Source: Gammaproteobacteria bacterium | Lineage (GTDB): Bacteria; Pseudomonadota; Gammaproteobacteria; UBA12402 | Assembly: GCA_050123335.1 (NCBI GenBank) | Contig: JASFHH010000004.1 | Span: 3,561 to 67,560, forward strand | DNA length: 64,000 bases | Reading direction: 5' to 3' | Part shown: in pieces, positions 1 to 64,000 of the stretch | Layout: the number at the start of each line of letters is the position of its first letter | Position numbering within the stretch: the first letter of the stretch is position 1 | Position numbers and translations under genes: made by a program | The notes under the pieces: model-generated | The model's database searches: none | Told to the model about the DNA's origin: nothing | Seen by the model: only the letters and a program-made list of their open reading frames with translations

Positions 1-534
1 GTCAAAGAATTACAAACCAAAACCGTTTGCCTTTATGATGCACAAGCCGTAGCTAAAGCTATCGAAGAAATGGCTCGTCAAATGAATGCAGAATTAGCCG
101 ATAAAAATCCAATTCTGTTATGTGCGATGAATGGCGCCTTGATTTTTTTAGGACAACTCGCACCATTGCTTAATTTCCCATTGCAAATTGATTATATTCA
201 TACGTCACGTTTTCGTGGTGAAATGCGGGGAGGGGACTTGCATTGGCTGGCCACTCCAACCATTCCATTAAAAAACCGTAATATTATTATTATTGAAGAT
301 ATTTTGGATTCAGGAATCACGCTCGCTGCAATCAAAGATTATTGTGTTCAGCAAGGAGCTAAAGAAGTATTGTCAGCTGTATTGGTTGATAAAGCACATC
401 CGAGAGAAGAGGGTGGATTAGATAAGGCGGAATTTACCGGCTTAAATGTTCCTGATAAATTTTTAGTTGGGTTTGGTTTGGATTATAAAGGCTATCTACG
501 TAATATTCCTGGAATTTATGCAGTTGAAGATTAA
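1..534 (+). CDS. hpt: hypoxanthine-guanine phosphoribosyltransferase (5'-truncated by window edge)
   Basis: Frame is open from base 1. PRPP-binding motif IIIEDILDSGITL and C-terminal FLVGFGLDY..LRN. Confidence 0.93.
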   Translation, partial: VKELQTKTVCLYDAQAVAKAIEEMARQMNAELADKNPILLCAMNGALIFLGQLAPLLNFPLQIDYIHTSRFRGEMRGGDLHWLATPTIPLKNRNIIIIEDILDSGITLAAIKDYCVQQGAKEVLSAVLVDKAHPREEGGLDKAEFTGLNVPDKFLVGFGLDYKGYLRNIPGIYAVED

Positions 535-540
535 TCGATT

Positions 541-2278
<1,738 letters not shown>

Positions 2279-2319
2279 AATTGCACTCCTTTTGTTATTT
2301 CTTCTCAAAGCGTTTGTGT

Positions 2320-2352
2320 ATTATAATTTGCAAACCTTAAGGAAATCTTAAG
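2320..2352 (-). promoter_or_regulatory. PmrA-type box plus -10 element
   Basis: - strand reads CTTAAG-ATTTC-CTTAAG-N10-TATAAT. Confidence 0.8.
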
Positions 2353-2434
2353 TTCGTGAAAAAGTTGTAGATACAAAATAGCGCATTTTAAGATTTTAGA
2401 GTTAGCAACTTACTACTTAGTAATCTTGTAAAAA

Positions 2435-2499
2435 TTGTCCAGGCTGATGGTTCTGGCAGTATTGATGAGATCACGCAAGAAATTTTAATGCGCTTATAA
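2435..2499 (+). repeat. displaced duplicate of adk 3' end (direct repeat of 1326-1390)
   Basis: 57/65 identical including the stop codon. 6 of 8 differences are synonymous in the adk frame. Confidence 0.95.
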
Positions 2500-2596
2500 A
2501 CTTTTTATTTTTAAGCCATTTTAATGGTTTTCATTATAACTCTTTGATTATTAAAGATTTAATGAGTTGTGCGCTAATTGGCTTTTATTTACAGGC

Positions 2597-2629
2597 CTTA
2601 AGATTCCCTTAAGATTAACGTGTTACAAT
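2597..2629 (+). promoter_or_regulatory. PmrA-type box plus -10 element
   Basis: CTTAAG-ATTCC-CTTAAG-N10-TACAAT. Confidence 0.8.
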
Positions 2630-2667
2630 GCCTCCTCTCAAAATAACATAAAAAGGGGAAACATATT

Positions 2668-3945
2668 ATGGCTTTTGGTAAAAAACTTGTATCTCTTTTA
2701 AATAAAGGAATAAAGTATATAAAAAATGTTTTTGCTAAATATTTTAGATATAAAACTTTTAAAGAAACAACAAAATATCTTGATAAGGGCATAATTAACG
2801 GAGCAGCTGATTCCGCATTAATGCTGTTTGTTGTTGATGATTGGTTTGGCAAACCGATCACAAAAGTGTCAAAAACCACAGCTTATACTTTATTTTCGTT
2901 ATGGATGGCAGGGTGTATTGCTGTTAGATTAATAAACTTACTATTTAATGACGTTGCAAAAGCGACCAAAGGCAACGCAAAACTGACTTTCTCAATGTTA
3001 AAATTGCTTACTAAGCCTATAGAGGATTTCATAAATGGCTTCAATATTGTTGCTGTGCCGGCTTTTTTGTTTTTTGAGGTTTTTGATTTTGCTGCATTAT
3101 TTTCTAATCAAGGATACCTTGCTTGTCAAATTGGTACAATGGTATTAAGTGGAATATTCGGTGCCCATGACGCGCAGCAATCTTTTAGAAAAGAATTACA
3201 AAATGTCGATAAGGCAATGAAGCAAAAAAAAGGGCGTATAGAAAATTCTCACTCAAAAATAAAAGGTTATTTAGATAAACTAGATAAATTTGAAAAACAC
3301 AAAATTATAAATTTATGCAAATTATTATTTATTAAAGGTCCTCAAGTGATATTAATTAATTACTTGAATTTCACAGCTTTGAACTTTTATCTTTCTTTTG
3401 TAAGAAAGGTATATCCTCCACAATTACCATTTACGAAAGGATCAAAAACGACGGTGCCATTTATTTTGACTACTGCGGGAATTATTCCTCAAGCGTTGCA
3501 GGCAATCTTGAACTGCAGTGTTGATCAATACAAGAATGCACAAATAAATGAAGGTGACGAAGTAAAAAATTTAGCATGGAAAAAATTTATATCAGCCAAC
3601 TCAAGATGTTTAAATGTTTTCTATGATGTGTTATCAAGATATGGGATGGCTACAGTGATTTTTCTTGTAATTAAACATACTATTGAAACGATTAAAAATA
3701 TTTCATATGACAATACATTTATCACAGAATTATTAACAGGATGCATAGCTGCTTTATCGATGTTCCATGAATTAATCGATAGTGGTCGCAGCAATTTTAA
3801 AGCATATAAGAATGATCTTAAAGAAATTACAAACCCATCACGTAGAATTAATCTTGTTCAGAACGACAGTGGTGAGGATAAGAATAATGAGGAGCAACCA
3901 CTTATCATTAATCCTGTACAAAGCATTACATCTCAACTTAAATGA
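2668..3945 (+). CDS. multi-pass membrane ORFan, putative effector
   Basis: 425 aa with AGGGG RBS and PmrA box. About 8 hydrophobic segments. C-terminal EEQPLI dileucine-type motif. Confidence 0.6.
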   Translation: MAFGKKLVSLLNKGIKYIKNVFAKYFRYKTFKETTKYLDKGIINGAADSALMLFVVDDWFGKPITKVSKTTAYTLFSLWMAGCIAVRLINLLFNDVAKATKGNAKLTFSMLKLLTKPIEDFINGFNIVAVPAFLFFEVFDFAALFSNQGYLACQIGTMVLSGIFGAHDAQQSFRKELQNVDKAMKQKKGRIENSHSKIKGYLDKLDKFEKHKIINLCKLLFIKGPQVILINYLNFTALNFYLSFVRKVYPPQLPFTKGSKTTVPFILTTAGIIPQALQAILNCSVDQYKNAQINEGDEVKNLAWKKFISANSRCLNVFYDVLSRYGMATVIFLVIKHTIETIKNISYDNTFITELLTGCIAALSMFHELIDSGRSNFKAYKNDLKEITNPSRRINLVQNDSGEDKNNEEQPLIINPVQSITSQLK

Positions 3946-3982
3946 TATTATATGCTATCAATGTCAATCTATGCTAAACTTA

Positions 3983-4011
3983 TTGACAGCATGACCTTTG
4001 CCCCATAAAAT
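3983..4011 (+). promoter_or_regulatory. sigma70 promoter of tRNA pair
   Basis: TTGACA-N17-TAAAAT just upstream of tRNA-Ala. Confidence 0.8.
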
Positions 4012-4021
4012 CTCCGGTTTT

Positions 4022-4094
4022 GGGGCTATAGCTCAGCTGGGAGAGCATTTGCATGGCATGCAAAGGGTCGGCGGTTCGATCCCGCCTAGCTCCA
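4022..4094 (+). tRNA. tRNA-Ala(GGC), CCA not encoded
   Basis: GGGGCTATAGCTCAGCTGGGAGAGC; anticodon arm TTTGC-ATGGCAT-GCAAA; T-arm GGTTCGATCCC. Followed by CAA rather than CCA. Confidence 0.95.
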
Positions 4095-4105
4095 CAATAT
4101 CATAT

Positions 4106-4181
4106 GTCCCCATCGTCTAGAGGCCTAGGACATCGCCCTTTCACGGCGGTAACAGGGGTTCAAATCCCCTTGGGGACGCCA
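4106..4181 (+). tRNA. tRNA-Glu(TTC)
   Basis: GTCCCCATCGTCTAGAGGCCTAGGAC...CTTTCAC...GGTTCAAATCCCCTTGGGGACGCCA. Confidence 0.96.
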
Positions 4182-4188
4182 GTTTTTT

Positions 4189-4351
4189 GGGTCATCCCCA
4201 AATCCGGAGGCACAAATTATTAAGCACATAATGCTCTCACACGAATACGGTAGTTGTCAAAGTTTCTAAAGCCATAAGCCCGACGCTGAATCAATTTCAT
4301 TTTTCTATGAAAGCCTTCAGTAATGCCATTGCTTTTGGTAAATCGCCACAT
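4189..4351 (-). pseudogene. ISL3-family transposase C-terminal remnant with possible IR
   Basis: 4351->4220 translates MWRFTKSNGITEGFHRKMKLIQRRAYGFRNFDNYRIRVRALCA*, the typical ISL3 C-terminus. Possible end GGGTCATCCCC at 4189. Confidence 0.85.
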
Positions 4352-4468
4352 TTACCGCATAGTTTTAATTTAAATTTCATTTGTTAAACTGACTTGCTAA
4401 TTAACTACAAAAGGAGCCAGTCATGAAATCAAATGTTATAATCTTACACCACTAAAGCAGACACAAAT

Positions 4469-4535
4469 ATTGAGCAAAATTCCAGATTGCCAAAAATTAG
4501 AAAATTACGAAAAACTGTTACCTGGAATATCAAGC
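4469..4535 (+). pseudogene. possible IS66 transposase C-terminal scrap
   Basis: LSKIPDCQKLENYEKLLP then WNI after a frameshift, resembling IS66 TnpC ...YEALLPWN. Confidence 0.45.
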
Positions 4536-4633
4536 TTGAAAAGGTGCAAAAAACAGATCAAAATACTGCTGCTTAGAGCGATTTTGATAGAAAATCGCAA
4601 AAAAACTGAAAAAACTAACATCTTTCTCAAAAC

Positions 4634-4666
4634 CTTAAGCTTGCGTTAAGAATCGATGACTATAAT
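4634..4666 (+). promoter_or_regulatory. PmrA-type box plus -10 element
   Basis: CTTAAG-CTTGC-GTTAAG-N10-TATAAT. Confidence 0.75.
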
Positions 4667-4746
4667 TGAAACGAAACAATGACATTTGACTCTTAAATGG
4701 GAAATGTTGATTTATATTATTAAGTGAAATTGTAGAGGTAAATTTT

Positions 4747-5817
4747 ATGCTTATACCACGCAATACTGTACAAACACCTATTTATAAACAAAAAAATGTA
4801 GCATTTCATGGCATACAAGGTTATAATTTAGAAGTTTTGGATTCTATTTTAAAACTCGGCATTTGCTCAAAAATTGATGCTCAAAAATACTCTGTTGAAA
4901 CTACTTCAAATGGATTTGGTTTGAATGGATCCGAAAAAATATCATTATCCGTTGGAAAATCAGGATTTGATAGTAGTTATACCCAATCGGGTATTACATT
5001 TATAATCAGCACATCTGGCCTTTTTTTGAGCAAAGGATTTGGTGAACAACACATCCCCTTTGAAAGATTTATCAACCATGTGCCAATACAAAAAATTTCA
5101 GGAATATTGATTGAGCGAAAAAAACTTGGATTATGTTTAAGTAAACTTTCTCTTAACATAAGCATATGGAATATTAAGTGTGCTAAAATTGCGATAAAAA
5201 ATATCAAAAGTTATTTGTTCAGTAAGTGTAAGTACATTTTCGATGATAAAATGGCGTTAAAGATTTTAAAAGAAGCTGAAAAAATACGGGCACAAAGCTT
5301 AAATTATTTTGCTAAGGATAAAGCACTATTGAACAAAAAGAAGGCTCTTATTCGCAATTTGAGCCATCAACTCCATGAAGCATTTAAAAACTATTTTAAA
5401 AGTAAAGTTGATATAACTTTACTAGATGTGTTGTTAGATATCTTGCCAAACAAATTGGCAATTTACGACTCTAAAACAGGCAAGAAGATGGCATCAAACA
5501 TTAAAGAATTAGCGGGCAAGGTGAAATACGTTAATAGAATAGACCTATTGATTTATAATCATGAGAAAAAAATCCAGAAACTTAAGAAAAAAACTAAATG
5601 TTTCTGCTGTTTTAGCTTTTTCTTCAAAAATGGGTTGCAAGTATTGAACATGAAAAATAAAGTGTTACAATATTTGCGTAACGACCTTTTATTTAATGTG
5701 ACTACATTTCTAGAAGCCTTTTCAAATACCAATGTTAAGTACCCAGCAACAAGCAAATTCTTAAAAAGTGTGTTCAAAATTGAAAAAGAACCATTGCTAA
5801 AAAATTATAAAATGTAA
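4747..5817 (+). CDS. putative ADP-ribosyltransferase-fold effector
   Basis: N-terminal AFHGI...LDSILKLGI.S...NG..KISLS...FERFINHVP...ISGI pattern. KKKTKCFCCFSFF cluster. C-terminal EKEPLL. Confidence 0.5.
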   Translation: MLIPRNTVQTPIYKQKNVAFHGIQGYNLEVLDSILKLGICSKIDAQKYSVETTSNGFGLNGSEKISLSVGKSGFDSSYTQSGITFIISTSGLFLSKGFGEQHIPFERFINHVPIQKISGILIERKKLGLCLSKLSLNISIWNIKCAKIAIKNIKSYLFSKCKYIFDDKMALKILKEAEKIRAQSLNYFAKDKALLNKKKALIRNLSHQLHEAFKNYFKSKVDITLLDVLLDILPNKLAIYDSKTGKKMASNIKELAGKVKYVNRIDLLIYNHEKKIQKLKKKTKCFCCFSFFFKNGLQVLNMKNKVLQYLRNDLLFNVTTFLEAFSNTNVKYPATSKFLKSVFKIEKEPLLKNYKM

Positions 5818-6013
5818 AAGTTAAGTTTTTTATGGCAAAGGTTTCAATGACATCAAAAATATGTACTGCATAACTAGAATCGTTTAATATAGTGAATCGA
5901 TTTAAAATAGAGGTGTAAAACATGAGTTATGAAAAACAGCGAACAAGCGAAGACAGGCGGTTTAATAAAAATATAAACGGTTTAACATCTTTGCATAATT
6001 TCGTTATACTGAA

Positions 6014-6063
6014 ATCGCCCTTTCACGGCGGTAACAGGGGTTCAAATCCCCTTGGGGACGCCA
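6014..6063 (+). repeat. attR-like 50-bp exact duplicate of tRNA-Glu 3' part (4132-4181)
   Basis: ATCGCCCTTTCACGGCGGTAACAGGGGTTCAAATCCCCTTGGGGACGCCA at both loci. Confidence 0.97.
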
Positions 6064-6066
6064 TAG

Positions 6067-6243
6067 TTGAATTTTCCAAATAACAAACTATAATAATAAA
6101 ATCATGAATGAATTTTACTTACAACAAATGTCAATGCCTAACCCAGACGCTGCTGTCTAGGTTGGGCTTGTTGGTTTGTAAGTAAACTCAAACAATCCTT
6201 AAGTTCCAATGCCAGCGTCTGGGAAACTACCGCTGGTTTTTTT
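6067..6243 (+). promoter_or_regulatory. promoter plus Met leader-peptide attenuator
   Basis: TTGAAT-N16-TATAAT. Leader ORF 6104-6160 MNEFYLQQMSMPNPDAAV*. Antiterminator 6142-6152/6213-6223. Terminator CCAGCG/CGCTGG plus T7 at 6212-6243. Confidence 0.7.
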
Positions 6244-6276
6244 ATACCCAATTAAAATGAATTTGAGGATTGAAAA

Positions 6277-7296
6277 ATGTTACAAATCAAAGAATTAAAC
6301 AAAGAATTTCAAGGAATTCTTGCATTACAAGATATCAATATTGATGTAAATCATGGTGAGATTTTTGGCGTGATCGGCAAAAGTGGCGCCGGCAAAAGTA
6401 CGTTGATCCGCTGTGCCAATTTGCTGGAAACGCCTTCGAGCGGCAATGTGGTCATTGATGGCACCGATTTAACCACACTTTCTGGAAAACAGTTACGCCA
6501 AAAACGGCGTCAAATCGGCATGATTTTTCAGCATTTTAACCTGTTGGAATCACGTACAGCTTACGAAAACATTGCATTACCGTTGGAATTAATCGGCGAA
6601 AACAAACAATCTATTAAGAAAAAAGTTTCGGATTTGCTGGAATTAGTTAATTTATCTGACCGACGTGACCATTATCCAAGACAGTTAAGCGGCGGTCAGA
6701 AGCAACGGGTTGCAATCGCTCGAGCGCTAATTACTAATCCTAAGTTACTTTTGTGTGATGAACCAACTTCTGCATTAGACCCAGAATCAACAGATTCGAT
6801 TTTAAAATTATTAAAACAAATAAATCAAAAATTAAATCTTACGATTTTGCTAATTACACATGAACTAAATGTAATTAAAAATTTATGCGATCGGGTGGCC
6901 GTTTTAGATCATGGTTGTTTGATCGAGGAAGGTAGCGTCACAAAAATTTTTGCTGAACCAAAATCACAAATAACTAAAACATTAATTCGTAGCGCTTTGC
7001 ACTTAGAATTACCAGCGTGTTTGCGTGACAATTTACACACAGAACACCAAGCTGGTTTAAATCCCATTATTCAGCTAACTTTTGTTGGTTCTTCTGCTTA
7101 TGAACCAATTATCGCTTCATTATCCAAACAATTTGGTGTAACCGCTAATATTTTACAAGCTGATTTGGAATTTGTGCATGGTGCTTCTATTGGATTTTTA
7201 ATTTGCAAATTCATTGCAGAAAAAAATGCGGTTAAAAGTGCGATTGGTTATCTCAACAAGATTAACATTAAAACGGAGGTTATCGGTTATGAATAA
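6277..7296 (+). CDS. metN: methionine ABC transporter ATP-binding protein
   Basis: GKSGAGKSTLIRC, LSGGQKQRVAIARAL, LLCDEPTSALDP, C-terminal NIL domain. Confidence 0.93.
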   Translation: MLQIKELNKEFQGILALQDINIDVNHGEIFGVIGKSGAGKSTLIRCANLLETPSSGNVVIDGTDLTTLSGKQLRQKRRQIGMIFQHFNLLESRTAYENIALPLELIGENKQSIKKKVSDLLELVNLSDRRDHYPRQLSGGQKQRVAIARALITNPKLLLCDEPTSALDPESTDSILKLLKQINQKLNLTILLITHELNVIKNLCDRVAVLDHGCLIEEGSVTKIFAEPKSQITKTLIRSALHLELPACLRDNLHTEHQAGLNPIIQLTFVGSSAYEPIIASLSKQFGVTANILQADLEFVHGASIGFLICKFIAEKNAVKSAIGYLNKINIKTEVIGYE

Positions 7297-8719
7297 TTTT
7301 GCTTTAATTCCATTATTGATCGCAACTTGGCAAACTATTTACACAGTTTTTATTTCAAGTTTTTTTAGTATTTTTTTTGGTTTGATCTTAGGAATATTAT
7401 TATTTACAGGAAATAAACAAACTAAGCGTTTGCTTGGGTTGGTGGTAAACATCACCAGATCAGTACCATTTATCATTTTATTAATCAGCATCATTCCATT
7501 AACGCGTTTAATTGTTGGAACATCCATTGGCGTAAACGCAGCGATTGTGCCTTTAACTATTGCGGCAATACCATTTTTTGCACGCATAGTTGAAAGCGCA
7601 CTTGCAGAGGTGCCACACAACTTAATCGAAACGGCACATGCTTTAGGCGCAACATCATGGCAAATAATTTATAAGGTTTTGCTGCCGGAAAGCTTACCAA
7701 GTTTGATTAAAGGCGCAACTTTAACAATTATTGCGTTAATTGGCTATTCGGCCATAACTGGCGCCGTTGGTGGCGGCGGTTTAGGCGAGCTTGCCATCAA
7801 TTATGGCTATCAACGGTTTAACACGGCAGTGATGATTGAAACAGTAGTGTTATTAGTCTTAATTGTGCAGCTCATTCAAACTCTCGGTAACCATTTAGCA
7901 ATTAAGCCTAAATTAAAATGGGTTGGAGTGGGTTGTTTGCTGTTGTGGACTGTTTGTATTGGAAGTCAAATTTGGCATCCAACAAAACAAAACATCATAA
8001 AGGTCGGCGTTGTTGGCGGACAGCAGGAAATTATTTTGCAAACTGCACAACAAGTTGCAAAAAAAGATTACGGCATAAAATTAAAAATAGTTGTGTTTAA
8101 TGATTATCAATTGCCAAATGAAGCTTTAAATGATGGTGATATTAATGCAAATATTTTTCAACATACGCCATTTTTAAATGCACAAATCAAAGCACATGGA
8201 TATCATTTGATACCAATTGGTAAAACTTTTGTTTATCCATTTGGATTTTATTCGCGTAAATTGAGCCGATTATCACAACTTAAATATAGTGCAATTATTG
8301 CAATTCCAAATGATCCAAGTAACGAAGGCCGAGCGTTGTTGTTATTACAAAAAGTTGGATTAATAAAATTAAAAGCTAAAGCTGGTTTATTTGGAACGGT
8401 GCACGATATTGTTAGTAATCCAAAAAATTTGCGGTTTAAAACACTTGATGCTGCTCAATTACCACGAGTATTTAAAGATGCAGATCTAGTTGGATTAACT
8501 AATGATTACATTACAGCTGCAGGATTTACCCCGCAAAATGCTTTATTAAAAGAAGGTGCTGATTCACCTTATGCAAATGTAATTGTAGTGCGCAGCAAAG
8601 ATAAAAATAAGCAGATTCTTAAACAATTGGTAAAGATTATGCATTCACCACAGGTTTTGCAAATAACTAAAAAATTATTTCCGAGTGGAGCGGCAATTCC
8701 TGCGTACCAAACAAATTAA
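7289..8719 (+). CDS. MetI permease-MetQ/NlpA substrate-binding fusion
   Basis: N-half RSVPFIILL...GAVGGGGLGELAINYGYQRF (MetI). C-half FNDYQLPNEAL..GDINANIFQH, PNDPSNEGRAL, SPYANVIVVR (MetQ). ATG 7289 with GGAGG. Confidence 0.88.
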   Translation: MNNFALIPLLIATWQTIYTVFISSFFSIFFGLILGILLFTGNKQTKRLLGLVVNITRSVPFIILLISIIPLTRLIVGTSIGVNAAIVPLTIAAIPFFARIVESALAEVPHNLIETAHALGATSWQIIYKVLLPESLPSLIKGATLTIIALIGYSAITGAVGGGGLGELAINYGYQRFNTAVMIETVVLLVLIVQLIQTLGNHLAIKPKLKWVGVGCLLLWTVCIGSQIWHPTKQNIIKVGVVGGQQEIILQTAQQVAKKDYGIKLKIVVFNDYQLPNEALNDGDINANIFQHTPFLNAQIKAHGYHLIPIGKTFVYPFGFYSRKLSRLSQLKYSAIIAIPNDPSNEGRALLLLQKVGLIKLKAKAGLFGTVHDIVSNPKNLRFKTLDAAQLPRVFKDADLVGLTNDYITAAGFTPQNALLKEGADSPYANVIVVRSKDKNKQILKQLVKIMHSPQVLQITKKLFPSGAAIPAYQTN

Positions 8720-8746
8720 TTGATTTGTCAGTTAAGGCTTTGTAAA

Positions 8747-10180
8747 ATGCAAAATATGAAAAATATTTTGCATGATATAAAAAAATTAATTTTGCAAGGT
8801 GAATCAGAAATCTTGGAGTTTAAGAAATCTACTGCTCAATTAAAACCAATTTTTGCAACCTTATGTGGTTTTTTAAATAATAATGGTGGGACTGTGGTTA
8901 TTGGTGTTTCTTCATCAGGAAAAATTATTGGGCAAGATATTACCGATAATACCAAGCAAGAAATTGCACAACATATTGCGAAAATTGAACCAGCAGCACA
9001 ATTTGAAATATCCTACGTAAAAACACCGACAAACAAACAATTAATCATGATTAGATCACCAAAAGGAATTCATTGTCCGTATGTATATGATGCTAGAGCT
9101 TATCAACGTAATCAATCTTCAACATCTCGTATGTCGCAACATCGTTATGAGCAACTTTTAGTTGAGCGAGGGCAATTAAATTACGCCTGGGATGATCAAA
9201 CAGCTTTAAATTGTTCAATTGAGGATTTAAATAAAGAAAAAATCTTGGCTGCTATTCATCACGGCATTATCAAAAAACGGTTGCCTGCGTCAACAATTAA
9301 AAAAGAACTGGGTGATATATTAGAACAATTACATTTGTTGGAAAATGGCGTATTAAAGAATGCAGCTATGGTTTTGTTTGGCAAAGATACTTTGAATCGT
9401 TATTTGCAGTGCGAATTACGAATGGCTCGCTTTAAAGATACAACTCGACATGAATTTTTGGATAGCGATATAGTTTATGGCAATTTATTTTATCTTTTAG
9501 ATGAAGGCGAGTTATTTGCTAAACGGCATATTTCTGTTGCTGCAAAAATTACTGCTGAATCTTTTCGCCGTGTAGAAACACCAGAAATACCATATGATGT
9601 GATTCGTGAAGCATTGTTGAATGCTTTATGCCATAGAAATTACGCCATGCAAGGAGGTTCGGTTGGTTTAGCCTTCTATAGCAATCGCATTGAGATTTCA
9701 AATCATGGTGGTTTGCAGACCGGAATGACAATTGAACAAATCAAGCAAGGCTATTCGAAACCCAGAAATAATCGTATTGCTTTTGCATTACATAAATGCG
9801 GTTATATTGAACATTGGGGCAGGGGGATCGAAGAAATGATTCAAGGCTGTATTTCAGCTGGATTACCTGAGCCAACTTTTGAAAATAATCCTATGGAATT
9901 TAAGATTATTTTTTCGCTAACAGATCAGGTAGTTGAAAAAAATAAGCGTACAATCAATAAGATAGAAGTTAATTTGACAGAAAGACAACAAGAAATTATC
10001 GATGTATTTGTGGCTCAGAATGGTATGCCACTAAAAGTGAAAGAATTAGAAGTAATACTAGAAAATCGCTATATTCCACGTATGCTTAGGCGAGATTTAT
10101 TTGCATTAAAAGAAAAAGGCTTGGTTGATGTAAAAGGGCATACCAATAAAGCTATATGGTTTTTGAAAAACCAAGCTTAG
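8747..10180 (+). CDS. AlbA_2 (Schlafen-like)-HATPase_c_4-wHTH protein
   Basis: GESEILEFKKS, CGFLNNNGG..VIGV, REALLNALCHRNY, PRN..IA..L...GYIEHWGRG, C-terminal HTH. Confidence 0.85.
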   Translation: MQNMKNILHDIKKLILQGESEILEFKKSTAQLKPIFATLCGFLNNNGGTVVIGVSSSGKIIGQDITDNTKQEIAQHIAKIEPAAQFEISYVKTPTNKQLIMIRSPKGIHCPYVYDARAYQRNQSSTSRMSQHRYEQLLVERGQLNYAWDDQTALNCSIEDLNKEKILAAIHHGIIKKRLPASTIKKELGDILEQLHLLENGVLKNAAMVLFGKDTLNRYLQCELRMARFKDTTRHEFLDSDIVYGNLFYLLDEGELFAKRHISVAAKITAESFRRVETPEIPYDVIREALLNALCHRNYAMQGGSVGLAFYSNRIEISNHGGLQTGMTIEQIKQGYSKPRNNRIAFALHKCGYIEHWGRGIEEMIQGCISAGLPEPTFENNPMEFKIIFSLTDQVVEKNKRTINKIEVNLTERQQEIIDVFVAQNGMPLKVKELEVILENRYIPRMLRRDLFALKEKGLVDVKGHTNKAIWFLKNQA

Positions 10181-10240
10181 GACAAGCTTAGGACAAACTT
10201 AGGACAAGCTTAGGACAAACTTAGGACAAGCTTAGGACAA
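10172..10240 (+). repeat. 11-bp tandem repeat CAARCTTAGGA x6
   Basis: Six units beginning at 10172; the first contains the stop codon of the AlbA_2 gene. Confidence 0.95.
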
Positions 10241-10263
10241 AATGTCTTTATAGGATTACTTGA

Positions 10264-11523
10264 TTACACCCTGACGTATTTTTTTATCAGCCACAGCAAT
10301 CCTAGTGCCACAATCAAATAAACTGGAAGCAACAACAATGCATATTGATAATCATGCACGGTAAAGTAATGAACACCGTTAACGATTTTACCGCTCCAGG
10401 TTAAATCTAATACTTTACCAATCAAAGGTTCTGTAACAGCGCCAAAGATTGCATCTCCAGTATTAATGAATGCTATAACAGTTGCTGCAAGAGATATTTT
10501 ATTTATGTCTTTTCCTGCGGCAAACCCAAGCATAAAAGCGCCGGTACCAAAACCAAAAATAAATAATAAGGTTCCTAACAACCACAATGGCAATATCGGC
10601 ACATATATGATTAAAGATACTGCAACAAGCGACGTTAAAGATCCATAGGTCATAACTCCCAGACGATTATTCAATTTATCAGAAACAAATCCTAATAATG
10701 GACCGCCAAAAGCAAGACCCAAAAAGACCAGCGAAACTAATGATGCAGCATGAGTGCGTCCTAAATGATAAGCTTCTGCTAAAAATGGATTGCCCCAAAG
10801 GCCTCCAAATACGGCAACGGGCGCAAAAGCTAAACCGCTATAGAATGCAAGCAACCAGTTAGCTTTGCTAGTTAATACCTGCCACACATCTTCAGCCGTA
10901 ATCTTTTGGCTAGATTCTTGTGTTACTGCATCATTAGGCAGTTTTTTATCTCTGGCAAGCAATAAAAATAACCCGACTATTACTAAACCGAAGAAGGCAC
11001 AATATTTTAAACTATGCTGCCAACCTACATGAGTAACTAATAATGACAAGGGTGCTTCTCCAAATAAAGCGCCTATCATTGCTGCAGTTGCCGCAAATCC
11101 ACTAACAAAAGCAAATTGACTGGGTTTAAACCATACTGCAACCATTTTCATATAACTTACCGTTGCAAATGCACCACCTACACCGATTAATAATCGTGAT
11201 AATTCTGCTACAGTTAATGATGTTGAAGCAGCAAAAACTAATGCACCTAAAGCACAACATGCTAATGCACTCATAGTTAATAGTTTTGGGCTGTATTTAT
11301 CCAGCAAAGGTCCAGCAAAAATCTGAACAATCAAATAAGAATAAAAATACGTTGCAGCCAAATTTCCCAACCCTACACCATTGACATGAAAATACCGCAT
11401 GAGATCCATAGTCATTACGCTAGGTGAAACTTGTAAGGTGTATTTATAAAATAAAAATAGTGAGCTTAAAAGTATGGCTATCCAGGGATATAATTTTTTA
11501 TATTTTTTTACCAAGGTGTTCAT
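10264..11523 (-). CDS. MFS transporter (Pht-like amino-acid transporter)
   Basis: 12 TM helices; FLFYKYTLQVSPSVM and GPLLDKYSPK resemble Legionellales Pht family. Confidence 0.85.
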   Translation of the reverse strand: MNTLVKKYKKLYPWIAILLSSLFLFYKYTLQVSPSVMTMDLMRYFHVNGVGLGNLAATYFYSYLIVQIFAGPLLDKYSPKLLTMSALACCALGALVFAASTSLTVAELSRLLIGVGGAFATVSYMKMVAVWFKPSQFAFVSGFAATAAMIGALFGEAPLSLLVTHVGWQHSLKYCAFFGLVIVGLFLLLARDKKLPNDAVTQESSQKITAEDVWQVLTSKANWLLAFYSGLAFAPVAVFGGLWGNPFLAEAYHLGRTHAASLVSLVFLGLAFGGPLLGFVSDKLNNRLGVMTYGSLTSLVAVSLIIYVPILPLWLLGTLLFIFGFGTGAFMLGFAAGKDINKISLAATVIAFINTGDAIFGAVTEPLIGKVLDLTWSGKIVNGVHYFTVHDYQYALLLLPVYLIVALGLLWLIKKYVRV

Positions 11524-11544
11524 GTTGTTTCTCCCAATAAATTA

Positions 11545-11734
11545 AAAATAACGTTTTACGGTTAGAGTTATTTTCCTGTTCTAGAGTTGTAAAACTGTAA
11601 GGAACGATAGCCTGCTAGAACAGGTTTCTAAGGAGAATAATGAGAGAATTCACTGATAAAGATGCATAGCAAACAAGCTCGGCAACAGAACTTGCCACGT
11701 TATGATTTAATTTTTGTTTGCTAAAACTGTTCAC
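11545..11734 (-). promoter_or_regulatory. putative Ile/Leu/Val leader peptide and attenuator
   Basis: GTG 11734 to TAG 11615 gives 39 aa ending ...SLSVNSLIILLRNLF*. CCTGTTCTAG/CTAGAACAGG stem overlaps the stop. Confidence 0.55.
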
Positions 11735-11868
11735 AAAAATACCCTTAAAAATATGGTATTTTGCAAGTATAGAACATAAAATTTAGAGAAGCAAATTTCT
11801 CGTGTTAAATTTAGCTTTATAATGACATCAATTTATTGTAGGGTATCGCTTTAGGAGGAGGTAAGGCA

Positions 11869-12288
11869 ATGAAAACCTACCGCAAAGAGCTTTGGTTTAA
11901 AACTAAACAAAAAATGGAGTTCATCAACATTACACCACAAATTGAGCAATGTTTGAACGAAAGTGGGATTAACGAAGGCCTGATCCTAGTAAATCCAATG
12001 CATATTACCGCCTCCGTGTTTATTAATGACGATGAACACGGCCTGCATCACGATTATATGCAGTTTTTGGAAAAATTAGCGCCATATAAGCCAATCAATC
12101 AATATCGCCACAATGATACTGGCGAAGATAATGCGCATGCTCACATCAAACGTCAATTAATGGGTAGAGAAGTGGTGGTAGCTATAACTAGCGGTCAGCT
12201 CGATTTTGGTACATGGGAACAGATTTTTTATGGTGAATTTGATGGTCAACGCAAGAAGCGTGTGCTGGTAAAAATCATTGGAGAATAA
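11869..12288 (+). CDS. yjbQ: YjbQ family (secondary thiamine-phosphate synthase)
   Basis: [37 protein letters not shown]. Confidence 0.9.
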
Positions 12289-12289
12289 A

Positions 12290-12376
12290 TTGCGTCATCC
12301 CGCGGCTTGACCGCGGGATCCAGAAATAAACATGATTCGAAGCTGGATCCCGCGGTCAAGCCGCGGGATGACGCAA
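12290..12376. repeat. REP/RPE-like doublet palindrome
   Basis: TTGCGTCATCCCGCGGCTTGACCGCGGGATCCAG, spacer, then its perfect reverse complement. Confidence 0.92.
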
Positions 12377-12388
12377 GGAGAGAAAACA

Positions 12389-13165
12389 ATGGGTTATGGT
12401 ACCAAATTTCTAGTTAGCTTAATTATTTTGTGCATAGCATTAATTTTTGGGTTATTTCCAATTTTAATTCGTGTAAACGGTTTAACTAAAAAAATATTAT
12501 CCTATGGTGAATCTTTTGCTGGCGGAATTTTTTTGGGAGCAGGTCTAATTCATTTACTGCCTGATGCTCAGAATGGATTGCATGCAGTTTTCAAAAGTAC
12601 TTATCCATTAGCATTTGTACTTTGTGCTTTTACTATTTTAGCGTTGCGTATGATTGAAGAGGGCACCATTAAATTATTAGTTTGCCATAACGAAGCATGC
12701 AAGCATCCGCACTTACAACCATGGTTGGCATATTTGTTAGCAATTCTATTATCAATTCACTCGGTTATCGCAGGCATTGCGTTAGGTGTCGAAACTGCAT
12801 TATCTACTTTTATTATCATTTTTATTGCAATAATTGCACATAAAGGTTCAGCAGCGTTTGCGCTGGGGGTTAGCATGCGCAAACAAGGATTAACTAAAAA
12901 TATTATGCTTCAGTTGATGTTATTATTTTCTTTAATGACACCAATTGGAATTATTTTCGGGTCTTTTTTCGCACATTGTTTAGCTGCAAATTCTGGCCAA
13001 TTTATTTCAGGAATTTTTAATGCAATTGCTGCCGGAACATTTATTTATATTGCTTTTCATATTGTTGATACTAAAGAGACTGAAGAATGCGTGCCGGTTT
13101 TACTACGACTTGCATATTTTGCGTTAGGATTAATGGTAATGACTGCGATAGCTTTGTATATGTAA
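12389..13165 (+). CDS. ZIP family metal (Zn) transporter
   Basis: AGGIFLGAGLIHLLP, LSIHSVIAGIALG, AIIAHKGSAAFALG. Start ATG 12389 after GGAG. Confidence 0.9.
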   Translation: MGYGTKFLVSLIILCIALIFGLFPILIRVNGLTKKILSYGESFAGGIFLGAGLIHLLPDAQNGLHAVFKSTYPLAFVLCAFTILALRMIEEGTIKLLVCHNEACKHPHLQPWLAYLLAILLSIHSVIAGIALGVETALSTFIIIFIAIIAHKGSAAFALGVSMRKQGLTKNIMLQLMLLFSLMTPIGIIFGSFFAHCLAANSGQFISGIFNAIAAGTFIYIAFHIVDTKETEECVPVLLRLAYFALGLMVMTAIALYM

Positions 13166-13183
13166 TCATCCAGGAGAAATAAA

Positions 13184-14482
13184 ATGAAAAACTTTTTACA
13201 ACGTTATTTTAAACTAAAAGAAAATAATACTTCGATTCGTGTGGAATTGATTGCTGCTTTAACTACTTTTGTTACTATGGTATACATTATTTTTGTTAAC
13301 CCAGAAATTTTGTCACAAACCGGAATGGATACCAGTTCTGTTTTTGTTGCAACTTGCTTAGTCGCTGCCACGGGAAGTTTTTTAGTTGGAATTTTAGCAA
13401 ATTATCCAATAGCGTTAGCGCCAGGAATGGGGCTTAATGCTTATTTTGTATATATTATCGCACGGCATGCAGGATTTAATTGGCAATCAGCGCTTGGCGC
13501 AATGTTGATTACTGGAATTTTATTTATTTTGTTAGTGATATTTAGGTTGCATCGCAAAATTATTGCCGCAATTCCACATACTTTAATTCTTGGTATTATT
13601 ATCGGTATGGGCTTGCTGATTGCTTTAGTTGGCTTGCAAAATATGCAATTAATTATGCATCACCCGCATGAATGGTTTCATTTTGGCTCGCCGCAATTAT
13701 GGCCAGTGCTATTATTTTTATTTGGCTTAGTTGTGATTGTGGTATTACATCATTTTAAAATATTAGGTGGAATTTTAATTAGCATTTTAACCGTAACTGC
13801 GCTGAGTTTATTATTTGGTATCAGCAAATTTCATGGTATAATTTCATTACCACCAAGTATCAAGCCAACCTTATTTTCTTTCAATTTGCATCAATTATTT
13901 AATTTAACTGGTTTAGGAATAATTTGTGCTTTCTTTATTGCAGGTTTATTCGACTTTTCTGGTGTAACTATGGGGATTTTAAAACAAACCAAAATCCCTA
14001 AACAGTATGATTACCAACCAAGATTTGCTAAAGCATTATTATCCGACGGCATTGCAACTTTATTGTGTGGCTGTTTTGGTAGTTCTGGAACCACAGCGTA
14101 TCTGGAAAACTCTGCTGGTATTCATGCTGGTGGACGTACTGGTTTAACCGCAGTAATTATTGCAATTTTATTTTTATTGGTGTTGTTTTTTGCGCCGCTA
14201 ACCAAAACCATTCCTGTGTGTGCTACAGCCGCACCATTGATTTTTATTGGTTATCATATGGCAAAACATGTTCTTGAGATTAATTGGTCGGATTTAACTG
14301 ACTTCATTCCAACATTGGTCATTGCAGCAATTATACCATATGCTGGTTCTGTTGCTGATGGAGCAGGAGCTGGTTTTATTATGTATATAATTTTAAAGCT
14401 AATTATGCGAAAAACTGTAGATATAAATCCTACATTGATTATATTTGGCTTAATTTTTGTAATTTATTTTTTGGGGACTTAA
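13184..14482 (+). CDS. NCS2/AzgA nucleobase permease
   Basis: ELIAALTTFVTMVYIIFVNP, APGMGLNAYF, ENSAGIHAGGRTGLTA. Confidence 0.92.
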   Translation: MKNFLQRYFKLKENNTSIRVELIAALTTFVTMVYIIFVNPEILSQTGMDTSSVFVATCLVAATGSFLVGILANYPIALAPGMGLNAYFVYIIARHAGFNWQSALGAMLITGILFILLVIFRLHRKIIAAIPHTLILGIIIGMGLLIALVGLQNMQLIMHHPHEWFHFGSPQLWPVLLFLFGLVVIVVLHHFKILGGILISILTVTALSLLFGISKFHGIISLPPSIKPTLFSFNLHQLFNLTGLGIICAFFIAGLFDFSGVTMGILKQTKIPKQYDYQPRFAKALLSDGIATLLCGCFGSSGTTAYLENSAGIHAGGRTGLTAVIIAILFLLVLFFAPLTKTIPVCATAAPLIFIGYHMAKHVLEINWSDLTDFIPTLVIAAIIPYAGSVADGAGAGFIMYIILKLIMRKTVDINPTLIIFGLIFVIYFLGT

Positions 14483-14485
14483 AAT

Positions 14486-15145
14486 ATGAAATTGAAATTT
14501 TTAGCGCATGCCGCTTTTTTGTTAACTTCTGACAGAGATACTAAAATTTTAATTGATCCATATGAACCAGGAGGATTCGATGGCGCAATAAATTATCAAC
14601 CCATTAATGAATCAGTAGATGCAATAGTGATTAGCCATCAGCATGCAGATCATAATTATATTGCACCGCATCATCAAAATGCTACGGTTTTCGATCAAGT
14701 TGGTGAATTTGAATTTAATGACATAAAAATTTTAGGTTTTCATTCTTATCATGATGATGAAAAGGGTAAGAAACGAGGAGAAAACATAATTTTTGTAATT
14801 AAAATTGACGATGTTACGATTTGTCATTTAGGAGATTTGGGGCATAAATTATCTGTTGCTGATGCTGAATTAATAGGAGAAATTGATATTTTATTAGTGC
14901 CGGTTGGCGGTGTATACACTATAGATGCAGAAACAGCAACCGAAGTTATGCATACTTTAAAACCAAAAGTTTGCATTCCAATGCATTACAAAAGCGATAA
15001 AATTACAATTGATCTTGCACCTGTTAATGATTTTCTTGCTGATAAAAACAATGTAAAAATGCTGCAGCAAGCAGAAATTGAATTAGAATATAATAATTTA
15101 CCGCATGAACCGGAAATTTGGGTGTTAGAACAAGCAAAAGCATAA
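14486..15145 (+). CDS. MBL-fold metallo-hydrolase
   Basis: SHQHADH, HLGDLGH, PVGG..TID, IPMHY. Confidence 0.9.
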   Translation: MKLKFLAHAAFLLTSDRDTKILIDPYEPGGFDGAINYQPINESVDAIVISHQHADHNYIAPHHQNATVFDQVGEFEFNDIKILGFHSYHDDEKGKKRGENIIFVIKIDDVTICHLGDLGHKLSVADAELIGEIDILLVPVGGVYTIDAETATEVMHTLKPKVCIPMHYKSDKITIDLAPVNDFLADKNNVKMLQQAEIELEYNNLPHEPEIWVLEQAKA

Positions 15146-15154
15146 TAGGAGATA

Positions 15155-15361
15155 ATGATGGAATGCATAAAAGATCGTAACAAAAAACACTGTAATTGTA
15201 GTTATGAACCTTGTCCGCGCAAAGGCATGTGCTGCGAATGTTTGCGGCATCATTTAAGTAATAATCAATTGCCAGCATGTTGTTTTCCTGATGACATCGA
15301 AAAAACTTATGACCGCAGCATTGAAAAGTTTATTGAAGCTTATCAAAACAAAAATAAATAA
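15155..15361 (+). CDS. small Cys-rich protein (DUF6485-like)
   Basis: [20 protein letters not shown]....LPACCF....EKTYDRS. Confidence 0.75.
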
Positions 15362-15376
15362 TGCTAGACAAAAATA

Positions 15377-16096
15377 CTATGATGTAAAAGATGCAATAAT
15401 TGATACTACTTCCTCAACTGAATGCGCCCGATAATCTGGCTGCATCTCCCAAAGATCTGGATTAGCGCCACTATAACATGCTGCAATATTTACAACACGT
15501 AATTGATTTTTATCATTGCGTAACATCTTTTCTGCATTCCGTGCAAATTGTGTGTCTTCATGATGATCTCCAATATATATAATAGTTCCTGTTGCAGGCA
15601 CTTTCATTTGTTGCAAACAATATGCAAAACTTTCCGGATCTGGTTTTGGTTGATTAATTGCTTTAGTGTTATAACCAACAATGTAAGCAAAATAATTTAA
15701 TAATTGACGTTGCTGCAAGTCTTTTTCGATAAGCTGTGCGCAATTGAGCGAACAAATTCCTTGAGGAATAGGGGAGAGATTGCTAATTAATTGTGGAATA
15801 CCATCAAACATTTCTACTGGGGTTTGGTTTTTTAATTGGAATTCACTCCATAGCGCTCCAGCTTCATTAATTTGTTGCTCTGATAAACCAAAATGCTCCT
15901 TATAAAAATGACGCCAATTAGTAGCGGAACATGTAATATCTCTATATTTTTCTATGGAGGATAATGCTAACGGCCACTCGTTATTTGAAGTAATATAATT
16001 AAGATGCAGCAGAATTTCCCTAGTTGCCATAAGGTTTTTGTGGGTGCTATCTACTAAAGTACCATCATAATCCCATAATATTGCTGAAATGGTCAT
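15377..16096 (-). CDS. HAD-family hydrolase
   Basis: WDYDGTLVDS, KPDP, YIGD...D. Confidence 0.88.
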   Translation of the reverse strand: MTISAILWDYDGTLVDSTHKNLMATREILLHLNYITSNNEWPLALSSIEKYRDITCSATNWRHFYKEHFGLSEQQINEAGALWSEFQLKNQTPVEMFDGIPQLISNLSPIPQGICSLNCAQLIEKDLQQRQLLNYFAYIVGYNTKAINQPKPDPESFAYCLQQMKVPATGTIIYIGDHHEDTQFARNAEKMLRNDKNQLRVVNIAACYSGANPDLWEMQPDYRAHSVEEVVSIIASFTS

Positions 16097-16223
16097 ATTA
16101 TCTTTCCAATATCAATGAAACTGTGTATTTTATCACTAATTATATGTAATAACAAATGAGATTTTGGTTCCAAAGTGGAGCAAAAAAATGTATCATGAGG
16201 CCTAGTAAAAAAGAGAATTAATT

Positions 16224-17237
16224 ATGAAAAACAAACCATTAAACATTTTTAACGCCACTATACAGCCTGGTGAAGTTGCTTCTTTAGCATTTCCGATGCC
16301 GGAAATTTCCAGTTATGCACCAATATACATGCCAATCAAAGTTGTTCATGGTAAACAAACAGGGCCTACTTTATTAGTTTTAGCTGCTATTCACGGTGAC
16401 GAATTAAACGGCACAGAAATAGTAAATCGTCTTCTGGGGCTTTCTTTGCTAAAAAAATTAACTGGTACTTTAATAATGATTCCTGTATTCAATGTGTATG
16501 GATACATTACTAGATCAAGATATTTAACTGATGGTTTAGAGCTTGATAAAGCATTTCCTGGTCGTGCTACCGGCTCACATGCTGCAAGATTGGCACATTT
16601 ATTCACTTCAGAAATCTTATCTCAAGTAGATTATTGCATCGATTTAAGAACAGGAGCGATCAATCATAGCAATTTACCACAAATTTATATTAATCCTGAA
16701 ATCAAACACAACGAACAATTAGCCAGTGCTTTTAAAGCGCCGGTGATTTGCCATGTAAAAGCAGAAAAAAATACATTGCGTGCAACTGCAAGCAAAAAAA
16801 ATATTCCATACTTGGTTTATGAAGCAGGTGAGGCACTGCGTTTCGATGAGCGTGCCATTAAAGTTGGTTTAAAAGGAATAACTAATGTATTACGCCATTT
16901 AAAAATGCTCCCAGAATTAAATAAACCAAAACAAAAAACAGCTACTTCATTTGTTGTTGAAAGTTATAATTGGATAAGAGCACCGAAGAGCGGCACCGCT
17001 TATTCTAATATTAAATTGGGCCAAAAGGTTTCAGAAAAAGAACAAATAGCTATTATTAAAGATCCATTTGGGTCATCTGATAATGTATATGTTCGCGCCC
17101 CCCATGATGGCATCATTGTTGGTAAAAATAATCTTCCATTAGTTCACGAAGGTGAAACTTTATTTCAAATTGCAATCTTTAAAAAAGGAAAAGAAGTTGC
17201 AGCCAAACTAAAAGAATGGAAAGAGGTTAACGCATAA
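16224..17237 (+). CDS. succinylglutamate desuccinylase/aspartoacylase family protein
   Basis: AAIHGDELNG, FPG...GS, YEAGEALRFD. Confidence 0.88.
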   Translation: MKNKPLNIFNATIQPGEVASLAFPMPEISSYAPIYMPIKVVHGKQTGPTLLVLAAIHGDELNGTEIVNRLLGLSLLKKLTGTLIMIPVFNVYGYITRSRYLTDGLELDKAFPGRATGSHAARLAHLFTSEILSQVDYCIDLRTGAINHSNLPQIYINPEIKHNEQLASAFKAPVICHVKAEKNTLRATASKKNIPYLVYEAGEALRFDERAIKVGLKGITNVLRHLKMLPELNKPKQKTATSFVVESYNWIRAPKSGTAYSNIKLGQKVSEKEQIAIIKDPFGSSDNVYVRAPHDGIIVGKNNLPLVHEGETLFQIAIFKKGKEVAAKLKEWKEVNA

Positions 17238-17245
17238 GCAATATA

Positions 17246-18532
17246 ATGCAGCAATCAAATGATAAGATCACAATTCTTGGATGTTTTATTTGGCTTTTAG
17301 CCGCTTCATTTTTTTTGTATGAATTTTTTCTACGTACTTTCATTGGAACAATTGCTGATGAAATTACAAGTTCTTTGCATTTAGGCGCAGAACAATTATC
17401 CCTAATAGGTGCAGCATATTTTGTTACTTATGGAATTATGCAAGCGTTTGTTGGTGTACTAATTGACTCATTCGGGATAAAAAAATTACTAGCAGCAGCC
17501 ACTTTTATTTGTGTAGCAGGAGTTTTTCTCTTTACGTTTGCACAGGGATTTATTCTATTACTAATAGCACGTTTATTAATGGGTTTTGGTTCGGCATTTG
17601 GTTTTGTGAGTTTATTAATGTTGTCACTTAATTGGTTTCCGCATAAACATTTTGGATTTATTGCGGGTTTGTCGCAACTTTTAGGCGCAGTAGGGCCTTT
17701 GTTAGCTGGTGCACCATTAGTCATTTTGCTTACAAGTTTACATAATAATTGGCGTATTGTGTTAGGAGGTATTGGTGTTACAGGATTATTGATTGGGTGT
17801 TTAATATGGATTTTTGTTAGAGATTTTCCAAAAAATGTAGATAATAAAATCATTTATTTAAATAAGGAAAAACCCATATATAAAAAATTAATTAATTTAT
17901 TCCGCAATACTCAAGCATGGTTAATAATTATATATGCAACTTTAGCAAATTCTAGTTTGGCAATATTGGGCATAGTGTGGGGCACAACGTATTTAGAAAC
18001 TCATAATTTCTCGCAGAAAAATGCAGCTTTGGTATCCTCGTTAATTTGGGCAGGATATGCGATAGGTTGTCCCATACTAGGGTTTATCTCTGATTTTTTG
18101 AAACAACGCAAATTACCCATGTTAATATGTGCTTCTTTAGGGCTTGTTGCAAGTATTTTCACAATTTACACCCCAATTAATAATATATATATTTTTTCTT
18201 TAATATTTTTCTGTTTAGGAATCGCAGGATCTGGACAAAGCTTAGCTTTTGCAATCATGTCAGAACGCATCCGACCAGAAACTCATGCAACGGGTTTTGG
18301 TATAAATAATGGACTGCTTATGTTATCCACAACGTTGTTGATTCCATTGTTCGGATTATTTATTAAATTGTCGCAACCGCACGCTAGTATGAAATATCAG
18401 TCAGAAAATTTTATTTTGGGGTTAAGCATGATGCTTGTAATATATATAGTTGCAATTACAATATGTTTCTTTATTAAAGAAACATATTGTAGACAGCAAA
18501 CTATTCCTGTTAAATTGGATACAGAAAAATAA
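17246..18532 (+). CDS. MFS transporter (Pht-like)
   Basis: FFLYEFFLRT, GVLIDSFGIKK, GFISDFLKQRK. Confidence 0.88.
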   Translation: MQQSNDKITILGCFIWLLAASFFLYEFFLRTFIGTIADEITSSLHLGAEQLSLIGAAYFVTYGIMQAFVGVLIDSFGIKKLLAAATFICVAGVFLFTFAQGFILLLIARLLMGFGSAFGFVSLLMLSLNWFPHKHFGFIAGLSQLLGAVGPLLAGAPLVILLTSLHNNWRIVLGGIGVTGLLIGCLIWIFVRDFPKNVDNKIIYLNKEKPIYKKLINLFRNTQAWLIIIYATLANSSLAILGIVWGTTYLETHNFSQKNAALVSSLIWAGYAIGCPILGFISDFLKQRKLPMLICASLGLVASIFTIYTPINNIYIFSLIFFCLGIAGSGQSLAFAIMSERIRPETHATGFGINNGLLMLSTTLLIPLFGLFIKLSQPHASMKYQSENFILGLSMMLVIYIVAITICFFIKETYCRQQTIPVKLDTEK

Positions 18533-19845
18533 TGAATATTTTTTTAAACAAAACACAAACAAAAATTTCTTTACTAGGCTGTTTTATTTGGTCGCTAGCT
18601 GCATTGTTTTTCTTATATGAATTTTTTCTGCGTACTTTTTTAGGAAGTATTGTTCATGAAATCACAATCGCATTAAAAGTTAACGCCGAACAATTGTCAT
18701 ACATAGATGCAGGTTATTATTTAACTTATGGTTTGCTGCAAATCCCTGTCGGCATTTTAGTTGATAAATATGGAGCAAGATTATTATTAACTATTTTTAG
18801 TTTCGTGTGTGCATTAGGGGTTTTCGTTTTTTGTTTCGCACATGGCCTCGCTACTGGAATAATAGGGCGCTTTTTAATGGGCGCCGGTTCAGCATTTGCT
18901 TTTATATGTTTATTAAATCTGACTTTAAACTGGTTTCCGCAAAAAATTATGGGATTTATTTTTGGATTAGCTCAATTTCTAGGTGCTATTGGCCCAACAA
19001 TAGCTGGAGCGCCTTTGGTTATATTATTATATAAAATGCACGATAATTGGCGTTTAGTGTTTTTTTTAATAGGGCTTGTTGGCATATTGCTTGCCATTCT
19101 TATCGGAATATTTGTTCGCAATAAACCAAAATCATTTAAGTTACAATTAAAGTTCCTAAGCAAATCATCATCTTTAATGAAAAGACTAATTACGCTTGTG
19201 AAAAATCCACAAGCATGGTGGATTGTTCTATATTCAGCAGCAAATTACGTAGCGCTCGCTTTTTTAGGAACACTATGGGGTACCACTTATATAGAAACCA
19301 GAGGCATTAGTCACGAAACAGCAGCATTTATTTCGTCAATGGTATGGTTTGGATTGGCATTTGGTTGTCCGTTTTTCGGTGCAATTTCAGATATTATCAA
19401 GCGAAGGAAAACCACCTTAATCGCAAGTGCAATTTTAGGCATCTGTATGGTTTTAGCGATAATATACTGTCCGATAAATAGCAAAATAATATTTGCTTTA
19501 TTATTCTTTGGATTAGGAGTTGCGGGATCAGGCCAAAGCGTTGCGTTTACCACAATCGCTGAACACGTTGAAGTAAATTTGCATGCTACAGCTCTAGGAT
19601 TTAATAATGCGGGGATAGCTTTCGCCAACACGATGATGATTCCCTTAATTACTGCTTTAATTCAATTATCATTTCATCAGCATTATGTAACTGGCAGACA
19701 AATTTATCATCAATCTAATTTTACTCTGAGCTTGTTATCCCTAGCTACATTATTTTTAATTTCATTAATCGTTGCTATTTTTGGGATCAAAGAAACATTT
19801 TGTCGCCAACAAAAAGAGTTTTTTAAGTTGCGGATCGTGCCTTGA
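18532..19845 (+). CDS. MFS transporter (Pht-like), tandem paralogue of previous gene
   Basis: FFLYEFFLRT, GILVDKYGAR, shared KET.CRQQ tail. Confidence 0.88.
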   Translation: MNIFLNKTQTKISLLGCFIWSLAALFFLYEFFLRTFLGSIVHEITIALKVNAEQLSYIDAGYYLTYGLLQIPVGILVDKYGARLLLTIFSFVCALGVFVFCFAHGLATGIIGRFLMGAGSAFAFICLLNLTLNWFPQKIMGFIFGLAQFLGAIGPTIAGAPLVILLYKMHDNWRLVFFLIGLVGILLAILIGIFVRNKPKSFKLQLKFLSKSSSLMKRLITLVKNPQAWWIVLYSAANYVALAFLGTLWGTTYIETRGISHETAAFISSMVWFGLAFGCPFFGAISDIIKRRKTTLIASAILGICMVLAIIYCPINSKIIFALLFFGLGVAGSGQSVAFTTIAEHVEVNLHATALGFNNAGIAFANTMMIPLITALIQLSFHQHYVTGRQIYHQSNFTLSLLSLATLFLISLIVAIFGIKETFCRQQKEFFKLRIVP

Positions 19846-19963
19846 AAAACATACATTAATGTTTTATTTTAAAAAAACTTCATATATTTATGATTTTAAA
19901 CGCTTTTTAATATAAGAGAAGAAAAACATTGATCGGCGATCAATAAAAGTTAAAAATATATAT

Positions 19964-20242
19964 ATGCTTAAAAACTATTTTACCAATGCTATGATCTGCG
20001 CCGCAGTAACATTTCTAGTTACCGGGGTATTAGCCTTTATACCATTAGTATTTTCAATTGTCATTCTAATAATTTTAAGCATTCTCTGGCTATTTTTTAG
20101 CACAGTTGGTTGGTTATCTGTAACAATCTCAATTATAGCGTTAATTGCAGCTATCTTATTTTGTCTGCCATTTATTACCGCTTTAATCGCTGGAATAGTA
20201 GGTTTTATTTGTGGAATTTTTAATGTAAAAAGCGCTGAATAG
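19964..20242 (+). CDS. small hydrophobic membrane protein
   Basis: 92 aa, almost wholly hydrophobic. Confidence 0.55.
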   Translation: MLKNYFTNAMICAAVTFLVTGVLAFIPLVFSIVILIILSILWLFFSTVGWLSVTISIIALIAAILFCLPFITALIAGIVGFICGIFNVKSAE

Positions 20243-20285
20243 GATGTTTATGAACCAAACCCGACAAATTTTGCACTTTTGCGTG

Positions 20286-20353
20286 TAAGCGCTTGATTTT
20301 ATTACCAAAAGCCACCAACATAAACTTTCGGTTTGATCTTTAACCCATTGATT
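20286..20353 (-). promoter_or_regulatory. two IHF consensus sites
   Basis: - strand AATCAA-GCGC-TTA (20286-20298) and AATCAA-TGGG-TTA (20341-20353) match WATCAANNNNTTR. Confidence 0.45.
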
Positions 20354-20590
20354 AATTTGGATATTCTAAATTGAACCGGTTTATGATGTTTAACACGATT
20401 TTTGCCCGGTAAACTATAAGCATTAATCTAAATAATAAATATAGTGATGGCAATTTTTTTTAGAAATGCTATCCTTAACGTTGCATGATTTCTAAGCCAT
20501 TCGTTTTGATCACTTCGAAAGTTAGTTTTTCAAAAATCAGAAAGCCTAAGTTATTAAGCAGTATTTTATTTTTAAAAAAGAGAGATATTT

Positions 20591-20863
20591 ATGAAAAAAT
20601 TATATGTTGGTAATTTACCTTATTCAGTTACAGAAGAAAGTCTTGAATCGTTATTTTCACAATTTGGACAGGTTGAAAGTGTTGTCATTATCAAAGAAAG
20701 AGAAACAGGCCGCACAAAGGGGTTCGGCTTTGTGGAATTTAAAAAACAAGCCGATGCTGAATCTGCCTTAGAATTAAATGGGAAAGATTTTGAAGGTCGT
20801 CTATTAAAAGTTAATATGGCTAAACCAAAAGAATCTAGTGCTGGAAGAGGGCGTCGTTGGTAA
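20591..20863 (+). CDS. RRM-domain RNA-binding protein
   Basis: RNP2 LYVGNL and RNP1 KGFGFVEF. Confidence 0.93.
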   Translation: MKKLYVGNLPYSVTEESLESLFSQFGQVESVVIIKERETGRTKGFGFVEFKKQADAESALELNGKDFEGRLLKVNMAKPKESSAGRGRRW

Positions 20864-20961
20864 CAAGGAAGATGGATGGGATTGGGAAAAGATGAAGATT
20901 GTAGGTTGAACCAACATATAGAGCGGTTTTGCCCTTGAATTCAGGGCCACTTAACCCATAT

Positions 20962-20990
20962 TATCTCCGATAAGTTTTCTTATCTACTAC
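20962..20990. other. dif-like tyrosine-recombinase site 1
   Basis: ATCTCCGATAA-GTTTTC-TTATCTACTAC (11-6-11). 13-bp arm 20962-20974 is inverted at 27822-27834. Confidence 0.65.
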
Positions 20991-21299
20991 AAATATTTAT
21001 ATCGTAATTATAGTAATAAAAGTTGTTGATTTTTATTTTTTAGTTACTTAGAATACGCATTATCTTAATAATTTTTATTATAGTAATCTTAGTACTTAAA
21101 GTATAAATATATTAAGAAATGTGTTTATTGGCTGTTTAAAAAAATAATAATTTTTGATGAGATACGGTAATGTGCTGATGATTAATCAGTGGCTTAAAAA
21201 GTGTTAAGAAGTCAAGGCTCCCCGAGTGGAACTAATGTTAGAGTATTGACATAACGAAAATAGCACTCGGAAGCTTTGGATAAATGGGATCCATTATAG

Positions 21300-22406
21300 A
21301 TGAAAGCGCAAAAAATAAAGCTAAATGACAATACTCAACCTTTTTGGATTGTGGTTGGAGACGATTATTTGCCCATTAAGTCAATCTACCAATATCTATT
21401 TTTTTTACGCAGCATCGATAAATCACCTAACACTATTAGAACTTATGCGCACCATTTAAAAATTTTTTGGGAATATCTTGCAATCAATCAATTAGAGTGG
21501 AACAAAATAAATATCGAAAAATTAGCTCGTTTTGTTGCCACACTTAATGGTTTGATTGATGGCAAAATTACCAATTTAAGCATCCCTAAAGGAAAACGCT
21601 CCGCTCGAACCATTAATCAAATAATTGTTGCTGTCGCTGGATTTTATCAATACCACCATAGATTGGGACAAGCACCTAATATGCCATTATATGATTGGAA
21701 AAGGCCATTTATAACAGGAAAATCTTTTAAACCATTTTTACATCACATTAACAAATCGAAAAAACAACGTAAAAGTTTTATTAAACTTAGAGAAGAAAAA
21801 AAATTAGCTCAAGTCGTTGAACCTGAAATCATAAAACAAATGATTGCTAATTGTAAACGCATCAGAGATAAATTTCTTATTTGCCTTTTGTATGAAACCG
21901 GTTGCCGTATTGGACAAGCGCTTGGATTACATCACGAAGACATAGAAACTTTTAACAACATTATCATGATTCGTCCGCGAGATAATAATTTTAATAATGC
22001 TAGAGCGAAAACTCGACAAATGAATAAAATAAATGTTAGTAAAAATTTAATGAACTTATATTATGAATATTATATGAAAGAATATGGTGATATTAAAAGC
22101 GATTATGTGTTTATAAATTTATGGCAAGGGAAAATTGGTAATCCTATGACTTATAATGCTGTCATTACACTATTTAATCGTCTAAGCAAAAAAGTTGGTG
22201 TTCATGTAACACCTCATATGTTGCGTCATACTCATGCAACTGAGTTAATCAAAGCAAAGTGGGGAATGGCACATGTTCAAAAACGCCTTGGACATCAAAA
22301 TATTCAAACTACAATTAACACATATACTCATATTACAAATGATGATCTAAAAGAACAATTTCAAGATTATTTGCAAAGCAGGGGTGATGATTTATGCCAA
22401 AATTAA
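21300..22406 (+). CDS. Tn554-family TnpA-like tyrosine recombinase
   Basis: SPNTIRTYAHHL, ETGCRIGQALGL, HMLRHTHAT, LGHQNIQTTINTY. Confidence 0.88.
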   Translation: MKAQKIKLNDNTQPFWIVVGDDYLPIKSIYQYLFFLRSIDKSPNTIRTYAHHLKIFWEYLAINQLEWNKINIEKLARFVATLNGLIDGKITNLSIPKGKRSARTINQIIVAVAGFYQYHHRLGQAPNMPLYDWKRPFITGKSFKPFLHHINKSKKQRKSFIKLREEKKLAQVVEPEIIKQMIANCKRIRDKFLICLLYETGCRIGQALGLHHEDIETFNNIIMIRPRDNNFNNARAKTRQMNKINVSKNLMNLYYEYYMKEYGDIKSDYVFINLWQGKIGNPMTYNAVITLFNRLSKKVGVHVTPHMLRHTHATELIKAKWGMAHVQKRLGHQNIQTTINTYTHITNDDLKEQFQDYLQSRGDDLCQN

Positions 22407-23884
22407 ATATTTTGCCTCAAACAAATAAAAATCTTATTGATAACAACCCAATTTGGTATAAAGATGATATTTGGTCTCTTGAAAATTTAGGCATAAATGG
22501 TAACAAATCAGATAAATACAATACGATTAGTTTTAAAAAAATCCAACAACCATGGTTAAAACACCTTCTTAAAAAACACATTCTCTTTAAAGGAATTAGT
22601 AGAGGCTGTCATTCTATAACTAAAATGGTCGCATCTATTATTTATTTCTCTGAATATCTTTCTGCATTACCAGAAAAACAACAAATATATTCTGAAACGG
22701 AAATTTCTCGAACTTTAATCGAAGGGTATTTGAGATTTTTAGGAAGCAGCGACAATTCTTATAATACCAAAAACCAAAAACTCAATGCGCTTAAGCGTTT
22801 TTTTGAAACTTGTATTGATCAAAAATGGGTTCCTTTTAATGGAAAATTAATCTATCCCGAAGATATTCCAAAACCAGCGAATAAACTACCACGATTTATA
22901 CCAGAATCAGTTATGGAGCAATTAAATGCGAAATTAAACAAAATGAATCCTTATGTAAAACGCATGCTTATAACACTTCAAGAAACAGGAGTAAGAATTG
23001 ACGAGCTATTATCATTAAATTTTGATTGTATTTATCAAGATCGAGAAGGTGATTATTTTTTAAAGTATTTTCAATTTAAAATGAATAAGGAACATGAGAT
23101 ACCGATATCGCATGACTTAGCTTCAATTGTAAGAGAGCAACAACAAACTGTTCGTGATGATTGGGGTGACCACAAATTATTATTTCCTACACCACAATAT
23201 ATTTCTTTAAATAACTCAAATAAGCGTCGAGCTAAGAATAGGGGGAAAAAGTGGTCAAGACGTGTTTTATCACAATATGTAAATGATTTTGCACGAGCTG
23301 AAAATATACTTGGTCCTGATGGAAAACCATGGCAATTTAAGTTCCATGATTTTCGTCATACATTAGCTACAAGAATGATTAACAGTAATATTAAGCAACA
23401 TTTTATACAACATTTTTTAGGTCATGAAAGCCCAGAAATGACATCACGTTATGCTCATGTACATAATGAAACTCTAAAAAAAGAATTTGCTACATTTTAT
23501 AATCAAAATTTAGTTAGTATTTCCGGTGATATTAGCACCCCAGAAAATGTAATTGATGATATTGCACAAGGCACAAGCCCAAAAGAAATTGATGAGCTTT
23601 GGCTAAAACGAAATATAATGGCGCAAGCTTTACCTAACGGCATGTGTTCTTTACCAGCAATTTCTAATAAATGCCCACATGCTAATTCTTGCTTAACATG
23701 TGCAAATTTTCGTACAGATAAACGATTCTTGAAAATTCACAAAGAACAATTGGAAAAAACGCAAAAAATTATTAATACGGCGCAAAAAAACGGATGGGAA
23801 CGACAATACGAAATGAATTGCACCGTAAAGAATAGTTTAGAAAAGATTATAACTACTTTAGAGGAACAATCTAATGACACATAA
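22394..23884 (+). CDS. Tn554-family TnpB-like tyrosine recombinase
   Basis: ETGVRIDE, HDFRHTLAT, LGHESPEMTSRYAH. C-terminal ALPNGMC..P...CPHANSCLTC. Confidence 0.88.
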   Translation: MPKLNILPQTNKNLIDNNPIWYKDDIWSLENLGINGNKSDKYNTISFKKIQQPWLKHLLKKHILFKGISRGCHSITKMVASIIYFSEYLSALPEKQQIYSETEISRTLIEGYLRFLGSSDNSYNTKNQKLNALKRFFETCIDQKWVPFNGKLIYPEDIPKPANKLPRFIPESVMEQLNAKLNKMNPYVKRMLITLQETGVRIDELLSLNFDCIYQDREGDYFLKYFQFKMNKEHEIPISHDLASIVREQQQTVRDDWGDHKLLFPTPQYISLNNSNKRRAKNRGKKWSRRVLSQYVNDFARAENILGPDGKPWQFKFHDFRHTLATRMINSNIKQHFIQHFLGHESPEMTSRYAHVHNETLKKEFATFYNQNLVSISGDISTPENVIDDIAQGTSPKEIDELWLKRNIMAQALPNGMCSLPAISNKCPHANSCLTCANFRTDKRFLKIHKEQLEKTQKIINTAQKNGWERQYEMNCTVKNSLEKIITTLEEQSNDT

Positions 23885-24293
23885 ACGCAATACAGATGGC
23901 ATGGTTCAAGCAGCAAAACAACGGCGCTTAGATACTATTAGACGTGTAGAAAAGGCCATAGAGAGCTTATTACGCGATAATAAGGCCATTAATTTCAATG
24001 TAGTTGCAAAATTAGCTAACGTTGGTAAACCATGGTTATATAAAGAGGAAAAAGTAAGGCAGCGTATCGAAAATTTGCGCTCACAAACACAGTTATGTAA
24101 AAATAATTCACCAAATGATTCTCAGAATATAAGTAATAAATCCAAAGGTAATATTATCGCTATGTTAAAAGATCGTATACGTACGTTAGAAGATGAAAAC
24201 AAGCAACTTAAAGAGCAAAGGGAGGTATTATATGGCAAATTGTGCATGTCAGAAGACATGGGGTGTGAAATACATACATTGGATGTCCGATAA
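23874..24293 (+). CDS. Tn554-family TnpC-like (DUF6262) protein
   Basis: INFNVVAKLANVGKPWLY followed by a coiled coil ending LYG. Confidence 0.82.
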   Translation: MTHKRNTDGMVQAAKQRRLDTIRRVEKAIESLLRDNKAINFNVVAKLANVGKPWLYKEEKVRQRIENLRSQTQLCKNNSPNDSQNISNKSKGNIIAMLKDRIRTLEDENKQLKEQREVLYGKLCMSEDMGCEIHTLDVR

Positions 24294-24310
24294 CGGTTAT
24301 TACCAGACAT
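24283..24310. other. dif-like tyrosine-recombinase site 2, directly upstream of recombinase gene
   Basis: ATGTCCGATAA-CGGTTA-TTACCAGACAT. Arms are 9/11 inverted-complementary; the site ends 34 bp before ATG 24345. Confidence 0.7.
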
Positions 24311-24344
24311 TGAATATAGCCCATAAATCTGTTAGGATTCAATA

Positions 24345-25547
24345 ATGACGTATGAAATTGCTACTCCTGCTGCCATTATAGATAACCTTGAACATCTCAA
24401 GGAACAAACCCTATTTTCTCATCCTAATTACAATAAATTAGTATTTACACAGCAAGATTTTAATCTTGTTAAGCAATTTTTATTAAATTATGTGGGCAGC
24501 AAAGCGACTTATAACACCTATAGGCGCGAAATTGAGCGTTATTTACAATGGCTATGGCTTGTGCAAAATCGCTCAATACTTAAAGTAAAACGTAAAGATG
24601 TTGAGATATATCTTGGATTTTGCGCTAATCCTCCAAAAAATTGGATTACGAACAATCATTTTCCTCGATTTATCTTAAAGGATGGCATAAGACAACCAAA
24701 TCCAGTTTGGCGGCCATTTGTGTTAAAAAACGATAAAAAACGCTATTTAATGTCGCAAGCTGGTTGGAAATCATTATTTGCTGTCTTAGGCAGTTTTCAC
24801 CAATTTTTAATTGAAGAAGAACACGCAGAAATTAACCCAATTGCGCAAATTCGACAAAAATCCAGATTTATTCGTAAAGAACAATCAAGACAACAAGTAC
24901 GTCGATTAACAGAACTACAATGGAATTATGTGATAGAAACTGCTGAAATAATGGCCAATCAAGATCATCAATACGAACGTACTTTATTTATCGTATCTTG
25001 TTTATATGGTATGTATTTAAGAATCTCAGAGCTAACGGCAACGGATCGCTGGATACCTCAAATGAATAACTTTTATCAAGATAATGAAGGCGATTGGTGG
25101 TTTAAAACTGTTGGAAAAGGCAATAAAGAACGAATTATATCTGTTAGCGACGCTATGTTAGAAGCGTTAAAACGTTATCGCAAAAATCGGGGATTACCTG
25201 CCCTACCTTCCCTTAACGATATATCTCCTTTAGTTGCTAAAAGTCATGGCGAAGGTGCAATAACATCAACACGTCATATTCGCCGCATTGTGCAACAATG
25301 TTTTGACCAAGCAATTCAAAGAATGATAAAAGATAATTTTGTTGATGAAGCAGAACAACTGAAAGCAGCAACTGTGCATTGGTTGCGGCATACGGGAATC
25401 TCAGATGATGTAAAAATACGTCCTCGCGAACACGTGCGCGATGATGCTGGCCATGGCTCTGGTGCAATTACTGACAGATATATTGACATTGAACTAAGAC
25501 GACGTCATGCTACTGCTAAAAAGAAAACTATTAAACCGGATGATTAA
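24345..25547 (+). CDS. intact tyrosine recombinase, candidate single-subunit Xer
   Basis: Catalytic set YLRISEL, GKGNKER, HWLRH, DAGH, TDRY all present. Not XerC/XerD-like in overall sequence. Confidence 0.85.
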   Translation: MTYEIATPAAIIDNLEHLKEQTLFSHPNYNKLVFTQQDFNLVKQFLLNYVGSKATYNTYRREIERYLQWLWLVQNRSILKVKRKDVEIYLGFCANPPKNWITNNHFPRFILKDGIRQPNPVWRPFVLKNDKKRYLMSQAGWKSLFAVLGSFHQFLIEEEHAEINPIAQIRQKSRFIRKEQSRQQVRRLTELQWNYVIETAEIMANQDHQYERTLFIVSCLYGMYLRISELTATDRWIPQMNNFYQDNEGDWWFKTVGKGNKERIISVSDAMLEALKRYRKNRGLPALPSLNDISPLVAKSHGEGAITSTRHIRRIVQQCFDQAIQRMIKDNFVDEAEQLKAATVHWLRHTGISDDVKIRPREHVRDDAGHGSGAITDRYIDIELRRRHATAKKKTIKPDD

Positions 25548-25566
25548 AAACTTAGAGGAAAAATAA

Positions 25567-25992
25567 ATGTTAGCTAAAACTGTTAAGTTCATTTTTTGCG
25601 CCACACTACTATTTTGTTCTGTAGGTTTTGCTTCTGGCACAAAAACTAAATATTTTATTACGGGTGAATATCTTTTACCTAAGTGTCATGCGGCAATAAG
25701 ACTTTTAAATAAAGACAACATACAATCTGGTGATGGTGTAAATGCTACTGTTTGTAGTACTTTTGTCATGACATCCATGGATGCATATAATCAATTTTTG
25801 AGTGATTCTGCAAAAAATAATACTGATTATATTAAAAAAGCCAATAGATTACCGAGTAACTTATTTGTTCTTATTAGAATGTTTACAAAATACCTTGATG
25901 AGCATCCAGAACAATTGCAATATTCTGCATATCAAACTTTTTTTGTGTTTTGCACTTCGCTGGAAATGCATGCTACGAAAAAAAATAATTAA
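25567..25992 (+). CDS. exported Rap1a/Tai-like immunity-fold protein
   Basis: Signal peptide; TGEYLLPKC, C..FV...MD, FTKYLDEHPEQLQYSA. Confidence 0.65.
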   Translation: MLAKTVKFIFCATLLFCSVGFASGTKTKYFITGEYLLPKCHAAIRLLNKDNIQSGDGVNATVCSTFVMTSMDAYNQFLSDSAKNNTDYIKKANRLPSNLFVLIRMFTKYLDEHPEQLQYSAYQTFFVFCTSLEMHATKKNN

Positions 25993-26016
25993 CACATAAT
26001 AACAAGAGGAAGTGTT

Positions 26017-27729
26017 ATGAAAAAAAGTGGTTACTCATCATCAGAATCAAATATTCCTTGGAATACAATCAAAGGGCAAGAGCTTGAAAAACTAGTATAT
26101 GATATTTTTTCTTCAAGAGGTGCAAAAGAGTTAGTTTGGCGAAAAGGAAGTATTGGCAAAAGTGCTAGCGACGGAGGGCGAGATCTTGAATGCACATTTC
26201 ACCGCCCTTCTCCCTTTGGAGAATTAGAATCGGAAAAATGGTGGGTGCAAGTAAAAGGAAGAAAAGATACTATTAAAACTGATGAGGTTAAAAAAATAAT
26301 AAATCATATTGTAATTGCATATCAGGAAGTAGATGTAATTGTAATAGCAACCAATTCAATTTTCACAAATGCGACAAGAGATTGGATTGACAAGGTTCAA
26401 AAAACCCATAAAAGACCAAAAATTAAAATGTGGGATCAAAATACGCTCGATAAATTAATTATTAAGTATTGTCCTGCTATAATTATGCAATATGATGCAA
26501 ATTTACAAATAAAAAATGAAAGTAAACAAAATACAACTGTGAAAAAAAGAACACCTGTTGCAATTTTCGATACCATAAAATATATTAGAAAACAAAACTT
26601 ATTTCTACATTCAAATTATAACAGATTATCTTTTGTCAAACAGGATTTTGCGTACGCGAAGCAATTTTTATTAAATTATACAAGAAGAGAGGCAACTTAT
26701 AACACTTATAGGCGCGAAATCGAGCGTTATTTGCAATGGTTGTGGTTAAATCATAAATCTATATTGCAAGTAAAACATCAAGACATTGAGTTATATCTTG
26801 CATTTTGCAGTGATCCTCCAAAAAATTGGATAGCAGAAAAACATGCCCCCAGATTTATTTTAAAAAATGGCTTACGACAACCAAATCCAACTTGGCGACC
26901 TTTTGACCTAAATAAAAACAAAAAATCATATTCTATGTCGCAAGCTGGTTGGGAATCGTTATTTGCTGTTTTAGGTAGCTTCCATAAGTTTTTGATTAAA
27001 AAAAAACATACCGAAATTGACCCAATTATACAAATTGATAGATCAAGGTTTATTTGTGAAAATCAATCTAAACAGCAAATACGTCGATTAACTAAATTGC
27101 AATGGAATTACGTTATCGAAACCGCTGAAATTATGGCAAATAGAAATCCGAAATATGAACGCACATTGTTTATTATGTCCTGCTTGTATGGAATGTATTT
27201 AAAAATTTCAGAACTAGCCGCGAATAATCGCTGGATTCCTAATATGAATCATTTTCACCAGGATAGTGATGGCAAGTGGTGGTTTAAAACAGGTAACAAC
27301 AAAAAGCGCAATATTCCAGTTAGTGATGGGATGTTGGAAGCCTTAAAACGTTATCGCAAAAGTCAGGGGTTGCTTGCTCTGCCCTCACCTAGCGACACCA
27401 CACCACTAATTGTGAAAGAACGTGGTGATGAGGCGATTGCTTCAACTCGTCAAATTCGCACCATTGTGAAAAAATGTTTTGATCAAGCGATTAAGCGTAT
27501 GAAGCAAGATGATTTTTCTGATGATGCAGAACAATTAGAAGTTGCTACCGTACATTGGTTACGTCATACTGGCATTTCAGATGATGTAAAAAATAGGCCA
27601 TGGGAACATGTACGAGATGATGCTGGACATAGCTCTGGAGCAATCACCGAAAAATATATTGACACTGAGAGCAAACAACGACATGCTACAGCTAAGCGGA
27701 AAACTATTAAATCGGAGGATATAAATTAG
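26017..27729 (+). CDS. Mrr-type restriction endonuclease fused to paralogue of 24345 recombinase
   Basis: N-terminal ELEKLV, DGGRD, WWVQVK, IATNS.FT. C-terminal ~390 aa highly similar to 24345..25547 but reads YLKISEL and lacks GKG. Confidence 0.85.
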   Translation: MKKSGYSSSESNIPWNTIKGQELEKLVYDIFSSRGAKELVWRKGSIGKSASDGGRDLECTFHRPSPFGELESEKWWVQVKGRKDTIKTDEVKKIINHIVIAYQEVDVIVIATNSIFTNATRDWIDKVQKTHKRPKIKMWDQNTLDKLIIKYCPAIIMQYDANLQIKNESKQNTTVKKRTPVAIFDTIKYIRKQNLFLHSNYNRLSFVKQDFAYAKQFLLNYTRREATYNTYRREIERYLQWLWLNHKSILQVKHQDIELYLAFCSDPPKNWIAEKHAPRFILKNGLRQPNPTWRPFDLNKNKKSYSMSQAGWESLFAVLGSFHKFLIKKKHTEIDPIIQIDRSRFICENQSKQQIRRLTKLQWNYVIETAEIMANRNPKYERTLFIMSCLYGMYLKISELAANNRWIPNMNHFHQDSDGKWWFKTGNNKKRNIPVSDGMLEALKRYRKSQGLLALPSPSDTTPLIVKERGDEAIASTRQIRTIVKKCFDQAIKRMKQDDFSDDAEQLEVATVHWLRHTGISDDVKNRPWEHVRDDAGHSSGAITEKYIDTESKQRHATAKRKTIKSEDIN

Positions 27730-27805
27730 TTACATTAAAAGCAAGATACATGGAATACTATAAATACTTGCTTGCTTATTATAACTGCTTGTTTTTAAAA
27801 AATTT

Positions 27806-27834
27806 GATGTGGTTTAATTTTCTTATCGGAGATA
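27806..27834. other. dif-like half site 3
   Basis: TTTTC-TTATCGGAGATA. Shares TTTTCTTATC (27818-27827) with 20975-20984. Confidence 0.6.
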
Positions 27835-27846
27835 GCGAGAGCCTCT

Positions 27847-28674
27847 CTAATCCAAGAAATTTAAAATACATTCCGTAATCTGTTCCCAAATCGTTTTGTT
27901 AAAAAACACATGTCCGACTTCTGGCAAAATGATTACATTAAATTTATTTTTTAAAGCTTTAATCTCATCAACTAGCGCCAATATATCTTCTTCTCCATGA
28001 ATTAATAATAAATTATCTGGTAATTCTTGCGATAAATCAGTTTTTGTCATTCCTGCCGCTATATGATTCCAGGCTGGATTAAAATCACCTTGATGGCGAT
28101 TATAAATACTTTGCGTGTAATTCTTTGCCATTTGTTCATCAATTGGGATATCTCCATGCAACAATTTCCAACTATTAAGCCACCCTGCCCAATCTTTTTT
28201 AAAATTGCCAGTTGGTTTATTCTTAAATAATTCTTGCATTGTTGCTTTATATTTTGGATGCTCAAGGATTTGTTCGCTAATGTTAATCGATATCGAAATC
28301 GCACTTAAAGTTCTATCTGGATGTTTTACTGTCAAATATTGCACGATAGCGCCACCCATAGAATGACCGATAAAATGAGCTTTTTGAATATTATAATCAT
28401 CTAAAATATTTAATGCATCTTCTGCAAGATCAGCAAGCGTGTATACAGGTTTATTAAGATCTTTAGTAACGGGAAAATGTGTAGAATAACCAATATCCCG
28501 ATGATCATAGCGAATAACAAAATATCCGGCATTAGCCAATTCTTTACAAAAAAAATCTGGCCAAAAAGTACTAGGTGCGTGTGCACCAGCAATTAGCAAA
28601 ATTGCATGATTGTTTTTGTTGCCGAAAGATTCTGTCCATATGTTTATACTATTTTTTACAACAATTTTTTCCAT
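27847..28674 (-). CDS. alpha/beta hydrolase
   Basis: RYDHRDIGYS, GHSMGG, HGEED, GH catalytic-triad motifs. Confidence 0.9.
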   Translation of the reverse strand: MEKIVVKNSINIWTESFGNKNNHAILLIAGAHAPSTFWPDFFCKELANAGYFVIRYDHRDIGYSTHFPVTKDLNKPVYTLADLAEDALNILDDYNIQKAHFIGHSMGGAIVQYLTVKHPDRTLSAISISINISEQILEHPKYKATMQELFKNKPTGNFKKDWAGWLNSWKLLHGDIPIDEQMAKNYTQSIYNRHQGDFNPAWNHIAAGMTKTDLSQELPDNLLLIHGEEDILALVDEIKALKNKFNVIILPEVGHVFFNKTIWEQITECILNFLD

Positions 28675-28676
28675 TT

Positions 28677-28837
28677 ATAAAATATTCTCTTTTTAAAGCC
28701 ATAATTCTGTTATACGATAAATCTATTCTTTGTTCTGATATAACTCCTTGTTTAATAAGTTGGTTGATAATCTGTATAACTTTAATAGCCTGCATGTGTA
28801 AATCATCAGTTATTACAATTTCTTTGAAACCTAACTT
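28677..28837 (-). pseudogene. displaced, internally deleted duplicate of nagZ 3' end
   Basis: 28677-28783 matches 32104-32210 (99/107). 28785-28837 matches 32317-32369. Confidence 0.93.
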
Positions 28838-28990
28838 GGCCTATTATTTAGCTTTCTAGCGATAATGACAAGCTTATTATGATCAATATTGTTAAAATTT
28901 GTGCCTTTTGGTAAATATTATCTAGACTTTTGACCCGGATTAGCTTAGCATATTTCATGATCTCATTCGCAACCCAAATGTCTACAAATT

Positions 28991-31900
28991 ATGCTTAATG
29001 GTAATTATAAGGTCTATTTAAAACTAAAAGAATGCATCAAAACTAATTATACAAATATTAGATCGTATAAAACATTACAACTAGTAGAAACGACCAAAAT
29101 TTTACAATTAACTAAACAGGCAATCGGGTTTGTGCGCAATTATGAGATAGAGTTTATTTGTAATAAAAAAATGATTATTACTTCGAAGATAAAACCTAAA
29201 ATTGTAATAAAAATAAACTCCAGAACACGCTCAACGATAATCAGCCTTCCCTTTAAGCAGCAATTGATTCACCTTAAACCTAAAATATTTATTTCAAATA
29301 CTGATTGTATGCTTATTGGATTTATATTGGAAAATGTTTATGCTAAGCATAATAAGAAAAACTGGAAGTTTGGTAAAGAAAAAAAAAGGCGATTGGTTAC
29401 GCACTTAATGTTTGTTTTATTTCCATGCCTCAATGCACTGTTGCACCAAGTTGCAGAATTCAAAAGCGTAGATGAAGCACTAAAGATCTACGATTTTATT
29501 ATAGAGAATATTGCAGCTAACTATATGAAAATTGGCGCTCTTGTAAAAAAAGGAATGCTGCAACAGTATGTTTTACGAAAAAATGATAAGGCAATTAAAT
29601 CTTATCAAGATGCATATAAGATTTGCAAAAAAATAAACTGCTATGATCTTATTTTTGTGCTAACATGCCTTTACCCTATATTTCATAACAGTAAAAATTT
29701 ACCACTAAAAATTTGGTTTCCTGAATCTTTGCATAAGATAATATGCAAAAAACTAAATAAGCATTTTGGCCCATATCTAAAGAGTCAAATAGCTTTATTG
29801 GTAACTGGGTTTACTAAGGAAGAGAACATTGAACTAAAAATTTTTATTGTCCGAATATATGAATGCTATATAAAGTATGCTATTTTAAATAAAATAAAGC
29901 TAAGCAATAAATTATTGCATAAATTTTACTTAACACAACATAGAACCCATGGATTAAGCTTGGAAGATCTATTTGATCTTGCGGTCTCAAAAAATAATTT
30001 TCTGATAGCTCTTGCTTTGTATGATGAAGAAAATAAACTAAATCCCGCTAATATAGATTTTTATATAAAATTTATTATCTTTACAATAGATCAAAACCAA
30101 ACAATTATAGCAAATAAATTGCTAAACAAGCTTAGTGAATATTCTAAAGCTGTAGAAAGCAGCAAATACGCAATTATTTTTTATCTACTAAATGGTAATG
30201 CTAAGCAAGCTAAAAAGTGTAAATTCGGTAATATAAGTAACCTTGAGTTAATCACAATAAATAATTATCTTGGTAAAAAGGTTGCAAAAAATCTTAAAAT
30301 AATTCTTAATAAGATTGAATCAAAAATAAATACTGTGTCAAAAAAGAATAAACACAACAAGCGCAATAAAAAAAGAAAAATTAAAAAGAAACGTAAGCAA
30401 CAAAAAAAACTATTTATGAAAGCTGATGAAAAACAACAAACTATGAAACCGAAAACCAAGATAGAAAAAAAACCCCCAACCCCTATTTACATACCAGGAA
30501 GCAAGATAAACCCTGAAATTATAGAAATTATAAAGGCTATACAAAATAAATGCCCTGTTATTATGATTATTGGTTCAGCCATGCTGCGTCATCTGTATAA
30601 TAAACCTCCCACTGATTACGACATGCTTGTTGGCTGTAATCTTGACGAGATAAAATTATTTATACCAAAAAAATATTCAGTCACTTTTATAGAGGGCGAA
30701 CATCCACACTTGGTTGTTAAATATGGTAAAAACAAAACCGTTGATATTAACACTTTGATTTATAAAACCATGGTTGTTATTTGTAAACGTATAGATTATC
30801 AAACCACGAAGAAATTATACCAAACTATTTTTCGTTTAGTAGATAGATTTATAGTCCTTATGTGTATAGATAATGGCAAGCTCACTATGATTGATATTAT
30901 ATGGTTTGATGATAGAACTAACAATATAAGATTTCAGCAGATAACAAAAAAACATAAGTCAAAATTGTTTAATAAACTTTGGAATTCGTACATTCAGCAA
31001 TTAAAAAAGCGCAAAAAAAATACCATATATAAGTTTTTTATCAAGAATCATATAATAACAGTACATATAGCAAAGCTGTTTGAGGTTACTGATATAGAGA
31101 TACCATTGAAGCGTTATTTACGTGGTGGTACTGCAACCATAACCTCAATTGGCTGGTCATATAATCAAAAAGAAAATGTATTTTATACAAAAGACGATTT
31201 TTTTGGTGGATTACTTCACTTAAAAAGTAAAAAAGTTGTATTGATTCATAATCCAACAACAACTTTCAACCAATCTCCAGAAAAGGCATATAGGATTATA
31301 TATTATGCAATTGCTTTTGGCTTTGAACTCAAAGAAAAAACACTTAAATCTCTACAAAAACGTAAAGATCTTCTATTTAAAAAACCTTATGCCCCACATC
31401 CAAATACTATTTATAAATATATTAAAAAATTGTTGTTAGAAGACGGGGCTGCCACCATTAAATATATTAACAGCAATAAATTGTGGCATTTGGTGCCACT
31501 ATTTAAACTGCCTAACAGCAAGTTTCCTACAGAAAGAGATATTATCTTCTATATTGAATGTTTTACAGAGCTCAGAAAGGCTGTTCGAAACATACAGCAA
31601 ATTAAAGAAGAAATCATCATCCCAGCAATTTTACTATATCCAAACATTCATGAAGCATTGAAAACTTTTACTATGATACTACAACAATCTCGATGCTGGC
31701 GTACATTTTATTCAGTAGTCCATAACCTTATTATAAACGAAGAATATTTTAAGCCATTTAAAGCAGCAGCAAATTTTTTTGCTGCGATTGATACCATTAG
31801 GCATGTTATAGTTTATAGGAATGCTTCCATTCCCAAAAAATCTGACATTTCTAAGAAATTAACTATTGAAACAAAACTTCTGCTAAAGGGTTTTGAAATT

Positions 31901-32077
31901 GCTTATGATAAAAAACCTAAGATACCTAAAACAGAAATAATAAAAAAACATGGGATATTTGCCCCAAAGAAACAAAAGATCCCAAACAAAAATCCTGATA
32001 ATATGAAATCAATACTGGAAAACGCATGGCGTGGTGAAAGTTATTATCAAAATTACTGGATGTGTAATCTCCTTTAG
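28991..32077 (+). CDS. large effector-like protein with divergent class II nucleotidyltransferase (PcnB/CCA-like) domain
   Basis: IIGSAMLRHLYNKPPTDYDMLV and DDFFGGLLHLKSKKVVLIHNPTTTFNQSPEKAYR..YAIAFGFEL. Polybasic tract. C-terminal CNLL. Confidence 0.7.
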   Translation: MLNGNYKVYLKLKECIKTNYTNIRSYKTLQLVETTKILQLTKQAIGFVRNYEIEFICNKKMIITSKIKPKIVIKINSRTRSTIISLPFKQQLIHLKPKIFISNTDCMLIGFILENVYAKHNKKNWKFGKEKKRRLVTHLMFVLFPCLNALLHQVAEFKSVDEALKIYDFIIENIAANYMKIGALVKKGMLQQYVLRKNDKAIKSYQDAYKICKKINCYDLIFVLTCLYPIFHNSKNLPLKIWFPESLHKIICKKLNKHFGPYLKSQIALLVTGFTKEENIELKIFIVRIYECYIKYAILNKIKLSNKLLHKFYLTQHRTHGLSLEDLFDLAVSKNNFLIALALYDEENKLNPANIDFYIKFIIFTIDQNQTIIANKLLNKLSEYSKAVESSKYAIIFYLLNGNAKQAKKCKFGNISNLELITINNYLGKKVAKNLKIILNKIESKINTVSKKNKHNKRNKKRKIKKKRKQQKKLFMKADEKQQTMKPKTKIEKKPPTPIYIPGSKINPEIIEIIKAIQNKCPVIMIIGSAMLRHLYNKPPTDYDMLVGCNLDEIKLFIPKKYSVTFIEGEHPHLVVKYGKNKTVDINTLIYKTMVVICKRIDYQTTKKLYQTIFRLVDRFIVLMCIDNGKLTMIDIIWFDDRTNNIRFQQITKKHKSKLFNKLWNSYIQQLKKRKKNTIYKFFIKNHIITVHIAKLFEVTDIEIPLKRYLRGGTATITSIGWSYNQKENVFYTKDDFFGGLLHLKSKKVVLIHNPTTTFNQSPEKAYRIIYYAIAFGFELKEKTLKSLQKRKDLLFKKPYAPHPNTIYKYIKKLLLEDGAATIKYINSNKLWHLVPLFKLPNSKFPTERDIIFYIECFTELRKAVRNIQQIKEEIIIPAILLYPNIHEALKTFTMILQQSRCWRTFYSVVHNLIINEEYFKPFKAAANFFAAIDTIRHVIVYRNASIPKKSDISKKLTIETKLLLKGFEIAYDKKPKIPKTEIIKKHGIFAPKKQKIPNKNPDNMKSILENAWRGESYYQNYWMCNLL

Positions 32078-32078
32078 C

Positions 32079-33206
32079 CTATGATCTCACTACAGCTACC
32101 GACATAAAATATTCCCTCTTTAAAGTCATAATTCTGTTATATGATAAATTTATTCTTTGTTCTGATATAACCCCTTGCTTAATAAGTTGGTTGACAATCT
32201 GTATAACTTTTTGTGCAATATGCGGTTGATATTTGAGTTGATTGCCAAATAACAAAATATCAGCGCCCGCTTTTATCGCCAGTTTTACTGTGGTTTCTAA
32301 ATTATATTTATCAGTGATAGCCTGCATTTGTAAATCATCAGTTATTACAATTCCTTTAAAACCTAACTTATGACGCAAAAGTTTCGTAATAATTGGATAT
32401 GAAATAGATGCTGGGTGACCTGATGGATCCAGAGAATAATTAACAATGTGCGCGGCCATGATTAAATCGCAAGCTTGATTTGTATCAATCAATTTTTTAT
32501 AAGGAGTTAATTCTTGTGACTGCCAAGTATTAGTAACATCGACAAAACCTTTGTGCGTATCACCAGTTGAGCTGCCATGGCCAGGAAAATGTTTTAAAGT
32601 GCATAAAATGTGGTATTTTTTATAAGTATTAGCAAATATTGCTGCGCGATTAATCACATTGCTTGGGTCTTTGGAAAAACTGCGTCCCAATTTACCGATT
32701 ATAGGATTATTAGGATTTATATTTAAATCAACAACCGGAGCAAAAGCTAAATCAATCCCTTCACTATTTAAAGTTTTTGCCATTAATGTTGCGTACTTTT
32801 TTGTTACTGATAATGGTTGTGAACCTAAATATTGTGCGCTAACTGTTTTAGGAAAACCGTATGAAGGTTTCAGCCTAGTTCCTGCAGTTCCTCCCTCATA
32901 ATCAATACCAACAAACAAAGGAACCGCAGTATAACTTTGTAATTGCTTAACAAGGCGTTTTAATTGATAAGGACTTTTTATATTATTATCGAAGGTTTTA
33001 GTTTTGTAATTGTAATCAAACAAAACTACTCCTCCAATTCGTTCTTTTATTATATCTTGAACTACAGGATCATTTTGATGCAATGTGCTGCCATTAAAAC
33101 CAATCATAATCATTTGACCAATTTTTTGATTTAAGCTTGGTTTAGCACTAACCGGCAAAATAATAAAAAAACAAATCACCGCAAAAAAAATTTGAAATTG
33201 TTTCAT
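32079..33206 (-). CDS. nagZ: GH3 beta-N-acetylhexosaminidase
   Basis: KHFPGHGS..GDTH, IDYEGG, ITDDLQM; signal peptide. Confidence 0.88.
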   Translation of the reverse strand: MKQFQIFFAVICFFIILPVSAKPSLNQKIGQMIMIGFNGSTLHQNDPVVQDIIKERIGGVVLFDYNYKTKTFDNNIKSPYQLKRLVKQLQSYTAVPLFVGIDYEGGTAGTRLKPSYGFPKTVSAQYLGSQPLSVTKKYATLMAKTLNSEGIDLAFAPVVDLNINPNNPIIGKLGRSFSKDPSNVINRAAIFANTYKKYHILCTLKHFPGHGSSTGDTHKGFVDVTNTWQSQELTPYKKLIDTNQACDLIMAAHIVNYSLDPSGHPASISYPIITKLLRHKLGFKGIVITDDLQMQAITDKYNLETTVKLAIKAGADILLFGNQLKYQPHIAQKVIQIVNQLIKQGVISEQRINLSYNRIMTLKREYFMSVAVVRS

Positions 33207-33328
33207 AATATATACCCATTTCACTTCAAGATGCGAATTACATTAAATAAAACCACTTAGTTTGTTTTTGTGGTAACTACCGCGCATGCAAGACCTATGT
33301 TCTATTTTAGTTGTGTAGATGAGCGGTT

Positions 33329-33370
33329 ACTCGTAATTTTACAAAACAAACAAATTGTAAAATTACGAGT
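33329..33370. terminator. perfect 16-bp AT-rich hairpin downstream of maf
   Basis: ACTCGTAATTTTACAA-N10-TTGTAAAATTACGAGT. Confidence 0.45.
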
Positions 33371-33375
33371 TCCAA

Positions 33376-33960
33376 CTAATATTTTTTGCATTCGGCATCC
33401 TCAAGCAATTTTTTGGTCAATTTTAATGGTAACCCTTTAACACTATCAACCCCACCAACAACCTTCTTAATATGCGGATTTAATTTTTTGTTTTTATCTT
33501 CGACCTGAAATCCTCCGGCGCATTTAAGAAAATCCGGATTATAGGCTAATGTTTGAATATCATCTTCTGAAATATCATTAAAATAAACCTTAGCTATATC
33601 TATTGCAAAAACTCGATGTTTATTTGATGTGTTAGTTACTGTTACAGCAGTTATCGTGGTTGCGACATTGTTTGAATAACAACGTAAAAAATAAGCAATT
33701 TCCTCTGCATTACACGGCTTTTCAAAAATCTGGTCATTGCAAACAACCACTTGATCTACGGTAATTAACAAAGCATCTGTTGAAATTTTTTGTAGTAAAA
33801 AATCTGCTTTGGCATTTGCAATAGCTAATGCTAATTCTTTTGGATTATCGCGGCGTATTTTTTTTTCATCAATATTTGCAGTCATTACTTCAAAAACAAA
33901 ACCAGCTTCTTCTAAAATTCGTTTTCTTTGGATAGAGGCTGAACCTAAAATTATTTGCAT
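33376..33960 (-). CDS. maf: Maf family nucleotide pyrophosphatase
   Basis: IILGSASIQRK, IDEK, ANAKA, DQVV, EKP, V.GLPL. Confidence 0.9.
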   Translation of the reverse strand: MQIILGSASIQRKRILEEAGFVFEVMTANIDEKKIRRDNPKELALAIANAKADFLLQKISTDALLITVDQVVVCNDQIFEKPCNAEEIAYFLRCYSNNVATTITAVTVTNTSNKHRVFAIDIAKVYFNDISEDDIQTLAYNPDFLKCAGGFQVEDKNKKLNPHIKKVVGGVDSVKGLPLKLTKKLLEDAECKKY

Positions 33961-34030
33961 TAATAAATTTCCATTTATGTTTAAGTTTTGTTAGAACTTC
34001 GTTCTTCTATTTTGTATGAAGTATCATATT

Positions 34031-34723
34031 CTAAGCGCCAAAGCTGCAAATTATACCGATAGTTGCAGTTACTACGGATGCTACAGATTTATTTAAACTG
34101 TGTCCAATATTTGATGTGCTGCGTGCTTGCAAGATAGAATCAGGTTTGACCCCAAATATATAGTCTGCCATAACAGTTACCCCAAAATTTTTATTAAAAT
34201 TATAGCCGGCCCCTAAAGCAACTTTAGGTAATATCTTGGCTCTATCATTGGATAAATCGGTATAATTCACTTGATAATAACTACCTTTTAGGTTTTGTGA
34301 TACGTAAGCAGCCCCTGCTTTACCAAAAATATTCCAGTTAGTATTAGTCAAATTATATAAAGCAACTCCCATTAAATGAATATTATAGCCTTGATATTTC
34401 CAGTGAATTGTGCTGCCATCAGTAGAATAAAGTTTATATTTATTGTTCTGATAATAGTTATAGCCTAACTCGGGTCCCAATTTTAACCCAGATATACTAG
34501 ATATGTTCCATAGATATCCAACATATATGTTGGCAGAAAAACCGCCGAATTTTTCACTGTAAGATTGAGCTTGATTTTTTACTGTGCTGGGTAATTTTGC
34601 AGTATACATTTTACCAACACCTGCGCCAATGCCAGCATACCACTTAGATGGTACTGCAGCAAAAATGGTAGTTGTGAAGATTAAAATAGCAATTGTGCTA
34701 AAAGTTAAAAATAAATTTTTCAT
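34031..34723 (-). CDS. outer-membrane beta-barrel protein (OmpA-TM-like)
   Basis: Signal peptide; WYAGIGAG, ELGYNYY, FGKAGAAYV, LGAGYNF. Confidence 0.82.
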   Translation of the reverse strand: MKNLFLTFSTIAILIFTTTIFAAVPSKWYAGIGAGVGKMYTAKLPSTVKNQAQSYSEKFGGFSANIYVGYLWNISSISGLKLGPELGYNYYQNNKYKLYSTDGSTIHWKYQGYNIHLMGVALYNLTNTNWNIFGKAGAAYVSQNLKGSYYQVNYTDLSNDRAKILPKVALGAGYNFNKNFGVTVMADYIFGVKPDSILQARSTSNIGHSLNKSVASVVTATIGIICSFGA

Positions 34724-34770
34724 TTTTATTTTCTCATAAATAAACGTAAATTTTAAAGACTGCTGCGCAC

Positions 34771-35958
34771 TTAAGAAAATTTGGCAAATTCTTTTGCGAC
34801 TTTGTGTAATTCGTTTACAAATTCATCAATTAAATTTTGAGTGAAATGTCCAGAAACAACGACGCTTGCTTTGTTCCCTTCTAATTTTAACTGCCAATAT
34901 TCAATAAATTGCAAATTCATTGGAAAATTATTAATAACAATAATTGTTGAATTTGGATTCGAAAATGCATCAATACCTATTTCCTTTAATTTTGATACAG
35001 CATATTTGGTTAATTCCATACGTCGTTTGGTTTCTGCACGCATGCCTGTTATTCCACCAGCGCGAACCAATCCATCCATTGCTCCTATCGAAATTAAACC
35101 GCTTCTTGAACTAGCTGGAATATATTTTGTTTTATCTGCTTCAGCCATGATGTAACCAACACTTCGTTCCATAAATAAAGGTTTATTAACTAAAAATACA
35201 GAATTAGGCACTGGCGCTCCCCAAGCTTTGTATGGACTCACAGCTAAAGAATGGATCGGTAATGCTGCAAAATTAATATCCGCAGTTTCTTTCAAAAATG
35301 GTAAATAACTACCATGCAAAGCAGCGTCACAGTGAATATACCGATCTGTAATCCCCGCTTCATCTAAACGCGCGATAATCGTTCGAACATTATCAATTGC
35401 ACCAGTCATAGTGGTGCCTAAAGTAATTACCAAAATAACCGGTTTATCTTTATCGATGGCTGACATTAAAGCATCAACATTCATCTCACCATTTTGATGT
35501 ACAGCAATCTCTTTCTGATGCGGCATTCTTAATTCATCAATCAAATTTGGTATTCCAAAATGCGCTTCTTTTGAAAAATAAACAATCCCATCTGGAAATT
35601 TATTTCTGGCAACCAAAAGCGCGCTACGATTGGATTCATGTCCTCCACTTGCTACATATCCCCAACAATCTTTACCTTTATATAAATCCATCATAAAGTT
35701 AACTACACCTCTTTCAATATTCCGGGCGTTTGCAGCATACGGAATAATAGGAGGCATAAGAAAAGGATCTGGACCTTGTTGCCAATGATAAGCTAACAAG
35801 TTTTTAAATTTTTCCGAGCAATTTTCTTTTAAATTTGTGCTTACAGGATAACCTAACATGTATGGTGCACCAGCTTCTGCTCGCTGCAGCATTTCATCAA
35901 GCACAACATCCCATTCTTTTACAGAAGGAACCGATTGAAACTCTTGCTGCGATATCAT
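34771..35958 (-). CDS. group II PLP decarboxylase (histidine/serine decarboxylase-like, divergent)
   Basis: LGYP, WGYVASGGHESN, LGTTMTGAID, YIHCDAALHG, VSPYK (PLP lysine), SR.G. Confidence 0.8.
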   Translation of the reverse strand: MISQQEFQSVPSVKEWDVVLDEMLQRAEAGAPYMLGYPVSTNLKENCSEKFKNLLAYHWQQGPDPFLMPPIIPYAANARNIERGVVNFMMDLYKGKDCWGYVASGGHESNRSALLVARNKFPDGIVYFSKEAHFGIPNLIDELRMPHQKEIAVHQNGEMNVDALMSAIDKDKPVILVITLGTTMTGAIDNVRTIIARLDEAGITDRYIHCDAALHGSYLPFLKETADINFAALPIHSLAVSPYKAWGAPVPNSVFLVNKPLFMERSVGYIMAEADKTKYIPASSRSGLISIGAMDGLVRAGGITGMRAETKRRMELTKYAVSKLKEIGIDAFSNPNSTIIVINNFPMNLQFIEYWQLKLEGNKASVVVSGHFTQNLIDEFVNELHKVAKEFAKFS

Positions 35959-36042
35959 GACATCATCTCCTTTTTGCTAGTCTAACATTATATTTCAAGT
36001 TGAAATTTACTCGATATATGGTATCCATTTCTTCATTGTATT

Positions 36043-37914
36043 TCAAGCTGAAATTTCTTCGATATATGATACCCATTTCTTTACTGCTGCATCTAATTCC
36101 GACAAATCAATATTTGCCGAACTATTTGGCATCCATGAAAACTCAATATTCTTGCGTGAAAATGCAATATGTGCACCAAATTTACTAACCGCCTCTAGAG
36201 TTCCACCAGGCCGTCCTATCATAGTAAAGTTTTTTGGTAATTTGTGAAATGAAGTTAAAATATCCATAGAACCCGGAAGTCGTGCAGGACGAAAAAGATA
36301 TGCTGCATAACCGCCTTCTAGTTTATTTCCAACTGACACAAAAAATTTACACAGCGCATCATACAATGCCCCTTCTGGTTTTTGCAAAAAATAAGTAGGA
36401 GACCAACCTTCCTGGGTTTTTTGAATAGTATTAGCATGATAAGCAACAGCTTCTTTAAACAAATTAAACAATTCAGTATTAGTTAATTCCTTTTTAATAA
36501 CAGCGGTTATAAATTCGTTAATTTTATGAGTCGGAATAAATGTCCAGTCTAATAAACTTCCGGTGCTTGCCGCATCTTTTACCGTTAATGCATGTTTAAA
36601 GATAGGCAGTTTTTTTTGTGCATCAATGTCTCTAGCCGCTAACATTATTAATAATTGCATTGCAGCGTCTGGGTTAAGTTTACGCTTAATAAAAAACGAT
36701 AAACCGATATCTAAGTTACAAATAGAATGTTGTTGGTGAAAATAAACTTCAGCAGCTTTTATCAAAGGTGATAATTCATTTTCTTCAACATCGAACTTTA
36801 ATTTGCGTAATTGATAATTTTCCGCTTGTTTATAAGCATCGCCTTTTATTGGAACAGTGAAAGCAACATCCACTATCGTACTAAAAAGTGGACAAGCAGT
36901 ATAAAGATTATCCCCTCTTGTATAGGAATTTATAATGCCAAGTTTACCAGTTGAGTTAACAACAAATTGCGTAGTTCCATACCAACGATTAGAAAAATTA
37001 GTAAACATTTCTTTAATTTGTTTTTCTCTGTTTCTAGTAATATTTTCATTTTGATCTAAACAAACCACCAACAATGAATCGTCAATTAATTGCAAAAAAC
37101 GTGCGTTTTCACTCCTCTTTTCAAGTTCTTTACGCACTTCGTGGCAAAGTTTTCTTGGTGCAGCAGTAATACTTCCAAGTGCACCACGATAATTATTATC
37201 TTTACAATCCGAAATAATAGCTTCTAAATTAGATTGTAACAATTCAGCAGATAATATTTTGCCATCATCATGAATTACCGATAAATAATAAGCATGACCA
37301 TTAACTAAAATTGTTACATGCCTTGGTTGTGAAGCTGAATGTATAGTATTTCCGTGGTCAGTTGTAATAACGGTATGTCCAAAATAATGCCCCTGGTTTT
37401 CCCAAGTAAGTGTTACACCATCATATGTCATGCTTTTTTTTTGATTTAATTGCATATATATTTTGACAGCTGCATAAATTACAGTTGCAGCCCTTTCTGT
37501 TTGTGAAAGATTCCTTAGATCATCTTTAAAAATACCTATTACATCTAATGTTACTAATGGATTAGGTGATTTCAATCGTGATATAATTTCAGCTTCGTAA
37601 TTGTCAGTTTTTTTCAGAGCTTCTAAACGTTTAGCATAAAACTCTTCTGTAAAAAAAGAATTAATAAAAATATTTTTTAGAAGCTGATTTACTTTATCAA
37701 TTTTTTCACTGTTATCTAATGTTTTATTTTTGATAGCTTGCAATATCTCTTGCATAGGATTGATAACTTTTTCTAAAAAAATTTTATCTTCTTGCGCTTG
37801 CGTCTTAAAATCTTTTAGAAAATTCTGTATACACATTACCAGTTGTGACAAATTGGTGATACAACCAAGATCATTTTTTAACCAAATTTTTAACACTTCA
37901 TACGAATTCATCAC
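36043..37914 (-). CDS. choline/carnitine O-acyltransferase family protein (divergent)
   Basis: HVTILVNGHAY, LGSITAAPR, IDDSLLVVCLD, NRWYG..QFVV...G..G, LNPDAAMQL. Confidence 0.72.
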   Translation of the reverse strand: MMNSYEVLKIWLKNDLGCITNLSQLVMCIQNFLKDFKTQAQEDKIFLEKVINPMQEILQAIKNKTLDNSEKIDKVNQLLKNIFINSFFTEEFYAKRLEALKKTDNYEAEIISRLKSPNPLVTLDVIGIFKDDLRNLSQTERAATVIYAAVKIYMQLNQKKSMTYDGVTLTWENQGHYFGHTVITTDHGNTIHSASQPRHVTILVNGHAYYLSVIHDDGKILSAELLQSNLEAIISDCKDNNYRGALGSITAAPRKLCHEVRKELEKRSENARFLQLIDDSLLVVCLDQNENITRNREKQIKEMFTNFSNRWYGTTQFVVNSTGKLGIINSYTRGDNLYTACPLFSTIVDVAFTVPIKGDAYKQAENYQLRKLKFDVEENELSPLIKAAEVYFHQQHSICNLDIGLSFFIKRKLNPDAAMQLLIMLAARDIDAQKKLPIFKHALTVKDAASTGSLLDWTFIPTHKINEFITAVIKKELTNTELFNLFKEAVAYHANTIQKTQEGWSPTYFLQKPEGALYDALCKFFVSVGNKLEGGYAAYLFRPARLPGSMDILTSFHKLPKNFTMIGRPGGTLEAVSKFGAHIAFSRKNIEFSWMPNSSANIDLSELDAAVKKWVSYIEEISA

Positions 37915-38290
37915 TATTCCTCTATTGCAAAATGCAAAAAATGATAATTATTTTTAATCACGTGCTTATTTTTGACAGGTGCTTATTTTTGATATTTTTG
38001 AACTGTAATGATTCGTGATGGAACTTAATATAATAAATAAATTAGTTTATTTCAAGATAAATTTTCCAGTAAAAATAGCAAAGAATATGCAACAATTCAT
38101 TGATTAAACGAAACATTAATAGAAATCAAACAAAAGTAAAAATAAGGCCCAAGTCAAAATTGTATAGAAAACGCACAAGAAATCACGGTGTTATAGGCTT
38201 CAATACAGTTTGGTTAAAAAATCTGCACAAGTAATTTACAGTACATTTCTTGATTTAAATATGCTGGTTTTTAATCTATAATATAATTTT

Positions 38291-41200
38291 ATGACTCATA
38301 AAGGATTTTGGGTTTGTATGAGGAAAAAACAGAGGATGCCTTCAGAAGCTAGCGCTTTTATTCATAAGCAAGCTCTTGAAAAACTAACACCATTAGAACT
38401 TCAAAATATTTTCAAAAAAGTTGATCACGAAATCGCGATTCTTGATAAAAATGAACGAATTGTTTTTTTAAATAATAATTTCTGCAATTTGCTTAAATGC
38501 AAAAACTTGGAGCAACAACCATGCCTGGGAAAAAAAATTACTAATTTTTTTCCCAAAGATTTCATATCTGTGTATTTAAAACAGATTAAACCCTTACTTA
38601 AAGGTAAACAATCATGGCGTGGAGAGATTGATTTTATAAATACAGAAAAAAAAATTATTAGAACTTCTTGTGAAATTGTTCCTATCAAATCTTCAAAGAA
38701 AGATACGATTTATTATGTTTATTGGGTAAGTCCATTACCAAAGAATATAATTTCATTTTGTCAAAGTTTAGATGAATCAACCGATTTTTTCCGCTCCCTA
38801 TTTCAAATGTCGCCAGATCCAATCTATCTAATTGATGAAGAAGGAAATATTTTACTTGGCAATAAAAAACTTTCTGCTATCACTGGTTATCCTGCTAAAA
38901 AATTAGCAGAAAAAACAATCTACGATATAGAACAAACTATTTCTTCGAAAAAGCAATTAACATCATTGATAAACAACATCAGTAAAAAAGGACATGGCTC
39001 TTTTCCAGGAAAACTCATTGATAAAAATAAAGATCTCCACCCTGTTGAAGTTAGCTTAAGAAGAATATCTATCTGCGGACAGCCATCAATTTTAATCACC
39101 TCACATGATATTTCACTACGTAAAAAATATCAGCAAGAAGCGCAATATAATATTAAATTACGTAATTTGATTACAAAAGTAACAAATCGTTTTTCTCTTG
39201 TAAGTGTAAACTCATTTGACAACGCTGCTAACAAAGCTCTGGGAGATTTGGGGAAGTTTGCAGAAGTTGATCGTTGTTACTTATTTAAGCTTAAAGATAA
39301 TGAATTATTTTTTACTGATAATCATGGGTGGCGTCCTAGAAAGAAAGTAGACATTAGTGAATTATTTTTTGCAAATACACACGAATGGTGTGCAGAAGGC
39401 ATAACATCTGAAATTGAACATTTGCGTCACATCCCTTTTGCGCCGTATTTATGGGTTTTTAGATATTTTCAAGAACACTCCGTTTTTGCACTAGATAGAG
39501 TTGAAGATTTGCCAGATAATTACGCAATTGCAAGAAACGAATTTATGCGCGAAGGCATTAAATCCATTTTAATAGTTCCATTAAGACGCGGTAAATACTA
39601 TTTTGGAACTATAGGATTTGATGCCGTTTATCACCATGTGAGTTGGGATGCAGCTACGATCCAGTTACTATCAGACTTTTCAAACTTCATTGCGCAAGCG
39701 CTAGACAGACGTGAAACTCTTCTTTTGGAAGAGCAAAAGGAACAATTTGAATTTACGTTAACCAAAAAAATATTGAATGCCACCGTGGAAGAATTGGCGT
39801 TTTTTATTAAAAATGTTCCTTCGTCAATTGCAATATTTGACTTAAATTTGCGGTATGTGGCTGTAAGTGATCGCTGGCTGGAAGATTTTCGTGTTAAGAA
39901 AAAAAATATCATCGGTAAATCACATCTAGAAATATTCAAAACTGATGCCTCAAAATGGAAAAAAATTTTCAAACGTTGCTTAAAAGGCGAAATGATCTCA
40001 AGTGAAAAAGATTATTTTAACGGACCAGACGGAAAAGGTGATTGGATAAAGTGGAAAGCATATCCAAAGAAAGATCATGATAATAAAATTTGTGGTATTG
40101 TTATACTTTTAGAAGTGATCACTGAAAGAGTTAAAAATGAAGAAAAAATTATCCATATCATGAACCATGATATATTGACTGATATTCCCAATCGACAATA
40201 TTTTCATGAAACTTTAGAAAAAACATTAAGCGACAAGAAGAGAAAACAATATACTTTGATTATTACTTCAATAGAAAATTTCGAAACTATTAATAATTAC
40301 TATAATGTTTTTGTTGGTGATAAATTTATTCAGGAAATCTCAAAAAGATTGCAAAATTGTATAACTAAATCTACTTTTTTTGCAAGATTAGATGCCGGCC
40401 AATTCGCTTTTATTTTACAAGGAGGAAATGAGCCGCAAATTGTCCGTTTTGTTAAAAAAATTAATTCATGTGTTTCAGAACCATTTCACATACAAAATTA
40501 TTATATCAGAACTAGTCTTAGTTTTGGTATTCGCGTATTTAAACCCAACGGATTGAGTTACGAAAAATTAATAAAAGATGCTGAAATTGCACTTTATCAG
40601 GCAAGGTTATCTTCGATAAATAAAATTGCTTACTTTAATTCTACTTTGGAAGAAAAATACTTAAGAAGGCTGCTTTTAGAAAATGATCTGCAGCGTGCTA
40701 TTGATGAGTCCCAATTTTATACTGTATATCAACCGTTCTTTTCTCTTCAAGCAAAAAAAGTAGTTGGTGCAGAAGTATTATTAAGATGGAGACACCCAAA
40801 ACTAAAAGAAGTATCTCCACTTGAGTTTATTCCTCTGGCTGAAAAAACTGGGAAAATCATACCAATTGGTTATCAAGTTTTAATTGAGGTTTTCGAAAAC
40901 ATAAAACAACTGCTAAAAATCATCGAAAAACAACCAACGTTTATATTTTCAATTAATTTATCTCCTGACCAATTAATAGATAAAGAATTCATTAAAAATT
41001 TAAAAAAAATGATTGATAAGTACAAAATTCCAATTCATTTATTACAATTCGAAATTACTGAAACCAGACTGCTGCAAAATACTAATGAAGTAATTTCTGC
41101 TTTAAAACAAATCAAAAAACTTGGTTGTAAAATTGCTATTGATGATTTTGGAACGGGGCATTCATCTTTAGAAAGATTAAGAGAATTACCAGCATCAAGC

Positions 41201-41434
41201 TTAAAAATCGATAAATGTTTTATTGATAATATTGATACAAATGAAAAAAGCACCTCATTAGTAAAACATATTTTGATGTTAGCTAGAGAATTAAGAATGA
41301 CAACTGTGGGTGAAGGAATAGAAAATAAATCACAAGAACACATGTTACAATTTTTGGGATGTGATATTGGCCAAGGGTTTTATTATTCTAAACCCATCCC
41401 TATTAAAAAGTTTGCAGCAAAATATTTAAAATGA
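38291..41434 (+). CDS. PAS-PAS-GAF-PAS-GGDEF(degenerate)-EAL protein, likely phosphodiesterase
   Basis: GGDEF motif replaced by DAGQF; EVLLRW, EITE, DDFGTG and EGIE intact. Confidence 0.88.
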   Translation: MTHKGFWVCMRKKQRMPSEASAFIHKQALEKLTPLELQNIFKKVDHEIAILDKNERIVFLNNNFCNLLKCKNLEQQPCLGKKITNFFPKDFISVYLKQIKPLLKGKQSWRGEIDFINTEKKIIRTSCEIVPIKSSKKDTIYYVYWVSPLPKNIISFCQSLDESTDFFRSLFQMSPDPIYLIDEEGNILLGNKKLSAITGYPAKKLAEKTIYDIEQTISSKKQLTSLINNISKKGHGSFPGKLIDKNKDLHPVEVSLRRISICGQPSILITSHDISLRKKYQQEAQYNIKLRNLITKVTNRFSLVSVNSFDNAANKALGDLGKFAEVDRCYLFKLKDNELFFTDNHGWRPRKKVDISELFFANTHEWCAEGITSEIEHLRHIPFAPYLWVFRYFQEHSVFALDRVEDLPDNYAIARNEFMREGIKSILIVPLRRGKYYFGTIGFDAVYHHVSWDAATIQLLSDFSNFIAQALDRRETLLLEEQKEQFEFTLTKKILNATVEELAFFIKNVPSSIAIFDLNLRYVAVSDRWLEDFRVKKKNIIGKSHLEIFKTDASKWKKIFKRCLKGEMISSEKDYFNGPDGKGDWIKWKAYPKKDHDNKICGIVILLEVITERVKNEEKIIHIMNHDILTDIPNRQYFHETLEKTLSDKKRKQYTLIITSIENFETINNYYNVFVGDKFIQEISKRLQNCITKSTFFARLDAGQFAFILQGGNEPQIVRFVKKINSCVSEPFHIQNYYIRTSLSFGIRVFKPNGLSYEKLIKDAEIALYQARLSSINKIAYFNSTLEEKYLRRLLLENDLQRAIDESQFYTVYQPFFSLQAKKVVGAEVLLRWRHPKLKEVSPLEFIPLAEKTGKIIPIGYQVLIEVFENIKQLLKIIEKQPTFIFSINLSPDQLIDKEFIKNLKKMIDKYKIPIHLLQFEITETRLLQNTNEVISALKQIKKLGCKIAIDDFGTGHSSLERLRELPASSLKIDKCFIDNIDTNEKSTSLVKHILMLARELRMTTVGEGIENKSQEHMLQFLGCDIGQGFYYSKPIPIKKFAAKYLK

Positions 41435-41436
41435 TG

Positions 41437-41617
41437 TATAGCTAAACCCTTATAAATTGATGCAAATTAAAGAGGTTTTGGTTGTTTTTTCGACGACCTA
41501 GCGTCCATGGATGGAAACGCGGGAGGTACATGGACGTATCATGGGAGGAGAAAAAACAACCAAAACCTCTTTAATAAACAAATTTTGAGTGCATCAGTTT
41601 ATAAAAAGTTAGCTATA
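41437..41617. repeat. ~181-bp palindromic MITE-like element between convergent genes
   Basis: TATAGCTAA...TTAGCTATA termini. Arms ATTAAAGAGGTTTTGGTTGTTTTT / AAAAACAACCAAAACCTCTTTAAT. Core shared with 51661-51716. Confidence 0.9.
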
Positions 41618-41640
41618 GTTATTGTCTAATAAACATTTAA

Positions 41641-42915
41641 TTAAAATCTCATTTGGGCGCGAGCAGCATATATCATGGCGTTAATATTTTTTCCATTATA
41701 AGCCGGATGAGCAACCGCCCGAATAATATTAAGTTTAAATGTGACAAAGTGATTAACAAACCAATTTAACCCAAAAGTAACATTATATTCTTTTCCGCCA
41801 CGAACATCTTTGTCAATTAAATCTAATGTGCTATAACGAACAAGTACCTGAAAAGCACCATATTTACCATTAATGGATGATGGTGTAGTGAAAATACCAA
41901 GCGGATACGCATAAGTCATTGATTCTCCTGTCAGAAAATACCCAAGAGTTGCATAATAACCAGAAAAATTAAGATTGGACTGATTGGCTTGGCGCTTGAT
42001 TGTATTCAAATAATATTCCGTTTGAAAGCTCAGAGGTCCATAAACACTGGCAAATTCGCCGCTTAGAATGTCGTAATAATTGACGTTAGTTATGAATCCT
42101 GTTGTGACCAACACGTCCATTTCGTGTGAAGTTGCCTCAGGAGTTGTACCAAATATCACTGTATTATCATCATTTGGGCGCTGCCACCAGTTTGATACTC
42201 CAAAATGCAGAGCACGGGTTGCTTTATGCACAGGCGATAGGAATATACGTCCTGTAGCGCCAATCGGATTAGAAGCGGAATAAGATTCTAGCGTACTGCC
42301 ACTAAATATACTTGCATCTGCAACTAAATGTCTTCCATAAATATTGTAGTGTACACCTTGCGGATAACCTGGAGAAAAAATGTAAACAGGTAAAGGCCAT
42401 TCAAGAAAATTAATATCAACATGCTGTGCCCAATTTGCAAAACCAACATTTGGGGTAAATTGTCCGACCTGGATGTATTGGTTCTTAAATCCATGATAAA
42501 TAATGCTGGCATCCAATAGAGCGCCCAGATTAAAAGAGTATGACACAAAAGGTTGCCAAGCCTTATTTATCAAGCCAGTAAAATAAAGCGTCGCATAGCG
42601 GATATTTGTACCGCTTCGCAATAAATTATCAGAATTAACAAATTTTAGAAAATCAGCTTCAAAATTACCATATATATTAAATATATACTTAGTGTCATCA
42701 CGCGCAACAATCAAACCTCTAGAGCTATAATTTACATGAAAACGGTGATTATCCATTTGAAAATCAGGTAGTCCAATTATTGGAAAATCAGATGGTTCAT
42801 CGTATGGTACATTGGGTGATCCAAAAGCAATAGAAATGTTGCACAAAAGAAATGCAACAAAAACGTAAATGGCGTATTTCAATTTCAATATCCTTTTATG
42901 AAAAATCAAACGCAC
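41641..42915 (-). CDS. OprO/OprP-family porin
   Basis: GPLSFQTEY, FSGYY..LGYFLTGE, RYSTLDL.D..V.GG.E.NVTFGLNW, C-terminal F. Confidence 0.88.
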   Translation of the reverse strand: MRLIFHKRILKLKYAIYVFVAFLLCNISIAFGSPNVPYDEPSDFPIIGLPDFQMDNHRFHVNYSSRGLIVARDDTKYIFNIYGNFEADFLKFVNSDNLLRSGTNIRYATLYFTGLINKAWQPFVSYSFNLGALLDASIIYHGFKNQYIQVGQFTPNVGFANWAQHVDINFLEWPLPVYIFSPGYPQGVHYNIYGRHLVADASIFSGSTLESYSASNPIGATGRIFLSPVHKATRALHFGVSNWWQRPNDDNTVIFGTTPEATSHEMDVLVTTGFITNVNYYDILSGEFASVYGPLSFQTEYYLNTIKRQANQSNLNFSGYYATLGYFLTGESMTYAYPLGIFTTPSSINGKYGAFQVLVRYSTLDLIDKDVRGGKEYNVTFGLNWFVNHFVTFKLNIIRAVAHPAYNGKNINAMIYAARAQMRF

Positions 42916-43125
42916 ATATATTAAATTTTTTGTATAATTAAATCAAGCAATGTAAAGCAAAAAACCAAGAATTGTGTTCTATCAACTTGGTATGCCTGAT
43001 ACTTGCTTGGTCTAAAACCAGAACTCAAGCACAATCTTAAATAAAGTTTCCTCAGCTGATATAAAAGCTGACTGTGTTTTGGCAATTTGCTTGTCGCATG
43101 CATCTGCATGTTACTTTAAATATTG

Positions 43126-43605
43126 TTAATTGCAATGCCTGCAGCTCCAGCATAATACTAGAAAATTATATAAACTAATTATCGAAATAGCTGTAAGTAC
43201 GATGCTATAATTAATATAACTTGTAAAATAAAAATCTGGTGTGCCTTTAGCAAAGAATAAAGTAGCCAAGCATACAATTGGCCAATATGCGGTAATTGCC
43301 ATTACTCCTGCCATACAGGCAACACTCCATTTTTGTTTTTTTATAAAACCAACTAAAGCAAAAATTAAAATAGGTACATAAATTATAGTATCAGCAATGC
43401 TAAATCCTTTATTCATTGCTACACCAAATTTACTGATAACATCCGCGGATTCTTGCAGACCAAGATTAACCGTAAATTGGTAGTTAATAAGTGATCCAAG
43501 TTGACCAATAAGCAACATTATCAATAAAAATATTGAAAATAATATGATAAATAAGTAATTAATCTTGTTTATTTTAGACCCAAATTTATTAATGTTCGTT
43601 TGCAT
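43126..43605 (-). CDS. hypothetical 4-TM membrane protein
   Basis: Four hydrophobic helices; start ATG 43605 after AGGAG. Confidence 0.65.
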   Translation of the reverse strand: MQTNINKFGSKINKINYLFIILFSIFLLIMLLIGQLGSLINYQFTVNLGLQESADVISKFGVAMNKGFSIADTIIYVPILIFALVGFIKKQKWSVACMAGVMAITAYWPIVCLATLFFAKGTPDFYFTSYINYSIVLTAISIISLYNFLVLCWSCRHCN

Positions 43606-43696
43606 AGATTTATCTCCTTTTAAAAACAAAACCCGCCCTTTGAAGTGTAATTGGTATAGAGGATGAACCTAATATTATTTTCACTTAAAACTCCAA

Positions 43697-44455
43697 TTAC
43701 AAAATAGAAACCCCATCATCAATAATCAAATCAAGCCCATAAATTGCACTTGAATTTTCGGACGCCAAAAATACAGCTGAACCTGCAATCTCATCAGCAT
43801 TCATATATGCTCTGCCGGTTGGGGTAATGGATTTAAGGTTTTCCACAAACTGAGGATTATTTTGAAGATGTTGATTAATTGCGGTCGCAGTATTTCCAGG
43901 TGAAATTACATTAACATTAATACCATCTTTAGCAACTTCTGCAGCCAATGATTTTGCGAGCATAAGCATTCCACCTTTACTTGCACAATATACCACTGCA
44001 TTTGGAAACCCATGAGTTGCGGCAATTGAAGCCACAAAAATTATCTTGCCTGCTTTTTTTTGTTGCATAATTGGAAGCACCGCTTTCGTCATTAAAAAAC
44101 TGCTTTTAAGATTAACGTCCATGGTCTTGTCCCAATCTTCGATGGTCATTTTTCCAAAACTTTTATCGATAAGAATACCCGCATTATTAACTAAAATATC
44201 TACTGTGCCAAATTCGGTTACAACTTCTTGAATCAGTTTATCAACTTCAAATGGTTTAGTAATATCACATTGATAAGCTTTGGCAACAGCATCAAACTCA
44301 TTATTAATTTTTGTAGCAACTTCCTGACCCTTTGCAGGATTTTTGTGGTTAACCACAATAACTGTTGCACCCTCTTGCGCATAAGCATAGCAAATAGCCT
44401 CGCCTATACCCTGTGAACCACCTGTTACAATAGCAATTTTATCTTTAAGCTTCAT
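43697..44455 (-). CDS. SDR family oxidoreductase
   Basis: TGGSQGIG, NNAG, YCASK. Confidence 0.93.
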   Translation of the reverse strand: MKLKDKIAIVTGGSQGIGEAICYAYAQEGATVIVVNHKNPAKGQEVATKINNEFDAVAKAYQCDITKPFEVDKLIQEVVTEFGTVDILVNNAGILIDKSFGKMTIEDWDKTMDVNLKSSFLMTKAVLPIMQQKKAGKIIFVASIAATHGFPNAVVYCASKGGMLMLAKSLAAEVAKDGINVNVISPGNTATAINQHLQNNPQFVENLKSITPTGRAYMNADEIAGSAVFLASENSSAIYGLDLIIDDGVSIL

Positions 44456-44468
44456 TAGGTACTCCCCT

Positions 44469-45086
44469 TTATCTATTTTGTATAAAATAAAAAGTTTTTA
44501 TCATTTGTATAGCTATTTTTTTAGACTGTTTACGAACCCGCATAATTTTGTTGACATTTTGTTTATTACATCCACAAATATTCGAACCAGTTTCTACAAA
44601 TTCAACTGCATAACAAAAGCCATTATGCAAAATTCTATAACTTTGACCTTTTCTGTATTGACCCATCGCATAATCATCAATTGTCAATACATGAAAAACT
44701 TTACCATTAATGCTAGTTGTGTACGCTTTTTCTGGTTCATACGGTGGAACAATGCAGTTTTTTGTTGCTGCCGGAGCAGAACTGGTTCCTATTCTAACTG
44801 CGGCATAATAATATGGTGCATTAGAAATAGAACTTAAATTTTCATCAAGATTTACCAAAGCTATAGGAATTTCAATAATACTGTGATTGACTTTATTTGG
44901 TAAATTGTTTTCTACCGATGTCCAATATTGATCCATTAAATAAGTACGACTAAATGTAGTTTGTGGTTTTAAATTTGCAGGATAAGAAATCGAAAAACCA
45001 AATTGGTCATTAGTAACAGTATGCCAACTGGCATACAAATTACAGCAACACAAACTCATTAAGATTGTAATAATCAATCTATACAT
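44469..45086 (-). CDS. hypothetical exported protein
   Basis: Signal peptide; FGFSISYP, INGKVF, YRILHNGFCYAVE. Confidence 0.65.
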   Translation of the reverse strand: MYRLIITILMSLCCCNLYASWHTVTNDQFGFSISYPANLKPQTTFSRTYLMDQYWTSVENNLPNKVNHSIIEIPIALVNLDENLSSISNAPYYYAAVRIGTSSAPAATKNCIVPPYEPEKAYTTSINGKVFHVLTIDDYAMGQYRKGQSYRILHNGFCYAVEFVETGSNICGCNKQNVNKIMRVRKQSKKIAIQMIKTFYFIQNR

Positions 45087-45127
45087 TATTTATCACAACA
45101 TTTTTTATATTTGTTGCCGCAACCAAA

Positions 45128-45283
45128 TTATTTTTTAGTATTTTTAGGGTTGGAGGCTGCTTTAGATATAGCATGTCCGCCAGATTGAATATCTTGGCCA
45201 ATACCTTCAACAGTGTGGCATCCAGCCAATAATAAACCATAAACCGAGATAGCTGTTACCATCAGAAACAAAAACTTTTTCAT
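45128..45283 (-). CDS. entericidin A/B family small lipoprotein (absent from ORF track)
   Basis: MKKFLFLMVTAISVYGLLLAG-CHTVEGIGQDIQSGGHAISKAASNPKNTKK*; lipobox LAGC; GGAGG RBS. Confidence 0.9.
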   Translation of the reverse strand: MKKFLFLMVTAISVYGLLLAGCHTVEGIGQDIQSGGHAISKAASNPKNTKK

Positions 45284-45620
45284 GTGCCCTCCGTAAACAT
45301 AAAACTTGTGAAAAATTTGATATTAGCGTTTAGTATTAATCAATGCAAGTATAATTTTCAACAATCATAAGCCTCATAAAATTAATAGATTATATAGATA
45401 ATCTAATGAATTACTTTATATAACAAAACTAATCATTTCTTCGATAATACATAATTACACACTAAGACTTCAAAATTTATTACATACAGACTTTTACAGG
45501 GAATCATGATATTATATAATATGTTTATTACCATGATATCAATTCATAAACGGTATTTAAAAATTTCCAAAGTAAAACTTGATACAACAAAACGTCGTTG
45601 TTCAAAGGAGGTATTTTGTA

Positions 45621-46769
45621 ATGCCAATACTTTTTGAGCCCAATGGGAAGTTAGAACTATTTTTTAAAAATATTGATCAAGCCATTAATAGTGGAGCTAA
45701 AAGCCTGCTTTTATTTTCTGCCGATGAGAATAAATTTGATACAAATAAAATTAATAGCAAATTAAAGAGTATCTCTATTCCTGTTTTTGGCGGCATATTC
45801 CCGCAGATTATCTATAAAAACAATGCATATAAAAATGGCACTATAGTTTGTGGATTAGACTTTGCTGTACAAACATGTTCTGTAACAGGACTTAGCGACG
45901 TAGACACAAATTATAAAAAACAAATTTCTAGTTATCTAGACAAGAAAATAGCTGAAAAACTGGAAGATTATGCAACGATGATGATTCTTGTTGATGGTAA
46001 CAGCAAATATATAGCCCGTTTAATCGAAAAAATATATGGATTTTTTGGTAAAGATATAACATATTTGGGTGGTGGCGCAGGAACATTGCAGCTCAAACCA
46101 ATGCCATGCTTATTTACTAATCAAGGTCTGTTAGCTGATAGTGCTCAATTGGTATTAATAGATAAAAAAGCATTAATTAGTGTTGCACATGGCTGGGAAA
46201 AGCTTGCGGGACCTTTTGTCATTACCGATTCCGATCATAATGTGATAAAAATGATCGACTATCATCCAGCTTTTGAGACTTACAAGAAAATTATTGAAGA
46301 TAACAGTATTTATAAATTCACCAAAGATAATTTTTTTGATGTAGCCAAAAACTATCCTTTTGGTATTGAGAAACTTGATGGTTCTTTTATTGTTCGCGAT
46401 CCTATAATAGAACGGGATAAAACATTAATTTGTGTTGCTGAAGTACCGGAGAATTCTATTGTCTACGTACTTAAAAGTACAGAAAAAAAATTGATTGCTG
46501 CCGCTAGAAAAGCATCAACTAATATTAGTCAAAAATTGCAAGGTTCTAAACAAAGTCATTTTACCAAGCAACATCTACCAATAATATTTGACTGCATTAG
46601 TCGTTCTTTGATTCTTAAAGAAAATTTTACCAAAGAGCTAAATGCGATTAATACTAATTTACCAGAGCTAATCGGTGCATCTACAATTGGTGAAATAGCC
46701 AATCATGGTGATTTCTGCTTGGAGTTTTATAACAAAACTTTAGTATTAGCTTTATTTATGGAGAATTAG
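45621..46769 (+). CDS. FIST-domain sensor protein
   Basis: VFGGIFP, YLGGGAG, VAHGW, YPFG..VRDP, FDCISR, GASTIGEIA, FYNKT. Confidence 0.88.
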   Translation: MPILFEPNGKLELFFKNIDQAINSGAKSLLLFSADENKFDTNKINSKLKSISIPVFGGIFPQIIYKNNAYKNGTIVCGLDFAVQTCSVTGLSDVDTNYKKQISSYLDKKIAEKLEDYATMMILVDGNSKYIARLIEKIYGFFGKDITYLGGGAGTLQLKPMPCLFTNQGLLADSAQLVLIDKKALISVAHGWEKLAGPFVITDSDHNVIKMIDYHPAFETYKKIIEDNSIYKFTKDNFFDVAKNYPFGIEKLDGSFIVRDPIIERDKTLICVAEVPENSIVYVLKSTEKKLIAAARKASTNISQKLQGSKQSHFTKQHLPIIFDCISRSLILKENFTKELNAINTNLPELIGASTIGEIANHGDFCLEFYNKTLVLALFMEN

Positions 46770-46780
46770 AGGCGATAACC

Positions 46781-49000
46781 ATGGAAATACAAAAAAATTT
46801 AAGACTTCTTACTTTGCAATATGAACTAACAATGTTGATTGGCCATTCATTAAATTTACAAGAAATGTTGGAGTTCTTTTTACCTAAAACTTTAGCATAT
46901 CTAAACTGTGCAACTGGCCATATTTGGTTACTTAACAAAGATACCAATTTGATGGAGCACAGCTATTCTTATCCGCGCGTTACCACAATGGAATTTAACA
47001 TTTTGCAAAAAATGGTTAATCAGTTCTTTAAAAACAAAAAATCACCTCATGTTAAGTCTTTAGAGCAGCCTCTTCATAGTTACTTCATAAATATAGGAGC
47101 TGTTGGTATTGCAGTACTGCAAAGTCATAAACCACTAAGCAAAGAAATTTTAACAGCATTAAAACCAATTTTTAACCGTCTATCATTGGCTTGTCTTGCT
47201 TGTTTACAATATAGCCTTACTGAATCAAGTTATCGTGATATTTTTGAACATTCGCCAATCTCTCTGTGGGAAGAAGACTTTTCCGTAGTAAAGAGATATC
47301 TATCTGAATTACAAACTAAAGGTATTGAGAATTTAGATAGGTATTTTATTGTTAACCCAAAAGAAGTAGAAAAATGCGCTTCTATGGTAAAAATTAATAG
47401 CGTTAACCTGGCCACATTAAAAATGTACGGCGCTCATGACAAAGCAGAAATGATGAAAAACCTAAGCAGAATTTTCGGCAAAAAATCATTAGAAGTGTTT
47501 CGCAATGAATTAGTTGCTTATGCCAATAACGAGACTTCTTTTAAAGCTGAAGGAATTACTTACACTTTAGATCATAAAAAAGTACATATTACTATCAATT
47601 GCTCTGTAGCTCCCGGTTATGAAAAAACTTACGGCAAGGTATTGGTTTCTATAATGGATATTAGTGATTTAAAACTCGCTGAAGCCCGCCTTGAATATTT
47701 AGCCAAGCATGATGAACTTACTGGTCTGTCCAATAGAATTCTATTTAATATGATGTTGGAAAGAGCAATTAACCGTGCAGTACGTAGCGGGCAAATAATG
47801 GCTGTACTCTCTCTGGATCTTGATCACTTTAAGAACATTAATGATACTTTAGGCCATGATATAGGAGACCTCTTGCTAATAGAAGTTGCGAAAAAGCTGC
47901 AAAAAGCAGTTCGTGCTGATGATTTTGTAGCACGTTACGGTGGAGATGAGTTCGCAATAATTCTTAATGGTCTAACTAACGTTCATGATGCAGGTAATAT
48001 TGCGAAAAAGTTTAATGACACAATCAAGGATTCTTATAAGCTAGCTAAACATACAGTACATATCAGTACCAGCATTGGTATAGCTTGCTATCCTTCTGAA
48101 GGAGAAAATGCTACCACCTTATTAAAACATGCGGATATTGCTTTATATGCCGCAAAAGATGCGGGACGCAACACTTATAAATATTTTACTCCAAATTTAA
48201 ATGGTTATCATACTGAGCGCTTGTTTATAGAGAATGCTTTAGAACATGCGCTTGAACGACATGAATTATATCTAGTTTATCAACCAAAATTTGCTTTGCC
48301 TTCTAAAAAAATTATTGGAATGGAGACATTGCTGAGATGGCAGCATCCTGAACTTGGTTTAGTATTACCTACAAAATTTATTCCAATAGCAGAAACTACA
48401 GGAGTTGTTGTTCCTATTGGCAAGTGGGTTTTAAAAACAGCATGTCAACAATTTGCCGAGCATTTCTCGCAACAAAAAAATGATCAGTTGCTTGCAATTT
48501 CACTCAATGTATCTCCGGAACAATTTATTCGTGCAGATTTTCTTGATTTAATAGCTAACATAATAGAGAAGACAAAAATACCAGCAAAGAACATAGAATT
48601 AGAGCTGCCAGAAACATTGATTATGTCTAAGGTGGAAATATCTGAACAAGTATTGATGCAATTAAACAAAATCGGAGTCAAAATTTCAATTGATAATTTT
48701 GGCGCAGGATATTCATCACTAAGTTGTTTAAAACATCTGCCTATAACTAATTTAAAGATTAACCAATCATTTATTCGTGATATTGAAACTGATCCAAATG
48801 ATGCAATAATTGTAAAGTCAATTATTAATTTAGCAAAGAACTTAGAACTAAATGTGATTGCTGAAGGAGTAGAGACTAAAGAACAATTACAATTTTTAAT
48901 AGACAATGGCTGTCCTCAGGCACAAGGTTTTTATCTAGCCAAACCGTTAAAAATTGATGAAGTAGTAAGGTTTATTAAGAAACATACCGATCGCCAATGA
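46781..49000 (+). CDS. PAS-GGDEF-EAL protein, likely diguanylate cyclase
   Basis: RYGGDEF intact; EAL domain altered (ETL, ELPE, DNFG). Confidence 0.88.
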   Translation: MEIQKNLRLLTLQYELTMLIGHSLNLQEMLEFFLPKTLAYLNCATGHIWLLNKDTNLMEHSYSYPRVTTMEFNILQKMVNQFFKNKKSPHVKSLEQPLHSYFINIGAVGIAVLQSHKPLSKEILTALKPIFNRLSLACLACLQYSLTESSYRDIFEHSPISLWEEDFSVVKRYLSELQTKGIENLDRYFIVNPKEVEKCASMVKINSVNLATLKMYGAHDKAEMMKNLSRIFGKKSLEVFRNELVAYANNETSFKAEGITYTLDHKKVHITINCSVAPGYEKTYGKVLVSIMDISDLKLAEARLEYLAKHDELTGLSNRILFNMMLERAINRAVRSGQIMAVLSLDLDHFKNINDTLGHDIGDLLLIEVAKKLQKAVRADDFVARYGGDEFAIILNGLTNVHDAGNIAKKFNDTIKDSYKLAKHTVHISTSIGIACYPSEGENATTLLKHADIALYAAKDAGRNTYKYFTPNLNGYHTERLFIENALEHALERHELYLVYQPKFALPSKKIIGMETLLRWQHPELGLVLPTKFIPIAETTGVVVPIGKWVLKTACQQFAEHFSQQKNDQLLAISLNVSPEQFIRADFLDLIANIIEKTKIPAKNIELELPETLIMSKVEISEQVLMQLNKIGVKISIDNFGAGYSSLSCLKHLPITNLKINQSFIRDIETDPNDAIIVKSIINLAKNLELNVIAEGVETKEQLQFLIDNGCPQAQGFYLAKPLKIDEVVRFIKKHTDRQ

Positions 49001-49026
49001 AGATTGGTATATACTTGTGTCAGCAG

Positions 49027-49746
49027 CTAATAACAATCTACCAATAAATCTTGTTTAGTCAAATTTGGTTTATCTTGCGCTGATACTCTATGCACTATTT
49101 TACCGCTATTAATTGCCAATAATCTATTACCGTACTGCAAAGCAAAATCTAAATTGTGAGTTGCCATAATACAAGTTATACCGCGTTTAGTAATTTCTTG
49201 GTAAGTTTTTTCCATGGTCATTGCAGCAGTTTTAGGATCCAATGCGCTGGTATGTTCATCCAACAAAATTAAATCCGGCTGATGACGCAAAGCCAAAGCC
49301 AAAATTAAAATTTGCCTTTCGCCGCCAGATAATTTGTTAACTGGAGTATCAAACCGCTCTGCTAATCCAACATGAAACTGAGCTAAATATTCCTGAAAAT
49401 CCGATTTATATTGAATCTTATTTTTATTGCGCAATTCAGACAAAGTGGCATTTTCCGCAATAGTCATATCCATAAATAAATTATCATTAGTGTTCTGTGT
49501 TAATGTTATTATCTTTTTTGTCAAAGTTTTATGACTATATTGATGCAAACAATCACCAAAAAATTCAATTGAACCACTCGTTGGGCAATAAGTGCGATTA
49601 ATTAAATTAAGCAATGAACTTTTTCCGGAACCATTACTGCCTAATAATATAATAAAATCTCCTTGATTGACTGCAAAAGTTACATCATTAACAATATTTT
49701 TTTCACAATTCGGTACCGTAAATGAAATGTTTTCAATTTTAAGCAT
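49027..49746 (-). CDS. ABC transporter ATPase (TrpZ-like)
   Basis: GSNGSGKS, LSGGERQ, LLDEHTSALDP. Confidence 0.9.
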   Translation of the reverse strand: MLKIENISFTVPNCEKNIVNDVTFAVNQGDFIILLGSNGSGKSSLLNLINRTYCPTSGSIEFFGDCLHQYSHKTLTKKIITLTQNTNDNLFMDMTIAENATLSELRNKNKIQYKSDFQEYLAQFHVGLAERFDTPVNKLSGGERQILILALALRHQPDLILLDEHTSALDPKTAAMTMEKTYQEITKRGITCIMATHNLDFALQYGNRLLAINSGKIVHRVSAQDKPNLTKQDLLVDCY

Positions 49747-50623
49747 ACACTTCTCCTCGATGCGAATATCTTGCACTACCAAGAAAAACGATTAATACAG
49801 CGCCTAAAAATAATTTTAAATAAATTGGATTAATGCCACACGCCAAAAAGAAATTCATCGCAAAGAAATACAACGATGTTCCCAATAAACAACTACAACA
49901 ATCAACTAATGCGCTAAATTTTTCCCGACGATAGAAGATTCTATTAGTTAAATGCCTGCCGATAACCACAGATCCAATTGCGGTTAACGCCATCCCTAGC
50001 CCCATATTCAGATCAGCATAACCATCAATTTGCGCATTAATTACGCCGCATAAAGCCGCTAAACCATTACTAACACCTAAACCAAGCATTAATAGTAATA
50101 TTGTTGATTTACCCATCGCGTGAATTAATCGGGTATTACTGCCATAAGCGCGTAACAATATCCCTATTTTGCTACGCAAAAAATAACACATCACACCAAA
50201 TAATATTAGTGTAAACAAAACAATAACAAAAAGTAAATATTCCGGGGATGATGTTTGCAGGTTTTGCAAAAATACACTGCTATCCAATAAACTAATATTT
50301 GGTTTACCCATTACACGAAAATTAACGCTATACAACATAAAAGTTGCTAAAATACCAGCAATAAGCGAATTAATTTTTACAAGTTTTTGTACTAATGCAA
50401 CTAAAGCACCAATAATTACACCTGCGAATACAGCCAAAATTATACTAACATACTGGTTAATCCCATGCGTAACTAAACTTGCAAAAGTTGCCGCACCCAG
50501 CACAAAAGTACCATCAACCGTTAAATCAGTTACCGCGAGAATACGGTAACTAAGATAAACTCCAAGCGTTAATGGCAAAAAAAACAAACTTTGTTGTAAG
50601 GTTGCAATTACTATATTGTACAT
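49739..50623 (-). CDS. ABC transporter permease (TrpY-like)
   Basis: DLTVDGTFVLG, LIAGIL..FMLYSVNFRVMGKPNI, GYADLNMGLG. Confidence 0.9.
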   Translation of the reverse strand: MYNIVIATLQQSLFFLPLTLGVYLSYRILAVTDLTVDGTFVLGAATFASLVTHGINQYVSIILAVFAGVIIGALVALVQKLVKINSLIAGILATFMLYSVNFRVMGKPNISLLDSSVFLQNLQTSSPEYLLFVIVLFTLILFGVMCYFLRSKIGILLRAYGSNTRLIHAMGKSTILLLMLGLGVSNGLAALCGVINAQIDGYADLNMGLGMALTAIGSVVIGRHLTNRIFYRREKFSALVDCCSCLLGTSLYFFAMNFFLACGINPIYLKLFLGAVLIVFLGSARYSHRGEVYA

Positions 50624-51585
50624 ATTTGATAACCCTCCTTTTGCGTAACTTGCTTGATTTTTGCGACATCAATTCCTTGTCGTGCAGCTGCTTTAGGATT
50701 AATAAATACTAACAACTTATCCAATTTTTTAATCGGTACTTCATTAATTTTGCCGCCTTTTAAAACAACAGCCGCCAATTTCGCTCCTTCTACACCAATC
50801 TGATATTCCTTTACACCAGTCGCAAAAGCAGCACCATGTTGTACTGTGCCATCATCTGAAGTAATAACTGGAATATGCGATATTTCAGCTTGCTTGATTA
50901 AAGTACGAATACCGCTAGCAACCATATTGTCCTTTAGAATATAAATTGCTTGGCTATCAGCCGAAATTTGCTTGCTAACCATATACAGATCAGCCAACTG
51001 CTGCACCATTAAATCTTGTATTTTAAATCCATGTGCTTTGGCATACTTAATACAATCAGCAACCTCTGGCGTAATTTTATCTGATGGGCTATGTACTAAA
51101 GTAATTTGTTTTAAGTTTGGTATCACTTTACGCATAAATTGCAACTGCGTAGCAACCGCAATTTCATCATCAACCACTGTTACATTACAAGGAACACGGT
51201 GCTTGCGCTGCGCTTCTGTATATTCTGCTGCAATACCAACAATCGGTTTATCGTATACCATCGCCAAAGTCATTTGGGTCGGCTGTGTCGCAATTGGCGC
51301 ATACAAATCTACATGTTGCTGCTTAAACTGCTGCAAAATAGAACGTTGTAAATTAGCATCACCTTGCGCGTTTTTAATCAAAAACGTAATTTTACCAGGA
51401 TAAGTTTGCTGCAAAGTATTTTTAAAACCTGCCACAATTTCATCCATTGCCTGATGCTGCATTGGTACTAATACTCCAACTTTAATTGGTGGATACTTAA
51501 TTTGTTTTGCGAACGATACATTAATAACACTAACTAAACAAATCAAGCAAACTAATTGTAATAATATTGTTTTAATCTTTAACAT
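50611..51585 (-). CDS. ABC substrate-binding protein (TrpX-like, aromatic amino acid)
   Basis: HQAMDEIVAGF, NAQGD, IATQPTQ. Downstream of trpR and a Trp leader. Confidence 0.85.
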   Translation of the reverse strand: MLKIKTILLQLVCLICLVSVINVSFAKQIKYPPIKVGVLVPMQHQAMDEIVAGFKNTLQQTYPGKITFLIKNAQGDANLQRSILQQFKQQHVDLYAPIATQPTQMTLAMVYDKPIVGIAAEYTEAQRKHRVPCNVTVVDDEIAVATQLQFMRKVIPNLKQITLVHSPSDKITPEVADCIKYAKAHGFKIQDLMVQQLADLYMVSKQISADSQAIYILKDNMVASGIRTLIKQAEISHIPVITSDDGTVQHGAAFATGVKEYQIGVEGAKLAAVVLKGGKINEVPIKKLDKLLVFINPKAAARQGIDVAKIKQVTQKEGYQICTI

Positions 51586-51626
51586 GATTTTCTCCTATAA
51601 AATAAGTCGTATATTATTGATTTCCA

Positions 51627-51750
51627 TGTGGCGATTACGGAATTTAAGGTATCTTTTTTTGACGACTAGCGCCCATGGATGGAGGCGCGGGAGGTACATG
51701 GATGTACCAAGGAGGAAAAAAAAGATACCTTAAATTCCGTAATCGCTATA
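51627..51750. repeat. ~124-bp palindromic MITE-like element in trp transporter leader
   Basis: GCGATTACGGAATTTAAGGTATCTTTTTTT and its reverse complement flank a core shared with the 41437 element. Confidence 0.9.
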
Positions 51751-51776
51751 ATTTTAATAATAAAGATAATATGCGC

Positions 51777-51836
51777 TTAGCCGCGCCAAGAATGGAGAAA
51801 ACTAGACTTTGTAATTGAATGGTAATTTTTCATCAT
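51777..51836 (-). CDS. putative Trp leader peptide
   Basis: MMKNYHSITKSSFLHSWRG*; its ATG overlaps the trpR stop (TAATG). Confidence 0.6.
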   Translation of the reverse strand: MMKNYHSITKSSFLHSWRG

Positions 51837-52141
51837 TAATCAACTATTTTTTCGATTAATTCCTGCTTAATTTTGTTATTAAGCGTCTTCAACATATTCG
51901 ATCCACGAGTAATTTTAGCGATGCTAATTCCAAGTTTTGCCGCAATTTCACGCTGCGTTTTTTCGCCTTTAAGCAATTCCTCAACTAACAATATTCTGGT
52001 AGCAACCGCTTCTCTTTCGTCAAAAGTTAGAAAAAAGTCTAACAAGGCCTTTAATCCAGCCTTAGATTTTTCCGTATAACAAAGAGTTAAAAACTTGTTA
52101 TATCCCTTCGCCATCAATTTTTGACGCTGTAAATTACTCAT
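51836..52141 (-). CDS. trpR: Trp operon repressor
   Basis: FLTFDEREAVATR...EELLKGEKTQREIAAKLGISIAKITRGSN. Confidence 0.93.
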   Translation of the reverse strand: MSNLQRQKLMAKGYNKFLTLCYTEKSKAGLKALLDFFLTFDEREAVATRILLVEELLKGEKTQREIAAKLGISIAKITRGSNMLKTLNNKIKQELIEKIVD

Positions 52142-60804: not shown

Positions 60805-62157
60805 CTAAATTTTGCAACTTATTTGTTGTTGTTTTAATTCATTCTTAATTTTATCAAACTTGGTTTTTAAATTCTTAAAATAACTACTTTTCTTAACTAT
60901 GAAAATTTTGTTACTACTATTAACCTCATCAAATATAATATTGTTTAAAAATACAAACTTATCATCGTTCGTATTAATAGTCTCGAGTTTGCGTTTTACG
61001 GCATTAAAAAGAGAGTTTCGAATCTTTCCAACAGTTGAAGTGTTAGATTTCGAATTCAAAGCATATTTATATATTCTTTTTACAAAATCATCTTTCAAAT
61101 TAAGATGTCCTGTTTTTGTTAAACTTACTTGTAGTAAATTAGTAAGATATTTCCAGTTTGTTTTTTGCCAAAATTCAGGAAGTGTGTTAACAAGACTATT
61201 TCTTTCTCTACTAACAATTTTATCAGTTTTCTGAAAAAAAATAGAAATTTTTGATGGAAGATTTTTACCATTCTCCTTTTTCTTGATAAAAAAAGCAAAT
61301 GGAATAATATCGTTCTTAATAACATCTAAAGGTATTCCAACCTGTTGCAAGCATCTCATAACAAGAAGTACTGTCGTCATTTGAGCGTTTACTTTTTTTA
61401 CAAAAAGTTCATCAGAAGTAATTTCTTGTCTTAACTTTTGTGCTTTTTGTTTAGATAATTTATTAACCAAAGTATTTCTAGTATTTACAGTTTTTATGTA
61501 AAGATCCAATTCCTTGAGACGTTTTTTATCCTTAGGCACTTGTGATGGAAATTTTTTATCAACAAATTTCATTAATTCTTGTAGTTTTATTTTTTCTGTA
61601 TTCAGCTTTTTCAAATCTTCAACAGGTATTGTGCCTTGCGTTAAGAAAAAGTTTATTGTTATTCCTTGTCTGTGTTTTAGGTGGGTACAATATTTATCTT
61701 TATGGGCTGTTATTTTCCCATTTTCATATGACCTCCCTTCTTCAATCAAAAAAACTCTTACCATTGTCAACAATTTTTTAGCACTTGCTAGTTGCTGCAA
61801 GGTGGTACTGGTATCAAATTTCATTTCTTTCATGTTATTTAATTTTTTGTTTTGAGATTGCCCCTCACCAATAACATACTTTTCAGAAATAGGATCAGAA
61901 TAGAATTCATCTTCAGGAACAGAAGATTGCGGCACACAATAATCATTTGATTCATCAGGATTAGAGATCGTATACAAAGTGAATTTTTTTGGATGTTTGA
62001 TATTTTCACTACGACTGTATGTCTTTATTGTAAAGTAACCTGATGCATCGTTTTTTTTCACTACATCTTCCAGCATATTCTTTAACTTCAAAAACTCATC
62101 CCGAATTTCAACACATATAGCCAACTCAAACCCTTGCTTAAACTCTTTATTAAACAT
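60805..62157 (-). CDS. Lys-rich ORFan, putative effector
   Basis: 450 aa, GAGG RBS, upstream PmrA box, no recognisable domain. Confidence 0.55.
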   Translation of the reverse strand: MFNKEFKQGFELAICVEIRDEFLKLKNMLEDVVKKNDASGYFTIKTYSRSENIKHPKKFTLYTISNPDESNDYCVPQSSVPEDEFYSDPISEKYVIGEGQSQNKKLNNMKEMKFDTSTTLQQLASAKKLLTMVRVFLIEEGRSYENGKITAHKDKYCTHLKHRQGITINFFLTQGTIPVEDLKKLNTEKIKLQELMKFVDKKFPSQVPKDKKRLKELDLYIKTVNTRNTLVNKLSKQKAQKLRQEITSDELFVKKVNAQMTTVLLVMRCLQQVGIPLDVIKNDIIPFAFFIKKKENGKNLPSKISIFFQKTDKIVSRERNSLVNTLPEFWQKTNWKYLTNLLQVSLTKTGHLNLKDDFVKRIYKYALNSKSNTSTVGKIRNSLFNAVKRKLETINTNDDKFVFLNNIIFDEVNSSNKIFIVKKSSYFKNLKTKFDKIKNELKQQQISCKI

Positions 62158-62285
62158 AACATTTACCTCTTGTTTTTTAGTTTGAATTTCATCACCACTT
62201 CAATTCTCACAGAATTGTGTCTGCGGTTTGCTGGTGTTTCTTCGGATGATATTTTCTGCTTATCAGAAAACATAATCATTAACTG

Positions 62286-62318
62286 TATATAGCAAACGAT
62301 TCTTAAGGTTTTCTTAAG
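62286..62318 (-). promoter_or_regulatory. PmrA-type box
   Basis: CTTAAG-AAAAC-CTTAAG-N10-TATATA (weaker -10). Confidence 0.7.
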
Positions 62319-62443
62319 CAGGGATTATTTAACAGAGGAATTCCAAGGTAATTTTTCTAAAATAATATGAAAATCAACAATTTATAATTAAAAAAACAGT
62401 ATTTATTTAACCAAATTTTTATGTCTTTTTTTCTTGACCATAA

Positions 62444-64000
62444 CTAAACCGGCTCCAAGTGCTGTACCAATAACTGCAACTTATAATCACCAAGATATTC
62501 ATTAATTCGCAACCGATAAGCAGCATGTATGTATTGGCAATCCGCATTTGGCCATGCTTTGGTATCGATATTGAATGCAATCGCATCAATGTAACGGGAA
62601 TTAAATTCTAAACGTAATTTTAAGTGTGAACCCCCTACAATTCGCTGCTCTAATACACGAAATTTGTTATCAAACAGTGGCTCATCAAACCCACAACCCC
62701 ACGGAGCTGATGCACTTAATAGTTGCGCCAATTCCATTGAAAAATCATCAACACCAAGCTCTCCATCACTAATTAATTTATATTGTAAATTTTCTGAGCT
62801 AAGATACTTATGCACCGTTTGATCAAACACTTGTGAAAACTTAGTAAAATTACAAGGCTCAATAGTCACACCTGCAGCTTGTGCATGCCCACCAAATTTA
62901 ACCAATAACTCAGGATGATTTAACGCTATTTCATCTAATACTTCACGTATATGCAACCCAGGGATCGATCGTGCCGAACCTTTAAGCTGTTCTTTTTCAT
63001 CCAAAGTAAATACAATCACCGGACGATATAAACGTTCTTTAACTCTTGAGGCTAAAACTCCAACAACTCCTTGATGCCATTTTTCATTTAACAAACATAT
63101 GCCTATCGGCAAATCTTGCTTATCGTTTAAATGACAATCTTCCAAAATAGTCAATGCTTCTCGCTGCATCTTTTTATCAATGCTGCGTCGTTCGTTATTT
63201 AAAGAAGTTAACTGCTTTGCCATTTGCAAAGCATCATATTTATTTTTAGTTAATAAACAAGCAACTCCTAATGACATATCTTCCAAGCGTCCAGCCGCAT
63301 TTAAACGCGGGCATACCAAATAACTTAAATCACTGGTAGTTAAATTAGCTTGGTCACAATTAGTAAATTGCAACAATGCATCTATTCCTGCACAACATTT
63401 TCCTGCCTGGATTCTACGTAAGCCTTGATATACTAAAATACGATTATTATGATCTAAAGTTACTACATCTGCTACTGTACCTAAGGCTACCAAATCCAAA
63501 TGATCTGCTAAATTAGGTTCACGAATATTTTGCAAAATAAACCAACTTTCTTCGCGCAATTTAGCACGTAATGCTAACAACAAATAAAACGCAACCCCAA
63601 CACCTGCAAGATTTTTACTTGAAAATTGGTCATTTGGTTGATTAGGATTAATAATTGCAACAGCATCAGGTAACTTGCTGCCAGCTAAATGATGATCGGT
63701 AACAATTACATCTATATCAAATTGCCGAGCTTTATTCACTCCTTCAACATTTGCAATACCGTTATCAACTGTAATAATTAAATGTGGATTATGCTGCGTC
63801 GCCAGTTCAACAATTTTGGGAGTCAGACCATAACCATGAGTAAAACGATCTGGAATTAAATATTCAACATTTTCAGCGCCAAACTCACGCAGTACTTTGA
63901 TCATTAACGCAGCACTAGTTGCGCCATCAACATCATAATCACCAACAACCAAAATTCTCTGCTGCTGTTGTAATGCCTGATATAACCGCATCACAGCTTT
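62444..64000 (-). CDS. recJ: ssDNA exonuclease RecJ (5'-truncated by window edge)
   Basis: GDYDVDG, TVDNG, TDHH, LGTVAD, PRLNAAGRL, GSARS, FGGH. Confidence 0.96.
   Translation of the reverse strand, partial: KAVMRLYQALQQQQRILVVGDYDVDGATSAALMIKVLREFGAENVEYLIPDRFTHGYGLTPKIVELATQHNPHLIITVDNGIANVEGVNKARQFDIDVIVTDHHLAGSKLPDAVAIINPNQPNDQFSSKNLAGVGVAFYLLLALRAKLREESWFILQNIREPNLADHLDLVALGTVADVVTLDHNNRILVYQGLRRIQAGKCCAGIDALLQFTNCDQANLTTSDLSYLVCPRLNAAGRLEDMSLGVACLLTKNKYDALQMAKQLTSLNNERRSIDKKMQREALTILEDCHLNDKQDLPIGICLLNEKWHQGVVGVLASRVKERLYRPVIVFTLDEKEQLKGSARSIPGLHIREVLDEIALNHPELLVKFGGHAQAAGVTIEPCNFTKFSQVFDQTVHKYLSSENLQYKLISDGELGVDDFSMELAQLLSASAPWGCGFDEPLFDNKFRVLEQRIVGGSHLKLRLEFNSRYIDAIAFNIDTKAWPNADCQYIHAAYRLRINEYLGDYKLQLLVQHLEPV

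What the first reader, a model, noticed from the sequence alone, without database searches (positions are those of the whole stretch)
20962..27834. Candidate non-XerCD dif/recombinase locus at the replication terminus whose two ends rejoin into a perfect palindrome
Seen: gene orientation flips from mostly + to mostly - across this locus. Three related sites occur: ATCTCCGATAA-GTTTTC-TTATCTACTAC (20963), ATGTCCGATAA-CGGTTA-TTACCAGACAT (24283, 34 bp before an intact tyrosine recombinase) and TTTTC-TTATCGGAGATA (27818). Sites 1 and 3 share the direct repeat TTTTCTTATC. Joining them removes 6843 bp and yields TATCTCCGATAAG-TTTT-CTTATCGGAGATA, a perfectly symmetric site. Two GGGNAGGG (KOPS) octamers (227, 9817) point toward the locus; I did not scan exhaustively. 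Established: dif is 11-6-11 and sits at the terminus, and in XerS/difSL the single recombinase gene lies next to its site. Inference: 24345..25547 is a one-subunit chromosome-dimer resolvase, and its site is an integration hotspot that has accumulated dif-bounded modules. Alternatively the whole 6.8 kb is an element integrated into a palindromic dif. I recall a single-recombinase Xer/dif being reported for Legionella but cannot verify relatedness here.
Basis: partly seen in the sequence, partly recalled or inferred. Interest (0 to 1): 0.9.

Follow-up and report, generated by a model that had tools for sequence, protein, structure and literature searches.

The report
Transposon inserted in terminus dif site
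At the replication terminus of an uncultured bacterium, a 6.8-kb Tn554-like mobile element sits inside the palindromic site that a Legionella-type single recombinase (XerL) uses to unlink chromosome dimers, and the element carries a spare copy of that site and of the recombinase.

Summary
Three related 11-6-11 sites lie at 20963, 24283 and 27806-27833. Their 11-mer arm occurs 3 times in the window against 0.05 expected. GC skew and gene orientation both flip here.

The recombinase at 24345-25547 belongs to the XerL family. It is 55% identical over 99% of its length to the tested Coxiella burnetii XerL. The arms match 8 of 11 bases of the Legionella dif / LME-1 att.

Sites 1 and 3 are halves of one 28-bp palindromic dif. 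The exact unsplit site exists in a same-genus genome. An identical-armed site lies in the terminus zone of a complete genome.

New here: the 6,843-bp insert begins with a Tn554-family tnpA-tnpB-tnpC trio. All five other trio elements with readable upstream DNA also abut a dif-like site. The insert also carries site 2, an intact xerL and an Mrr-nuclease::XerL-like fusion.

Whether TnpA/B or XerL made the insertion is inferred, not shown. So is whether the 6.8 kb arrived as one unit. The dif/XerL system is already known; the dif-targeting Tn554-like element is a new variant.

The parts
20591..20863 (+). RRM-type RNA-binding protein gene, left neighbour of the split dif
   Evidence: Pfam RRM_1, E 7.8e-28. 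The block 20246-20870 is 81% identical to DNA next to the unsplit site in G001, but inverted there.
20963..20990 (.). Site 1 (attL-like hybrid): chromosomal dif left arm 20963-20973, spacer 20974-20979, element-borne right arm 20980-20990
   Evidence: The left arm and spacer are identical to the unsplit site G001:C45:3733-3760. The right arm matches the dif arm at only 6 of 11 positions, by reading the sequence.
20975..27817 (+). The 6,843-bp inserted segment. The crossover can lie anywhere in the 10-bp identity TTTTCTTATC.
   Evidence: Unsplit site in the congener. A joint skipping 6,843 bp occurs in a contig of run X1, but it belongs to the abundant relative. All genes in the insert are on the plus strand.
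21300..22406 (+). tnpA-like tyrosine recombinase, 368 aa
   Evidence: Pfam Phage_integrase, E 2.7e-35. It is 42-44% identical over 98% of its length to the first gene of Tn554-family trios on plasmids.
22394..23884 (+). tnpB-like tyrosine recombinase, 496 aa
   Evidence: Pfam Phage_integrase, E 7.3e-28. It is 37-38% identical over 94% to genes that include one annotated 'Tn554 family transposase B'.
23874..24293 (+). tnpC-like DUF6262 protein, 139 aa. Its last codons and stop lie in DNA shared with G001 and in the left arm of site 2.
   Evidence: Pfam DUF6262, E 4.3e-15. Homology to other trio third genes ends at about residue 123. Homology between G000 and G001 starts at 24267.
24283..24310 (.). 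Site 2: dif-like 11-6-11 site whose arms agree at 9 of 11 positions, with its own spacer CGGTTA
   Evidence: G001 has the perfect palindrome at the matching place. Similar sites lie about 20-60 bp upstream of xerL homologues in G007 and in 3 metagenome contigs.
24345..25547 (+). xerL-family tyrosine recombinase, 400 aa, intact
   Evidence: 55.0% identity over 99% to pQpH1 CBUA0010. The catalytic R226, H345, R348, H370 and Y379 align with that protein.
25567..25992 (+). 141-aa protein with a hydrophobic N-terminus; function unknown
   Evidence: Only a weak Rap1a match, E 2.8e-4, below the curated cut-off.
26017..27729 (+). Fusion of an Mrr-type nuclease domain (residues about 17-148) to an XerL paralog; 570 aa; the first catalytic Arg is Lys
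   Evidence: Pfam Mrr_cat E 5.5e-10 plus Phage_integrase. It is 68% identical to the 400-aa XerL. It reads YLKISEL where the others read YLRISEL, and has a 2-residue gap in GKGNKE. No other protein of 313-998 aa shares its N-terminal part.
27806..27833 (.). Site 3 (attR-like hybrid): element-borne left arm 27806-27816, spacer 27817-27822, chromosomal dif right arm 27823-27833
   Evidence: The right arm plus 16 flanking bases are identical to G001.
27847..28674 (-). Alpha/beta-hydrolase gene, right neighbour of the split dif
   Evidence: Pfam Abhydrolase_1, E 5.8e-21. It is 92% identical to the gene next to the unsplit site in G001.

Best explanation
This is the XerL-type, single-recombinase dimer-resolution region at the replication terminus of an uncultured gammaproteobacterium related to Coxiella. 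Sites 1 and 3 are the two halves of one 28-bp palindromic dif (ATCTCCGATAA-GTTTTC-TTATCGGAGAT). It was split by a 6,843-bp insertion whose left end is a Tn554-family transposition module (tnpA, tnpB, tnpC). Most likely a circular form of this element recombined with the dif at or within its spacer, catalysed by the element's own TnpA/TnpB tyrosine recombinases. That left two hybrid sites, each with one good XerL arm and one element-derived arm. The insert also holds a second dif-like site with a different spacer (site 2), 34 bp upstream of an intact xerL. This pair is the best candidate for the working resolution site in this genome. Shown: the anatomy, the family memberships, the unsplit site, the terminus position, and the repeated link between trio elements and dif-like sites. 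Inferred: which enzyme made the insertion, that site 2 with this XerL resolves dimers, and that the 6.8 kb arrived as one unit.
For: 1. XerL and dif. The 400-aa protein is 55% identical over 99% to C. burnetii XerL, which PMC9765430 (Results read) reports as functional. Catalytic residues are conserved. No XerC or XerD model reaches its cut-off in the assembly: best 97.7 and 101.6 bits against cut-offs of 335 and 330.

2. The site family. The arm ATGTCCGATAA matches AAGTCTGATTA of the LME-1 att at 8 of 11 positions (passage in PMC5071653). The palindrome ATSTCCGATAA-N6-TTATCGGASAT occurs in 62 metagenome contigs with 39 different spacers. In a class sample its core occurs in 28 of 401 genomes, against 6 for the reversed-pattern control. 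XerL homologues occur in 18 of those 28, against 69 of 372 without the site.

3. Terminus. The skew and orientation flips are at the locus. In a complete 1.71-Mb genome (G399) a site with identical arms lies at 1,592,732. Sampled skew there turns from +0.026 (1.53-1.55 Mb) to -0.017 and then -0.071.

4. Insertion. The exact 28-bp unsplit site is at G001:C45:3733-3760, beside the 92%-identical hydrolase gene.

5. Tn554 family. Two tyrosine recombinases are followed by a DUF6262 gene, 37-44% identical to plasmid trios including one annotated 'Tn554 family transposase B'. The trio was not found in G001 or in 39 further relatives, apart from one 30% match.

6. Recurrence. In 5 of 5 other trio elements with readable upstream DNA, a dif-like arm, a 6-bp spacer and a TTATC/TAATC arm lie 62-77 bp upstream of tnpA. 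These are G381, G291, G310, the Legionella sainthelensi plasmid (which has Legionella-type arms) and a second left end in G271. In G291 the outer arms rejoin into a 9-of-10 palindrome. In G381 a half-site 4.5 kb downstream repeats the right arm. All 4 of these genomes carry XerL homologues. Two classical Tn554-family plasmid copies have no such palindrome.

7. Ends. The element's inner ends agree at 13 of 19 positions as inverted repeats in fixed register (pair I2). The right terminus ...GTTTA recurs in G381 and, as ...ATTTA, in G271.

8. Independent sample. Pieces of the insert occur with 0-4 differences in a second study's run.
Against: 1. The congener G001 has site 2 (as a perfect palindrome) and the xerL ortholog between the same outer flanks without the trio. 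Its unsplit palindrome sits elsewhere with different neighbours. So the 6.8 kb may be composite, and its history needs several steps that I could not reconstruct.

2. The tnpC frame has lost its native end and reads into DNA shared with G001.

3. G+C is 30-31% over the trio but 34% over the xerL part, which equals the genome. That suggests different origins.

4. Nothing shows which enzyme acted. A 10-bp shared core is what any tyrosine recombinase, XerL included, would leave.

5. The subterminal motif evidence is weak: 16 matches in the window against 15.4 expected.

6. Only 6 trio elements in all were available, and a phylum sample of 400 genomes added none.

7. Both genomes are draft metagenome assemblies. 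G000 is 92% complete, so further XerL genes or dif sites may be unassembled.

8. Skew around the G291 element did not show a terminus.
Confidence: 0.62

Rival explanations
1. IMEX-type capture. The 6.8-kb element was integrated by an XerL recombinase (the host's or its own) acting on the dif and on a weak dif mimic on the element, as LME-1 does in Legionella. On this reading the Tn554-like trio is a passenger or a later arrival.
For: The element sits exactly in a dif. It is flanked by one arm-intact, spacer-sharing site on each side, like LME-1's intact and modified dif (PMC9765430, Results read). It carries two XerL-family genes. Several trio elements carry a good XerL-type arm at their left end (TTATCGGAA in G291 and G381).
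Against: The reconstructed element site has poor XerL arms: 6 of 11 and 3 of 11 against the consensus, by reading. In G381 the two flanking spacers differ at most positions (ATTTAC against TATATA), which a Xer-type exchange within the spacer would not leave. Five other trio elements without XerL cargo sit at the same relative position. IMEX elements by definition lack a recombinase of their own.
Confidence: 0.17
2. Resident dif plus module accumulation. Site 2 with its xerL is the resident terminus module, and separate modules have piled up on either side of it: the trio on the left; the small protein, the fusion and the hydrolase on the right. The two half-sites were brought in by those events.
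For: G001 has only site 2 and xerL between the same flanks. The trio differs in G+C from the rest. The tnpC to site 2 junction is scarred. In G220 and G299, pairs of such sites bracket 2.8 kb and 7 kb of recombinase-free cargo, including alpha/beta-hydrolases. The palindrome-hydrolase unit has different neighbours in G000 and G001.
Against: Sites 1 and 3 are exact complementary halves of a site that exists unsplit, with the same spacer, in the congener. Two independent insertions would not be expected to bring matching halves. Site 2's spacer (CGGTTA) shares nothing with GTTTTC, so it is not a product of exchange with them. Site 3 has the poor-left, good-right form seen at the right junction of other trio elements.
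Confidence: 0.15
3. Artefact. The contig is a chimera of two co-occurring strains joined at the shared palindrome, or the palindrome is merely a terminator hairpin between convergent genes.
For: Run X1 holds two related populations at depths of about 8-13 and 85-115. The Logan contigs break at 20833-20954, 25431-25504 and 27848. The unsplit site is a 13-bp stem with a 4-base loop between convergent genes.
Against: Contigs identical to the window (0 differences) cover 19635-20832, 20955-25430, 25505-27847 and 28703-29500 at one consistent depth. The second run X2 holds insert pieces. The arms are conserved across 62 unrelated contigs while the spacers vary, and they co-occur with XerL. A plain terminator would not show this.
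Confidence: 0.04

Closest known systems
dif/XerL of Legionella pneumophila and Coxiella burnetii (Nicholson, Deecker and Ensminger 2022, PMC9765430; outline, Results and Discussion read)
   Same: A single tyrosine recombinase of the same family (55% identity to XerL of C. burnetii). The dif has uninterrupted inverted-repeat arms, a 6-bp spacer and low G+C. It lies at the GC-skew inflection. No XerC/XerD was found. As on the C. burnetii plasmid, a dif-like site lies next to xerL.
   Different: The arms differ at 3 of 11 positions from the Legionella site. There are three XerL paralogs, and two dif-like site types with different spacers in one genus. Here one dif is split by an element. I could not find the C. 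burnetii plasmid site in the sequence, because the paper gives it only in a figure.
LME-1, the Legionella IMEX (PMC5071653 passages; PMC9765430)
   Same: A mobile element integrated in the XerL-type dif, leaving altered site copies at its ends.
   Different: LME-1 carries a near-exact 22-nt copy of the dif and relies on host XerL. The element here has a poor mimic, and it carries a Tn554-type trio plus XerL genes of its own.
Tn554 family of unit transposons (Tn554, Tn558, Tn6674; passages in PMC7371108 and bioRxiv 10.1101/2020.09.30.320143)
   Same: The order tnpA-tnpB-tnpC at the left end with cargo to the right. A size of about 6.8 kb. Site- and orientation-specific insertion. A short core at the junctions. 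Left-end repeats resembling those of classical members.
   Different: The classical target is att554 in radC. Here, and in 5 relatives, the target is a dif-like palindrome. The cargo is recombinase genes and a dif-like site, not resistance genes. That classical members lack terminal repeats and carry a 6-7-bp core from the donor site is recalled, not checked here.
XerS/difSL and XerH/difH single-recombinase systems (as described in the Discussion of PMC9765430)
   Same: The recombinase gene lies next to its site, as one module (site 2 plus xerL).
   Different: A different recombinase family. Those sites have only partial dyad symmetry.
pdif modules of Acinetobacter plasmids (recalled, no call)
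   Same: Short cargo modules bracketed by Xer-type sites. The site pairs in G220 and G299 look similar.
   Different: Those use XerC/XerD sites in inverted orientation. Sites 1 and 3 here are direct repeats around an element that has its own recombinases.

Membership tests
XerL/dif dimer-resolution system | Recombinase homologous to an experimentally validated XerL | tested here: met
   55.0% identity over 99% coverage, E 4e-145, to pQpH1 CBUA0010. It falls within the family tree that includes that protein (quick tree, careful search not finished).
XerL/dif dimer-resolution system | Complete tyrosine-recombinase catalytic set, including the C-terminal Tyr | tested here: met
   R226, H345, R348, H370 and Y379 align with XerL of C. 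burnetii. The fusion paralog has Lys in place of the first Arg.
XerL/dif dimer-resolution system | A dif of about 28-30 bp with uninterrupted inverted-repeat arms of 10-12 bp around a short spacer, related to the Legionella site | tested here: met
   The unsplit site and the perfect version of site 2 in G001 have 11-bp (extendable to 13-bp) perfect arms. The arm matches 8 of 11 positions of the LME-1 att quoted in PMC5071653. Site 2 in this window has 2 arm mismatches.
XerL/dif dimer-resolution system | Site at the GC-skew inflection (replication terminus) | tested here: met
   Met at contig level only for G000 and G001. In the complete genome G399 it is met within the roughly 90-kb resolution of the sampling.
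XerL/dif dimer-resolution system | No XerC/XerD in the genome | tested here: met
   No match over the curated cut-offs. The assembly is 92% complete, so this means 'not found'.
XerL/dif dimer-resolution system | Recombination at the site depends on the recombinase; loss causes filamentation | not testable with these tools
   Needs experiments.
Tn554 family transposon | Adjacent tnpA and tnpB (both tyrosine recombinases) followed by a small tnpC | tested here: met
   Pfam. 37-44% identity to Tn554-family trios, with a DUF6262 third gene.
Tn554 family transposon | Insertion into att554 within radC | tested here: not met
   The target is an intergenic dif-like palindrome. The classical copy examined lies after a JAB/RadC-type gene.
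Tn554 family transposon | Site- and orientation-specific insertion with a short core at the junctions and no long target duplication | tested here: inconclusive
   There is a 10-bp shared core in G000, 8 bp in G291 and 14 bp in G381, always with tnpA next to the chromosomal left arm. The exact cleavage points are unknown.
Tn554 family transposon | Circular intermediate | not testable with these tools
   Only assembled contigs of the runs were available.
IMEX (integrative mobile element exploiting Xer) | Integrated at dif and flanked by dif-derived sites | tested here: met
IMEX (integrative mobile element exploiting Xer) | Encodes no recombinase of its own and depends on host Xer | tested here: not met
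   Four tyrosine-recombinase genes lie inside the insert.

The most novel reading that the evidence does not exclude
A lineage of Tn554-family tyrosine transposons homes to the XerL-type chromosome dimer-resolution site, using the dif spacer as its insertion core. The copy in this genome has picked up a dif-xerL cassette and a nuclease-XerL fusion. It therefore destroys the host's dif and replaces it with its own module at the terminus, which could make the host dependent on the element. The fusion, an XerL body with its first catalytic Arg replaced and joined to a PD-(D/E)xK nuclease, might cut unoccupied sites.
Probability: 0.25. Interest if true: 0.8.

Novelty: new variant of a known kind. 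Interest (0 to 1): 0.6.

Why it matters
The XerL/dif system was described only in 2022, and one element (LME-1) is known to exploit it. If this reading is right, a second and mechanistically different class of element targets that site: unit transposons with their own paired tyrosine recombinases. The XerL-type palindrome also appears far beyond Legionella and Coxiella. It was found in 62 environmental contigs and in 28 of 401 sampled gammaproteobacterial genomes.

The locus gives a natural test case for how a cell tolerates disruption of its only dimer-resolution site. It also shows how differing spacers could insulate co-resident dif-like sites from one another, and how xerL paralogs turn over between close relatives. 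In G000 the palindrome is split and this xerL is intact. In G001 the palindrome is intact and that xerL is disrupted.

In the held library, neither paper containing both 'Tn554' and 'dif site' links the two (one search checked the passages of one of them). No paper holding 'XerL' or 'DUF6262' appears, from its listing, to describe such elements.

Tried and rejected
- **C. burnetii plasmid dif.** I looked for the site said to lie beside xerL on pQpH1. I found no convincing palindrome within 1.5 kb on either side. The paper shows it only in a figure, so no direct comparison was made.
- **Genome-contig scan with the XerL protein.** It gave only 7 distant loci (47-56% identity). They were of no use for junctions and were used only in the tree.
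- **Tree of 27 XerL-like proteins.** The careful search did not finish. The quick tree groups the two window paralogs with G007 (support 99) but leaves the third paralog unresolved. No vertical-versus-horizontal call was made.
- **Synteny around the site in G012.** Its neighbours map to six different G000 contigs, so it is uninformative.
- **Contig-end overlaps among G001 C45, C48 and C33.** None were found. The ends of C48 and C33 are copies of a multi-copy repeat.
- **Reads.** Only assembled contigs were available. No contig identical to the window joins across the insert, and no circle junction was seen. The one joint that skips 6,843 bp has only 20 letters on its shorter side and a depth of 51, so it fits the abundant G001-like relative. 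This is no evidence for or against excision. Stretches without identical cover (20833-20954, 25431-25504, parts of 27848-28702) prove nothing.
- **KOPS.** There are 4 octamers on the contig and 45 in the genome, too few to test. A search for skewed octamers gave only A/T-rich words.
- **More trio elements.** A phylum sample found 0 in 400 genomes besides G000. A viral-contig scan found only 25-33% identical phage integrases.
- **Skew at the G291 element.** No terminus signature was seen, with only 4.7 kb available on one side.
- **Promoter and terminator scan of the insert.** Counts were at the shuffle level.
- **Arm-like hits on G000 C32 and C57.** One is the start of a tRNA gene and the other lies inside a coding frame; both are chance.
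- **Left-end motif.** The window-wide count equals expectation. Only its position near the right end is suggestive.
- **N-terminal nuclease part of the fusion.** Only the protein itself was found among proteins of 313-998 aa. Shorter proteins were not searched.
- **History linking G000 and G001.** I tried single insertions, inversions and single-crossover models on paper. None gives the observed order in one step, so it is left open.
- **Supplementary tables of PMC9765430.** Tables S1 and S2, which hold dif positions and sequences, were closed and may bear on the arm comparison.

Full report
**1. The observation**

The three sites are at the stated coordinates.
- Site 1 (20963-20990): ATCTCCGATAA-GTTTTC-TTATCTACTAC.
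- Site 2 (24283-24310): ATGTCCGATAA-CGGTTA-TTACCAGACAT. It ends 34 bp before the ATG of the 400-aa recombinase gene.
- Site 3: spacer ATTTTC (27817-27822) and right arm TTATCGGAGAT (27823-27833), preceded by a poor left arm.

The 11-mer ATSTCCGATAA occurs 3 times in the 64-kb window against 0.05 expected, and none of 100 shuffles reaches 3. It occurs 4 times in the whole 1.9-Mb assembly. The fourth lies inside a coding frame, and another arm-like hit is the start of a tRNA gene. Joining the 10-bp direct repeat TTTTCTTATC removes 6,843 bp.

**2. The terminus**

Cumulative GC skew of the window peaks at about 27-28 kb. On the whole 72-kb contig, mean skew is +0.045 left of site 1, +0.048 in the insert and -0.093 right of site 3. 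Open frames of at least 200 aa run 12 plus / 3 minus on the left and 4 plus / 20 minus on the right.

The genome is in 97 contigs, so a genome-wide skew curve is not possible. GGGNAGGG is too rare to test polarity: 4 on the contig, all pointing inward, and 45 in the genome.

**3. The recombinase and site family**

The 400-aa protein is 55.0% identical over 99% of its length to the recombinase CBUA0010 of the Coxiella burnetii plasmid pQpH1. Nicholson et al. (PMC9765430; Results and Discussion read) name this protein XerL. They report that it can replace the Legionella pneumophila XerL/dif system. The catalytic residues align.

No XerC or XerD model reaches its cut-off in the assembly. The family is large: 6,023 proteins at E <= 1e-10 among the 8,000 scored. 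It is present in 16 of 41 relatives' genomes and in 87 of 400 genomes of a class-wide sample.

The 22-nt LME-1 att, quoted in PMC5071653 (passage), has the arm AAGTCTGATTA. The arm here, ATGTCCGATAA, matches it at 8 of 11 positions, with the same 6-bp spacer length.

A scan of metagenome contigs for ATSTCCGATAA-N6-TTATCGGASAT found 62 contigs. There are 39 different spacers; 55 contigs have G-type arms, 6 have C-type and 1 is mixed. So the arms are conserved and the spacer is free. Three of these contigs have a xerL homologue starting about 30-60 bp from the site, and one has it 4.4 kb away. G007, another genus of the same family, has a 74%-identical xerL about 20 bp from such a site.

In the class sample the 16-base core TCCGATAA-N6-TTATCGGA (up to 1 mismatch) occurs in 28 of 401 genomes, against 6 genomes for the reversed control. 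XerL homologues are present in 18 of those 28, against 69 of the 372 scored genomes without the site. Of the 16 genomes listed with an exact match, 13 have XerL. Related genomes are not independent, so this is an association and not a formal test.

In the complete 1.71-Mb genome G399, a site with arms identical to the outer arms here lies at 1,592,732. Sampled skew is positive from about 0.54 to 1.55 Mb, -0.017 at 1.58-1.60 Mb, and -0.071 at 1.64-1.66 Mb. That places the site in the terminus transition.

**4. The unsplit site**

A same-genus genome, G001, is about 92% identical in syntenic DNA. It carries ATCTCCGATAA-GTTTTC-TTATCGGAGAT unsplit at C45:3733-3760. Its 16 bases on one side are identical to the right flank of site 3. 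Its 28 bases on the other side are similar to the left flank of site 1. The 92%-identical hydrolase gene lies beyond a 1.4-kb G001-specific stretch. So sites 1 and 3 are halves of a pre-existing palindrome, and the 6,843 bp is an insertion or excision polymorphism.

G001 also has the perfect-palindrome form of site 2 (ATGTCCGATAA-CGGTCA-TTATCGGACAT) at C48:12332. This follows DNA syntenic with window 8072-20210. It precedes the first 46 codons of the xerL ortholog. The last 67 codons open contig C33, which continues into DNA syntenic with window 28676 and 32100-60019. The break is made by the two ends of a multi-copy repeat, and no middle part of the gene is in that assembly. This xerL is therefore disrupted in G001.

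Skew turns from positive (C48) to negative (C33) at that point. G001 has another intact XerL paralog, 449 aa and followed by rdgC, 4.8 kb from its unsplit palindrome. The third paralog of G000 (contig C25, with an nhaA-type gene) is a 2.8-kb indel absent from the syntenic place in G001.

**5. Anatomy of the insert (all genes on the plus strand)**

- A 368-aa tyrosine recombinase.
- A 496-aa tyrosine recombinase.
- A 139-aa DUF6262 protein.
- Site 2.
- The 400-aa XerL.
- A 141-aa protein of unknown function.
- A 570-aa fusion of an Mrr-type nuclease domain to an XerL paralog. The paralog part is 68% identical to the 400-aa XerL. Its first catalytic Arg is Lys, and it has a 2-residue gap in the GKGNKE loop.

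The first three genes are 37-44% identical to Tn554-family trios on plasmids. One second gene there is annotated 'Tn554 family transposase B', and the third genes are DUF6262. The trio was not found in G001 or in 39 other relatives, apart from a 30% match in G011.

**6. Other trio elements**

A class sample gave 4 more genomes with the trio out of 400, and the plasmid search gave one on a Legionella sainthelensi plasmid.

| Element | Site upstream of tnpA | Distance to tnpA | Second junction |
|---|---|---|---|
| G381 | TTCCGATAA-ATTTAC-TTATCGGAA | 62 bp | 4.5 kb downstream: ...ACGTTTAA-TATATA-TTATCGGAACCAAG, repeating the right arm |
| G291 | TTACCAATAA-GCTTTC-TTATCGGAACC | 74 bp | 3.4 kb downstream: TTTTTC-TTATTGGTAT; outer arms rejoin at 9 of 10 |
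| G310 | TTCCAGTAA-AATTTA-TTATCTGTTCC | 77 bp | not seen |
| L. sainthelensi plasmid | GGTCTGATTA-TCTCGT-TAATCAGACC (the Legionella arm type) | 76 bp | not seen |
| G271 | upstream cut by the contig end | - | after tnpC, a right-end/left-end junction ...GCATTTA-ACAGTTA-TTATCAGCTAC |

All four genomes carry XerL homologues of 56-57% identity. Two classical family members, on a Staphylococcus aureus plasmid and a Proteus mirabilis plasmid, have no palindrome upstream of tnpA. The first follows a JAB/RadC-type gene, the classical target (PMC7371108 passages).

In G000 the inner ends of the insert agree at 13 of 19 positions as inverted repeats in fixed register. The right terminus ...GGTTTA resembles those of G381 and G271. 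This favours site 3, and not the tnpC-site 2 junction, as the right end of the element.

**7. Mechanism**

The simplest reading is conservative site-specific integration of a circular element at the dif spacer, always with tnpA next to the chromosomal left arm. I favour TnpA/TnpB as the catalysts for three reasons. They are the transposition proteins of this family. Five relatives without XerL cargo sit at the same position. And the spacers on the two sides can differ (G381), which fits the tolerance of core mismatch that I recall for Tn554 but did not check here. Catalysis by XerL, in the IMEX manner, is not excluded.

Site 2 has an unrelated spacer, so it should not recombine with sites 1 or 3. 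With the intact xerL next to it, at the skew switch, it is the best candidate for the working dif. This is inference.

**8. What does not fit**

G001 has site 2 and xerL alone between the same outer flanks. The trio has 30-31% G+C against 34% for the rest of the insert and for the genome. The tnpC frame has lost its native end: homology to relatives stops near residue 123, while DNA shared with G001 begins at 24267. So the xerL part may have been captured from the host lineage, or the region may have been built in several steps. I found no one-step path between the two arrangements.

Run X1 holds a G000-like form at depth 8-13 and a G001-like form at 85-115. The joint across the insert belongs to the latter. 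Run X2, from another study, holds insert pieces with 0-4 differences.

**9. Known and new**

The dif/XerL system and one IMEX at it are known. The adjacency of site and gene resembles the C. burnetii plasmid and the XerS and XerH systems.

In the held library, 2 papers contain both 'Tn554' and 'dif site'. I read the passages of one and saw only the listing of the other. Neither links the two. Six papers contain 'XerL', two of them relevant. Two contain 'DUF6262', both unrelated by title. A dif-targeting Tn554-family lineage, and a copy carrying a dif-xerL cassette, therefore appear to be undescribed there.

**10. Caveats**

Both genomes are draft metagenome assemblies, and G000 is 92% complete. 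Only six trio elements were available. No enzyme activity is shown.

Noticed in passing
window 28676-32400: A 1,028-aa open frame (28991-32077) with no Pfam family lies in a 28-30% G+C stretch. About 160 bp at 28676-28837 duplicates the start of the DNA at 32100 onwards. G001 has only one copy, directly after its xerL remnant.
   Followed up: partly
window 26017-27729: The Mrr-nuclease::XerL-like fusion appears unique. No other protein of 313-998 aa in the 5.8-billion-protein collection shares its N-terminal 175 residues at E <= 1e-5. Shorter stand-alone relatives were not searched.
   Followed up: partly
G220:C4:86933-89782 (L163) and G299:C1:116380-123353 (L164): Pairs of dif-like sites bracket 2.8 kb and 7 kb of cargo without any recombinase: alpha/beta-hydrolases, a GFA-family protein, a GNAT acetyltransferase and an ankyrin-repeat protein. 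In G220 the two spacers are oppositely oriented.
   Followed up: partly
G335, several contigs: One genome of the class sample has 19 copies of the palindrome core, and all copies listed carry the same spacer. It has no XerL match at E <= 1e-60. This looks like a repeated element carrying the site.
   Followed up: no
class sample: The same spacer (TAAAGA / TCTTTA) recurs with exact arms in at least 6 genomes of different families (G026, G104, G168, G196, G220, G381) and in 4 metagenome contigs.
   Followed up: no
L098:286-1404 and L079: In two metagenome contigs a 295-aa Xer-like recombinase starts about 200 bp from an ATGTCCGATAA palindrome. Its best match is 181 bits to the XerC model, below the cut-off.
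   Followed up: partly
G000:C25:12736-15504 (L001:7632-10400): The third XerL paralog and an nhaA-type antiporter gene form a 2.8-kb indel relative to G001. It is bounded by repeats of about 60-130 bp that occur on many G001 contigs.
   Followed up: partly
G001:C45:3688-3807 (L027): The unsplit palindrome in G001 is nested inside a further 31-bp inverted repeat. Several metagenome copies also extend the dyad by about 8 bp with unrelated sequence.
   Followed up: no
window 19500-29500 in run X1: One wetland sample holds two congeneric populations, at about 10-fold different depth, that differ in the state of this locus.
   Followed up: partly

What the first reader, a model, noticed from the sequence alone, without database searches (positions are those of the whole stretch)
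26017..27729. Mrr-type nuclease fused to a catalytically altered copy of the neighbouring Xer-like recombinase
Seen: about 165 N-terminal aa have Mrr_cat PD-(D/E)xK motifs (E..V, DGGRD, VQVK). They are joined in frame to a near full-length paralogue of 24345. The first catalytic Arg reads Lys (YLKISEL vs YLRISEL) and the catalytic-Lys loop is altered (KTGNNKKR vs KTVGKGNKER), while HWLRH, DAGH and the Tyr remain. The ORF is intact despite many substitutions, suggesting selection. Inference: a disarmed recombinase may be reused as a dif-binding module that targets a nuclease to dif-like sites. This could defend against dif-hijacking mobile elements, act as an addiction module, or be a dominant-negative regulator. 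I do not know of this architecture being described.
Basis: partly seen in the sequence, partly recalled or inferred. Interest (0 to 1): 0.88.

Follow-up and report, generated by a model that had tools for sequence, protein, structure and literature searches.

The report
Nuclease fused to disarmed XerL recombinase
A mobile element that has split the chromosome's likely dimer-resolution site carries a one-of-a-kind gene joining an intact DNA-cutting domain to a catalytically crippled copy of the recombinase that normally acts at such sites, which looks like a natural site-directed nuclease.

Summary
ORF 26017-27729 (570 aa) joins an Mrr-type PD-(D/E)xK domain (aa 1-165) through a low-confidence linker to a full-length tyrosine recombinase that is 68% identical to neighbour 24345-25547.

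The recombinase is not XerC/D. It belongs to the XerL family, the single-recombinase Xer of Legionellales. The fused copy reads Lys for the first catalytic Arg and has lost the catalytic Lys. 117 of the 120 best relatives keep the full RKHRHY set. The only other deviant, P0002, is its sister. dN/dS against the neighbour is 0.16.

The nuclease domain keeps every family-invariant residue, resembles the MspJI, AspBHI and FokI cleavage modules, and is predicted to homodimerise. No second fusion was found in any search.

New context: the gene is the last one of a 6.85-kb element inserted in the centre of a 30-bp perfect palindrome. A same-genus genome keeps this palindrome intact. In both genomes it lies at or near the GC-skew maximum, so it is probably dif.

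Best reading (0.4): the dead XerL tethers a dimeric nuclease to XerL-type sites, for the element's maintenance or competition at dif. Binding and cleavage are untested, and the fusion is a singleton.

The parts
20962..20991 (.). Left junction (attL-like). It has the perfect 13-nt arm TATCTCCGATAAG, the spacer TTTT, and an element-side arm CTTATCTACTACA of which only the inner 6 nt match. It retains a small perfect palindrome GATAAG-TTTT-CTTATC.
21300..22406 (+). Tn554-TnpA-like tyrosine recombinase (368 aa)
   Evidence: Pfam Phage_integrase 122 bits. Relatives at 37-45% identity lie in trios in 4 other genomes.
22394..23884 (+). Tn554-TnpB-like tyrosine recombinase (496 aa)
   Evidence: Pfam Phage_integrase 97.9 bits
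23874..24293 (+). Small third protein of the trio (139 aa, DUF6262)
   Evidence: Pfam DUF6262 56.3 bits, cut-off 29
24282..24311 (.). Possible third dif-like site, GATGTCCGATAAC-GGTT-ATTACCAGACATT, 34 nt upstream of the xerL paralogue
   Evidence: It scores 18/26 against the palindrome model, second best in the window. 26 of 200 Markov simulations of 64 kb reach 18, so it is not significant window-wide.
24345..25547 (+). Element-borne XerL paralogue (400 aa) with the complete RKHRHY catalytic set
   Evidence: 55% identity over 99% of its length to C. burnetii pQpH1 CBUA0010
25567..25992 (+). Small protein (141 aa) with a hydrophobic N-terminus. Its Rap1a match is weak, below the Pfam cut-off.
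   Evidence: no relative in any fetched locus
26017..26511 (+). Fusion protein, aa 1-165: Mrr-type PD-(D/E)xK nuclease domain (E24, D52, R55, D56, E58, Q78-x-K80)
26512..26550 (+). Fusion protein, aa 166-178: linker, modelled with low confidence
   Evidence: pLDDT under 50 for aa 153-166 and 168-173; homology limits
26551..27729 (+). Fusion protein, aa 179-570: disarmed XerL (K396 at the Arg-I position, catalytic Lys lost, H513, R516, H538 and Y547 kept)
27805..27834 (.). Right junction (attR-like): element-side arm TGATGTGGTTTAA, spacer TTTT, and the perfect 13-nt arm CTTATCGGAGATA
   Evidence: homology with G001 resumes at the arm's outer end

Best explanation
The protein is a modular, site-directed endonuclease. 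Its C-terminal 390 residues are a XerL-family recombinase that can no longer catalyse strand exchange. This part still folds and, by inference, still binds XerL-type arms as a dimer on a palindromic site. It holds two copies of an intact, dimerising Mrr-type cleavage domain at that site, where they would make a double-strand break.

The gene is cargo of a 6.85-kb element (20975-27821) that inserted into the centre of the 30-bp palindrome TATCTCCGATAAG-TTTT-CTTATCGGAGATA. This palindrome is probably the XerL dif site. The carrier chromosome therefore has no intact copy. An intact site would reappear after precise excision, in element-free relatives, or on incoming DNA with a good dif mimic.

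The likely role is therefore selfish. The protein would keep the element in place, or exclude or home against rivals at dif.

Shown: the architecture, the loss of catalytic residues, purifying selection, the intact nuclease motifs, the insertion into the palindrome, and the absence of an intact palindrome in this assembly. Inferred: that the palindrome is dif, that the dead XerL binds it, that the nuclease cuts, and the biological role.
For: Disarmed recombinase: 117 of the 120 best family members have RKHRHY. P0016 is truncated. Only this protein and P0002 deviate. 23 of 24 further XerL-family ORFs from the fetched loci have RKHRHY, the exception being this protein.

Selection: the two deviants form a clade (support 100/99) with longer branches than their active sister clade. 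Against the neighbour, dN is 0.20, dS 1.28 and omega 0.16 over 396 codons. The XerL part is modelled at pLDDT 93-98 and matches XerD, Cre, XerA and XerH.

Nuclease: all residues that are invariant or at least 90% conserved across 62 family rows are kept. The model has pLDDT 88. Its best PDB matches are the cleavage domains of MspJI and AspBHI, with FokI and LlaBIII lower in the list. The homodimer model scores 0.50 against a best control of 0.00. That mark was reached by 20 of 30 proteins solved as pairs and 1 of 23 solved as single chains. Contacts agree at 81% or more and the partner's pLDDT is 76. The model supports binding but does not show it.

Context: the 13-nt arm occurs exactly twice in the 1.9-Mb assembly, inverted, at 20962 and 27822. 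The same-genus genome G001 has one intact palindrome whose two outer flanks match the window's outer flanks. The cumulative GC skew peaks at 27-28 kb in the window, and about 2.3 kb from the site in G001.

Family: the family is XerL (PMC9765430, abstract and sections 7 and 11). The genome has no XerD above the cut-off.
Against: The fusion is a singleton, so selection on the fusion as such cannot be measured.

The only other disarmed XerL, P0002, shows no sign of a nuclease domain in its visible N-terminus. 1429 of 2000 shuffles reach the observed alignment score. A dead XerL may therefore have a role without any nuclease.

The binding specificity of the dead XerL is unknown. It is 53% identical to the chromosomal copy on C25 and 68% to the element's own XerL.

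H513, R516, H538 and Y547 are still conserved, which binding alone does not obviously require.

The left junction keeps one perfect arm and a 6+4+6 palindrome. Self-cutting is therefore not excluded, and no immunity factor is evident.

That the palindrome is dif rests on its position, its symmetry and its being single-copy. The published dif sequences are in figures and supplements I could not see. The exact motif is not conserved across the family: it was found in 2 of 14 genomes.
Confidence: 0.4

Rival explanations
1. Non-catalytic architectural or dominant-negative partner. The dead XerL binds the element's junction arms, or forms mixed complexes with active XerL, and so makes integration one-way or blocks excision and rival integration. 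On this reading the nuclease domain is a late add-on of little consequence.
For: P0002 is a disarmed XerL with no demonstrable nuclease, so the disarmed state predates or is independent of the fusion. The element-side arms are poor mimics of the host arms, which would suit a dedicated binding subunit. In XerC/D systems, integration of dif-exploiting elements with a modified, stabilising junction site is described in PMC9765430 (discussion passages).
Against: The nuclease domain keeps every conserved residue of its family at only 40-49% identity to its nearest relatives. A passenger domain would not be expected to do so. The linker and a start with a Shine-Dalgarno run point to a single translated product.
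Confidence: 0.22
2. Strand-cutting helper of the integration reaction. In a synapse of active XerL with the dead XerL, one pair of strands is exchanged by the recombinase. The tethered nuclease then cuts the other pair or the Holliday junction, and so completes insertion at dif.
For: The gene lies in one same-strand cluster with an active XerL paralogue, with gaps of 19 and 24 nt. The two junctions share a 10-nt identity, GATAAGAAAA, that marks the crossover region. PD-(D/E)xK domains include junction resolvases (recalled, not tested).
Against: The best structural matches are restriction-type cleavage modules, not resolvases. Nothing shows which of the five recombinase-domain proteins carried out the insertion. 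The Tn554-like trio is an equally good candidate.
Confidence: 0.1
3. Evolutionary accident. A recent in-frame join of a defence-type nuclease gene fragment to a decaying recombinase paralogue, with no function of its own.
For: It is a singleton in every search. It lies in a mobile, rearranged region. No RNA data are available.
Against: The duplication is old (dS 1.28) yet omega is 0.16, and no stop or frameshift occurs in 570 codons. Loss of the catalytic Lys is shared with P0002, so the disarmed lineage has persisted. The nuclease motifs are intact. The XerL part is found with 0 differences over 204 nt in a run of another study (X3). Near-identical pieces of the element occur in a third study (X2).
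Confidence: 0.15

Closest known systems
XerL (L. pneumophila Lpg1867; C. burnetii plasmid-borne XerL), the single-recombinase dif/Xer system of Legionellales (Nicholson et al., mBio 2022, PMC9765430)
   Same: Same protein family. The neighbour is 55% and the fused moiety 50% identical to pQpH1 CBUA0010 over nearly the full length. Size is about 400 aa, with the catalytic Tyr about 20 residues from the C-terminus. The target site is a ~30-bp palindrome near the terminus. The own genome has no XerC/D.
   Different: The fused copy lacks the first Arg and the catalytic Lys, and it carries an N-terminal nuclease. It and its active paralogue are cargo of an inserted element, while a third copy lies on contig C25. 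That CBUA0010 is the paper's XerL is inferred. It is the only family match on the plasmid. Its Tyr is at 396, against Y389 in the paper, an offset that a different start codon would explain.
Modular restriction endonucleases with a separate Mrr/FokI-type cleavage domain (MspJI, AspBHI, FokI, LlaBIII)
   Same: The nuclease domain's predicted fold matches their cleavage domains best. The D...(E/Q)xK motif is shared. The cleavage module is tethered to a separate DNA-recognition module. A dimer is predicted.
   Different: Here the recognition module is a dead tyrosine recombinase, not an SRA-like, winged-helix or methylase/helicase module. The nuclease is N-terminal. No modification dependence is implied.
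IMEXs (integrative mobile elements exploiting Xer: LME-1, CTX phage, gonococcal genetic island)
   Same: The element is inserted in the centre of the putative dif. One junction arm is degenerate. The site lies at the terminus (PMC9765430, introduction and discussion passages).
   Different: IMEXs by definition borrow the host's Xer. This element encodes four proteins with recombinase domains of its own, one of them fused to a nuclease.
Homing endonucleases and restriction-type addiction modules (likeness of function only)
   Same: The logic would be the same. The element's insertion destroys the site that its nuclease recognises, so carriers are immune and empty sites are cut.
   Different: There is no sequence or fold relation to the LAGLIDADG, HNH or GIY-YIG families. 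Cutting of the empty site is not shown.
Tn554-type trio (two tyrosine recombinases plus a small protein) and NCBIfam 'gamma-mobile-trio'
   Same: Genes 21300-24293 have this layout, with DUF6262 as the third protein. Trios 37-45% identical occur in 4 other genomes of the class.
   Different: Those four trios have no XerL or Mrr neighbour. The GmtY model scores 44 bits against a cut-off of 340. Tn554's own properties are recalled, not tested.
Engineered nucleases made of a catalytically dead DNA enzyme plus a cleavage domain (for example inactive I-SceI fused to PvuII, PMC3258161; dead pAgo or dead RusA fused to FokI)
   Same: Same design principle.
   Different: Those are man-made. I saw only their titles and abstract starts in a search listing.

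Membership tests
Mrr_cat / PD-(D/E)xK nuclease | Profile match above the curated cut-off | tested here: met
   PF04471 39.8 bits against 21, aa 17-148
Mrr_cat / PD-(D/E)xK nuclease | Catalytic Glu, Asp and (E/Q)xK residues present | tested here: met
   E24, D52/D56 and Q78-x-K80. These columns are E in 62/62 rows, D in 62/62 and 61/62, E47/Q10/D5, and K in 61/62.
Mrr_cat / PD-(D/E)xK nuclease | Restriction-endonuclease-like fold | tested here: met
   Model pLDDT 88.1. Foldseek gives MspJI at E 2.8e-5 and AspBHI at 7.4e-5.
Mrr_cat / PD-(D/E)xK nuclease | Mg-dependent DNA cleavage | not testable with these tools
   needs biochemistry
Tyrosine recombinase (Phage_integrase) | Profile match and two-domain Cre/Xer fold | tested here: met
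   PF00589 27.6 bits against 27.1. Foldseek gives XerD at 1.6e-5, also Cre, XerA and XerH.
Tyrosine recombinase (Phage_integrase) | Complete catalytic set R-K-H-R-H/W-Y | tested here: not met
   K at Arg-I and the catalytic Lys lost. H, R, H and Y are kept.
XerL family | Close full-length similarity to experimentally defined XerL | tested here: met
   50% identity for the fused part and 55% for the neighbour to C. burnetii pQpH1 CBUA0010. The link of that gene to the paper's XerL is inferred. Lpg1867 itself was not in any collection that I searched.
XerL family | Recombines two dif sites and resolves chromosome dimers | not testable with these tools
   The missing catalytic residues argue against it for the fused copy.
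XerC/XerD | Score above the NCBIfam equivalog cut-offs | tested here: not met
   40.4 bits against 329.6 (XerD) and 38.4 against 335.15 (XerC)
IMEX | Integrated at dif | tested here: inconclusive
   Insertion in the centre of a single-copy 30-bp palindrome at the GC-skew maximum. That the palindrome is dif is not proven.
IMEX | No recombinase of its own; relies on host Xer | tested here: not met
   Four proteins with recombinase domains lie inside the element.
PADLOC candidate defence system PDC-M58 | Match to component A and presence of the partner genes | tested here: inconclusive
   Component A matches at E 5e-10 over aa 13-165. No partner was found among the five neighbours scanned.

The most novel reading that the evidence does not exclude
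A 'dif-homing' or dif-addiction system. A mobile element splits the chromosome's dimer-resolution site and carries a nuclease whose targeting module is a dead copy of the very recombinase that reads that site. Any chromosome or rival element with an unsplit site is then cut, while carriers are immune. This would be a natural counterpart of engineered dead-enzyme nuclease fusions, and a new way for selfish DNA to hold an essential site hostage.
Probability: 0.25. Interest if true: 0.9.

Novelty: new variant of a known kind. Interest (0 to 1): 0.72.

Why it matters
If the reading is right, it has four consequences.
- It shows that a site-specific recombinase can be turned into a pure DNA-recognition module for a nuclease in nature.
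- It adds a conflict layer (nuclease-based maintenance or exclusion) to the biology of elements that occupy dif.
- It gives a ready pair of protein and 30-bp site for testing the recently discovered XerL system outside pathogens.
- It offers a compact, naturally evolved scaffold for site-directed cleavage.

If it is only an accident, the locus still documents an insertion into a candidate XerL dif site with the empty site preserved in a sister genome.

Tried and rejected
P0002's contig. The metagenome scan with P0002 returned 12 loci, the best 56% identical, and not its own contig. I therefore could not see what lies upstream of the only other disarmed XerL. MAFFT had placed its 20-residue N-terminal extension against the nuclease's fourth strand. 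A local alignment with shuffles shows no similarity, with 1429 of 2000 shuffles as good, so I dropped that idea.

Other searches that gave nothing:
- The word-based search with aa 1-178 found only the query among 210 candidates. It is insensitive at 40-49% identity, and the HMMER search replaced it.
- The genome-contig scan with the TnpB-like protein found no relative. The genome search then found 4.
- No neighbour of XerL genes recurs across the 21 loci beyond pairs of near-syntenic loci (L028/L030, L018/L020) and scattered two- or three-locus families.
- Apart from G016 (see Noticed in passing) no convincing dif-like palindrome lies next to the XerL genes; three other loci gave 10-of-11 hits that I did not follow up.
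- I could not recognise the plasmid dif next to C. burnetii xerL by eye or with the repeat finder. The paper's dif sequences are in figures and supplements that are not held. The palindrome was therefore not compared with any published dif.
- The Atlas search with the C-terminal domain of the usual ~410-aa nuclease family gave no usable hit.

Reads. No RNA holder was listed. Cover of the fusion gene in X2 is sparse, and the X3 contig (26545-26748) stops short of the domain junction. Neither run tests the junction. The joint 20974 to 27818 in X1 has only 20 letters on its shorter side. I take it as a weak sign of an empty site in a more abundant relative.

Third site. The candidate at 24282 is not significant window-wide.

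Rejected reading. The recombinase is not a true XerC/D.

Full report
1. The observation

ORF 26017-27729 (+) is intact and 570 aa long. The open frame begins only 8 codons upstream, and an AAGAGGAAG run lies 7 nt before the ATG.

Pfam finds Mrr_cat at aa 17-148 (39.8 bits, cut-off 21) and Phage_integrase at aa 362-551 (27.6 bits, cut-off 27.1). The neighbour 24345-25547 aligns to aa 179-568 with 268/394 identities (68%) and 4 gaps.

The first catalytic Arg (AGA, R226 in the neighbour) is AAA (K396) in the fusion. In the loop that carries the catalytic Lys, T-V-G-K-G-N-K-E-R has become T-G-N-N-K-K-R, through a 6-nt deletion and an AAA to AAC change. H513, R516, H538 and Y547 are kept. Which Lys of GKGNKER is catalytic is taken from E. 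coli XerD K172, which I recall and did not test.

2. What the recombinase is

It is not XerC or XerD. The NCBIfam equivalog models give 38-59 bits for the two copies against cut-offs of about 330. The whole assembly has no XerD above the cut-off, the best being 101.6 bits from a different recombinase.

The family is large and uniform. 2139 proteins reach E of 0.001 or better among 7799 candidates, and the best 120 are 366-438 aa long apart from the query itself.

Against PLSDB plasmids, the best hits of the neighbour are the Coxiella burnetii QpH1-type plasmids (55% identity, 99% coverage, one place per record), followed by Legionella plasmids at 48-52%. On pQpH1 the gene is CBUA0010.

Nicholson et al. 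(mBio 2022, PMC9765430) is the key paper. I read its abstract, sections 5, 7 and 11, and passages found by term search, but not its figures or supplements. It shows three things:
- Legionellales lack XerC/D and use a single recombinase, XerL (Lpg1867, catalytic Y387).
- XerL acts at a ~29-30-bp site with perfectly symmetric arms close to the GC-skew maximum.
- The C. burnetii XerL (Y389) is plasmid-borne, with a dif-like site next to it.

CBUA0010 has its Tyr at 396 in the annotated 417-aa frame. I take it to be that XerL, with the 7-residue offset explained by a different start. This is an inference.

The genome holds three copies: the neighbour, the fused one, and a third on contig C25 (55% to the fusion protein; 53% to its XerL part).

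3. The fused copy is disarmed, and this state is old and maintained

Among the 120 best relatives, 117 have R-K-H-R-H-Y. P0016 is truncated. Only the window's protein (K, no Lys) and P0002 (R to G, K to N, first H to N) deviate. Among 24 XerL-family rows in a second alignment (the 21 context loci, G007's copy, the neighbour and the fused copy), 23 have the full set. The exception is the fused copy.

A maximum-likelihood tree of 32 rows (P0016 left out) puts P0001 and P0002 together (100/99). They are sister (99/95) to the clade of P0003, P0004 and the neighbour. From the shared node, the path lengths are about 0.42-0.47 for the disarmed pair and about 0.14-0.25 for the active clade.

The two share the altered loop (G-N...K-K-R), a one-residue deletion and several C-terminal changes. 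They differ at the Arg position (K against G). This fits loss of the Lys first, then independent loss of the Arg. That order is an inference.

Nei-Gojobori estimates against the neighbour over 396 codons are dN 0.20, dS 1.28 and omega 0.16. Windows of 65 codons range from 0.04 to 0.26, lowest in the catalytic domain. dS is near saturation, and the value averages both lineages.

The XerL part is modelled with pLDDT 93-98 for aa 180-510. It matches XerD, Cre, XerA and XerH.

Arg-to-Lys mutants of tyrosine recombinases are commonly used as DNA-binding but inactive forms. This is recalled. The one trace of it in my calls is a PDB title: Tn1549 integrase R225K in complex with DNA.

4. The nuclease domain is intact and of the 'cleavage module' kind

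A full HMMER search with aa 1-178 finds 495 proteins at E of 0.001 or better, and 47 at 1e-30 or better. The best are 40-49% identical. Of the 150 listed, 71 are 380-480 aa long. 76 share one C-terminal domain of about 250 aa without a Pfam name. None matches a XerL profile.

The window's protein therefore looks like a member of this family whose usual C-terminal domain has been replaced by XerL.

Every column that is invariant or at least 90% conserved in 62 rows is kept: E24, W41, D52, R55, D56, E58, W75, W76, K80, R82, T112, N113, N118, D122, W123 and W139. Q78 is a minority state of the family.

The domain model has pLDDT 88.1. Its best PDB matches are the nuclease domains of MspJI (E 2.8e-5) and AspBHI. 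Rpb5, Cap4, FokI and LlaBIII come further down the list.

A two-copy model scores 0.50 against a best control of 0.00. That mark was reached by 20 of 30 proteins solved as pairs and 1 of 23 solved as single chains. Contacts agree at 81% or more and the pLDDT is 76. This supports a homodimer but does not show one.

The family is rare. It was found in 2 of 400 other genomes of the class. In the one case with context, it follows a 941-aa ABC/SMC-like ATPase that hits PADLOC Ppl, GajA, AriA and LmuB. The window's domain itself hits PADLOC PDC-M58A (E 5e-10). A defence-type origin is likely but rests on that single example.

5. The fusion is unique so far

- Only the query carries both Pfam domains among the best 120. 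A second fusion would have outscored every listed hit.
- In 60 related genomes, 26 have the recombinase, but no match outside G000 starts before residue 165.
- 0 of 150 nuclease relatives have the recombinase.

Literature searches for natural recombinase-nuclease fusions gave only engineered analogues. I saw listings only.

6. Where the gene sits

The 13-nt word CTTATCGGAGATA occurs exactly twice in the 1.9-Mb assembly, in inverted orientation, at 20962-20974 and 27822-27834.

The same-genus genome G001 has one uninterrupted palindrome, TATCTCCGATAAG-AAAA-CTTATCGGAGATA (found in 1 of 61 genomes, and not in G000). It lies on the contig that also carries the orthologues of the window's flanking genes: the hydrolase at 90.5% and the RNA-binding protein at 85.7%.

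A three-way alignment shows the split. G001's left flank and left arm continue into the window's right junction. G001's right arm and right flank continue into the window's left junction. GATAAGAAAA is present at both junctions.

Window 20975-27821 is therefore an insertion into the centre of the palindrome. Its element-side arms are poor mimics of the host arms, matching 8/13 and 4/13 by my count.

Several features point to the replication terminus and to dif:
- The cumulative GC skew of the window peaks at 27000-27999.
- By my count from the ORF list (nested ORFs left out), genes switch from mainly + (20 of 23 ORFs of 100 aa or more) to mainly - (22 of 27) at that point.
- In G001 the skew maximum is about 2.3 kb from the palindrome, and its XerL gene is 4.8 kb away.
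- Size, symmetry, single copy and position all fit the dif of a XerL system as the paper describes it.

The identification remains an inference. The exact motif is not conserved across the family (2 of 14 genomes, one of them with a 3-nt spacer).

Contents of the element:
- a Tn554-like trio (21300-24293);
- an active XerL paralogue (24345);
- a small protein with a hydrophobic N-terminus (25567);
- the fusion (26017).

All are on one strand, with gaps of 51, 19 and 24 nt. Trios 37-45% identical occur in 4 of 399 other scored genomes. None of these has a XerL or Mrr neighbour. The element is therefore composite.

A possible third dif-like site lies between the two modules at 24282-24311, 34 nt before the xerL paralogue. 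This recalls the plasmid arrangement in C. burnetii. Its score of 18/26 is reached in 13% of simulated 64-kb sequences.

Read evidence:
- In run X1, probably the source, Logan contigs reproduce 20955-25430 and 25505-27847 with 0 differences at depth about 8. The flanks also carry a diverged relative at depth about 84-92. One contig joins 20974 to 27818, with a shorter side of only 20 letters.
- Runs of two other studies hold near-identical short pieces. X2 covers parts of the trio, the XerL paralogue and the small gene. X3 covers 26545-26748 with 0 differences.
- None of these spans the domain junction.

7. How it most likely works

A dead XerL that still folds and is conserved is most simply a DNA-binding module for XerL-type arms. 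XerL sites are palindromes bound by two protomers. The nuclease domain belongs to a class that is non-specific on its own and acts as a dimer when tethered (FokI and MspJI; recalled), and a homodimer is predicted here. Two protomers on an intact site would then place a nuclease dimer for a double-strand break.

The element's insertion has split the only such site in this genome. Carriers would therefore be spared. A restored site after excision, an element-free relative's chromosome, or incoming DNA with a good mimic would be cut.

I give this 0.4. The rivals are:
- an architectural or dominant-negative dead XerL with an incidental nuclease (0.22), favoured by P0002;
- a strand-cutting helper in integration (0.10);
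- a functionless accident (0.15).

About 0.13 remains for something I have not thought of.

8. Comparison and novelty

The parts are known: XerL, Mrr-type cleavage modules, and elements at dif. The principle of 'recognition module plus cleavage module' is also known. New here are:
- a recombinase disarmed and used in that role;
- its place on an element that occupies the recombinase's own site;
- an element at dif that brings its own XerL paralogues.

I therefore file it as a new variant of a known kind. It has a bolder reading (dif homing or addiction) that the data do not exclude.

9. Limits

- There is one genome, from a metagenome assembly of 97 contigs at 91.7% completeness.
- There are no expression data and no biochemistry.
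- P0002's gene context was unobtainable.
- The published dif sequences were not visible to me.

Noticed in passing
L041 (G001:C45) 3689-3718 and 3776-3805: The intact palindrome in G001 is itself nested inside a perfect ~30-nt inverted repeat (GTAGTTGCACTTATGAGTTGAATTCAAGGT and its complement). A remnant (CCTTGAATTCA) is visible beside the window's left junction.
   Followed up: no
L038 (G016:C3) about 7612-7640: A 29-bp palindrome with perfect 11-nt arms (CGTCAAAATGC-AAAAATC-GCATTTTGACG) lies 109 nt upstream of that genome's XerL gene. It is a candidate dif or plasmid-type site.
   Followed up: no
L063 (G081:C132) 1354-5459, minus strand: A 426-aa member of the nuclease family overlaps by one base the end of a 941-aa ABC/SMC-like ATPase. 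The ATPase hits PADLOC Ppl (E 1.3e-39), GajA, AriA and LmuB. This looks like a two-gene defence system.
   Followed up: partly
window 28991-32077 (+): A 1028-aa, Lys-rich protein has no Pfam family. Its aa 732-936 give only weak matches to poly(A) polymerase PcnB (30 bits against a cut-off of 306).
   Followed up: no
window 20591-20863 (+): A 90-aa RRM-type RNA-binding protein scores 97.5 bits on NF058537, against a cut-off of 100. A second copy (82% identical) lies on contig C60.
   Followed up: no
L041 (G001:C45) 7654-14198: In G001 the XerL gene overlaps the end of a 298-aa ORF that I read, by eye and without a family search, as RdgC-like. It is followed by a 356-aa ORF that looks DUF1016/YhcG-like and a 1019-aa ORF that looks like a Tn3-family transposase, both also read by eye. 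The 414-aa gene between the hydrolase and the palindrome has no counterpart in the window.
   Followed up: no
window 20500-20832 and 27849-28470, run X1: The sample holds a 6-11% diverged relative at about ten times the depth of the window's strain. The flank of the window's own strain has depth 12.7, against 8.1-8.7 inside the element. This could mean that part of the strain lacks the element. It was not tested.
   Followed up: no
window 25567-25992 (+): A 141-aa protein with a hydrophobic N-terminus lies between the two XerL genes. It has a sub-threshold Rap1a (type VI immunity) match of 21.8 bits against a cut-off of 27.7. It has no relative in any fetched locus or elsewhere in the genome.
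   Followed up: partly
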